Part shown: piece after piece, positions 1 through 45,743 of the stretch
Position numbering within the stretch: the stretch's first letter is position 1
How the letters are laid out: the number at the start of each line of letters is the position of its first letter
NCBI GenBank assembly: GCA_003139415.1
Contig: PLIR01000192.1
Location: forward strand, 3,787 to 49,529
DNA from: Myxococcales bacterium
GTDB taxonomy: Bacteria > Myxococcota_A > Polyangia > Polyangiales > Polyangiaceae
Length of the DNA: 45,743 nucleotides
Direction of reading: 5' to 3'
Notes under the pieces: generated by a model
What the model saw: the letters and a program-made list of their open reading frames with translations, nothing else
Databases searched by the model: none
What the model was told of the DNA's origin: nothing
Program-made: the position numbers and the translations under genes

Positions 1-26
1 GATACAACGAGGATATTCTTGGCCAT
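1..26 (-). CDS. Possible 5' end of a gene running leftward out of the window (8 codons only: MAKNILVV...)
   Basis: The reverse complement of 1-26 reads ATG GCC AAG AAT ATC CTC GTT GTA TC. This resembles the N-terminus of a receiver-domain protein. There is too little sequence to confirm, and the codons are atypically AT-ending. Confidence 0.15.
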
Positions 27-412
27 TCGGAGGGGAACTTTCCCGCCCGACGGCAATGGGTCCCTCAGCCGCGCGCACGCGCACCCCCGACACGACGGCC
101 GCGCTCAAGAGCCTTGTCTTGGCGGGGACGTTCGGTCGATTGCTCACGGGGCTTCAGGAAACTCATTCGCCTTCGGGCGACGCCGCGGCACGTTCGGCGC
201 ATAGCGCGCGGCCCGGCGACAGATGAACACGGCCGCCGGCGCGGAACTAAATCCGCAAGGAACGGCAGCACGCAAACCTTTGCGGGGTAGCGCGTGACCC
301 ATCCGGGCCGGAGAGCGCGTCCCCTATGCTCTTCGCATAGCCGAAACGCGGCCGCCTTGCCAGGCGAATCAGGGCAGAACACAAAAGGGGAAGGCCCTGC
401 CACACGCTTCGG

Positions 413-444
<32 letters not shown>

Positions 445-567
445 TTTCACGCTTCCACGTCGGCAGGGCCGCACGAGGGCGCCGGCGCTGCACGTACCCC
501 GATGAGGCCGTGCAACGAAAGCGACGACGGGGCGCAGCGTAGTCGCAACGCGGTCGTCCGTCGAGGC

Positions 568-1410
568 ATGATGCGCGCCATGAGCCCGCTCGTCGAAATC
601 CGCCTCGTCACCGTGCGCGAGCTTCGCCGCAGCTTTCGGAGCTTCAAGGGGGTGCTGCTTGGCATCATCGCCATCGCCGGCGGGGCGGGAGTCTCGATGC
701 TGCTCGCGTGGATCGATCGGGCCAAGCGTGAGTCCTTGCCGCCCGGCATCGACATCGAGGCGGCCCAGGAGCCCTTCTTCACGGCCTCGTACGGCGAGGA
801 GACCGGCAAGGCCATCGCGGCGTGCCCCTATGCGCTCTGGACGATCCTCGTCGCCACGCTCTGGCTCGGCCCCTTGCTCATCTCGCTGCTCGATTACGAC
901 ACGGTCTCCGGCGAGGTGCAGCACCGCAGCGTGCGTTTCTGGACGGTGCGGACTCGGCGCAGCTCGTACATCCTCGGCAAGGCGCTCGGCGCATGGTTCT
1001 CCGTCCTCGCCGTCACCCTCGGCATGAACGTGATCGTGTGGGGCGTCACGATTGGCGTGGGCAAGGTGCCGCCCGCGCAGGTGCTTGCCTGGGGGGCGCG
1101 GTTCTTCGCGGTGACGATGCCGATCAGCGCGGCCTGGTGCGGCGTCGCGGTGCTCGTGGGGTCGCTCTTTCGCACGCCGATGCTGTCGCTGCTCGCCATC
1201 TCCGCGGCGTTCTCGGGGCTGTGGATCCTGCGGGTGGTGGCGGGGCTCTCGGACTGGCCGTGGCTCGCGTATGCGTACCCCAACTTCTACGACAGCCTGC
1301 TCCTCTCGCCGCGGCCCAGCACCGTGGCGCTCGGCCTCCTCGGAACGGGCGCCATCGCCGCCCTCACGACGGGCGCGGGGGCCTCTCTCTTTCGCATGAG
1401 AGACGTGTAG
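568..1410 (+). CDS. ABC-2 family transporter permease (about 6 TM segments)
   Basis: The ORF spans 421-1410, with the first ATGs at 568/571/580. About six hydrophobic helices are visible (GVLLGIIAIAGGAGVSMLLAWI, YALWTILVATLWLGPLLISLL, LGAWFSVLAVTLGMNVIVWGV, FFAVTMPISAAWCGVAVLVGSLF, MLSLLAISAAFSGLWILRVVAGL, ALGLLGTGAIAALTTGAGASLF). The stop abuts the ATG of the ABC ATPase (TAG ATG at 1408-1413). Confidence 0.75.
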   Translation: MMRAMSPLVEIRLVTVRELRRSFRSFKGVLLGIIAIAGGAGVSMLLAWIDRAKRESLPPGIDIEAAQEPFFTASYGEETGKAIAACPYALWTILVATLWLGPLLISLLDYDTVSGEVQHRSVRFWTVRTRRSSYILGKALGAWFSVLAVTLGMNVIVWGVTIGVGKVPPAQVLAWGARFFAVTMPISAAWCGVAVLVGSLFRTPMLSLLAISAAFSGLWILRVVAGLSDWPWLAYAYPNFYDSLLLSPRPSTVALGLLGTGAIAALTTGAGASLFRMRDV

Positions 1411-2394
1411 ATGGCCTCCCTTCGCTCGCCTTCGCCGGGCGGCTCGGTCGAAGACGCGGCCTTGCGCACCGTCCACCTGACGAAGCGCTTCGGCCAGAAG
1501 ATCGCCGTCGATGACGTCTCGCTCACGGTGCCTGCGGGCGCTGTGTTCGGTCTGGTCGGGCCGAATGGCGCAGGGAAGACGACGACGTTCTCGATCCTCG
1601 CGGGCTATCTGCACCCGAGCGGGGGCCGGGCCGAAGTCCTCGGGTTTGCGCCGACGGCCGTCGATGAGCTCCGCGCTCGCCTCGGCGTCTTGCCACAAGA
1701 CGCGCTCCTGCCGGCGCAGGACACGGTGGGCGAGTTTCTCGTCCATATGGCCGAGTTGCAGGATCTGCCGCACCCCAAGGCCCTGGCCGCGGCGCGCGAG
1801 AGCCTCGACGACGTTGCCGGCCGCGATTGGTGGAACCAGCGCTGCGGCAGTCTGTCGCACGGTATGGCCAAGCGCGTGGCCCTCGCCCAGGCGTTCCTCG
1901 GCGAGCCCGAGGTCGTCTTGCTCGACGAACCGACGGCCGGTCTCGACCCGCGCGTCGCCTTCGAAGTCCGTCAGCTCGTGAAGGCGAAGAAGGGTCGCCG
2001 CACCATCGTCATCTCCAGCCACAACCTGACCGAGCTCGAGGAGACATGCGACTACGCGGCCATCCTCGACCGCGGGAAGATCGTCGCCTCCGGGTCGATG
2101 GCAGAGCTGACGGCCGCCAACCAGGAGGTCCGCATCCAGCTCGCAGCAGGGACCCGGCGCGGGACGACCCCCGGCGAGGTGCCGGTGTCACGCGTGCGCG
2201 ACATCCCCCACGTGACGACCGTCGACCTCCAAGAGGAGCAGCCGGAGCTCGTCGTTGGTTTCGACCGCAGCCAGACCGACGCCGAGGCCATCATCGGCAA
2301 AGTGCTGACGGTGCTCCTGCAGAACGAGGTGCGCATCAGCGGCGTCACCAAGGGCCGCGGCCTCGAGCAGCGCCTAATTGATCTTGTTGGTTAA
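1411..2394 (+). CDS. ABC transporter ATP-binding protein (ABC-2/DrrA-like, with C-terminal extension)
   Basis: Walker A is GPNGAGKTT, the signature-like motif is LSHGMAKRV, Walker B is VVLLDEPTAGLD, and an H-loop SSHN is present. GC3 bias is strong. Confidence 0.93.
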   Translation: MASLRSPSPGGSVEDAALRTVHLTKRFGQKIAVDDVSLTVPAGAVFGLVGPNGAGKTTTFSILAGYLHPSGGRAEVLGFAPTAVDELRARLGVLPQDALLPAQDTVGEFLVHMAELQDLPHPKALAAARESLDDVAGRDWWNQRCGSLSHGMAKRVALAQAFLGEPEVVLLDEPTAGLDPRVAFEVRQLVKAKKGRRTIVISSHNLTELEETCDYAAILDRGKIVASGSMAELTAANQEVRIQLAAGTRRGTTPGEVPVSRVRDIPHVTTVDLQEEQPELVVGFDRSQTDAEAIIGKVLTVLLQNEVRISGVTKGRGLEQRLIDLVG

Positions 2395-2757
2395 CCGGAT
2401 ACCCGGTTCACCATGTGCGCGAGCTCCGCTCGACTCGTCGTTGCGCTTCGCTCCACTCCTCGCTCGACTCCGCTCGCGCGCTCGCGGGCGGCACTGCGGG
2501 CGTGGGGGGAGCGCTCGCGCCGCTCCCCCCACACCCCCCAAGCTGGAGCAAGAAGCGGCGCGCGGAGGCCTCCGCCTCTGATCCCACTGGAGCTTTAGCC
2601 GCCCGCCCGCTCACTCTTCAGGCACGCACAGCGTCTTGCGGGTGGGGGCTCATGGGGGGAGCGGCCGCGCTCCCACCATGCCCGCAGTGTCTTCACCGAG
2701 CGCGCGAGCGGAGTCGAGCGGAGCAAGTGCACATGGTGAAACGGCAATCCCGTTCAC
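2395..2757. repeat. Pair of REP/MITE-like elements in inverted orientation (left copy about 2395-2539, right copy about 2641-2757)
   Basis: The left copy reads ccggatacccgg-TTCACCATGTGC-gcgaGCTCCGCTCGACTC...CCGCTCGCGCGCTCG...ACTGCGGGC-gtGGGGGGAGCGctcgcgcCGCTCCCCCC. The reverse complement of the right copy reads aacgggattgccgtt-TCACCATGTGC-acttGCTCCGCTCGACTC-CGCTCGCGCGCTCG...ACTGCGGGC-atggtGGGAGCGcggcCGCTCCCCCC. Each copy ends in a GC-rich hairpin. The pair fills the whole spacer between the convergent ABC ATPase and uvrA genes. Confidence 0.8.
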
Positions 2758-2767
2758 TAGTACCCTA

Positions 2768-5698
2768 TTAACTAGCCTTGCTTCGCTTCGCCCCCGGAGT
2801 CGTGCGGGCGAGCACCTCGCGCAAGTAGCGCGCGGTGTGTGACCGCTCGACCTTGATGACTTCCTCGGGGGGGCCCGCCGCGACGACCTCGCCGCCGCCC
2901 TCGCCGCCCTCGGGGCCGAGGTCGAGCACCCAGTCCGCGCAGGCCACGACATCGAGGTTGTGTTCGATGACCACGATCGTGTTGCCCTGGTCGCGCAGGT
3001 CCGTCAGCGCGGTGAGCAGGATCTCGATGTCGGCGAAGTGCAGCCCCGTCGTGGGCTCGTCGAGCACGTAGAGCGTGCGGCCCGTGGCCTTGCGCGACAG
3101 CTCGCGTGCGAGCTTCACGCGCTGGGCTTCGCCCCCGGACAGAGTCGTCGCCGGTTGCCCCAGCGACACGTAGCCGAGGCCGACCTTGCGAAGCGCCTCG
3201 AGCTTGTCGGCGATCCGGGGCACGGCGCCGAAGAGCTCGGACGCCGCTTCGACGGTGACGCCCAGCGTGTCGGCGATCGAGAGTCCACGGTATTTCACCT
3301 CGAGCGTCTCGCGGTTGTACCGGAGGCCTGCGCACGCGTCGCAGGCGACGAAGACGTCGGGCAAAAAGTGCATCTCGACGCGAAGGACGCCGTCGCCCTG
3401 GCAGGCCTCGCACCGGCCGCCCTTGACGTTGAACGAGAACCGGCCGGCCTTGTAGCCGCGAGCACGCGCGTCCGGCAGCGCCGCGTAGAGATCGCGGAGC
3501 AGGGCGAAGATGCCCGTGTACGTGGCCGGATTGGAGCGGGGCGTCCGGCCGATCGGCGCCTGATCGATCGAGACGACCTTGTCGATGTGCTCCAGTCCTT
3601 CGACCCGGTCGCACTCGCCTACGGGGACCGTGGCGTTGTAGAGCTTCGCCCTCGCCGCCGGCAGCAGGGTATCGACGATCAAGCTCGACTTGCCGCTGCC
3701 GCTGACCCCCGTGACGCACGTGAACAAGCCCAGGGGGATCTCGGCCGACACGTCACGCAGGTTGTGCGCGCGCGCCCCTACGACGCGCACGCACGCCTTG
3801 GTGCGCGTCCTGCGCTTGGCCGGCACCGGGAGCTGCTTTTTCCCGTTGAGCCACGGCGCCGTGATCGAGCGCGGGTTCGCCATCAGCTCGGCCGGCGATC
3901 CCTGGGCGACGATCTCGCCGCCGTGCACGCCGGCGCCGGGCCCCATGTCGACGACGTGGTCGGCCGCGAGGATCGCTTCGCGGTCGTGCTCGACCACGAT
4001 GACGGTGTTGCCCAAGTCGCGCAGCCGGCCTTGTGCCTCGATGAGGCGCGCGTTGTCGCGGGCGTGAAGGCCGACGCTCGGCTCGTCGAGCACGTACAGG
4101 ACGCCCACGAGGGCGGCGCCGATCTGGGTGGCGAGCCGGATGCGCTGCCCCTCGCCCGACGAGAGCGTCTGCGCGCTGCGATCGAGCGCGAGGTAGTCCA
4201 ACCCGACGTCGATCAGGAAGCCGAGCCGCGCCGCGACCGCCTTGAGCAGCGGTTCGGCGATCGCGCGCTCGCGCGAGCCGAAGGCGTTCGCCTCGTCGGC
4301 TGCCCCGCCCAGCGTCTCGACGAAGTTCCGGACGTGTCGGAGCGGCATCGCTCCGATCTGCGCGACGTCTTTGCCCCCGAGCTTCACGGCCAGCGCTTCG
4401 GGGCGGAGGCGCTTGCCGTGGCAAGCGTCGCAGGTGCGGGTGACGAGGAAACGCCCCAGCTCGTCGTCGGCGATCCCTCCCTCGCCGGCCTCCGGGTCCT
4501 CGGCGTCGGCGGGTTCGACGCGTACGTCGGCCAGGGTGGCCAGGCGCCCTTCGAGCCGCGGCACGACGCCTTCGTAGCCTTTGCGCTTGGTGCCCTCCCG
4601 CTTGCGGTGCTCGCGCGGGGCACGCGCCGGACCTTCACCCGATCGGCCGCCCTTGCCGAAGAGGATCGCCTTGCGCTGCTCTTCCGGCAGCTTGCCCCAC
4701 GGGGCGTCCGGGTTCACGCCCAAAGTCTCGACGGCGGCGGAGACCTCGCCCGCCAGCGCGACGCTGCCGCGGCGGCCCCATGCGAGGACGACGCCCTCGC
4801 GCAGCGTATGCCGAGGGTCGCCCACGCAGCGCTCCGGGTCGACGACGTCGCGCGCGCCGAGACCGTCGCACGCGGGGCAAGCGCCGTGCGGTCCATTGAA
4901 CGAGAACATCCGCGGCTCGATGGGCGGGAGTGAGATCCCGCAGTCGACGCAGGCGAAGCGCTCGCTCATCCAGAACGGCTCGTCGTCGCCGGCCTGCACG
5001 AGGAGGCGTCCCTCGCCGAGCTTGAGCGCCAGCTCGACGCTGTCCGTCAGCCGCGCCTTGAGACCCTCCTTGAGGACGAGGCGATCGACGACGACGTCGA
5101 GGTCGTGCACCTTCGAACGATCGAGCTCGATCTCGTCTCCGAGGTCGACGACCGAGCCGTCGATGCGCGCGCGGACGAAGCCTTCCCGGCGCAGACGTTC
5201 GAGCTCGAGGCGGAGCTCGCCCTTTCGCGCCCGCGCGATCGGCGCGAGCAAGGACAGCCTCGTGCCCTCCGTCATCGAGAGAATCCGGTCGACGATCTGC
5301 TGGACCGTCTGCGCCTCGATGCGCTTTCCGCAGTTCGGGCAGTGGGGAATCCCCACGCGCGCATAGAGCAGGCGCAGGTAGTCGGCGATCTCGGTGACCG
5401 TGCCCACCGTGGATCGCGGCGACTTCGAGAGGGGCCGTTGCTCGATGGCGATGGCCGGGCTGAGGCCCTCGATGCGTTCGACGTCGGGCTTCGCCAGCTG
5501 CTCCAGGAACTGCCGTGCGTAGGCGCTGAGCGACTCGACGTAGCGGCGCTGCCCCTCGGCGTAGATCGTGTCGAAGGCGAGCGACGATTTGCCGGAGCCG
5601 CTCGGCCCCGTCAAAACGATGACCTTGCCCCGGGGCAAGCTCACACTGACGTTCTTCAGGTTGTGCTGCCGGGCGCCGATGACGACGAGACGATCCAC
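2768..5698 (-). CDS. uvrA: Excinuclease ABC subunit A (UvrA)
   Basis: There are two ABC ATPase modules ([10 protein letters not shown] and [11 protein letters not shown]alker A; LSGGEAQR / LSSGEGQR signatures; LDEPTTGLH / LDEPSVGLH Walker B) and Cys4 zinc modules (CPNCG, CVDCG..CPAC, CEAC..CDAC). I prefer the GTG start at 5698 because (V/M)[15 protein letters not shown] aligns with the E. coli N-terminus MDKIEVRGARTHNLKN. A TTG at 5704 is an alternative. The ORF extension to 5878 is rejected. Confidence 0.95.
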
Positions 5699-5776
5699 GG
5701 TCAAGATGGACCGGTTAGCACGAGAGGGCCGGCCCGCCGAGGCCGCATTGGGCCCATGTGATACCGTCAATTGCGG

Positions 5777-8700
5777 ATGTTCAAGGTCGAGTGCGAGTCG
5801 TGCAAATCGCCGTTTCAGATCGATGAGCGGCGGGTACCGCCCGCGGGTCTGAAGATGCGATGCCCGAAGTGCGGGCACTCCTTCCTCGTCACCACGCCGG
5901 TCACCACGCCGGCGATAGATTTGCCCGCGGCGAAGCCCACGGCCGCCCCGGTCAAGCCGGCGTTCACTCCCGCGGCGGCGCCGCCAATCGCGCCGCCCGC
6001 GCCGGCCGCCGCGTCACCTGCCTCGCCCCAGCGCCCCAAGTCGCCGCTGAGGTCGACGATGGTGGGAGTCGGGGCGGATCTCGGGGTGAAGCAGCCGCTC
6101 GTGCCGCCGACGCTCCAGGCGAAGCCCCCCGTTTTACCAAGGCCGATCAACGTGCCCGCGCCCGCTGAGGTGCACAACGCCGCGACCATCCCGGCCAAAC
6201 CTCCGCCGTCGCCGATGGCTGCCTTGAAGAGGACCATGATGGGCGTGGCCCCGGCGCCCCCCACGGCGTCCGGCGGTGCGCCGGCGGTCCCTCCCGCCAC
6301 GCCGCCCATCGCGCCCCCGGCCGTGGCGCGCCCGGCCCCGCCTCTTCCTCCCATGCGGCCCGAGCTCCCCTCGGACTTTCCGGCGTCGCTGGGCGGTCTC
6401 GACGAACCCGACCTTCCGGTCGTTTCGCCGCCCGCAAAGAAGGCGCCGCCGCCGGCCGTACCGCGAGCGGGCGTCGCGCCCGCCGGGGCGTCCCCTGCCG
6501 CGCCACCGACGGTCTCGCGGGGCCCGCAGCCGCCCGCCAAACCGACGCCGTCGTCGTCGCCCGTCGACGAACTCGACTTCGACCTTCCGGTCGTCTCCGC
6601 CGACTTGCCCGCGACGCGGGGCGCGCCTCCCCCGAAACGTCCTTTGCCCGGCCGACCGATGGACGCGGACCTCCCGGTGGCCGCGGCGGCGAAGGCTCCT
6701 CCGGCGGCGCCGAAGCCATTCGAGCAGGACCTTCCGGTGGTCGCCGCAGGGCCGAAGGCCAAGCTCACCCAGCCTTTCGAGATGGACCTTCCCGTGGCCG
6801 CGGGGCGCGGCGCCAAAGACCTCGACGCCGACCTTCCCATCGTGGCGCCTTCGCTGCCCGATGTCGCGCACTCGCTGCCTGCCGTCGCGCACTCGCTGCC
6901 CGCCGTCGCCGTCGACCTCCCGACGGCCAAGCGCAGGGGGACCTTCGACGACTTGCCCATCGTGTCGGCCGTCGGCTTGCCCTCGCCCGCGCAGCTGCTC
7001 CCCGACGTCGCCGCGTCGCTGCCGATCGCGGGCGGTCCCGCTCTCCCCGCGGTCGCCCACAACAACCTGCCCGTTGCTGCCGGGGGCATGGCGTTCGGGG
7101 AGATCGACCTGCCGACGCCGAACGAATCCGTGCCGCCAAGCTCCCCCCGGCAGCCCTCCGGTCGCCCCCCCAGCGACGAGTTCGCGCTCTTCGGGGACAT
7201 GGACCTGCCGCGCGAGATACCCGCGGGCGTGCCGGGTGCGGGCAAGAGCCAGCCCCCCATCGACCCGGCCGCGGACTTCGGCGACCTGCAGCTCGACGGG
7301 AAGCGCCGGTCGATCCGGCCGCCGACGGGCCGCGCATCCATCGTGCCGTCCCCGGAGCCCACCGGTGGCGCGGAGGTCACGAGGGACGACGGCGGCATGA
7401 GCTTCGGCGAGGTCGAGCTCGGAGGCGGCCACCCGGAGAGCGCCCCGGAGGTGCCTATCGGCACCGAGGCCGCGATCGGCACCGAGGCCGCCATCGGCGC
7501 CGAAGCGCGGATCAGCAGTTCGCCACCCCGGGGGCCGAAGCTCGACGTCGTGATGCCCGTGGCGGTCAAAGGCAAAGAACCACCCAAAGAAGAGACGCCT
7601 CGGCCACGGCGGACACTCGCCATCGGGATCGCGGTCGCCGTGTTCGTCGTCGTCCTCTTGGGCGGCGCCGCGCTGCAGGTCACCCCGTACGGCGCCTTCG
7701 GCTACCTGGTCATCAGCGACATGACTCGGGCCGGCGAGTACGCCAAGGTGACGGCCCAGGCCATCGGCGACGCGCGTGCGACGATGGCCTCCGACACCTT
7801 CGAGAGCGCGAAGAAGGCCGTCGAGGCCGTCGCCGCGGCGCACGCGCGCTTTCCGCGGGCCAATTCGCTCACCGCGGTTGCGGCGTTCGTCGACTACCAG
7901 GCGAACGTCCGCTTCGGGGGCGACACGGCGCGGGGCGCGCGAGCCAAGCAGTTGCTGACGACGCTGCCATCCAACCAGGTCGTCCCCTACGCCGACGCGG
8001 CGGCGGGCGCCCAGACGGCCGAGAGCGGGGAGCTGGATCGCGCGGGCAAGGAGCTCGACGCGGCCGCGCGCAACCCGGCCGACGCCGCGCTTCAGGGCGA
8101 GATCGCGCTGCTGCGCGGCGAGGTGGCGCTTTCCGCGGGCGACGGCGGCGCTGCCCTCGCGGCTTTCAAGCGCGCCCTCGGCCTGGGCGACGACGCGCGC
8201 GCTCACTTTGGCCTCGCGCGAGCCTACGACCTGATGCACGACGCGTCGGCCACTCAGCGCGAGATCGCCGCCACCCTCGCCAAGTCTCCGCAGCACGTGG
8301 GCGCGCTGACGCTCCGCGCGCGCCCGAGGAGCGGGCAGGTGGATGCGGCCGCGGCGGTCGCGGACCTGGCCGTCGTATTGGACGGTCCGGCTCGCGCCAA
8401 GGCGTCCCCCACGGAGCTCTCCGCGGCCTACGCAGCCAGGGCGTGGGTCAGCCTCGACAAGGGGGCCGCGAGCGACGCGCGCGACGCGTTCACGCAGGCG
8501 GTCACGCTCGACGCCCGCAACTTCGACGCGTTGAACGGCCAAGGGCGACTGTTCCTGAACGAGGGGCGGTACACCGAGGCCCTCGCCCGGTTCGACGCGG
8601 CGCTGCTCATCGATCCGAACTCCCCCGAGACGATCGCCAACGACGCCGAAGCGAAGCTCGCTCTCGAGCGGCTGGCCGACGCCAAGCAGCAGCTCGTCGC

Positions 8701-10078
8701 CGCCCGTGAGCGGTTCCCGAAGAGCATTCCGGTGCTCATCCTCCTCGGCAAGGTCGAGCATCACCTTGGCAACAACGACGCGGCCGAGGCCGACCTGCGC
8801 GCGGCGACGGCGTACGTCGACCCTTCGCGCGCCGGCGCCGTCCTGCCGTACGTGGCCCTCTCGGAGCTGCTCTCCGAGCGCGGGCACCTGAGCGACGCGC
8901 GCGCCACGCTCGACGACGCGAAGAAGTCGCTCCCCGAGTCCGCCGCGCTGGAGCGCGCCTTCGGCGAAGTGAGCGAGCTGCAAGGCGACTACGACGCCGC
9001 GATGGGCCACTACCGCGCGGCGCTCGCCCGCGACTCGAAGGACGTGGCCTCCCACTTCCGGCTCGGGGTCGCGCTCCTGCGGCTGCGCAAGTTCGACGAG
9101 GCGGGCGACGAGTTCGACAAGGTCGCGGCCGTCGATAAGGAGTACCCGGGACTCTCACTCGAGCGGGGCGTCCTGTTCGAAGCCTCCGGCGACGTGCAGC
9201 GGGCGATCGAGCAGTTCAACGGAGCGCTCGCGAAGGCCCCGGACGACCCGGACCTGCAGCTGCGCGTGGGGAGCGCGTACGTGTCGATCGGCCGTCCCGA
9301 CGAGGCCCTGCCCATGCTGCGCAAGGTGCTCGAGAAGAGGCCGCAGAGCGCCGAGGCCCACCACTTCATCGGTCGGGCCCTGATGCTCCAGGCGGGGCCC
9401 GCGGCCGTCGACGCCCTGCGCTACCTGAAACGCGCCGTCGAGCTCGATCCGAACCGCGCCGAGTACCACGTGTACCTCGCCTGGGCCGCCAACGACGCGA
9501 ACCCCGCGGAGCTCGAGACTGCCCGAGACGAGGTCGACAAGGCCCTCGCGCTCGACAAGGTCAACGCCGAAGCCTACTGGCAGCGCGGGATCGTCGAGCG
9601 CGTCACCGCCGCCCTCGACGACGCCATCAAGGACGAGAAGCGCGCCCTCGAGCTTCGCCCGTCACGCTACGAGGCGCACGCGACGCTCGCCGAGTGCTAC
9701 ACGGACAAGAACGACAGCGCGGCCGCGCTCGCGGAGTGGGCGAAGGCCATGGCGGGCGATGGGACGGCGACGCAGGACGACGGGACGGTGAAGCACCCGT
9801 TCTGGCACTGGCGCTACGGCCGGCTCCTCAAGGAGCAGGCCGGCACCAGCGCGGCGTTGCCGCAGTTCTTGCTGGCCCTCCCGACGGCGGAGAAGCTGAC
9901 ACCGCGCCCCGGCTGGCTGGCGGATCTCGAGTTCGCGTCGGCCGAGGGGCTCCGCCGAATGGGCCGCCGCACCGAAGCCGTCGAGCACTACCAGCGCTTC
10001 ATCGAGCTCGCGACGGTCAACTCGCCGGACTTGGCGGACGCCAAAGAAGCCCTGCAGCAATTGACGGGACAGCGCTGA
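5777..10078 (+). CDS. MJ0042-type zinc-ribbon / proline-rich 'DLP'-repeat / single-TM / TPR-repeat protein (1433 aa)
   Basis: The N-terminus [36 protein letters not shown] contains CxxC...CxxC. It is followed by about 550 aa of Pro/Ala-rich low-complexity sequence with about 11 DLP[VIT] motifs. A TM helix ([20 protein letters not shown]) comes next, then about 800 aa of TPR-like repeats (A..Y..AL..DP). The ATG is at 5777 and the track ORF opens at a TTG at 5771. Confidence 0.85.
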
Positions 10079-10089
10079 CTGGCCGCGGA

Positions 10090-10941
10090 TTAGCTCCTCG
10101 CGCGCGCCTCGAGGGCCGCCGCCATCTGCGCGAAAGACTCCACGTCGAGGGTCTCGCCGCGCGCGCGCAGGTCGACCCCGGCAGCGGCCGCCGCTTCTTC
10201 GAGCACGCCGGCGCCTGGCGCCAGCGACGCCCAGGCGTTTCGAAGCGTCTTGCGGCGCATCTCGAAGGCCCCGCGGACGAGGGCGCGGAAGGTCTCCGTC
10301 TCGAGTGCACGCGGCGGCCGGAGGGGCACGAACTCGACGACCGCGCTCGTCACCTCGGGCGCCGGGTGAAACGCGCCCGGCGGCGCCCGCAGCACGCGCC
10401 GCGTCGCGAACGCCGCGCGGACGAAGACCGTGAGCGCGCCCCACTCCTTGCCGCCCGGCGTGGCCGTCAGGCGCCGCGCGACCTCGTCTTGCACCATGAA
10501 CACCGCCCGGTCCACCGACGCCGCGTGCTCCACCGCCCGGCGCAGCAGCGCGCCAGTGATCGAGTAGGGGAGGTTGCCGCAAAGGACGCGAGGGCTTCCC
10601 TCCGTGGGCGGGCCGAGCAACGACGCTAGGTCGACTTGCTGGGCGTCGCCCTCGATGACCTCCGTGTCCGTCCCCGCCATCGCCTCCGCCAGGACCGGCA
10701 CGAGGTCGCGGTCGCGCTCGATCGCCACGACGTGCATCGCGCGCTGCACGAGCCGATGGGTGAGCGCCCCGGTCCCCGCGCCGATCTCCACGACCCGCGC
10801 CCGTCCGACCTCCGCGTCCGGGACGCACGCTCTCGCGATGGCGTCTGCGATGGACTCGGCGACGAGGAAGTTCTGCCCGAAGGTCTTTTTTGGCCGAAGG
10901 CCCGCGGCCCGCAGGAGGGAACGCGGATCGCGGTAGGTCAC
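10090..10941 (-). CDS. rsmA: 16S rRNA (adenine1518-N6/adenine1519-N6)-dimethyltransferase RsmA/KsgA
   Basis: Motifs seen are KKTFGQNFL, the SAM motif VVEIGAGTGALT, and the catalytic NLPY (CGNLPYSITG). The GTG start at 10941 overlaps the upstream gene's TGA (GTGA, 10938-10941). The track ORF extension to 11649 is an out-of-frame shadow of the DUF58 gene. Confidence 0.9.
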   Translation of the reverse strand: MTYRDPRSLLRAAGLRPKKTFGQNFLVAESIADAIARACVPDAEVGRARVVEIGAGTGALTHRLVQRAMHVVAIERDRDLVPVLAEAMAGTDTEVIEGDAQQVDLASLLGPPTEGSPRVLCGNLPYSITGALLRRAVEHAASVDRAVFMVQDEVARRLTATPGGKEWGALTVFVRAAFATRRVLRAPPGAFHPAPEVTSAVVEFVPLRPPRALETETFRALVRGAFEMRRKTLRNAWASLAPGAGVLEEAAAAAGVDLRARGETLDVESFAQMAAALEARARS

Positions 10942-12545
10942 CCGGTCGCCCCTTCGGCTGGTTCGCGGCCTGTCTCCTTGGCGGCCGCCGGAGCTCGCGG
11001 CGGCGCCACGACCTGCACGCCCAGCCGTCGCAGGAGCCGCTCGGCGCGCCACCGCGCCGCGGCTGCGCGCGCCCGTACGGCGTCGTCCACGGCGTCCGCG
11101 ACGGCGCTGCGCGGCGAGGGATCCGCCCCGACGGCAGAGTCGAACGCCGGCACGGTCCAGCGCACGCGGATCCGCGCCGCCCGAACGCGGGTCAGGGCCT
11201 TGGCCATCCCCTCGGCGCGCACGGGTGACGGAGCCCAGACGTGGATCACGCTGGCGCGCGGCTTCTCGGCGGCGAGCCGCTCGAGGGCGGCGGCCAGCGC
11301 CCTCTCGCTCGCCTCGCGCTCGCCGTCTGCCCTGGGCGGCGACTCGACGCCGAACGCCGCGAGGTAGTGCCGCAGGCTTTGCTCCCTCGGTGTCGGCGCG
11401 AAGGGGACTCGCGGCGAGAAGGGCGCGTGAACGCGAAGCTCGTCGGCCCGCCGCGCCAGGGCGTCGAGGTCGCCCTTTCGCACGTCGGCGAGCGCTCGCG
11501 GATCGAGCGGTCGTGCGTGCTCCGCCACGCGGCTCGCGACCATGGTCTCGTCGAGCTCCGAGCGGTCGGCGTCGACCACGCTCGACGCGCTCGCGAGGGC
11601 CTTGGCGATCGCCGCGCCGTGCGCGGCCCCCTCGCTCGGCGCAATCCACGACCGCACCCGCGAGGCCGTCACGACCAGCCCGACGCGCTCACCGCGCCGC
11701 AGATGACGCACGGCCAGGGCGCCCACTTCCTCGACCACGCCGTCGAGCGGAGCACGCCCGGGGGCGCCCGCCCAAAGCTCGACCGAGGCGTCGACGACGA
11801 GCCACACGATGTCTCGCCCTTCGCGCGCCATCTCCCGTACGAGCAGACGCCCGCGGCGCGCGCTCGCCTTCCACGCGATGCGCTTGAAGGCGTCGCCCGG
11901 GACGTGGTCGCGCAGTTCGAGCAGCTCGCCGCCATCGCCGGGAACGTTGAACGCCCGTCCCGACTCCGCCGCGCGCCGGGCGCGCCCTCCCCGTGGCGAC
12001 GAGAGCAGCGCGGCGAACGTCTGCGGCAGGACCTCGATCCCGTGCGGGTTCGCGAAGAGCAACGGGACCTCGTACAGCGCCTCGCCGCCGAGCGACGTCC
12101 CCCTCACCTCGAGGGCCAATCCGTGGACGCCCCAACGGCCCACCCGACGCGGCTGCACGGTCACGGCGATGCGCGCCCGCCCCCCCGGCGCGAGGTCGAC
12201 CGCTTTCGGCTCCACCGAGGCCTCGAGCAAGCTGGACACGATGGGTCGCAAGGCGACCGCGCGGACCGGCGCGCTGCCCCGGTTGCGGAGCTCGCCCTCG
12301 AGCACGACGGGGACGCCGAGCGCCACCGATTGCACCCGCGTCTTGCTCGTCCAGACCATCTCGAACCCCGCCGTCCGCAAGCGCGTCACGGCCAGCGTCG
12401 CCACGGCTCGGCCGATGGCGACCGCGAGCAGCATGGCGCCCCCGAACGCCGCGACCGGCGCGAGCCGCTCGGCGACGCCGACGGCCACGAGCCCGGCGCC
12501 CGCGACCGCGACGTGGAAGGTCGAGCGCGTCGGGTAGAGCTGCAC
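10938..12545 (-). CDS. DUF58 domain protein (MoxR-associated, VWA-like) with long C-terminal extension
   Basis: There are two N-terminal TM helices and a DUF58-type core (ELRDHVPGDAFKRIAWKASARRGRLLVRE...VWLVVDAS). The gene lies 3 nt downstream of the MoxR ATPase gene. It uses a GTG start. Confidence 0.75.
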   Translation of the reverse strand: MQLYPTRSTFHVAVAGAGLVAVGVAERLAPVAAFGGAMLLAVAIGRAVATLAVTRLRTAGFEMVWTSKTRVQSVALGVPVVLEGELRNRGSAPVRAVALRPIVSSLLEASVEPKAVDLAPGGRARIAVTVQPRRVGRWGVHGLALEVRGTSLGGEALYEVPLLFANPHGIEVLPQTFAALLSSPRGGRARRAAESGRAFNVPGDGGELLELRDHVPGDAFKRIAWKASARRGRLLVREMAREGRDIVWLVVDASVELWAGAPGRAPLDGVVEEVGALAVRHLRRGERVGLVVTASRVRSWIAPSEGAAHGAAIAKALASASSVVDADRSELDETMVASRVAEHARPLDPRALADVRKGDLDALARRADELRVHAPFSPRVPFAPTPREQSLRHYLAAFGVESPPRADGEREASERALAAALERLAAEKPRASVIHVWAPSPVRAEGMAKALTRVRAARIRVRWTVPAFDSAVGADPSPRSAVADAVDDAVRARAAAARWRAERLLRRLGVQVVAPPRAPAAAKETGREPAEGATG

Positions 12546-12548
12546 GTC

Positions 12549-13520
12549 TCAGACCGCCCGCATCCCCCGACGGTAGCTCACCTTCGACAGGGCCTCCTCG
12601 ACCAGGCGCTCGCGCGCGCCGGCCTCGCCTTCCGCGTCGGCCGTCAGGATGAGCCGGTGGGCGAGGACGCTCGGCGCGATGGCGCGCAAATCGTCGGGGG
12701 CGACGAACGGGCGGCCGCCGATCATCGCCCACGCCTTGGCCGCCTGAACGAGGCTGAGCGTGGCCCGGGGGCTCGCGCCCAGGGTCACGCGCTGGTGGCC
12801 GCGCGTGAAGGCGGAGATCGCGACGGCGTACTCGAGCAGGTCGTCCTCGACGTAGACGCGCGACGCGATCCCTTGCAGTTGCACCACGTCGCGCGCCGAC
12901 AGCACGGGCCGGGCCGTCGGCGGATCGGCCCCGTGGGCCTTGAGCATCTGCGCCTCCTCCCGCGCGTTCGGGTAGCCCATCGAGACGCGGACGAGGAAGC
13001 GATCGATCTGCGCCTCCGGCAGCGCGTAGGTGCCTTCGAGATCGATGGGGTTCTCCGTGGCGAGGACCAGGAACGGCGACGGCAGCTCGAACCGGTCGCC
13101 CTCGATCGTGACCTGCCGCTCTTGCATCGCCTCGAGCAGCGCGCTTTGCGTCTTGGCGGGCGCGCGGTTGATCTCGTCGGCGAGGACGACGTTCGCGAAG
13201 ATCGGCCCCGGGCGGAGCGCGAACGTCCCTTCGCGCGGCGACAGGACGTACGTCCCCGTGATGTCGGCGGGCAGCAGGTCGGGCGTGAACTGGATGCGAC
13301 GCGAGTTGCAGCCGAGCGTGGTCGCGAAGGCCTTGACGAGCGTCGTCTTGGCGATGCCGGGGACACCCTCGAGCAGCGCGTGCCCGCGCGCGAGCAGGGC
13401 CAGGAGCATCGTGTCGATGTGGCGGGTCGAGCCGATGAACACCCGCGCGACCTCGCGCCGAACGTCGTCGAGGCGCTCGCGTGCCGCGGCAATTTCGTTC
13501 GTGTTCGCGGCGGCGGTCAC
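12549..13520 (-). CDS. MoxR-family AAA+ ATPase
   Basis: Walker A is GVPGIAKTT. The MoxR hallmark RIQFTPDLLPADITG is present. Walker B/sensor is VLADEINRAPAKTQSALLEAMQE. The GTG start overlaps the upstream stop (GTGA at 13517-13520). Confidence 0.93.
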   Translation of the reverse strand: MTAAANTNEIAAARERLDDVRREVARVFIGSTRHIDTMLLALLARGHALLEGVPGIAKTTLVKAFATTLGCNSRRIQFTPDLLPADITGTYVLSPREGTFALRPGPIFANVVLADEINRAPAKTQSALLEAMQERQVTIEGDRFELPSPFLVLATENPIDLEGTYALPEAQIDRFLVRVSMGYPNAREEAQMLKAHGADPPTARPVLSARDVVQLQGIASRVYVEDDLLEYAVAISAFTRGHQRVTLGASPRATLSLVQAAKAWAMIGGRPFVAPDDLRAIAPSVLAHRLILTADAEGEAGARERLVEEALSKVSYRRGMRAV

Positions 13521-14995
13521 GGCTTGACGACTGTACCACGCCGCGCTGCGTCTACCGCCGCGAGCAGCCGCGAGACCTCCCCGGCGGCCGCGTTCACCTC
13601 CCGGTCACGGAGAGAGCTCCGCGCTTCGCCCCGGGCCGCCGCCGCCGGCTGCTCGACGCGGGCGAACTTGGCGAGCAGCGAGGCGAGGGCGTCGGCGTCG
13701 TCCTCGGCGAGGAGACCGGCTGCGCGGACCTTCGCGACGATTTGTTCGCGAGCCGGGGCGCGATCCAGGCCGAGGCGGACGGCCAGCTGCTCCTCGAGGG
13801 CGCTCTTCAGCTCCAGCATCGCCAGCACGCGCGATCCGCCCGGCGCGGCGAGCACGGCGGCATGTCCGGCGACGCCTCCCTGGGCCGCGACCGGCACCGC
13901 CCGCACGAACCTCGGCTCGAGGGGCTTGTGCATCCGGGCGCCTCGGAGCGCCGTCCACACGACCACGCCGAGGCCGGTGGCCGCCGCGGCCAGGTAGAGC
14001 ACGGGCGGCGGAGCTCCGTTCTGGCGCAGCTCCTCGACCCCTCCGGCGAGCGCGCGCCGCAGCGCAGCCGCTGCGCTGACGGCCGGCGAGACGTGGCCGA
14101 AGGTCCCTGTCGTGTCGAAGTCGTTCGTCAGCAGGTAGATCTTGCCGCCATGGCGCGCGGTAGGGGCGTCCTCGGTGGCGTACCGTACGAGCCCCGCCGC
14201 AAGCGCGCGGTTTCCCGGGAAGCGGAGCATCGCGTTGATGACGACGGACGCGTCCCCCACCGCCAGGAGCCGGCCGTGTCCGACGCTCCCGGCCAGCGCA
14301 AGGAGCACATCGGGCTCCTCGCTGCCGCGCACCACGAGCACGGGCGAGAGGCCCGAGTGCTCGAGACCGGTCGCGTGGTTGGTGACGACGCGCGTCACCG
14401 ATCGCACCACAGGGTGCTCGGCCGCGGGTTCCGCGATGGCGAGGGCGGGGTTTCCTCGCAGCATCTCCGCGGGGTGCACCGGCAGAGGCACCCTTCGGAT
14501 CCCGAATTGCCTGAGGAATCCGTCGCCCGATCCGTAGTCGTCGAGGACGACGACCCTCCCACCGGCCCGCATGAACGCCGACAGCTCTTCGGCATCGATG
14601 GCGCGGGTCGGGTGCACGATGAAGACGGCGTCGGTCGCTTCGAGTTGCCCAACGTCGAGCGTCGCGGTCGAAACGACACGGCCGCGGCCGACCTCGTGCT
14701 CGGCGATGTCCACAAACTGCGAGAGGCCCTCCCAGTCGATGCCGTGTGGGTCGAAGGCCGCCGCCCACGCGGCCGAGCAGACGAGCGTCACGCAAGCGGT
14801 GGCCAACGCCACAGCGGCAGCCGTTGCGAGCGTCCTGGAGCGGCGGTCGCCATCATCGCCCGCGCGGTCCCGATCGTCGCCCGCACGGTCCCGGATGGGG
14901 GTGTGGGGGAGCGGCCGCGCTCCCCCACTGCAGGGTCGGCGCCTTACATTCACCCTGACATAGAATGCTGTTGCTGAACGCCCTGCAGGCTGCAA
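13517..14995 (-). CDS. DUF4350-like exported protein (first gene of the MoxR operon); 5' end uncertain
   Basis: The position upstream of MoxR/DUF58 is typical for DUF4350 proteins. An N-terminal hydrophobic segment (ATAAAVALATACVTLVCSAAWAAA) and a second TM near residue 330 are present. The maximal ORF starts at a TTG at 14995, only 3 nt from the divergent ORF, and reads through a REP-like hairpin. An in-frame GTG at 14812 is a more plausible start. Confidence 0.6.
   Translation of the reverse strand: MQPAGRSATAFYVRVNVRRRPCSGGARPLPHTPIRDRAGDDRDRAGDDGDRRSRTLATAAAVALATACVTLVCSAAWAAAFDPHGIDWEGLSQFVDIAEHEVGRGRVVSTATLDVGQLEATDAVFIVHPTRAIDAEELSAFMRAGGRVVVLDDYGSGDGFLRQFGIRRVPLPVHPAEMLRGNPALAIAEPAAEHPVVRSVTRVVTNHATGLEHSGLSPVLVVRGSEEPDVLLALAGSVGHGRLLAVGDASVVINAMLRFPGNRALAAGLVRYATEDAPTARHGGKIYLLTNDFDTTGTFGHVSPAVSAAAALRRALAGGVEELRQNGAPPPVLYLAAAATGLGVVVWTALRGARMHKPLEPRFVRAVPVAAQGGVAGHAAVLAAPGGSRVLAMLELKSALEEQLAVRLGLDRAPAREQIVAKVRAAGLLAEDDADALASLLAKFARVEQPAAAARGEARSSLRDREVNAAAGEVSRLLAAVDAARRGTVVKP
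14904..14927. repeat. GC-rich REP-like hairpin (tGGGGGAGCG-gccg-CGCTCCCCCa), third copy of the 2.4-2.7 kb element core
   Basis: It has a 10-bp perfect stem and a 4-nt loop. The core is identical to the hairpin at 2656-2675. A 21-bp tandem duplication (14852-14872 / 14873-14893) lies just before it. Confidence 0.7.
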
Positions 14996-15007
14996 CGCTT
15001 GAGGGTG

Positions 15008-17443
15008 ATGTTTCTGCTTCGCCCGTTCAAAGGTCTTTCGGCACGCGACCGATTCGGTTCGCTCCTCTTGGTCGGCGCCCTGGGCCTCGTCGGTGGCGCC
15101 GCGGCGTGCGGTAGCTCGGGCTCCTCGTCGCAGGGCTTCTCCGACGTCAAGCCGGAGGCCGGAATTCCGGTCACGAGAGACAGCGGAACGAGCTTCGTCG
15201 TCACGCCGAGCGACGGGGGCTCGACCTCGACGGGGCCGGTCGTCGCGAGCGCCCTGGTGTTCGTTCCGCCGGCCACGACGATCACCGTCGACGGCGTGAC
15301 CCCTCAGACGACGACGTTCCAGCTCCAGGCCACGGTCAACGGCCAGACGGTCAGCGTGTCCCCGACGTCACTGCAGTTCGACCGGCCCGACCTCGGGTCG
15401 GCGACGATCGGGTCCCCCGTCTCGGTGACGGCCACGGGTACGTATGGCGGTACGGGGACTCTGCACGCGATCTTCGGCGGCCTCGAGGCCACGGCGACGC
15501 TCACGATCCAGGTCTTGGAGCGAGACCTCGGGACCACGTCGACGACGGTGGCCGCGGTGCTCGACAGCGCGGGACCCGCGGGGACCGACGCCGGGGCGAC
15601 GACTGGAGGCGACGGCGGGGCGACCACGGGAGCCGACGGCGGGGCGACGACTTCGACCGACGGCGGGGCGACGACGGTAACCGACGCGGGGACCACGGGA
15701 GCCGACGCGGCGACGATCGCGACGTCCGACCCGCTCGTCAAAAAGATCCTCTACCCGTACAACCAGACCGTCTTCCCGCTCGGCCTCACGGCCCCGATCG
15801 TGATGTGGACGGCGCCGACGGGCGGCTCGCACGCGAACGACGTCTATCGGCTCCAGCTCTCGGAAGCCAACTACACGTACGACGGGTACCAGACGACGCC
15901 CCTGCCGGCGACGAGCCCCAGCCCCTCCGCGGCGCAGTGGGCGATCGACCAGGGCGTGTGGGACCGCGTGACGGCGTCGAACCTCGGCCCCACCGACCCT
16001 CTGCAGGTCATCTTGTCTCGCTATGACGCCGGGACGATGACGGCGGCGGTCTCCGCGACGATGGCGTGGACCGTCGCACCGGCAAGCCTGCAGGGCGCCA
16101 TCTATTACTGGACCGCGTCGAAGCAGGAGGAAGAGGATGGAGGCATCCTCAGCACGGGTCACATCACGCGGATGGCGCCCGGCACCGGAGCCCAGCCCGT
16201 CCAGTTGAACTCCGGGCGCTGCATGGGTTGCCACGCGGTCAGCGCCGACGGAACCACCCTCGTCGCCGCGATCGACGACCCCGCTACGGCCCCGGCCGAC
16301 CCGCCTTATGTCCTCTCATGGCAGTCGCCAAACTACACCCGTCCGTGGGCCGTCTTCGACGTGAGTCAGCCCACGCCGACGGCCGGCTTCCAGTCGACCG
16401 AGTACGGCGCCGACATCGCCGTCACGCCCGACGGCACGTACACCGTCTGGGGCGCCCCCACCGACGTGCCAGGCTCGAAGGTGTTGTCGCTCAGCAGCAC
16501 GAGCACCGGCGCGCTCGTTGTAGACAGTGGACTCGACGAGCTGCTCGGACCGCTGGCTGGCGACGTACTTTCCATGCCGGCCTTCTCGTCGGACGGCACG
16601 ATGCTCGCCGCGGTGCAGAGCCCTTCTTCCAGCGACAACGTCCTGCCCGTCGACCCGAAGGCGATCGTCACCGTGACCTACTCGGCGAGCACGCAGACGT
16701 TCGGCAACACCCTGAACACCGTGGTCCTGGCCACCGATCCGGCGATCACGGCGGGAGAGACGGCCCTCGCCTATCCTTCGTTCACGCCCGACAGCAAGTA
16801 CATCGCGTTCCACGCGGGGACGTGGTCGACCGGTTGTCAGGGCTCCTGCGACGACACGACCCCGGACGACGGCCAGCTCTACATCGCACCCTTGAGCGAC
16901 GGCGGCGCCATCCGGCTCTCGGTCATCGACGACCCTCCGAACCCGAGCGACCAGAACGCGTCGGTCGAACCGACGTTCGACCCGAAGCCCGCCGGCGGCT
17001 ACTCGTGGGTCGTCTTCACGAGCCTGCGCGCCTGGGGGAACATGGGGTGGCCCGTGACGACAGGCGAGGACGCGGGGGCGAACGAGAACTTCAAGCGTCG
17101 GCTCTGGGTCGCCGCGATCGACTCGACCATCGGCACGGTCGACCCGAGCCACCCGCCCTTTTACCTGGCCGGGCAAGACAACACGCCCAACATGCGCGGC
17201 TTCTGGGCCAACGCGCAGTGCATCGCGACGCCGGTCGCGGGCCAGAGCGGCGGGGCATGCACGCAAGGCTTCCAGTGCTGCTCGGGGTTCTGCACGAACG
17301 GGACGTGCGCCAGCGTGAACACGCTGGCCTGCCAGTCGGTCGGCGGGACGTGCACTACAGCCACCGACTGCTGCAACGGCGGAACGGCCGTCTCTTGCAG
17401 CGCCGGCGGAGTGTGCACGATCAACGTCACCGTCGCCCAGTAA
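15008..17443 (+). CDS. Secreted lipoprotein: Thr/Gly repeat linker, single CxxCH motif, PD40/TolB-like beta-propeller-like region, two C-terminal C-C-CC-C-C modules
   Basis: The signal/lipobox is LLLVGALGLVGGAAAC. The DGGATTxx octapeptide is repeated 4-5 times. CMGCH lies at 16220-16234. Recurring S.DG..LA / TPDG motifs are present. The C-terminus reads CIATPVAGQSGGACTQGFQCCSGFCTNGTC and CQSVGGTCTTATDCCNGGTAVSCSAGGVC. Confidence 0.8.
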   Translation: MFLLRPFKGLSARDRFGSLLLVGALGLVGGAAACGSSGSSSQGFSDVKPEAGIPVTRDSGTSFVVTPSDGGSTSTGPVVASALVFVPPATTITVDGVTPQTTTFQLQATVNGQTVSVSPTSLQFDRPDLGSATIGSPVSVTATGTYGGTGTLHAIFGGLEATATLTIQVLERDLGTTSTTVAAVLDSAGPAGTDAGATTGGDGGATTGADGGATTSTDGGATTVTDAGTTGADAATIATSDPLVKKILYPYNQTVFPLGLTAPIVMWTAPTGGSHANDVYRLQLSEANYTYDGYQTTPLPATSPSPSAAQWAIDQGVWDRVTASNLGPTDPLQVILSRYDAGTMTAAVSATMAWTVAPASLQGAIYYWTASKQEEEDGGILSTGHITRMAPGTGAQPVQLNSGRCMGCHAVSADGTTLVAAIDDPATAPADPPYVLSWQSPNYTRPWAVFDVSQPTPTAGFQSTEYGADIAVTPDGTYTVWGAPTDVPGSKVLSLSSTSTGALVVDSGLDELLGPLAGDVLSMPAFSSDGTMLAAVQSPSSSDNVLPVDPKAIVTVTYSASTQTFGNTLNTVVLATDPAITAGETALAYPSFTPDSKYIAFHAGTWSTGCQGSCDDTTPDDGQLYIAPLSDGGAIRLSVIDDPPNPSDQNASVEPTFDPKPAGGYSWVVFTSLRAWGNMGWPVTTGEDAGANENFKRRLWVAAIDSTIGTVDPSHPPFYLAGQDNTPNMRGFWANAQCIATPVAGQSGGACTQGFQCCSGFCTNGTCASVNTLACQSVGGTCTTATDCCNGGTAVSCSAGGVCTINVTVAQ
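15587..15703 (+). repeat. In-frame 24-bp tandem repeat (about 4.9 units; encodes D[GA]GATTxx)
   Basis: Units start at 15587, 15611, 15635, 15659 and 15683 (gacggcggggcgacgac...). Confidence 0.85.
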
Positions 17444-17449
17444 GAGGGC

Positions 17450-18115
17450 TCACACCTTCATCGTCAGTTCGACGTCGTCGGCGAACGGGACGGAGAGGTA
17501 TCCGGAGCCGGGGGCGCGGACCTGCGCGAGGTAGTCGGGGCAAGCGTCGGCGTTGTCGGCGACGATGAAGGACCCGGGCCGCAGGCGCGGGGCCACGAGG
17601 CCGAGGATTCGCGCGTAAAGCGGCTTGTGGCCGTCGAGGAGCACGCCATCGATCGTGGCCGGAAGGTCGCGCGCCAGCGTCTCGAGCGCGTCGCCCTCGC
17701 GGATGTCGACGAGGTCGGCGAGCCCGGCCCTCGTGAGGTTGTCGCGCGCGCGAGCGAGCTTCGATGGCTCGAACTCGGTGCCGATGAGAGTGCCGCCCCC
17801 GTTGTCGCGCAGCGCCGCCGCCAGATGCACCGCGGAGATGCCGAACGAGGTCCCGAACTCGACGATGGCGCGGGCACCGTTGGCGCGGGCCAGCATGTAG
17901 AGCAGCGCACCCGTCGCGGGCGAGACGGCCATGTGGACGTCTTTGACCATCGAGAAGAACCTTCTGTAGTCGGCGTTGGGGTCGCTCATGCGCCGGACGC
18001 GCTCTTCGCGCGACATCGGGCCGAGCATCTCGCCCATCTTCTTCGTGGTCTGGGCCGCATCGGCAAAGAGCTGCGCGAGCAGCGGGGCGACGGGCGGGGA
18101 GTTCAGGGTGTTCAT
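17450..18115 (-). CDS. Class I SAM-dependent O-methyltransferase (family 3, caffeoyl-CoA OMT-like)
   Basis: Its length is 221 aa. The SAM motif is IVEFGTSFGISAVHLA. It also carries LIGTEFEP, DGVLLDG and FIVADNA. It is divergent from the Rieske-P450 gene. Confidence 0.8.
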   Translation of the reverse strand: MNTLNSPPVAPLLAQLFADAAQTTKKMGEMLGPMSREERVRRMSDPNADYRRFFSMVKDVHMAVSPATGALLYMLARANGARAIVEFGTSFGISAVHLAAALRDNGGGTLIGTEFEPSKLARARDNLTRAGLADLVDIREGDALETLARDLPATIDGVLLDGHKPLYARILGLVAPRLRPGSFIVADNADACPDYLAQVRAPGSGYLSVPFADDVELTMKV

Positions 18116-18200
18116 GGTCTCTCGCTATCGCGCAACGCGGCTCCGGCGTCCAGCAGGCACTGAACATCGGCTTCCGGCCCCAGCGCTCGGAAATCTTGGT

Positions 18201-20036
18201 ATGGCCGGGTCCGGCGCCCGCGTTAGGCTTCGCCGCATGGCTGCGCGCAACGTCGAACTCCACGCCAAGCCACGCTCCGACGCCACGGCGCCGGCGTGGT
18301 CGCGTGTCTCTCGGATCAGCGATCTCCGCGGCGACGGCCCGCATCCCATCTCCGCCGGCGGCACGGATCTGGTGCTGTTGCGGACACGTTCGGGCGTTCG
18401 CGTCTACGAAGGGCGGTGCCCCCACCAGGGCGCCCTGCTCGGCGAAGGCGAGATGGATGGCGAGACCCTCGTCTGCCGAAACCACCGCTGGCGATTCGAC
18501 GGCGAGACCGGTCGCCGCATCGGCAAGGGCACCGAGTGCCTCCGCGCGTGCCCCGTCGTCCAAGAAGGCGCGGACGTCCTCGTGGATATCTCGGGCCTGG
18601 CGGCGGCCTCGACCCCGGCCGCGGCGCCGGCACGCGCCCTCGACGACCTCCCCGGCCCGCGGGCCATCCCGATCTTCGGCAACGCCTTGCAGGTCGACCC
18701 GGAGCGTCTCCACGTAACGCTGGAACAGTGGGCCGAAAAGTACGGGCCGCTGTACCTGGCGCGCGTCGGTTCGCGCAAGATGCTCGTCGTCTCCGACGCA
18801 GAGCTCGTCGAGCCGATGTACCGCGCGCGCCCCGACATGTACCGGCGCCCGTCGGAGGTCGAGCCGATCTTCGAGGAGCTGGGGGTCTCGGGGGTGTTCT
18901 CGGCCGAGGGCGACGCATGGCGCGCGCAGCGGAGGCTGGCGATGGAGGCACTCTCGCTGCGCCACCTCCGGGGCTTTTACCCCACGCTCGCGCACGTCGC
19001 GCAGCGCCTCGTGCGACGGTGGAACGACGCGGCGGATGCCGGCCGCGAGCTCGACGTGGCCGACGAGCTCAAACGCTTCACGGTCGACGTCACGACGCAG
19101 CTCGTCTTCGGCCACGATCTCAACACGCTCGAGAAGGGGGACGAGCACATCATCCAGCGGCACCTCGAGCACATCTTTCCCGCCTTCGCCCGCCGGCTCA
19201 ACGCCATCGTCCCGTACTGGCGCTACTTTCGATTGCCCGTCGATCGACGCGTCGATCGCGCCGTGCAGGCCGTGTACGAGTGGCTCACGCTGGTCATCAC
19301 GCAGGCGCGCGCAGGCCTCGCGGCGGACCCGGCCCGCGCGGAGAACCCCACGAACTTCATCGAGGCGATGCTGGTCGCGCGCGACGCCGAGGGCCGCCCG
19401 TTCTCCGACGAGGTCATCTTCGGCAACGGGCTGACGATGCTGCTCGCGGGCGAAGACACGACGGCCTACACGCTCGCGTGGGCGGTGCATCACCTGTGTG
19501 ACGTGCCGCAGGCCGCCGCAGCGCTCCGCGAGGAGGCCGACGCCATCTTCTCCGCGAGCGACGTGCCGGCCGACATCGAACAGGCGAACCGCCTCGCTTA
19601 CGCCGCCGCGGTCGCCAACGAATCGATGCGGCTGCGGCCTGTCGCGCCGGCTCCCTTCTTCGAGCCCAAGGTCGACGTGGTGGTCGGCGGCGTCGCGGTG
19701 CCGAAGGGCACGATGATCGTCTCTCTCGCCCGGCGCGCGACGCTCGATCCGGCCCGCTTCGACAAGCCGCAAGACTTCGCGCCGGAGCGCTGGATCGAGG
19801 CGGGCGCGAACGGCAAGGCGCACGACGCGTCCGTTCACACGCCGTTCGGCTCCGGGCCTCGAATCTGCCCCGGGCGCTCGCTCGCGATCCTCGAGATGCG
19901 CGTCGCGCTCGCGGCCATCTACAAGAACTTCGACGTGGAGCGCGTGGGCGCGAGCGCCGACGTGCGCGAGCGGCTCGCGTTCACGCTCGGTCCGCTGGGT
20001 CTGCGCGTCAAAGTACGACGCCGCGTCCCGTCGTGA
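18201..20036 (+). CDS. Natural fusion: N-terminal Rieske [2Fe-2S] domain + cytochrome P450
   Basis: The Rieske ligands are CPHQG (Cys at 18417) and CRNHRW (Cys at 18474). An Ala/Pro linker follows. P450 motifs are the I-helix AGEDTT, the ExxR motif ESMRLRP, PERW, and the heme loop FGSGPRICPG (Cys at 19866-19868). The start is ATG 18201 or 18237. Confidence 0.9.
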   Translation: MAGSGARVRLRRMAARNVELHAKPRSDATAPAWSRVSRISDLRGDGPHPISAGGTDLVLLRTRSGVRVYEGRCPHQGALLGEGEMDGETLVCRNHRWRFDGETGRRIGKGTECLRACPVVQEGADVLVDISGLAAASTPAAAPARALDDLPGPRAIPIFGNALQVDPERLHVTLEQWAEKYGPLYLARVGSRKMLVVSDAELVEPMYRARPDMYRRPSEVEPIFEELGVSGVFSAEGDAWRAQRRLAMEALSLRHLRGFYPTLAHVAQRLVRRWNDAADAGRELDVADELKRFTVDVTTQLVFGHDLNTLEKGDEHIIQRHLEHIFPAFARRLNAIVPYWRYFRLPVDRRVDRAVQAVYEWLTLVITQARAGLAADPARAENPTNFIEAMLVARDAEGRPFSDEVIFGNGLTMLLAGEDTTAYTLAWAVHHLCDVPQAAAALREEADAIFSASDVPADIEQANRLAYAAAVANESMRLRPVAPAPFFEPKVDVVVGGVAVPKGTMIVSLARRATLDPARFDKPQDFAPERWIEAGANGKAHDASVHTPFGSGPRICPGRSLAILEMRVALAAIYKNFDVERVGASADVRERLAFTLGPLGLRVKVRRRVPS

Positions 20037-20154
20037 CGTCCGGCACGCCAACCGCGCCGCCCGCGCTCGCGATTGGACTGGCGCCCGAGGGCAAGCGTTT
20101 GGCGGCGCGGGTTAATCCGCGACGAACGGCGCCTGCTAGCTGTTCTCCACATCG

Positions 20155-21399
20155 ATGGAGCGCGTCGTCATCACTGGGATCGGGCTGGTCACTCCCGTCG
20201 GGGTAGGTACGCGTGAACCGTGGCGCGCGCTCCTCGGTGGCGAGAGCGGCATCGGCCCCATCAGCCGCTTCGATACCAAGGGCTTCCGGGCGCGCATCGC
20301 CGGCGAAGTGAAGGGCTGGGAGCCCACGCGCTGGGTCGAAAAGAAGCGCCTCAAGGAGATGGATCGGTTCACCGAGTTCGCCCTCGGCGCAGCGGCCCTC
20401 GCCGTGGCCGATGCCGGCCTCGAGCTGACCGAGGCCGAGCGCGCCCGCGCCGGGTGCTTCATCGGCGTCGGGCTTGGCGGCTTGCCAGCGCTCGAGCGGA
20501 CCAAGGAGACGCTCACCGCCAAGGGCCCAGAGAAGGTGAGCCCGTACACCATCCCGGCCATCATCTCGAACCTCGCGGCCGGCCAGGTCTCGATGGCCCA
20601 TCACCTCGAGGGGCCCAGCTACTGCATCACGAGCGCCTGCTCGAGCGGGGCGCACGCCGTGGGCGAGGCCGCGCAATGGATCCGCCTCGGCAAGGCCGAC
20701 GTCATGGTGGCCGGGGGCGCCGAGGCCACCGTGACGCCCGTCGGAATCGCCGGCTTCGAAGCCATGTACGCTCTCAGCCGCCGCAACGACGACCCGCAGC
20801 GAGCGAGCCGTCCCTTCGACCGCGATCGCGACGGCTTCGTCTGCGGAGAGGGCTCCGGGATCCTCGTGCTCGAGTCGCTGTCGCGCGCCTCCAGGCGAGG
20901 GGCCCGGATCTACGCCGAGGTCTCCGGCTACGGCGCGTCGAGCGACGCCCACCACATCACGCAGCCGGCCCCAGAACACCGCGGAGCCCAGCGAGCGATG
21001 CGCATGGCGCTCGAAGACGCGAAGATCGCCCCTGACGCCGTCGACTACGTCAACGCCCACGGGACCTCCACGCCCGTGGGCGACGTCGAGGAGTCGCGGG
21101 CCCTCGCCGCCGTCTTCGGCGCCCACGCGACCGACGGCAAGCTCTGGGTGAGCTCCACCAAGTCGATGATGGGGCATCTCCTCGGTGCAGCCGGCGCGGT
21201 CGAGACGGCCATCTGCGCCCTGGCGATCGCCGACGGCTGCGTCCCGCCGACCATCAACCTCGTCCACCCCGACCCGGAGTGCTCGCTCGATTACGTGGCG
21301 AACACGGCGCGCCGCCGGACCATCCGTCACGCGATGAACAACTCCTTCGGGTTCGGGGGTACGAACTGCGCGCTCGTCCTTTCGGGCCTCGGGACTTAA
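20155..21399 (+). CDS. fabF: Beta-ketoacyl-ACP synthase II (FabF/KAS II-type ketosynthase)
   Basis: The N-terminus is [16 protein letters not shown]. The active-site Cys lies in [11 protein letters not shown]. The His residues lie in [11 protein letters not shown] and [12 protein letters not shown]. Confidence 0.92.
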
Positions 21400-21412
21400 G
21401 GGACATCGCGCG

Positions 21413-22423
21413 ATGCCATCCAGCATGCCCTCGGCGCGCATTCTCGGCACGGGACGCTTCCTGCCGCCCGACGTGCGGACGAACCGCGACATCGAGCGCA
21501 TGGTCGAGACGTCCGACACCTGGATCGTCGAGCGCACCGGCATCCGAGAGCGGCGCATCGCGCCCGACGGAATGACGACGAGCGACATGGCGGCCGCCGG
21601 CGCCCGCGAGGCGCTCGACATGGCGGGCATACGCGCCGCGGACCTGGATCTCATCGTCCTGGCCACGGTGACGCCGGACATGCCGATGCCCTCGGGGGCC
21701 GCGATCGTCCAGGGCAAGCTCGGCGCCGGTCACTGCCCGGCGATCGACGTCGGCGCGGCCTGCGCGGGCTTCGTCTTCGCGCTCTCCGTGGGCGAACAGT
21801 TCATCCGGACGGGCAAGTATCGGACGGTGCTGGTCGTCGGCGCCGACACGCTTACGAAGTTCATCGACTGGACCGATCGCAAGACGTGCGTGCTCTTCGG
21901 CGACGGCGCCGGGGCCGTCGTGCTGGGGGCCGAGGCCGTCGCGAGCGATGGCGCGGTGACGCAGGGGATCCTGGCGACGTCGCTCTCCACCGACGGGACC
22001 CTCGCCCCTGCCCTCTACATCCCGGGCGGCGGCAGCGCACGGCCCCCTTCGGCGGCCACGGTCGACGAGCGACTGCACTTCATCCGCATGAACGGTCAGG
22101 AGATCTTCAAGCACGCGGTGAAGAACCTCGTGGCCGCGAGCCGGGCTGCACTGGGCGAAGCGGGGATGACCATGGCCTCGGTCGACTGGGTCTGCGCGCA
22201 CCAGGCGAACAAAAGGATCCTCGACCAGGTCGCGCTTCGCCTCGAGACGGCTCCGGACCGGATGCTGTGCAACATCGACCGGGTCGGCAATACGTCGAGC
22301 GCGTCCATCCCGATCCTGCTCGACGAGAGTGTTCGCGCGGGCACCGTCCGGACGGGCGACGTCGTGGTGATGAGCGCGCTCGGGGCCGGCATCTCGTGGG
22401 GCGGCGCCGTCGTGCGCATGTGA
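21413..22423 (+). CDS. fabH: Beta-ketoacyl-ACP synthase III (FabH/KAS III)
   Basis: The Cys-His-Asn triad sits in DVGAACAGFVFAL, CAHQANKRIL and RVGNTSSASIP. The gene starts 13 nt after fabF. Confidence 0.92.
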   Translation: MPSSMPSARILGTGRFLPPDVRTNRDIERMVETSDTWIVERTGIRERRIAPDGMTTSDMAAAGAREALDMAGIRAADLDLIVLATVTPDMPMPSGAAIVQGKLGAGHCPAIDVGAACAGFVFALSVGEQFIRTGKYRTVLVVGADTLTKFIDWTDRKTCVLFGDGAGAVVLGAEAVASDGAVTQGILATSLSTDGTLAPALYIPGGGSARPPSAATVDERLHFIRMNGQEIFKHAVKNLVAASRAALGEAGMTMASVDWVCAHQANKRILDQVALRLETAPDRMLCNIDRVGNTSSASIPILLDESVRAGTVRTGDVVVMSALGAGISWGGAVVRM

Positions 22424-22430
22424 GGGGACG

Positions 22431-23987
22431 ATGGAGGCGAGAGCAAAGCGAGATGATCTCATGAGCCGCGCGACCGACACTTTTCGATCGGAGACGGGCG
22501 CAAGGCCGATCAACACGGCCATCTTGCCCCGGCGGCTCGACGCCGTCGCGGAGAGCTCGCGGCGAGAGATCGCGCCCCCGGCCCGCCGGCTGGCGGCGCT
22601 GTTCGATGGCGGCAGCTACGAAGAGCTGGACGCGCTCGCCCATCACCGGGCCAGCCAGTGGGGCATGGCGGGCAAGCGCTTCGACGGCGACGGCGTCAGC
22701 GTGGCCACGGGTCGGGTGCACGGTCGCGCCGTGGTGGCCTTCGCGCAGGACCGCCGGTTCATGGGCGGCTCGCTCGGCGAGACGCACGCGGCCAAGATCT
22801 GCAAGGGGATGGACCTGGCCGAACGGCTGGGAGCGCCCCTGGTAGGCCTGCTCGATTCGGGCGGCGCGCGCATCCAAGAGGGCGCCGCGGCTCTCGCGGG
22901 CTACGGCGAGATCTTTCGTCGCAACGTGCGCCTCTCGGGACGCGTGCCTCAGATCTCGGTCGTCCTGGGCCCGTGCGCGGGCGGCGCGGTCTACTCGCCG
23001 GCCATCACCGACTTCATCGTCCTGTCCCGGCCCGACGCCCTGATGTTCGTGACCGGCCCGAAGGTCGTCAAACAGGTGATGTTCGAGGACGTCGACAGCG
23101 AAGGCCTCGGCGGCGCCAAGGTGCACGCCACGATGAGCGGCGTCGCCCATCTGGTCGAACCCGACGAAGCCTCGGCCATCGCCCGGGCACGAACGCTCCT
23201 CGCGTTCTTGCAGATCCCACGTGCGCCCTCGGCCGAGCCTGCGAACGACGCGCCCCTCGATACGCTGGTCCCGAAGAACTTCCGGCACCCCTACGACGTC
23301 CGGCGGGTGATCGATGCGCTCGCCGATCGGGGCTCGATCGTGGAGATCCAGCCCGACTACGCCAAGAACATCGTCGTCGCCCTCGCCCGCATCGACGGGC
23401 GCGCCGTCGGGATCGTGGCCAACCAGCCCAAAGAGCGCGCCGGGGTGCTCGACATCGATGCGTCGCGCAAGGCGGCGCGGTTCGTACGGACGATGAGCGC
23501 CTTCGGTATCCCGATCGTCTCGCTAGTGGACGTCCCCGGTTTCATGCCCGGCTCCCGGCAGGAGCACGGCGGCGTCATCGTGCACGGCGCCAAGCTGCTC
23601 TACGCATACTGCGAGGCGCGCGTGCCGCGCATCGCGCTCGTGACCCGCAAGGCTTTCGGCGGGGCGTACATCGTCATGTCGTCGAAGCACCTCGGCGCGG
23701 ACGTGAACCTCGCCTGGCCCGACGCCCAGATCTCGGTGATGGGGGCGGAAGGCGCCGTAGAGATTCTCCACGGCAAGGAGCTCAAGGCCGCGCCAGATCC
23801 GAGGGCGCGGTTCGACGAGCTCTGCGCGCGCTACCGGGAAGAGTACATGTCCGTCCGGGTCGCGGCCGAGCGCGGCTGGATTGACGAGGTTATCGACCCC
23901 CGTGACAGTCGGCGCAAAATCGCCCACTACCTAACCCTCTTCGACGCCGAGGGCCTCCGCGGAACCCACGGCAACATCCCCCTCTGA
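22431..23987 (+). CDS. Acyl-CoA carboxylase carboxyltransferase beta subunit (PccB/AccD5-like)
   Basis: Motifs seen are GRAVVAFAQDRRFMGGSLGE, DSGGARIQEG, IVANQP...GVLDIDASRKAARFVR and AFGGAYIVM. The gene starts 7 nt after fabH and a GAGGGG Shine-Dalgarno sequence lies upstream. No biotin carboxylase or BCCP gene is in the window. Confidence 0.88.
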   Translation: MEARAKRDDLMSRATDTFRSETGARPINTAILPRRLDAVAESSRREIAPPARRLAALFDGGSYEELDALAHHRASQWGMAGKRFDGDGVSVATGRVHGRAVVAFAQDRRFMGGSLGETHAAKICKGMDLAERLGAPLVGLLDSGGARIQEGAAALAGYGEIFRRNVRLSGRVPQISVVLGPCAGGAVYSPAITDFIVLSRPDALMFVTGPKVVKQVMFEDVDSEGLGGAKVHATMSGVAHLVEPDEASAIARARTLLAFLQIPRAPSAEPANDAPLDTLVPKNFRHPYDVRRVIDALADRGSIVEIQPDYAKNIVVALARIDGRAVGIVANQPKERAGVLDIDASRKAARFVRTMSAFGIPIVSLVDVPGFMPGSRQEHGGVIVHGAKLLYAYCEARVPRIALVTRKAFGGAYIVMSSKHLGADVNLAWPDAQISVMGAEGAVEILHGKELKAAPDPRARFDELCARYREEYMSVRVAAERGWIDEVIDPRDSRRKIAHYLTLFDAEGLRGTHGNIPL

Positions 23988-24013
23988 GCGGCCGCCGCCT
24001 TAGACCGCGAGTT

Positions 24014-25054
24014 CTAAGGCCGGTTGCCGCGCCGGTGCTCGCTCGGGGGCCGTCCCGTCCAGCGGCGGAACGCTCGCGTGAAGCTCGCGGCCCCGGAGAA
24101 GCCGAGGAGGTAGGCGATGTCCGTGATCGCGTGGCGCTCCTCGTTCAAGTACCCGAGCGCCAGTTCGTGCCGAGTGTCGTCGACGACCTTCGCGTAAGTC
24201 GTCGACTCGGCCGCCAGCCGACGCTGCAACGCCCGCGTGCTGGTCCCGAGGGCGCGGGCAATCGCGAGCTGGGACGGCGCACCGCTCGGCAGCCGGTTGG
24301 TGAGCACGACGCGGATGCAGTCGACGATGCGCGATCGGTCCCAGCGCTCGATGGCCTGGGCCGCCACGAGGTCGTTGACGCGCGCGAGCTCGGGGTTGGC
24401 GCCCGGGATGCGCCGATCGCACACTCGCCGCTCGACCGTGAGGGCGTTGATCGGAGCGTCGAACGTGATGGGCGCACGAAAGCACCGGTTGAAGGGCGAC
24501 GGATCGCGCGGCGACGGGCGGCGGAACTCGACCAGCAGGGGGGAGAACCGCCTGTCGGTGAGCGACCGGCAGAGGCGCACGGCGACCGCGAGCACCGCGT
24601 CGAGTGCCTCGGGCGCGACATGGTCTTCGCCCGTCACCGACACGCGGCACGTCTCACCGCGATCCTCGAACCGGATGGTCGCCCCGTTCGAGACGAGGCG
24701 GTAGTACCGGACGATCCGATCGAAGGCCTCGCGCAGGCTGCCGCTCGCCGTCAGCGAAAGGCCGAGCGCGTGAAACGTCGTCGGCGACGTGTGGCGGGCG
24801 ACTTCGACGCCGAAGCACGGGTCGGCCGTCGCCGCGACCGCGAGCTCCCACAGGCGCGTCTCGCCGCGAACGGGGTACCGTGCCTCGGGGTCGTTGAGCG
24901 CCCCGAAGTCGAGACCGGCCTGCGCGAACAGCGCTGGGGCGCTGACCCCGCGCGACTCGAGCGCCCGGGCGATCGCAAGGCCCCAGCTCGTGAGCGACGT
25001 CGGGTCCCGCGTCGGCGGAGTCGGTTCGAGCGCGAAGGAGGGTGCGGTCGACAT
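24014..25054 (-). CDS. AraC-family transcriptional regulator (AraC-type ligand-binding N-domain + C-terminal double HTH)
   Basis: The C-terminus reads LAIARALGTSTRALQRRLAAESTTYAKVVDDTRHELALGYL...ITDIAYLLGFSGAASFTRAFRRWTGRPP. The ATG is at 25054. Confidence 0.88.
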   Translation of the reverse strand: MSTAPSFALEPTPPTRDPTSLTSWGLAIARALESRGVSAPALFAQAGLDFGALNDPEARYPVRGETRLWELAVAATADPCFGVEVARHTSPTTFHALGLSLTASGSLREAFDRIVRYYRLVSNGATIRFEDRGETCRVSVTGEDHVAPEALDAVLAVAVRLCRSLTDRRFSPLLVEFRRPSPRDPSPFNRCFRAPITFDAPINALTVERRVCDRRIPGANPELARVNDLVAAQAIERWDRSRIVDCIRVVLTNRLPSGAPSQLAIARALGTSTRALQRRLAAESTTYAKVVDDTRHELALGYLNEERHAITDIAYLLGFSGAASFTRAFRRWTGRPPSEHRRGNRP

Positions 25055-25260
25055 GGCAACGGCGGGGACCAAGCTCAGTGTAGCCGCTGTTGGCGCGAAT
25101 TCCGTAGCGGAGGTCCGGCCGGGCCGCCGGGCCGACGGGTGCGTCGCGCCGCGCCCGCTGTCACGCGCGGTCCGAAGGAGCGCCGACGGAGAAGCGATTG
25201 GCGCCGCGGGGTAAGTCGCAACGGGGACCCGTGGATTATATCGCCTGCGTGAGGTTCAGC

Positions 25261-25518
25261 ATGGCCAAGGACATCCCGAGCGAAGTGCGTCGAATCATCA
25301 AAGAGCAACTCGACGTCGACGAAGCGGCAATCAAACCCGAGTCGAGCTTCATCGACGACCTCGGCGCCGACTCCCTCGGCCTCGTCGAGCTCGTGCTGGC
25401 GCTCGAGGGCGCCTTCGGTATCGACATCCCGGACACGGAGACCGAGAAGATTCGTACGGTCAAGGACGCCATCCAGTACATCGAGCAGCACGTGCAGGCC
25501 GAAGCGCCAGCAGCCTGA
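25261..25518 (+). CDS. Acyl carrier protein (stand-alone, 85 aa)
   Basis: The phosphopantetheine attachment motif is [19 protein letters not shown] sequence lies 7 nt upstream of the ATG. The gene is divergent from the AraC gene. Confidence 0.9.
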
Positions 25519-25653
25519 ACTCGAAGCCAGGGGTATCCGAGCCAGCAGCTGGGCTCAACGGCCTGATTACCCCGGTTGGCCCAAGGCCTTCCCATCAAAG
25601 CGCTTCGTTTGTCAGCGCTGCTCGCGGCCGCTCGGGGTAGATCTCCCGACGTC

Positions 25654-34278: not shown

Positions 34279-35856
34279 ATGGGACCGAGAAGTCGTACCC
34301 CGTTCGAGGGCAGGCTTGCGGTCTCGCCACCCCGCCTGTTCTTGCCGCCCGGCACGTTGCTTGACGAGAAGTACCGTGTCGAGCGTTTCTTGGGACAGGG
34401 GGCGACGGGCTGCGTATTCCTGGCCACACACACGCGCAGCGGCGAAAACCTTGCGCTCAAGTTCGTGCACCCGGTGGATGCCAGCCGCCGACCTGAGGCC
34501 TTCTCGACGTTTCTCATGGCCGCCCGCGCCGCGGCCCGCTTCCGGAGCCCGAACGTCGCCCACGTGCGCGATATGGGCTTGCTCCAAGACGGCAGCCCGT
34601 TTCTCGTCATGGATTACCTCGAAGGCGAGACGCTGGAGAGTCACCTGCGCGCCCAGCCTGTGCCGCTGCCGCTCGGTCGCGCGGTCGATATCGCACTGCA
34701 AGCGGCCAGGGGCCTCGGGGATGCACACGCCGGCGGCGTCATCCACGGCAACGCCAGGCCGTCCAAGTGGTTTCTCACGCGCACTCCGGACGCCTCCGTA
34801 TCCGTGAAGATCCTGGACTTCGGCGCGTCGAAGATTGCGCAGCGCTCCGGCCATGCGGGAGATACGCAAGCGACCGGCTCGGGGCCGCTCGCCATGCCGC
34901 CTTACGGGGCGCCGGAGCAGATCCGCTCCGGTGGGGAGATCGATCCGCGAACCGACATCTGGACCGTGGGTGTCGTGCTCCACGAGCTTCTGGCGGGTAC
35001 CGCGCCGTTCCAGGGAGAGACGATCCGTCAATCGCGCGGTCGGGCCCTCGCGGCCGCGCCGCATTCGCTTCGGGTGAGGCGAAGCGACATTGCTCCCGAG
35101 CTCGAAGCGGTGGTCCAGCGCTGCCTCGAGAAGAACCCCGGCGAGCGCTTCGACGACATGTCCGAACTGATCCGCACGCTCGCGCCCTTCCGCGGCGTCT
35201 GGGAGCGCGCGTCCGTCAGCCCTCCGATCGCGGTGAAGGCCTCGGGTCCGGCGCCGCCTCCGCCATTGGTGGTCGCCGAGCCCGCGCTTTCCTCCGTCCC
35301 GTCGCCCGATACGCTTGCGTCAGTGAATGAAATCGCCGACAGATCCGGCGCACCCTCGGCCGAAGTCGCTCCCGCCGCGAGCGTCTGGCCGGTCGTCGCG
35401 CAAATCGAGCGCCCTAGGGCCTCCCCCACGGCCTGGAGGCGCCCCCGCATGCTCGGGATGTGGATGCTCGCGGCAACCGTCGGGGTCCTCAGCGTCGTGG
35501 CCGGCGTCGCGCTCTTGGTATCGCCCGCTTCGACGAAGTCAGCTGCGGCGGCCAAGCCGCTCGCTCTATCGTCGGCGAGCGCGAATGCGAGTTCGGAAGT
35601 GGTTCCGCCTGCGCCGCTGGCTATGGCTGCATCCGCCAGCGCGCCCGAGGGGCAAGGCGCGGCGGGGCTTCGCTCCGACCGCGCGATAGAGCAAAAGCTC
35701 GCTCCCGACGCGGCGGCGACGACCAGTAGCCCCCCCGCGAAACCCGCACCCAGACCCCGTGCAACGAAGCCTGCGACGCGGGACGTTGCGACCAGGCATC
35801 CGACTTCGGGCGGCTCGCCTCCCGTCGGAACCGCCGGTTTCGGCGACCGCCAGTAG
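34279..35856 (+). CDS. Eukaryotic-like Ser/Thr protein kinase domain protein, predicted pseudokinase, with C-terminal TM and Ala/Pro-rich tail
   Basis: The G-loop is GQGATGCV, the VAIK-like motif is LALKF, the DFG motif is ILDFG and the APE motif is YGAPE. The catalytic loop is VIHGNARPSKW instead of HRDLKPxN. The TM helix is MLGMWMLAATVGVLSVVAGVALLV. Confidence 0.85.
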   Translation: MGPRSRTPFEGRLAVSPPRLFLPPGTLLDEKYRVERFLGQGATGCVFLATHTRSGENLALKFVHPVDASRRPEAFSTFLMAARAAARFRSPNVAHVRDMGLLQDGSPFLVMDYLEGETLESHLRAQPVPLPLGRAVDIALQAARGLGDAHAGGVIHGNARPSKWFLTRTPDASVSVKILDFGASKIAQRSGHAGDTQATGSGPLAMPPYGAPEQIRSGGEIDPRTDIWTVGVVLHELLAGTAPFQGETIRQSRGRALAAAPHSLRVRRSDIAPELEAVVQRCLEKNPGERFDDMSELIRTLAPFRGVWERASVSPPIAVKASGPAPPPPLVVAEPALSSVPSPDTLASVNEIADRSGAPSAEVAPAASVWPVVAQIERPRASPTAWRRPRMLGMWMLAATVGVLSVVAGVALLVSPASTKSAAAAKPLALSSASANASSEVVPPAPLAMAASASAPEGQGAAGLRSDRAIEQKLAPDAAATTSSPPAKPAPRPRATKPATRDVATRHPTSGGSPPVGTAGFGDRQ

Positions 35857-35912
35857 CCAAGCGGAGCCCGAGGCACACGACAAACCGGCCCGGGTCCCCT
35901 AATGTCCACCCG

Positions 35913-36689
35913 ATGCTTCGCAAGGGCAAAGGTCCACCGCTCGTCCTCTTTCACGGGGTCCTCTGCAGCGAACACGTCTGGACGCGGGTGGTGCCCCTCG
36001 TCGCGCCCCATCACGACACCGTCGTGCTCACGGCCCTCGGCCACAGGGGGGGCAGCCGGCCGCGCACGCGACCCACGCGCTTCGGCCACATCATCGACGA
36101 CGCGGAAGAAACCCTCGACCGCCTCGGCCTTCGCAAGGCGCACCTCGCTGGCAATTCGATGGGCGGATGGGTGGCGCTGGAGCTGGCACGGCGGGGGCGT
36201 GCCGAATCGGTGTGCGCGCTTTCTCCCGCGGGATTCTGGACAGTCGAGGAGGGCAACCCCGGCGGCGCGGCCGAGCGCCTGCGGGCCACGATCCGCCAGA
36301 CGCGCTTCGGGCGCCCTCTTCTACCGTTCCTGGCGCGATCGTCGCGCTTCCGTCGCTGGGCGATGCGGCTCAACGCCGCGCACGGCGACCGGCTGACGGC
36401 GGCGGAGATGATCGCCCGCGCCGACGACCTCCTTCAATGCGACGTGGGTCTCGACCTCTTGCAGACCGACGAAGCGCTCGGGCCGTTTGCGTCGCTGCCG
36501 TGTCCAATCACGATCGCGTGGTCCGAGCGGGACCGGGTCCTACCGATGCGCTCGCACGGCGAGCGGGCAAAGACGATGGTGCCCGGCGCTCGCTTCGTGG
36601 TGCTGAGCGACGTCGGCCACGTGCCGATGTTCGACGCGCCCGATCTCGTCGCGCGCGTGCTGCTCGAGACGACGGGCGCTCGCGTCTGA
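35913..36689 (+). CDS. Alpha/beta hydrolase
   Basis: The oxyanion motif is LVLFHGV, the nucleophile elbow is GNSMGG, and the C-terminal His lies in DVGHVPMFD. Confidence 0.85.
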   Translation: MLRKGKGPPLVLFHGVLCSEHVWTRVVPLVAPHHDTVVLTALGHRGGSRPRTRPTRFGHIIDDAEETLDRLGLRKAHLAGNSMGGWVALELARRGRAESVCALSPAGFWTVEEGNPGGAAERLRATIRQTRFGRPLLPFLARSSRFRRWAMRLNAAHGDRLTAAEMIARADDLLQCDVGLDLLQTDEALGPFASLPCPITIAWSERDRVLPMRSHGERAKTMVPGARFVVLSDVGHVPMFDAPDLVARVLLETTGARV

Positions 36690-36695
36690 GCGCGC

Positions 36696-37295
36696 TCACG
36701 ATCGCTCGGTCCCGTCGGCCCTCTTGGCCACCACCTTCTCGATCCGCGGATCGGGCGCGAACCACATGAGCGCCACGGCGAGGTACAGGAGATCGGCGAT
36801 CCAAGACCGCACGAAGGCGCAGATCATTGCCAGCACGTAGAGGACGAGCGACAGCTTGCCCTTGACGTCTGCCCCGACCGCCGTCGCGAGCAACGAGCCC
36901 CGACCGTTGACCGCGATCATCGCCCTCTGCAGGAGCGTGAACGAGATCGCCGCCATGAAGAGCACCGCGCCGTAAGCGGCCGTGGGCCAGGGCGCCGATG
37001 GATGCTCGCCGAGCCAGGTCGTCGCCAGCGGCACGAGCGACAGCCAGAAAAGCAGCAGCAGGTTTTGCCACAGGACGCGCCCGTCGATGAGCTGCGCGGC
37101 GTGCAGCATGTGATGGTGGCTATTCCAGTAGATGCCGATGTAGACGAAGCTAAGGACGTACGTCAAAAGCTCGGGCAGAAGCGGCCCGAGGGCCGCGAGA
37201 TCGGCCCCGTGGGGCACCTGCAGCTCCAACACCATGATGGTGATGAGGATGGCGATGACCCCATCGCTGAACGCCTCCAGTCTTCCCTTGCCCAT
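36696..37295 (-). CDS. TMEM175-family (DUF1211) potassium channel homolog
   Basis: The hallmark N-terminal motif is RLEAFSDGVIAILITIMVLE. About six TM helices are present in 199 aa. Confidence 0.85.
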   Translation of the reverse strand: MGKGRLEAFSDGVIAILITIMVLELQVPHGADLAALGPLLPELLTYVLSFVYIGIYWNSHHHMLHAAQLIDGRVLWQNLLLLFWLSLVPLATTWLGEHPSAPWPTAAYGAVLFMAAISFTLLQRAMIAVNGRGSLLATAVGADVKGKLSLVLYVLAMICAFVRSWIADLLYLAVALMWFAPDPRIEKVVAKRADGTERS

Positions 37296-37334
37296 ACGCG
37301 TCGGCTCCGGCGGCGTGAGCGCTCGTCGACTGCG

Positions 37335-38720
37335 CTACCCGTCTCGGGGCTGGACGACCGGGCTCTCCCACCCCCCCGCCGGCTTCACCCTTCGGTCCGT
37401 ATCGCGGGGGCCCCAGGTTCCCGGCTCGTAGTCGATGACCGGCGGCGGCGACTTGAGCAATGGATCCACGATCCGCCAGGCTTCCTCCACGTAGTCCTCG
37501 CGCGCGAAGAGCGCCTCATCCCCGGCGATGGCGTCGCCGAGGATCCGCTCGTACGGCAGCGTCGCGTCGCCCGACTCGTGGTGCGCGCAGAGCACCTCGC
37601 TCGCCGCGGGGGGGCCTTCCCGGCTCGCGCCCAGGACATTGGTACCGATGGCGATCGTGGGATCGGGCTCGATCCGGAACCGCAGGGTGTTCGTGGGAAG
37701 GTGGAGGGACTCGTAGAACGTCGGCGGCTGGCGCAAGCGGACGAGGACCTCCGTGCAGGTTACCGGCAAGCTTTTCCCGGCGCGAATGAAGAACGGGACC
37801 CCCTTCCAGCGCCACGAGTCGATCGCGAGCTCCAACGCCGCGAACGTCTCGACCTGCGACTCCGGCGCCACACCCTTCGCGCCGCGGTAGCCACGATACT
37901 GGCCACGGACGACCCGCTTCGGGTCGATGGTCGGTATGGCCTGCAGAACCTTCGCCTTCTCGTCCCGCACCGATTCGGGGTCCCTCCGCGCCGGAGGCTC
38001 CATCGCCACGTGGCTGAGGATCTGAAACAAGTGATTCTCGATGACGTCGCGGACCGCGCCCGTCTGCTCGTAGAAAGCCCCCCGGTCCTTCACGCCAAAC
38101 GTCTCGGCCATCGTGATCTGGACGCTCTCCACGTAATTGCGGTTCCAGATGGGCTCGAGCAGCGCGTTGGCGAATCGGAAGAAGAGGAGATTTTCGACCG
38201 GCCGTTTACCGAGAAAGTGATCGATGCGGAAGATCGAGCGCTCGTCGAAGACGCCGGTAAGCACACGATTGAGCATTCGCGCCGATTCGAGGTCGGTCCC
38301 GAACGGCTTCTCGACGATGACTCGAGCGCCCTTGGAACAACCGGACTTGGAGAGTTGCTCCACGACGACCGCGAACATCTTGGGCGGAATGGCAAGGTAG
38401 TAGGCAGGGCGCCGCGCGGATCCGAGTTGCTGAAGGATGGCCCGGAAGGTCGCCGGGTCGTTGTAGTCGCCGCCGACGTACCGCAGCAGACTGCTCAGTT
38501 TCGCGAACGCCGCGGGGTCGACTCCGCCGTGCTTCTCCACGCTCTCCCTTGCGCGCGCCTTGAGCTGCTCGACTCCCCACGGCCTGCCGGCGACCCCGAT
38601 GATCGGGATATCCAGTTCTCCATGTTTTGCCATCGCCTGAAGTGCAGGGAAGATCTGCTCATACGCAAGATCTCCCGTTGCACCGAAAAAAACGAGAGCG
38701 TCGGACCGGGCTGCACTCAT
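37335..38720 (-). CDS. zwf: Glucose-6-phosphate 1-dehydrogenase
   Basis: The NADP motif is FFGATGDLA and the active-site motif is RIDHFLGKR (compare RIDHYLGKE). The ATG at 38720 is preceded by GGAGG. The track ORF opens at a GTG at 38732. Confidence 0.92.
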
Positions 38721-38843
38721 GGCGACCTCCACATCATTTCGGGCTCTCGAGTACGCATCTCGCGTGCCGGACCTCCACGATCTCCTTCCCTCCCGGTCCC
38801 GTCACCCTCCCCGCGCGGAACGCCACGTGCAGCGTCCCCACCC

Positions 38844-39845
38844 ATGGCAACCAACAACGGAACTGGCAATCGCGAAGAGCTGGGCATCGTGGGGCTGGGC
38901 CGCATGGGCGGCAACCTGGCCTTGCAAGCCGTGGAGAAAGGGTTCCGCGTCGTCGGGTTCGACCCGGGAGCCTTTTCGCAAGAACTCCGGGCGGCCGGGG
39001 TCGTCGCTGCGAGCTCGCTGCAAGAGCTCTCCCGAGCGCTGCGCCCGCCGCGCAAAGTCTTTTTCTACATTCCGTCCGGCACGGCCGTAGATGACCTCAT
39101 CGACTCGCTCGTCGCGACGCTCGAGAAGGGCGACATTCTCGTCGACGGCGGCAATTCGTACTGGGGCGACTCGCTCCGCCGGTTCGACCGGCTCAAGCAA
39201 ACGGGCATCCACTTCGTCGACCTAGGGACGAGCGGGGGCGTCTCGGGCGCGCGAAACGGCGCGTGCTTCATGGCCGGTGGTGAGCCGGAGCCGATCCGGA
39301 TATTGCAGCCGATCCTCGAGCGCCTCGCCGTCCCGGGCGGGTACGTCCACGCCGGGCCTGCGGGCGCCGGCCACTTCACGAAGCTCTGCCACAACGGCAT
39401 CGAGTTCGGGATGCTCCAGGCGATCGGCGAGGGCGTCGAGCTGCTCGCACACCACAAGGACAAACTCGACATCGGCGCCATCCTTCACTGCTGGCGAAAC
39501 GGCTCCGTCATTCGGTCCTGGCTCATGGATCTCATGGAGGGGGCCTTCCGGCAGGAGGGCGGGCTCGCCCACGTACCGGGTTACGTCGACGACACCGGCG
39601 AGGTGAGCTGGCTCGTCGGCGACGCCATGCGCATGGAGGTGCCGATCCCGGTCATCGCCCAGTCCGTGATGCAGCTGTTTCTCTCACGCGATTCCGAGAA
39701 GGACTGGGCGCGGGCCATCGCCATGATGCGCCATGGATTCGGCGGTCACGCCTACGGTCCAAGCCGGGCCGCGCGCAAGGAGCGAGTCGACGGGCGCGTC
39801 GAGCAGATCTCGCCGGAGCCGCCGCCCAGCGAGGCAACTCCATGA
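38844..39845 (+). CDS. gnd: 6-phosphogluconate dehydrogenase, decarboxylating (short, about 333 aa Gnd-like form)
   Basis: Motifs seen are IVGLGRMGGNLA, LVDGGNSYW, DLGTSGGVSGARNGACFMAGG and GHFTKLCHNGIEFG. Only the last third of track ORF 37002-39845 is real; the rest is antisense to zwf. Confidence 0.9.
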   Translation: MATNNGTGNREELGIVGLGRMGGNLALQAVEKGFRVVGFDPGAFSQELRAAGVVAASSLQELSRALRPPRKVFFYIPSGTAVDDLIDSLVATLEKGDILVDGGNSYWGDSLRRFDRLKQTGIHFVDLGTSGGVSGARNGACFMAGGEPEPIRILQPILERLAVPGGYVHAGPAGAGHFTKLCHNGIEFGMLQAIGEGVELLAHHKDKLDIGAILHCWRNGSVIRSWLMDLMEGAFRQEGGLAHVPGYVDDTGEVSWLVGDAMRMEVPIPVIAQSVMQLFLSRDSEKDWARAIAMMRHGFGGHAYGPSRAARKERVDGRVEQISPEPPPSEATP

Positions 39846-40762
39846 GGCGGCCTCCGTCGGGCGAGCAGATCGAGATCGAGAGCGGCGACTGGAGGCTGAC
39901 GGTCGTCGAAGTGGGCGGCGGCATGCGGACGCTGCGCCATCGCGATTGGGACGTGGTAAGCGGGTATCCGGTGGATCGCGTGTGCCCCGGCGCGCACGGA
40001 CAGCCGCTCATCCCATGGCCGAACCGGGTCGACCAGGGTCGCTATACCTTCGACGGCCAATCGTTTCAGCTTGCACTGACGGAGCCGTTGCGGGGCAACG
40101 CGATTCACGGGCTGACGCGGTGGGGGCACTGGCGCGTGGCTGCGCGCGCGGCCGCCGAGGTCGTCCTGGCGTACTCTCTCGATCCGCAGCCCGGGTATCC
40201 GTTCTCGCTGGCCTTGGAGCTGCGATACCGGTTGAGTCGGGAGGGCCTCGCCGTGCGCGCGTCCGTCACGAACGTCGGCGAGGCTCGCTGTCCGTTCGCG
40301 GTCGGATTTCACCCATACTTCTCGTGCGGCGACGCGACGGTCGACGCCTCGCGCCTGAAAGTGCCGGCGAGCACGTACGTGTCGACCGACTCGCGCGGGA
40401 TCCCGAGCGGACGGGCGCGCGTCGACTTGACGCCCGTCGACCTGCGCGGATTGCGCCCCATCGGAGGCCTCGCCATCGACCACGCGTTCACCGGCCTGAA
40501 ACGCGACTCGGACGGACGCGCGAAGGTCGAACTCGCGTCTTCCGACGGCCGGCGCCGCGCCGCTATCTGGCTCGACGAGAACTTTCCCTATGTACAACTC
40601 TTCACGGGCGACACCCTCCCCGAAGCGGAGCGCCGCCGCGGCCTCGCGGTAGAGCCGATGACGTGTCCGCCCAACGCGTTCGCAACGGGTGAGGCGATCC
40701 ATGTCGTCGAGCCAGACGAGAGCTGGCAATGCGAGTGGGGCGTCCAAGTGGAGCAATCATGA
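39842..40762 (+). CDS. Aldose 1-epimerase family protein (LacX/GalM-like)
   Basis: Motifs seen are [33 protein letters not shown] and [13 protein letters not shown]. An ATGA start/stop overlap joins it to gnd. Confidence 0.8.
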
Positions 40763-42582
40763 CGTACGCGAGCATCAACGACTACGGGGTCATCGGGAAC
40801 ATGCGCACCGTGGCGCTCGTGAGCTGTGCCGGCTCGATCGATTGGATGTGCTTCCCGCACTTCGACTCGCCGAGCATCTTCGGCGCACTCCTCGACGACG
40901 AGAAAGGGGGCCGCTTTCGAATTCATCCCGTCTGGGGCGGCGGGAAGTCCAAACAGCTTTACTGGCCAGACACCAACGTCCTCATTACGCGATTTCTCTC
41001 GGCCGAGGGGGTCGGCGAAATCGAAGACTTCATGCCGTGCACCGACGAGTTCACGAAGGCGAACAACATGCTCATACGGCGCGTGCGCGTCGTTCGCGGG
41101 AGCCTGAAGTTCGAGCTCGTGTGCGAGCCGGCCTTCGACTACGCGCGCGCCGCGGGCCGGACGCACATCGTGAAGAACGGCGCGATGTTCGAGGGCCCCG
41201 GGCTCAGCATCGCCCTGTCGAGCGACCAGCCCCTGGTCGCGACCGATCGGGGCGCTCGGGCCGAGTTTTCCCTGAACGTGGGCGAGAGCACCACGTTCGT
41301 TCTTCATCGCGCCGCGGGCTGCGACTTGGCCCCGTCGGGCGGCCGAGCGCAGATCTTGTTCGAGGAGACTGTCCACTACTGGCGGCGCTGGCTGTCGAAG
41401 TGCACGTACAGGGGCCGGTGGCGCGAGGAGGTCCAGCGCTCGGCGTTGCTCCTGAAACTGCTCACGTTCGAACCGACCGGCGCGATCGTCGCCGCCCCCA
41501 CGTGCAGCTTGCCCGAGGAGCTCGGGGGCGTCCGCAACTGGGACTATCGGTATGCGTGGATCCGCGACGCCGCGTTCACGGTATATGCACTGCTTCGGGT
41601 CGGCTTCACGGACGAGGCCTCGAGCTTCGTCGACTGGCTCGTCGCGCGCTGCCGGGAGAGCACCGGTGACCCGCCCCTGCAGATCGTGTACGGCGTGCAC
41701 GGCGAGATCGACTTGCGTGAGGTGACGCTCTCGCACCTCGACGGATATCGCGGGTCGCGGCCCGTTCGCATCGGCAACGCCGCGCATACCCAGCTGCAGC
41801 TCGACATCTACGGCGAGCTGATGGACTCGGTGTACCTCGTCAACAAGTACGGTACCCCCATCTCGTACGATCTGTGGGTCCAGCTCCGGCGCATCCTCGA
41901 CTGGGTGTGCGAAAACTGGCGACTCCCCGACGAAGGGATCTGGGAGACACGAGGAGGGCGCAAGCAGTTCGTTTATTCGAAGCTCATGTGCTGGATCGCC
42001 CTTGATCGCGGGTTGCGGCTTTCCGACAAGCGCTCCTTCCCCGCGAACCGAGAACGCTGGCTGAGCCAGCGCGACGCCATCTACGAAGACGTCATGACGC
42101 GCGGCTGGAGCGATCGACGACGATCGTTCGTCCAGTACTACGGAGGGGACGCGATCGACGCCTCGAACCTGCTGATGCCGCTTACGTTCTTCGTCTCGCC
42201 CGTCGACCCGCGGATGATCGATACCCTCGCCGCCGTGACGCGATGCCCGGCCGACGGCGGGCTGCTGTCCGATGGCATGGTCTACCGTTACGACACCGGG
42301 AATCCATCGGACGGGCTCACGGGACAGGAAGGCACGTTCAATTGCGCCACTTTTTGGCTCGTGGAGGCGCTCACCCGGCTCGGGCGCTCCGACCGCGCCA
42401 AGCTCGAAGAGGCACGGCTGCTCTTCGAGAGGATGCTTGGGTACGCGAACCATCTCGGCCTCTACGCAGAGCAAACGAGCGACGCCGGAGACGCTCTCGG
42501 GAACTATCCGCAAGCGCTCACCCATCTTGCGCTCATCAGCGCGGCCAGCAATCTCGACCGCACACTCGACGGGCACGCGTGA
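40759..42582 (+). CDS. Glycoside hydrolase family 15 (glucoamylase/trehalase-like)
   Basis: Motifs seen are [53 protein letters not shown] and NHLGLYAEQ. An ATGA overlap joins it to the epimerase gene. Confidence 0.88.
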
Positions 42583-42617
42583 GGTGCTCGGCACGCCCAA
42601 TGCCTCCTCCTACGACC

Positions 42618-43592
42618 ATGAACATCGGATACGGCGAATCGCTCTTCCTCGCAGCGTTCGATCACCGTAGCTCCTTTTCGCGGGGGCTCTTCGGTGCGTC
42701 GGAGCCGCTGCCTCCGGGGGTCGCCGACAAGATCGCGGATGCGAAGGAGCTCATCTTCGAAGCGTTCGAGCGGGCGATCGCGCGCGGCGCGCCGCCCGAG
42801 CTATGTGGGGTCCTCGTGGACGAGCAGTTCGGCGCCACGGTCGCGCGCAAGGCAAAGGCGCGCCGCTTTCTGCTGGCCATGCCGGTCGAGCAGTCCGGGC
42901 AGCGTGAGTTCCGCCTCCAGTATGGCGCGGAGTTCGGACGCCACATCGAGGCCTTCGATCCCGACTTTTGCAAGGTGCTGGTCCGCTACAACCCGGAGGA
43001 CGACCGCGCCATGAATCAACGGCAGACGGAGCGCCTTGCCCAGCTGTCGGACTGGCTCCACGCACACGGTCGCAAGTTTCTCTTCGAGCTCCTCGTTCCG
43101 GCGACGCGCGAACAACTGGAGAGCTGCGGCGGCGAGGACCGTTTCGACCGCGACTTGCGGGGCGGGCTCGTCGTCGAAACGCTGGGCGAGCTGCAAGCGG
43201 GCGGGGTCGAGCCGGACATCTGGAAGATCGAGGGCCTCGAAACGGCGACGGATTGCAAGCGCGTGGTCGCGCAAGCGCGGACGGGCACCGGTCGCGGCGA
43301 CGTGGTGTGCATCGTGCTCGGACGAGGCGCGAGCATGGAGCGCGTGCTTGGGTGGTTGGCGACCGCAGCGCCGGTGCCGGGCTTCGAGGGCTTCGCGATA
43401 GGCCGGACACTATGGGAGGCCGCCCTCCAGAAATATGTGTCCGGTGCGGCGACCCGCGAGGAGACCCGCCAGGCCATCGCCGACCGATATCTGCGCGCGC
43501 TCGCGGTCTACGCCGAGAGCGCGAGCCGAGGACGGCGCACGCAGGGCATGGAAGCGAAACCAAAGGACTCGAAAGCGAGGGTAGAAGGATGA
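42618..43592 (+). CDS. DUF2090 domain protein (IolC C-terminal / 2-deoxy-5-keto-gluconate-6-P aldolase-like)
   Basis: The N-terminus is MNIGYGESLFLAAFDHRSSF. It also carries KFLFELLVP and DIWKIEG. The family call is from memory of the domain. The track ORF's 5' part (42243-42617) overlaps GH15 and is rejected. Confidence 0.65.
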   Translation: MNIGYGESLFLAAFDHRSSFSRGLFGASEPLPPGVADKIADAKELIFEAFERAIARGAPPELCGVLVDEQFGATVARKAKARRFLLAMPVEQSGQREFRLQYGAEFGRHIEAFDPDFCKVLVRYNPEDDRAMNQRQTERLAQLSDWLHAHGRKFLFELLVPATREQLESCGGEDRFDRDLRGGLVVETLGELQAGGVEPDIWKIEGLETATDCKRVVAQARTGTGRGDVVCIVLGRGASMERVLGWLATAAPVPGFEGFAIGRTLWEAALQKYVSGAATREETRQAIADRYLRALAVYAESASRGRRTQGMEAKPKDSKARVEG

Positions 43593-44053
43593 CATTGTAT
43601 GTTGCTGCGCTTCTCATCGGCGTGATTGCCGGGCTTCGGACGATGACCGCGCTGGCGGCGGTCAGCTGGGCGGCTCGCCTCGGCGCCCTCGGGGTCGGCG
43701 GAACCTGGCTGGCATTCCTGGGCTACAAGTACACGCCCTGGATCCTCACGGCGGCTGCGCTGGCAGAGCTCGTGACCGACCAATTGCCCGCGACGCCGAG
43801 CCGCACGGTGCCCGTCCAATTTGGCGCCCGCATCCTGACTGGAGCCCTCTCCGGCGCGGCTGTCGGCACGACTGCCGGGTCGTGGCCCATCGGGGCGGCG
43901 GTCGGCGCCGTCGGCGCGATCATGGGCACGCTCGGTGGGGCTGCGCTCAGGAGCCGTGGCGCCTCGGCGTTTCACAAGGACCGGCCCGCCGCGCTGCTCG
44001 AGGACGTCGTCGCGATCGGCGGTGCGTCTGCGATCGTGAGCCTCCTCGGATGA
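43589..44053 (+). CDS. DUF4126-like small integral membrane protein
   Basis: It is 154 aa with 4 hydrophobic Gly/Ala-rich helices. ATGA overlaps are present at both ends. Confidence 0.65.
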   Translation: MTLYVAALLIGVIAGLRTMTALAAVSWAARLGALGVGGTWLAFLGYKYTPWILTAAALAELVTDQLPATPSRTVPVQFGARILTGALSGAAVGTTAGSWPIGAAVGAVGAIMGTLGGAALRSRGASAFHKDRPAALLEDVVAIGGASAIVSLLG

Positions 44054-45423
44054 AGCGGTTCGACGCGATCATCCTCGGCGGGGGGCAGGCCGGCCCGCCC
44101 CTCGCGGGACGCCTCGCCGCCGCGGGCATGACGGTCGCGATCGTCGAGCGAAAGCTCTTCGGCGGGACCTGCGTGAATACGGGCTGCACGCCCACCAAGA
44201 CGCTGGTCGCAAGCGCGCGGGCTGCGTACATCGCACGGCGGGCTGCCGATTTCGGCGTGCTCGTCCCCGGTCCGGTCGGCGTCGACCTGGCACGTGCTCG
44301 GGCGAGGGCGATTGCCGTCTCGACGGACTCGCGTCGGGGGATCGAGTCCTGGCTCGAGGGCATGGATCGCTGTTCGGTGTTCGAGGGTCACGCGACATTC
44401 GAGGCCCGCGATACGGTCCGCGTGGGCGATCAGCTTCTGGTCGCCCCGCGCATCTTCATCAACGTCGGGGGTCGAGCGCGTATCCCGCGGATGCCCGGCA
44501 TCGACCGTGTCTCATACCTCACGAACTCGTCGATCCTCGCGCTCGAGACGCTGCCACGTCACCTCGTCATCGTCGGGGGGAGCTACATCGGCCTCGAGTT
44601 CGGCCAGATGTATCGGCGGTTCGGCAGCGAGGTCACGGTCATCGAGATGGGACCGCGTCTCATCGGTCGTGAGGACGAAGACGTGTCCGAGGCGGTCCAG
44701 GGCATCCTCGAGCGTGAGGGCATCAAGGTCCGCCTGAGTGCAGAGTGCGTTTCGCTTGCGCCCGACGGCTCGGGTGTGACCGCGCATCTCGAATGCGAGT
44801 CCGACGACCGCGCCGTGACCGGATCCCACCTCCTGATGGCTGTCGGTAGGCGACCGAACACGGATGATCTCGGCCTGGAGAAGGCGGGCGTCGCGGTCGA
44901 CGCGCATGGGTATGTCGTCGTCGACGATACCCTCCGCACGAACGTGAATGGGATTTGGGCCCTTGGCGATTGCAATGGCCGGGGCGCTTTCACCCACACC
45001 GCTTACAACGACTTCGAGATCGTCGCGGCGAACTTGCTCGACAATGACCCTCGGAAGGTCAGCGATCGCATCGGCGCATACGCGCTTTACATCGACCCGC
45101 CGCTCGGACGTGCGGGCCTCACCGAAGCCGCCGCGCGCAAGACTGGCCAGCCCCTGCTCGTCGGCAAACGTCCCATGACTCATGTGGGGCGAGCCGTCGA
45201 GAAGGGTGAGACACAAGGGTTCATGAAGACGATCGTCGACGCCAAGACCAAGAAAATCCTTGGCGCCACCATCCTCGGAACGGGGGGCGACGAGGCGATC
45301 CACGGGATCTTGTTCGCGATGTACGCAGGCGCGACCTCGACCACGATAACGCGTAGCGTCGGGATCCACCCGACCGTCTCCGAGCTCGTTCCGACGATGT
45401 TCAGCGAACTGAAGCCAATCTAG
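44050..45423 (+). CDS. FAD-dependent pyridine nucleotide-disulfide oxidoreductase (class I; MerA/Lpd-like, no MerA metal-binding extras)
   Basis: The FAD motif is ILGGGQAGP. The redox-active disulfide is GGTCVNTGCTPTK. The NAD(P) motif is VIVGGSYIGLEFG. The dimerisation-domain motif is HPTVSE. Confidence 0.88.
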   Translation: MKRFDAIILGGGQAGPPLAGRLAAAGMTVAIVERKLFGGTCVNTGCTPTKTLVASARAAYIARRAADFGVLVPGPVGVDLARARARAIAVSTDSRRGIESWLEGMDRCSVFEGHATFEARDTVRVGDQLLVAPRIFINVGGRARIPRMPGIDRVSYLTNSSILALETLPRHLVIVGGSYIGLEFGQMYRRFGSEVTVIEMGPRLIGREDEDVSEAVQGILEREGIKVRLSAECVSLAPDGSGVTAHLECESDDRAVTGSHLLMAVGRRPNTDDLGLEKAGVAVDAHGYVVVDDTLRTNVNGIWALGDCNGRGAFTHTAYNDFEIVAANLLDNDPRKVSDRIGAYALYIDPPLGRAGLTEAAARKTGQPLLVGKRPMTHVGRAVEKGETQGFMKTIVDAKTKKILGATILGTGGDEAIHGILFAMYAGATSTTITRSVGIHPTVSELVPTMFSELKPI

Positions 45424-45451
45424 GGCACCGCCGTCGAGATGAGCTCAAGGT

Positions 45452-45544
45452 TTGCTGTCATCCTGAGCGAAGCGAAGGACCCCACGGAGAGAGCGGAAGG
45501 GCGTCGTCAATGGGGTCCCCTCGCTGCGCTCGGGATGACAGCAA
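45452..45544. repeat. Long imperfect inverted repeat (about 33-nt arms, 26-nt loop) of the 'TGTCATCCTGAGCGAAGCGAAGGA' repeat type; possible bidirectional terminator
   Basis: The left arm is ttgctgtcatcctgagcgaagcgaaggacccca (45452-45484). The reverse complement of the right arm is ttgctgtcatcccgagcgcagcgaggggacccca (45511-45544). It lies between convergent genes. Confidence 0.75.
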
Positions 45545-45587
45545 GGATTTGACGCCATCACGACGGCGCTGCACTAAGGCACGACGA

Positions 45588-45743
45588 TCACCACGTTGCC
45601 TGCGAGTCCGGTACACACGGCGTGTACTGGTATCCGGTGTCCGTCGCGCCCACCAGATCGAGGTCCGTCCGCTGGGCGTTCATGTGCGCCTGGTCGGCCT
45701 GCGTGCAATCGGGGGTCACGTTGTACTCGACGTCGAAGACGGC
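45588..45743 (-). CDS. 3' end of a gene entering from the right edge (51 codons + TGA; ...AVFDVEYNVTPDCTQADQAHMNAQRTDLDLVGATDTGYQYTPCVPDSQATW*)
   Basis: This frame has strong GC3 bias and is open to the window edge. It is not in the ORF track because no start is in the window. Confidence 0.4.
   Translation of the reverse strand, partial: AVFDVEYNVTPDCTQADQAHMNAQRTDLDLVGATDTGYQYTPCVPDSQATW

Follow-up and report, generated by a model that had tools for sequence, protein, structure and literature searches.

The FapR protein of Bacillus subtilis, a repressor of the DeoR type, responds to malonyl-CoA and recognises an inverted repeat; the fasII operon of mycobacteria is under the TetR-type regulator MabR, and a direct repeat with a spacing of 21 bp is typical of binding by the AraC family. 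In the undecylprodiginine pathway of Streptomyces coelicolor, RedP, RedR and RedQ build chains on a special ACP via the housekeeping FabG and other type II FAS enzymes (PMC12654105). In Mycobacterium tuberculosis, kasB is located upstream of accD6 inside the fasII operon (PMC4014462). For the acyl-CoA carboxyltransferases, an Ile/Asp switch at the specificity residue is documented, and substrate choice does not depend on this residue alone (PMC7835884).

In the window analysed here (the whole stretch of 45,743 nucleotides), an earlier note had described seven genes as one block for an oxygenated or O-methylated, acyl or polyketide-like product. All seven are present and intact, each being confirmed by Pfam and NCBIfam, and the spacers of 13 nt and 7 nt within the fab operon are exact. 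The features, including two copies of a 29-nt box, are:

17450-18115, minus strand: O-methyltransferase (OMT); Methyltransf_24 and O-methyltransferase family 3 (catechol/CCoAOMT-like) in Pfam/NCBIfam
18237-20036, plus strand: fusion of a Rieske [2Fe-2S] domain with a cytochrome P450, 599 aa
20089-20117, plus strand: 29-nt direct-repeat box, copy 1, GGGCAAGCGTTTGGCGGCGCGGGTTAATC, with 37 nt between its end and the ATG of fabF; putative operator next to the promoter
20155-21399, plus strand: fabF, beta-ketoacyl-ACP synthase II, 414 aa; TIGR03150 equivalog
21413-22423, plus strand: fabH, beta-ketoacyl-ACP synthase III, 336 aa; TIGR00747
22431-23987, plus strand: beta subunit of an AccB/PccB-type acyl-CoA carboxyltransferase (CT), 518 aa; Pfam Carboxyl_trans
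24014-25054, minus strand: AraC-family regulator, 346 aa; Arabinose_bd and HTH_18
25188-25216, plus strand: 29-nt box, copy 2, GGAGAAGCGATTGGCGCCGCGGGGTAAGT, in the divergent intergenic region between the AraC and ACP genes, with 44 nt between its end and the ATG of the ACP gene
25261-25518, plus strand: stand-alone non-canonical ACP, 85 aa; passes TIGR00517

FabF scores 602 bits against TIGR03150 (cutoff 494) and FabH 383 bits against TIGR00747 (cutoff 292). The Cys/His/His residues claimed for the KAS II correspond to motifs in FabF (the Cys in ACSSG, residue 161; HGTST at 302; a further motif at 336-340), and the Cys/His/Asn of the KAS III to AACAGF, HQAN and GNTSSAS in FabH. The ACP has its DSL motif at residue 37 (Ser38). 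Genes for FabD, FabG, FabZ, FabI and biotin carboxylase/BCCP were not detected in the 45.7-kb window by Pfam scans of the neighbouring genes, in the L004 gene list or by tblastn with myxobacterial FabD and FabG as queries. The reported lack of the four fab genes thus extends to the complete window. The contrast with housekeeping operons is supported: canonical fabH-fabD-fabG-acpP-fabF clusters are found in about 50 related genomes, and the block, with neither fabD nor fabG, differs from them.

The arrangement fabF-fabH-CT recurs in the loci L009, L010/L092, L133 and L093 of related soil myxobacteria, with identities of 85-90% for FabF, 77-83% for FabH and 77-82% for the CT, and sometimes with a PlsC acyltransferase gene inserted into the operon. 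The module is confined to one uncultured Polyangiaceae-like lineage, for which we use the label lineage W. The P450 and the OMT do not follow this pattern. Neither was found at the other fabF-fabH-CT or CT-AraC-ACP loci (L009, L010, L093, L133, L130, L134 and L089), nor at the plsC-CT loci examined. The OMT lies beside the block solely in contigs of the same species, with about 100% identity. The P450 carries the Rieske motif CPH...CRNH, the I-helix motif AGEDT and the heme loop FGSGPRICPG; its start at 17976 was rejected in favour of the ATG at 18237. Its homologues with 83, 68 and 60% identity have unrelated neighbours, the closest having a zinc-ribbon protein on one side and an aldo-keto reductase on the other, without an OMT or fab genes.

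These data bear on the proposal that all seven genes form a biosynthetic cluster, in which KAS II, KAS III, ACP and CT would make an acyl or short polyketide chain that is hydroxylated by the Rieske-P450 and methylated by the OMT under AraC control. The genes are physically adjacent, with a gap of only 118 nt between P450 and fabF; no promoter or terminator was predicted at the locus, and so read-through from P450 into fabF may occur. The P450 domain resembles CYP102/CYP97-type fatty-acid and carotenoid hydroxylases, and the identical seven-gene arrangement is seen in at least five contigs from different samples. However, these contigs are about 100% identical to each other and thus represent a single species. 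The nearest PDB matches of the OMT are cation-dependent family-3/catechol enzymes, and gene and neighbour Pfam scans around the block revealed no thioesterase, cyclase, CLF or other release or tailoring gene. We consider this proposal improbable. The seven-gene block does not hold up as one unit in the synteny comparison, as P450 and OMT flank the fab genes in this species only; they are chance neighbours. The functional unit is fabF-fabH-CT together with the AraC regulator and the stand-alone ACP.

Genes that repeatedly accompany the module encode a PlsC-type LPA acyltransferase (passing TIGR00530), a long-chain fatty-acid-CoA ligase (the L009 protein passes the corresponding model) and FadB/ACAD proteins. 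They point to ordinary fatty-acid and phospholipid metabolism rather than to a tailored polyketide-like product, and the oxygenated or O-methylated product is left without support. The block looks like a regulated lipid-synthesis module, not like a new natural-product cluster.

The CT (Carboxyl_trans, E = 2e-157) has PCC/ACC beta subunits as its best PDB matches (E about 1e-150), and AccD6 is matched with E = 1.6e-108. It belongs to a subfamily of 57 clusters with an identity of at least 62%; identity falls from at least 67% to at most 59%, and intermediates from named Polyangiaceae are absent. In its motif GGAYIVM, an Ile occupies the specificity position of ScPccB-D422, as it does in all 57 clusters of the subfamily. 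As Ile is the AccB-like state, acetyl-CoA is predicted to be accepted, and the window CT is a predicted AccB-like enzyme. The same Ile replaces the Asp that is conserved in propionyl-CoA-carboxylating enzymes, and this argues against a catabolic role, in which the CT would be the beta subunit of a propionyl- or other acyl-CoA carboxylase for fatty-acid or branched-chain degradation and its linkage to fab genes would be incidental. Such a role would agree with the annotation of the best PDB matches as PCC beta, with L130, where genes for a FadB/FadJ-like enzyme and two acyl-CoA dehydrogenases come after an ACP-CT pair, and with L089 and L009, where FadL/MetA-type outer-membrane channels and a long-chain acyl-CoA ligase adjoin. 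A variant of the 29-nt box, moreover, precedes an MCC-beta-like CT in canonical loci. However, the CT is tightly coupled to fabH (with the 7-nt spacer) or to plsC at most loci, an ACP has no function in beta-oxidation, and methylmalonyl-CoA mutase or epimerase was not found near the block or at the relatives' loci examined. We regard the catabolic role as the least probable of the readings discussed here.

The 29-nt box has a TTGGCGC core flanked by two GGnnAAG half-sites with a spacing of 21 bp. The fabF genes of L009, L010 and L133 are preceded by it as well, and so are ACP, plsC or CT genes at 12 other loci; the ACP genes of L130, L131 and L134 have it upstream. In leave-one-out scoring, the sites reach 23-31 bits. 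A search of 1.68 Mb returned 17 matches with at least 21 bits (8 seed and 9 independent), compared to 0-1 matches in each of 20 shuffles (about 0.05 in the shuffles overall). All independent matches except one are found immediately in front of a lineage-W plsC or CT gene, on the coding strand, and the search found no box upstream of the P450 or the OMT. As the conserved box is located between P450 and fabF, downstream of the P450 stop codon, the fab operon has its own control region, which again speaks against a seven-gene cluster.

Orthologues of the AraC regulator (64-71% identity) are directly beside the non-canonical ACP in L130, L131 and L134, so that this adjacency holds in four of four loci with DNA; the distance to the CT is at most 5 kb in three of them and 25 kb in the other. 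In L009, the orthologue is located 4 kb upstream of fabF. As L089 and L010 lack an adjacent AraC gene, the case for it as the regulator acting on the box is circumstantial. Of the AraC control claimed earlier, the association of the regulator with the block is thus real, while its binding to the shared box is an inference.

We propose, with a probability of about 0.5, that the locus is part of an AraC-type-controlled accessory regulon for FAS-II initiation and elongation and for malonyl-CoA supply, which feeds membrane lipids and borrows the housekeeping FabD, FabG, FabZ and FabI. The regulator would bind the boxes upstream of fabF and ACP and co-activate both transcription units. The CT, together with a housekeeping biotin carboxylase/BCCP subunit, would provide more malonyl-CoA; on the dedicated ACP, acyl chains would be initiated by FabH and extended by FabF. 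Housekeeping enzymes would carry out malonyl transfer and the reductive cycle, as the four borrowed enzymes are absent at every locus, and the Red proteins may be taken as a precedent, by analogy, for KAS III/KAS II/ACP sets that use FabG and other reductive enzymes from elsewhere (PMC12654105). The product would be an ordinary long-chain acyl-ACP destined for membrane glycerolipids, as suggested by the PlsC-type enzyme within the relatives' operon and by the neighbouring FadD, FadL and FadB genes.

There is a possible, though less probable, alternative: the ancestral fabH-fabD-fabG-acpP-fabF cluster was broken up, and fabF and fabH of the block are the only copies in lineage W, sharing an operon with the gene for the principal acetyl-CoA carboxylase beta subunit, like kasA-kasB-accD6 in mycobacteria. 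The box would be the operator of a global regulator of lipid synthesis, whose regulon of acc, acp, fabH, fabF and plsC would be similar in composition to the FapR regulon of Bacillus. The regulated genes (CT, ACP, fabF, fabH and plsC) correspond to the points at which membrane lipid synthesis is controlled, the fasII operon offers a documented case of accD6 behind a KAS gene (PMC4014462), and FabF, FabH and ACP each satisfy equivalog or subfamily models for housekeeping enzymes. FabF, with 85-90% identity to its counterparts in the L009, L010 and L133 blocks, is 80% identical to the canonical FabFs of the nearest group and nests within the canonical clade. The fabF-fabH linkage is scattered over the CT tree and is thus old within the lineage. 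The lineage-internal rates of FabF and FabH are similar to those of the canonical copies, as expected of essential genes, and this counts against the accessory reading. So does the fact that no genome is shown to hold both the module and a canonical fab cluster: a second FabH locus was not recovered in L009 and L010 (two representative MAGs with the block, scanned almost entirely with one peptide motif), a negative that depends on this single motif and on MAG completeness. In the complete genomes L029, L042 and L056, contigs with canonical clusters have no member of the CT subfamily, and so the two arrangements could be mutually exclusive.

Other data favour the accessory regulon over this relocation. 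Whereas canonical AcpPs share 87-99% identity with one another, the window ACP reaches 73-82% with them. The W-type ACPs share 78-85% at CT identities of 79-83%, and have lost acidic residues of helix II/III. Such fast evolution, far beyond that of any canonical AcpP of the family, together with the loss of acidic residues for partner recognition, makes a sole essential AcpP unlikely. The ACP and the CT are members of lineage-restricted, non-canonical subfamilies. The FabH of the block and those of L009 and L010 group in a long-branch clade of their own, apart from every canonical FabH (96% bootstrap for the canonical-only clade), which is incongruent with the placement of FabF. Several genomes of lineage W (L134, L089 and L130) have CT-AraC-ACP or plsC-CT without fabF-fabH nearby, and three essential genes would each have to be relocated separately.

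Compared with the described systems, the block resembles RedP/RedR/RedQ in combining FabH and FabF homologues with a dedicated ACP in the absence of reductase and dehydratase genes. The Red genes, however, belong to a large gene cluster with the release and tailoring enzymes RedJ, RedL and RedK. The block has no such context, its partners being the carboxyltransferase, AraC and, in relatives, PlsC, and its enzymes still pass the housekeeping FabF and FabH models. With the mycobacterial fasII operon (fabD-acpM-kasA-kasB-accD6) it shares a layout in which a PccB-family carboxyltransferase, presumed to supply malonyl-CoA, directly follows KAS genes in one operon. That operon, which serves essential primary metabolism for mycolate precursors, contains fabD, acpM and two KAS I/II-type enzymes and lacks FabH, whereas the block combines KAS II with KAS III, lacks fabD, has its ACP in a separate unit and is associated with an AraC-type regulator. 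The CT is of the same fold family as S. coelicolor AccB, the beta subunit of an acetyl/propionyl/butyryl-CoA carboxylase, and its Ile corresponds to I420 in ScAccB and D422 in ScPccB; here, in contrast, the gene for an alpha (BC-BCCP) or epsilon subunit is not nearby, and CT activity is a prediction. As in the FapR regulon, a single type of operator precedes fabH/fabF, plsC and further genes of lipid synthesis, which would place initiation, elongation and acyl transfer under common control, but the operator of the module is a direct repeat, the linked regulator is of the AraC type, and the regulon also includes the CT and the ACP.

Genes in the window were chosen by third-position GC (the window has about 70% GC) and by domain searches. 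These searches recovered all seven genes that the earlier note had listed, at the same positions and, on inspection of the motifs, with intact catalytic residues; the spacers of 13 nt and 7 nt within fabF-fabH-CT, where CT is the AccB/PccB-type carboxyltransferase beta subunit, are exact in the window sequence. The locus also contains two copies of a conserved direct-repeat element of 29 nt, the putative operator referred to here as the box.

Features of the window locus (model scores are given against the model cutoff)
17450-18115, minus strand: family-3 O-methyltransferase (OMT), by domain search
18237-20036, plus strand: Rieske [2Fe-2S]-P450 fusion, by domain search; the actual start codon is ATG 18237
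20089-20117, plus strand: box copy 1, between the P450 stop codon and fabF
20155-21399, plus strand: FabF (TIGR03150, 602 vs 494)
21413-22423, plus strand: FabH (TIGR00747, 383 vs 292)
22431-23987, plus strand: PccB/AccB-type CT (PF01039 Carboxyl_trans, E = 2e-157)
24014-25054, minus strand: AraC regulator (AraC-type HTH and ligand domain)
25188-25216, plus strand: box copy 2, in the AraC-ACP intergenic region
25261-25518, plus strand: ACP of 85 aa (TIGR00517, 99 vs 70)

The lack of fabD, fabG, fabZ and fabI, which had been noted next to the block, was borne out across the whole window by domain scans and a FabD/FabG search. FabD and FabG are also absent from every locus of lineage W, our name for the uncultured Polyangiaceae-like lineage that carries the module (fabF-fabH-CT, AraC regulator and stand-alone ACP). 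The window is a portion of a 95-kb metagenome scaffold, and the identical gene arrangement is found with about 100% identity in several further assemblies of the same species. Two other genes of the window are unrelated to the module: a UvrA-paralog-like ABC ATPase with UvrA_inter and UvrA_DNA-bind domains (2768-5878, minus strand) and a Coq4-family protein beside a TetR regulator (32217-32939, plus strand).

As a unit, the seven-gene block is not conserved. What precedes fabF is different in every genome: the window has the P450, L009 a long-chain acyl-CoA ligase, L010 an EGF-repeat protein and L133 small unknown ORFs (L-numbers designate related loci from other genomes or contigs). Neither a P450 nor an OMT was found at L133, L093, L089, L095-L099, L130, L134 or L131. 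Homologues of the P450 (83, 68 and 60% identity) occur among entirely different neighbours, without fab genes and without an OMT, and the P450 context differs from genome to genome. The earlier note had proposed a mini-cluster for a tailored lipid; what stands of this is a non-canonical, AraC-associated locus, while the P450/OMT-tailored gene cluster falls, as P450 and OMT do not recur with the block. The lesson for genome mining is that the adjacency of P450 and OMT is species-specific.

The fusion protein has an N-terminal Rieske [2Fe-2S] ferredoxin-like domain joined to a CYP102/CYP97/CYP3A-like P450. Its family has more than 2,000 matches; both domains are present in nearly all of the best 120, among which the named members come from Labilithrix and Polyangium (MAGs). 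The fusion may represent an undescribed P450 class with a built-in Rieske-type electron carrier; a literature search on Rieske-P450 fusions turned up nothing relevant.

A scan for FabH, restricted to one genome per species, returned 80 loci, and only two of these (L009, L010) have the order fabF-fabH-CT. The others show the canonical order, with fabH followed by about 3 kb that contain fabD and fabG and then by acpP and fabF. This canonical order is found in about 50 related genomes; the window, with fabF-fabH-CT, departs from it. Further members of lineage W came from searches based on the CT and the ACP.

Gene order at further lineage-W loci
L133: fabF-fabH-CT
L093: fabF-fabH-plsC-X-CT
L089, L095-L099: plsC-CT
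L130: AraC, then divergent ACP-CT-fadB-ACAD-ACAD
L134: CT and, after 3.5 kb of other genes, AraC and ACP in divergent orientation
L131: ACP-AraC, on one 3.55-Mb contig with the L133 block and 25 kb away from it

Linkage of fabF-fabH-CT occurs at scattered positions in the CT tree and is therefore old within lineage W. A relative with 59% GC carries fabD-fabG-acpP-fabF without an upstream fabH (L136, 8080-11493), so that even canonical-type clusters do not always have fabH in one place. This long contig, which encodes the best-matching canonical AcpP (protein cluster P0133), was considered as the canonical cluster of lineage W and discarded; it belongs to a different organism and is uninformative on lineage W.

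The fab operon and the ACP gene of the module share the box, which reads GGnnAAGCGtTTGGCGC-N5-GGnnAAG and contains two GGnnAAG half-sites spaced 21 bp. It is found on the coding strand, directly upstream of fabF and of the ACP gene in four genomes each. These eight sites were used to build a matrix, whose scan of 1.68 Mb of related loci gave nine additional matches of at least 21 bits, all but one of them immediately upstream of lineage-W plsC or CT genes. Each of twenty block-shuffles gave 0-1 matches, and leave-one-out scores were 23-31 bits. The shared putative operator is clear and statistically strong, which makes the locus experimentally tractable. In the window, the matrix scan found no box that precedes the P450 or the OMT. 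The control element is therefore common to the fab operon and the ACP gene and leaves out P450 and OMT.

An orthologous AraC regulator (64-71% identity) directly adjoins the non-canonical ACP in four of four loci with DNA; no orthologue is present at L089 and L010. Judged from the direct-repeat geometry and the linked gene, this AraC is the likely binding protein of the box. Two promoter readings of the box itself were rejected: TGGCGC resembles the -24 element of a sigma-54 promoter, but TTGC at -12 spacing occurs in none of the eight sites, and with TTGGCG as a sigma-70 -35 element there is no -10-like hexamer 17 nt downstream. Tentatively, the -10 may be a weak CTAGCT/GATAGC located about 18 nt past the second half-site, and the box would then span roughly -60 to -32. 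A promoter and terminator scan of 17300-25800 gave nothing informative.

Several observations extend beyond these sites. A box variant (GGAAAAGCGTTTTGCGC...GGCGACTT) lies on the minus strand upstream of a different carboxyltransferase in three genomes with canonical fab clusters (L040 near 3807, L054 near 7538, L065 near 5247). That enzyme shares 38-40% identity with the window CT, and its C-terminus (...RKRGVIPV) is MCC-beta-like. In view of these loci, the box may belong to a carboxylase or lipid regulon that extends more widely in Polyangiaceae. In two genomes a second, paralogous AraC is found beside the module (L009, 1-5992; L091, 1760-2980); it has the same Arabinose_bd and HTH_18 architecture with 27-35% identity to the first, and a third copy is located at the edge of the L009 locus. 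In two genomes the module is closely followed, on its downstream side, by a gene for a CHASE3-GAF sensor protein: the window has a hybrid histidine kinase (25654-28569) and L010 a REC-CHASE3-HAMP-GAF-GGDEF protein (16246-18579). Either chance or a second regulatory input could account for this.

The ACP differs from its canonical counterparts. Canonical AcpPs are 87-99% identical across the family, even where FabF is only 74-91% identical. The AraC-linked ACPs, including that of the window, do not share this extreme conservation: they have 73-82% identity to canonical AcpPs and only 78-85% among themselves, at CT identities of 79-83%. The window ACP is on a long branch outside the canonical AcpPs. 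W-type ACPs, as we call the AraC-linked proteins of lineage W, replace acidic residues of helix II/III that are invariant in canonical AcpPs, and the canonical FEEAFEIDIPDEDTEK is altered in the window. In neighbour-joining trees the FabH clade of the block is outside the canonical-only clade with 96% support, while its FabF clade is nested within the canonical clade and is sister to one subgroup there (support 65-68%). Two further ACPs (clusters P0156 and P0158) combine the invariant canonical core with a C-terminus like that of the AraC-linked ACPs (...ADAIRYIEQYAAA, as in L134) and look like intermediates or gene-conversion products between the two ACP types.

Because of the fast ACP divergence, the lost acidic residues, and a FabH outside the canonical clade while FabF nests inside it, we favour an accessory FAS-II set, with a probability of about one half. 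That fabF and fabH of the block are instead the relocated primary genes is the less probable reading and appears rather unlikely, yet several points agree with it. FabF, FabH and AcpP pass curated equivalog or subfamily models of housekeeping FAS-II, FabF and FabH evolve at ordinary rates within the lineage, and no member of the CT subfamily occurs on contigs with a canonical cluster. In addition, a second FabH was not recovered from two representative MAGs that bear the block (L009, L010). We give this last point little weight and have dropped it as proof of a sole copy, since 80 of 81 recovered FabHs were retrieved by the single motif TVTPDMPM and since the result also depends on MAG completeness. 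A literature search on myxobacterial fabF/fabH paralogs yielded nothing relevant. Relocation would mean a rare break-up of an otherwise very stable fab cluster together with an AraC-type global lipid regulator. If the set is accessory, uncultured soil and peat myxobacteria have a switchable second FAS-II entry set with its own carrier protein and malonyl-CoA supply, all linked through a recognisable operator. The locus would then be a compact and testable case of the control of membrane-lipid output in large-genome bacteria. Under either reading, the locus should not be counted among new natural-product gene clusters.

The CT subfamily comprises 57 clusters with at least 62% identity; beyond these, identity is at most 59%, in Bradymonadales and others. 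All 57 clusters have Ile in GGAY-I-VM, at the position of D422 in ScPccB. The best partial PDB matches also read Ile at this position; several of these (1xnw and the 6ybq/8pn7 series) are Asp-to-Ile engineered PCC variants, 1xnw being the PccB D422I mutant. In S. coelicolor, D422 of PccB corresponds to I420 of AccB, and the exchange shifts specificity between propionyl-CoA only and acetyl-, propionyl- and butyryl-CoA (PMC7835884). Because of the Ile at the specificity position, the prediction is that the CT accepts acetyl-CoA and produces malonyl-CoA. An alpha subunit encoded elsewhere would be required; domain scans found no biotin carboxylase (BC) gene anywhere in the window, and neither a BC nor a BCCP gene was found in the window or in related loci.

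The recurring partners of the module are of a lipid-metabolic type: a PlsC-type 1-acylglycerol-3-phosphate acyltransferase (passing TIGR00530), a long-chain-fatty-acid-CoA ligase (passing NF006181), FadL/MetA-type outer-membrane channels, and a FadB/FadJ-like enzyme with acyl-CoA dehydrogenases. Domain scans of the window found no CLF, cyclase, KR, thioesterase or other release enzyme. A type II PKS is not indicated, as the single KS passes the FabF equivalog and scores 269 with the polyketide KS model NF005490 (cutoff 445), nor is FabH of the DarB/StlD type (NF005293, 57 vs 450; NF053539, 49 vs 550). With lipid-type partners, no release enzymes and these failed models, the chemistry is therefore probably ordinary long-chain acyl-ACP synthesis for membrane lipids. 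Such synthesis would be co-induced with extra malonyl-CoA supply, FabD/G/Z/I being borrowed from elsewhere in the genome.

That a fast-evolving private ACP, an AraC and an AccB-like CT are invariably paired also raises another idea, which we regard as very improbable: the CT might carboxylate acetyl- or acyl-ACP directly, giving malonyl-ACP without FabD, or the acylation state of the ACP might be sensed by AraC, as ligand or co-regulator. ACP and CT are translationally coupled in L130, and no malonyl-CoA:ACP transacylase was found at any locus. Sensing by AraC would amount to an ACP-based lipid-status switch.

With its private ACP and its FAS-II entry enzymes, either dedicated or re-wired, the module is a variant of a known theme. 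It resembles the RedP/RedR/RedQ type in having FabH-like, FabF-like and private ACP genes without genes of the reductive cycle. RedP/RedR/RedQ follow the same borrowing logic, but inside a biosynthetic gene cluster (PMC12654105), whereas the module is not embedded in a conserved cluster with chain-release or tailoring enzymes; its neighbours differ in every genome and include no thioesterase or downstream release enzyme. The direct operon link between a KAS and a CT is shared with the mycobacterial fasII operon (PMC4014462).

Follow-up and report, generated by a model that had tools for sequence, protein, structure and literature searches.

One gene in the 45.7-kb window (the whole stretch of DNA analysed here) encodes an N-terminal Rieske [2Fe-2S] domain joined to a cytochrome P450. 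We consider it probable, at roughly 65%, that the product is a two-domain monooxygenase in which the Rieske ferredoxin, reduced by an unlinked reductase, passes electrons to the P450 haem. The Rieske domain probably supplies the P450 with an internal electron donor, of a kind that no P450 has so far been shown to use. With a confidence only a little better than even, we read it as a low-potential ferredoxin that donates directly to the haem, which would constitute a new P450 redox class and the first Rieske centre serving a P450. The fusion protein is predicted to bind both a [2Fe-2S] cluster and haem.

The gene and its two domains

The open frame called on the window sequence runs without interruption over 17976..20036 (+). 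Within it, the ATG at 18237 is more likely to be the start than position 18201, from which the first-pass annotation had begun the gene, because the cluster representative P0001 is 599 residues long and homologue N-termini begin MA(A/T/V)(R/K), aligning at MAARNVE. P0001 matches the query translated from 18201 at ~100% identity over 98% of its length and differs from the window protein by a single residue (Q/E). With the favoured start, the gene occupies 18237..20036 (+) and encodes 599 amino acids plus the stop. Only two domains were found by the Pfam scan, PF00355 (Rieske, E 9.1e-15) and PF00067 (p450, E 1.1e-83), both in the same polypeptide, and its 599 residues are wholly covered by Rieske domain, linker and P450. 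Both matches lie far beyond chance. The initial reading of a Rieske domain and a P450 in one uninterrupted frame is borne out by these scans, and the CPH, CRNH, AGEDTT, ExxR, PERW and FGSGPRICPG motifs that it had placed in the sequence are all found at those positions.

The Rieske [2Fe-2S] ferredoxin-type domain extends over 18291..18599 (+; residues 19-121), on the evidence of PF00355 (54.8 bits, cutoff 20.3), of its match to T4moC, toluene-4-monooxygenase's soluble Rieske ferredoxin, of the AlphaFold2 (AF2) model and of Foldseek. The T4moC match (E 1.1e-14 in a PDB sequence search) is followed by the KshA Rieske domain, the NDO ferredoxin and BphF. The domain is modelled with a pLDDT of 94.9 and superimposes on T4moC (4p1b_H) with TMq 0.93, TMt 0.87 and an rmsd of 1.3 Å; the further top structural matches are all free Rieske ferredoxins, namely those of NDO, 3-nitrotoluene dioxygenase and carbazole dioxygenase as well as BphF and TodB. 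The fold measures ~100-110 residues and carries no attached catalytic domain, so it is stand-alone as a fold only, being tethered to the P450 here. Ligand box I (C61-P-H63; CPH) lies at 18417..18425 (+) and box II (C80-R-N-H83; CRNH) at 18474..18485 (+), both read from the sequence; the 16 residues between them fit the CxH-(15-17 residues)-CxxH spacing of Rieske-type ferredoxins. None of the four ligands, C61, H63, C80 and H83, varies among 36 homologues that share 56-83% identity, and the CxH...CxxH pattern is retained in nearly all of 38 fused 50%-identity representatives, reaching as low as 32% identity. The homologue alignment also revealed a non-ligand cysteine pair, C101-x3-C105, at 18537..18551 (+), in which C101 is invariant and C105 at least 90% conserved among the same 36 homologues; C101 aligns with Cys85 of T4moC. 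High-potential Rieske proteins of the bc1/b6f type carry a disulfide cysteine pair in their loops (CTHLGC...CPCHGS). The boxes of the fusion protein, CPHQGA...CRNHRWRF, have no extra cysteine pair in the ligand loops and thus bear the low-potential signature. The N-terminal module is complete, ferredoxin-sized and of the electron-carrier type represented by T4moC and BphF, proteins that act as low-potential carriers in the multicomponent oxygenases of bacteria.

The E-class P450 domain, with a BM3-like fold, starts at its LPGP motif and extends over 18639..20033 (+). It matches PF00067 with 282 bits (cutoff 22.8) across profile positions 2-460 of 462, finds CYP97, CYP102, CYP3A and CYP170A1 at ~E 1e-36 in the PDB sequence search, and aligns with the BM3 haem domain at a Foldseek TMt of 0.88. 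Its signature motifs are conserved in the alignment of 36 homologues at 56-83% identity. In the I-helix oxygen-activation motif AGEDTT (A404-T409; 19446..19463, +), G405, E406, D407, T408 and T409 are invariant; the K-helix ExxR, here ESMR (E462-R465; 19620..19631, +), is likewise invariant, as are P516, R518 and W519 of the PERW meander motif (P516-W519; 19782..19793, +). The haem-binding loop FGSGPRICPG (19845..19874, +) includes the axial Cys544 at 19866-19868, with F537, G538, G540, P541, R542, C544, P545 and G546 all invariant. Judged by these matches and motifs, the P450 domain is complete and of the BM3/CYP97/CYP3A structural type.

The two domains are joined by an Ala/Pro-rich linker, AAASTPAAAPARA, at 18600..18638 (+). 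It is in frame, its sequence and length vary among aligned homologues, and the AF2 pLDDT falls below 50 at residues 123-127. The full-length model has a pTM of 0.79, a value that the P450 domain alone could account for and that is uninformative on domain docking.

Distribution, unfused relatives and genomic setting

All but one of the 120 best protein clusters (119) contain both domains, and so do all of the best 80 species genomes (80/80), which belong to Myxococcota, Gemmatimonadota, Acidobacteriota, Alphaproteobacteria and Armatimonadota. The fusion is common in metagenomes and MAGs from at least five phyla, and a cultured bacterium, Paraliomyxa miuraensis SMH-27-4, carries the gene as well (locus L069, orthologue at L069:10001-11722); complete genomes with the gene include OY970154.1. 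Automatic annotation at JGI has labelled the architecture 'cytochrome P450/nitrite reductase/ring-hydroxylating ferredoxin subunit'; full-text literature searches returned no published description of a Rieske-P450 architecture, and StiL of the stigmatellin cluster is described in the literature as a P450 only. The fusion is widespread in soil bacteria and apparently unstudied. The lack of a published description agrees with the earlier suggestion that this architecture falls outside the characterised classes; rarity of the architecture is not supported by the cluster and genome counts. On the alignments, both domains are shown here to be intact and under strong purifying selection across phyla.

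These data bear directly on the chance, which we regard as close to negligible, that the fusion is an artefact in which a chimeric contig or an error of sequencing or assembly brought two adjacent genes together. Frameshift errors are known at such loci in long-read assemblies and produce apparently split genes, but the errors observed act in the opposite direction, splitting a fused gene. The fused frame, moreover, recurs throughout the best clusters and genomes and in independent assemblies of the P0001 cluster, whose 7 member sequences come from three sources and are spread over 5 contigs. Among the homologues the linker keeps the frame while its length varies, and GC3 stays at 0.82-0.98 in each 50-codon block through the Rieske/P450 junction.

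Relatives without the Rieske domain are numerous: it is absent in 112 of the 150 best P450 representatives. In one unfused lineage (P0123/P0271) the closest relatives are fused proteins, and at the locus of P0271 (L086), the single truly unfused close relative inspected, no Rieske trace was found nearby. Because many related P450s lack the domain, this lineage among them, we judge it to be dispensable in some lineages. Natural split pairs, with a Rieske gene beside an unfused P450 gene, were sought because they would provide Rosetta-stone evidence, and five candidate loci were rejected; all of them (L087, L088, L089, L090 and L091) are frameshifted or mis-started fused genes. Wherever a close homologue of the Rieske domain was examined, it proved to be a frameshift-split copy situated immediately upstream of the same P450, and the domain therefore appears dedicated to its P450. 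A crude neighbour-joining tree, built from the P450 domains of 136 representatives and of the query (137 in all), interleaves fused and unfused members, which we do not take as repeated fusion.

The genomic neighbourhood is not conserved. When the 126 immediate neighbours at 69 loci were assigned to Pfam families, no conserved partner family or reductase emerged, and no Pfam family occurred in more than 8 of the 126; all-against-all clustering of open reading frames from 83 loci recovered shadow ORFs and lineage-specific synteny only. The neighbours already differ in a relative at 83% identity, and the contexts of relatives at 60-83% identity are wholly unlike. The gene is a lone gene in all contexts compared. 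In the window, fatty-acid-synthesis genes adjoin the fusion gene, an association that is not conserved elsewhere, and an operon with the O-methyltransferase, KAS II, KAS III, carboxyltransferase and ACP genes was accordingly rejected. The first-pass annotation had spoken of an operon and suggested fatty-acyl substrates; both proposals are unsupported, because they were based on these non-conserved neighbours.

Its remark that no reductase gene is linked holds more widely, for the neighbours in the 69 loci as well as for the window, in which no ferredoxin reductase for the Rieske domain was found. The sole flavoprotein of the window, a Pyr_redox_2 plus Pyr_redox_dim protein at 43882-45423, 24 kb off, has a disulfide-reductase architecture and was rejected as a ferredoxin reductase. 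Pfam and NCBIfam scans likewise detected no FAD-, FMN- or NAD-binding domain in the fusion protein. As no NAD(P)H or flavin domain is present, the protein is, on its domain content, not self-sufficient and would need a separate reductase, and the comparison with self-sufficient P450s drawn at the outset was misleading.

Proposed electron path and possible alternative roles of the Rieske domain

The direction and route of electron transfer that we infer, together with the reductase and the substrate, would be as follows. Electrons would pass from NAD(P)H to a flavoprotein reductase whose gene is unlinked and lies at another place in the genome, and from this reductase to the Rieske cluster; we infer the first step entirely, because no reductase is linked in the 69 loci or in the window. 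The Rieske cluster would then deliver single electrons to the P450 haem, either within one chain or between the chains of a dimer, O2 would be activated via the conserved acid-alcohol pair of AGEDTT, and a substrate, probably lipophilic, would be hydroxylated. Overall, this would be a two-component system consisting of a reductase and a fused ferredoxin-P450.

A relay role is supported by the closest relatives of the Rieske domain, in sequence as well as in structure, which are dedicated electron carriers. The fusion persists across five phyla, and when a carrier stays fused to a redox enzyme over such times, this is a classic signature of functional partnership. To our knowledge no P450 uses a Rieske carrier, and none served by one was found in the literature searched. 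The potentials of Rieske ferredoxins of the oxygenase type lie around -150 to -175 mV, close to those of substrate-bound P450 haem. Given this proximity, reduction of the haem by the Rieske domain is feasible. Positive values are also frequently cited for Rieske centres, with +100 to +400 mV given for the His-ligated class (PMC6237146). If the Rieske domain were of high potential, it could not reduce the haem.

Three roles had been considered for the cluster at the outset: an electron relay, a second oxygenase-type centre and a regulatory module. The relay is the best supported, because the full set of four ligands is present in the Rieske module and its type is that of an electron carrier. 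The oxygenase option, by which the domain would form part of a second active site with Rieske-oxygenase-like chemistry, draws on similarity to the Rieske domains of KshA, SxtT and SdmA in NCBIfam and the PDB. These matches are weak and cover the Rieske fold only, no mononuclear-iron catalytic domain (2-His-1-carboxylate) was detected in the protein by Pfam or NCBIfam scans, and the entire domain superimposes on free ferredoxins of the same small size, so that we consider this role very unlikely. A sensor or regulatory module responding to redox state, O2, NO or iron, with the haem fed by a free ferredoxin or flavodoxin, is unlikely. The many related P450s without the domain, which must therefore use partners in trans, are consistent with such a module, as are the position of the unfused P0123/P0271 lineage nearest to the fused proteins and the lack of a linked dedicated reductase. 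However, the nearest relatives of the domain are dedicated electron carriers rather than ligand-less NirD-like modules, its four ligands are invariant, Pfam identified no output or regulatory domain, and fusions of carriers to P450s are well-known precedents of redox partnership.

The domain might instead act like cytochrome b5: with a potential too high for reducing the ferric haem in the first step, it would give the second electron to the oxy-ferrous complex or serve as an effector, while another partner supplies the first electron. In favour of such a division of labour, Rieske centres are generally higher in potential than the Cys4 ferredoxins that serve P450s (PMC6237146; general knowledge), and structurally the P450 belongs with those that eukaryotes pair with CPR and b5. 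The ligand boxes, however, are of the low-potential oxygenase-ferredoxin type without the disulfide cysteine pair, there is no linked gene that could supply a second partner, and the model is less parsimonious; we regard it as quite unlikely.

Comparison with known redox partnerships

Fusions of P450s with their redox partners are well studied and a workhorse of biocatalysis, and the recognised fusion partners are CPR, PFOR-type reductases, flavodoxin and all-Cys ferredoxins. A Rieske partner, if true, would add a new partner class and raise the thermodynamic question of whether a His-ligated cluster near -150 mV could drive both P450 reductions. It would also provide a compact fusion requiring a generic reductase only. 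Maintenance of an orphan gene across at least five phyla would, if this reading is true, point to a conserved physiological role, and its retention as a solitary gene in myxobacteria, Gemmatimonadota, Acidobacteriota and methanotroph-related Alphaproteobacteria is a hint that these groups have a substrate in common that is yet to be discovered. Experiments are feasible, because the family is large, conserved and represented in the cultured host P. miuraensis SMH-27-4.

The Rieske domain agrees in size, fold and ligand boxes with T4moC (PDB 1VM9, 1SJG, 4P1B), BphF, the NDO ferredoxin, CarAc and TodB; the boxes of T4moC (CPHQ...CRAHLWTF) and of the fusion protein share the pattern CPHQ...CRxHxWxF. 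Ferredoxins of this type are dedicated to carrying single electrons from a flavoprotein reductase to a terminal oxygenase. They occur as free proteins, their oxygenases are of the diiron or Rieske non-haem-iron kind, and their genes share an operon with that of their own reductase. In contrast, the carrier studied here is covalently joined to a haem-thiolate P450 and has no linked reductase gene. Of the cognate reductase and terminal oxygenase with which Rieske ferredoxins are typically co-encoded, the reductase is absent from the 126 neighbours and from the window, and the 'terminal oxygenase' is the fused P450 itself.

Among P450 fusions, CYP102 (BM3) is fused to CPR and has the haem domain nearest in fold to the P450 domain described here, whereas CYP116B is fused to a PFOR-type reductase, with FMN and a plant-type 2Fe-2S cluster, and likewise places a [2Fe-2S] centre beside the haem. 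In both, the NAD(P)H-binding flavin reductase follows the P450 on one and the same polypeptide. The fusion protein has no reductase domain in the chain and an N-terminal Rieske partner instead. XplA of Rhodococcus, a flavodoxin-P450 fusion, requires a separate reductase, XplB, encoded adjacent to xplA. It likewise bears an N-terminal one-domain redox partner and depends on a separate reductase, but its partner is an FMN flavodoxin with xplB next to it, whereas here the partner is an Fe-S carrier without an adjacent reductase gene. The ferredoxin of CYP51fx is all-Cys and of the 3Fe-4S type. CYP51fx itself, from Methylococcus capsulatus, is a natural P450-ferredoxin fusion whose ferredoxin domain is C-terminal (PMC7947880). 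It is a sterol 14alpha-demethylase, and its substrate is known, whereas the fusion described here has an N-terminal His/Cys Rieske carrier, and its P450 domain is closest to CYP97, CYP102 and CYP3A, not CYP51, in the PDB sequence search. A C-terminal all-Cys ferredoxin and a CYP51 are thus both lacking, but the two proteins have in common an Fe-S carrier linked to a P450 in a chain without a reductase domain; with the NAD(P)H reductase acting in trans, they would follow the same two-component logic.

Integrity of the fusion gene

The Rieske domain and the cytochrome P450 are encoded by a single unbroken reading frame on the + strand (17976..20036). As read from the DNA, the motifs named in the first-pass annotation all fall within this frame, at the positions that it gave or implied, i.e., the Rieske ligand boxes CPH (18417-18425) and CRNH (18474-18485), the Ala/Pro-rich linker AAASTPAAAPARA (about 18600-18638) and, in the P450, AGEDTT (19446-19463), ExxR (19620-19631), PERW (19782-19793) and FGSGPRICPG (19845-19874), all on the + strand. 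A Pfam scan likewise placed PF00355 (Rieske, E 9.1e-15) and PF00067 (p450, E 1.1e-83, nearly the whole profile) in one polypeptide, as that annotation had anticipated. Its start at 18201 has to be revised: P0001, the protein cluster representative matching the window protein, is 599 aa long and homologues begin with MA(A/T/V)(R/K), so ATG 18237 is most likely the start codon.

The fusion did not arise as a sequencing artefact, an origin that is barely conceivable given that P0001, one residue away from the window protein, represents a cluster whose 7 member sequences lie on 5 contigs and come from three sources, that both domains occur in 119 of the 120 best clusters of the protein cluster search, and that every 50-codon block across the domain junction has a GC3 of 0.82-0.98.

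A carrier-type Rieske domain and its P450

Searched alone, the N-terminal 135 residues find T4moC, the soluble Rieske ferredoxin of toluene-4-monooxygenase, as their best solved-structure match (E 1.1e-14), followed by KshA (its Rieske parts) and by the naphthalene dioxygenase and biphenyl dioxygenase ferredoxins. The model of residues 19-121 (pLDDT 94.9) superimposes on T4moC with a TMq of 0.93 and an rmsd of 1.3 Å; the structural matches that follow (ferredoxins of NDO, 3-nitrotoluene dioxygenase and carbazole dioxygenase, BphF, TodB) are without exception free carriers about 100-110 residues long. The ligand boxes, which would hold the cluster, read CPHQGALL...CRNHRWRF compared with CPHQEILL...CRAHLWTF in T4moC, without the two extra cysteines that mark the high-potential bc1/b6f type. 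Outside the boxes another two cysteines form a conserved pair, C101-x3-C105 (18537-18551); C101 is invariant and aligns with Cys85 of T4moC, and C105 is conserved to at least 90%. In sequence and fold the carrier domain fits the T4moC/BphF family of Rieske ferredoxins; the genomic hallmark usual for these, an operon with a reductase, is missing.

The P450 domain is a complete and genuine P450 with the motifs of the oxygen-activating type, and its CYP family is uncharacterised: the solved structures nearest to it in sequence (CYP97, CYP102, CYP3A, CYP170A1) reach only about E 1e-36, the closest fold is the BM3 haem domain (TMt 0.88), NCBIfam matches of the fusion protein are all far under their cutoffs, and neither source holds a characterised close relative. 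In P0192 (640 aa), a cluster representative from this P450 family, the N-terminus is extended by about 160 residues of another, non-Rieske kind, and further partners may have been gained at the N-terminus in the family.

Distribution and surroundings

The four cluster ligands do not vary among 36 homologues (56-83% identity), and the same holds for the haem Cys and for ExxR, PERW and AGEDTT at their invariant positions; the linker varies in both sequence and length. An exhaustive search covered 1.84 billion 50%-identity representatives, of which the best 150 were examined. The Rieske domain is present in 38 of these, down to 32% identity and with low-GC lineages included, and almost all 38 keep CxH...CxxH, apart from a variant with Gly in place of the second Cys and a corrupted entry. 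It is absent from the other 112 members of the wider P450 family, which have normal N-termini at the LPGP motif. With one genome per species, relatives occur in 431 species; each of the best 80 matches has its first aligned query residue between 1 and 61, no later than the first ligand box (C61), and in 77 it lies no further in than residue 29, so both domains are spanned. These 80 include Myxococcota (Polyangiales, Labilithrix, Nannocystaceae, Kofleriaceae, Haliangium and a cultured host, Paraliomyxa miuraensis SMH-27-4), Gemmatimonadota, Acidobacteriota, Armatimonadota and Alphaproteobacteria (Methylocella, Methylocapsa, Methylocystis, Roseiarcus), and JGI auto-annotation calls such proteins 'cytochrome P450/nitrite reductase/ring-hydroxylating ferredoxin subunit'. 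Far from being a rarity of the window, the architecture is thus frequent in sequence databases. The first-pass annotation had considered that it might prove both common and already characterised; the former holds (119/120 clusters, 80 best species), whereas searches of the full text of about 8.3 million papers and preprints, outside the subscription-only literature, gave no description of a Rieske-P450 fusion, though an earlier mention is possible.

The Rieske domain appears to be dedicated to the P450 with which it is fused, and no natural split pair, with a free Rieske gene beside the P450, was found among the close homologues examined. Their 'stand-alone' Rieske entries, and two apparent P450-only entries, proved to be copies of the fused gene with a frameshift or a wrongly placed start (L087:5441-7326, L088:4800-6604, L089:4800-6815, L090:4983-6763, L091:3874-5652; three of these five loci come from long-read metagenome assemblies), and domain-architecture counts from such entries will underestimate the fusion. 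The domain can also be lost. Fused proteins are the closest relatives of the unfused lineage P0123/P0271, and the P0271 locus (L086) holds no Rieske remnant; fused and unfused members interleave in a crude NJ tree, from which the number of fusion or loss events is not to be read.

The fusion gene is followed by KAS I/II (20155-21399), KAS III/FabH (21413-22423), an acyl-CoA carboxyltransferase (22431-23987), a divergent AraC regulator (24014-25072, -) and a small ACP (25198-25518), which together look like a compact fatty-acid or polyketide-type gene set. The proposed operon with these genes did not survive comparison: the set is not kept beside the fusion gene in relatives, where neighbours differ in each at 83%, 68%, 67%, 66% and 60% identity, and the suggested fatty-acyl substrates accordingly find no comparative support. 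ORF clustering over 83 loci yielded only shadow ORFs and lineage-specific synteny, and a Pfam census took in 69 loci with 126 immediate neighbours, among which no family exceeded 8, the most frequent being Ser/Thr kinases, which are abundant in myxobacteria. The reported lack of an adjacent reductase was borne out, as no ferredoxin reductase occurs in the 45.7-kb window, whose sole flavoprotein is of disulfide-reductase type and 24 kb away, and reductases are not enriched in the census. With unconserved neighbours and neither an enriched family nor a linked reductase, the fusion gene is therefore an orphan, and it is most likely transcribed on its own.

On its other side a divergent class I SAM-dependent O-methyltransferase (Methyltransf_24/Methyltransf_3; 17450-18115, -) lies 121 bp from the likely start. 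Methyltransferases of other families flank the fusion gene at locus L003 and lie near it at L002; none recurs in the census. Elsewhere, the window encodes a MoxR-like module (10938-14995, -) in which a MoxR-type AAA+ ATPase (12549-13520, -) is flanked by DUF58 (10938-12545, -) and DUF4350 (13517-14995, -) proteins, and a UvrA-like ABC ATPase of 1036 aa with UvrA interaction and DNA-binding domains (2768-5878, -), a possible UvrA paralogue. A large hybrid histidine kinase (CHASE3, two GAF, HisKA, HATPase, receiver; 25576-28569, +) precedes a small hemerythrin-domain protein (28858-29451, +), and the two may act as a signalling pair that senses O2 or iron. A TetR-family regulator (-) is divergent from a bacterial member of the Coq4 family (31485-32939), which acts in ubiquinone biosynthesis and is known mainly from eukaryotes.

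Proposed electron route and known systems

Rieske ferredoxins are one-electron shuttles from a flavoprotein reductase to a terminal oxygenase, and P450 fusions are known in XplA, CYP116B and CYP102. A further precedent is CYP51fx, the ferredoxin-fused CYP51 of Methylococcus capsulatus (PMC7947880). Combining the shuttle role with these precedents, we consider a two-component system of an unlinked reductase and the Rieske-fused P450 the best explanation (probability about 0.65). An NAD(P)H-dependent reductase encoded elsewhere would reduce the tethered cluster, which would supply the haem with two electrons in single steps, either inside one chain or from one subunit of a dimer to the other; the full-length model has a pTM of 0.79, a value for which the P450 domain alone can account. 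Oxygenase-type Rieske ferredoxins have potentials near -150 to -175 mV, close to those of substrate-bound P450s, and Rieske-to-haem transfer is therefore plausible but not generous. Since His-ligated clusters are quoted at +100 to +400 mV (PMC6237146), a specialist might find a Rieske donor for a P450 surprising.

The first-pass annotation had offered a built-in electron relay, a second oxygenase-type cluster or a regulatory one. The relay is best supported, through the match of the carrier-type domain to T4moC (TMq 0.93), next to which a regulatory or sensor role seems unlikely and a b5-like function, as donor of the second electron or as effector, a shade less likely still. The oxygenase option is excluded, and a second oxygenase site highly improbable, because Pfam and NCBIfam scans found no Rieske-oxygenase catalytic domain in the protein.

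The fusion is a widespread, conserved, orphan Rieske-ferredoxin::P450 that still requires a reductase, rather than a self-sufficient enzyme encoded in an operon for fatty acids. It probably represents a built-in relay of uncharacterised type, yet not categorically new biology. The initial comparison with self-sufficient P450s does not hold, because the protein contains neither a flavin nor an NAD(P)H domain and so stands outside those classes; like CYP51fx (ferredoxin-P450) and XplA (flavodoxin-P450), it would need its reductase in trans.
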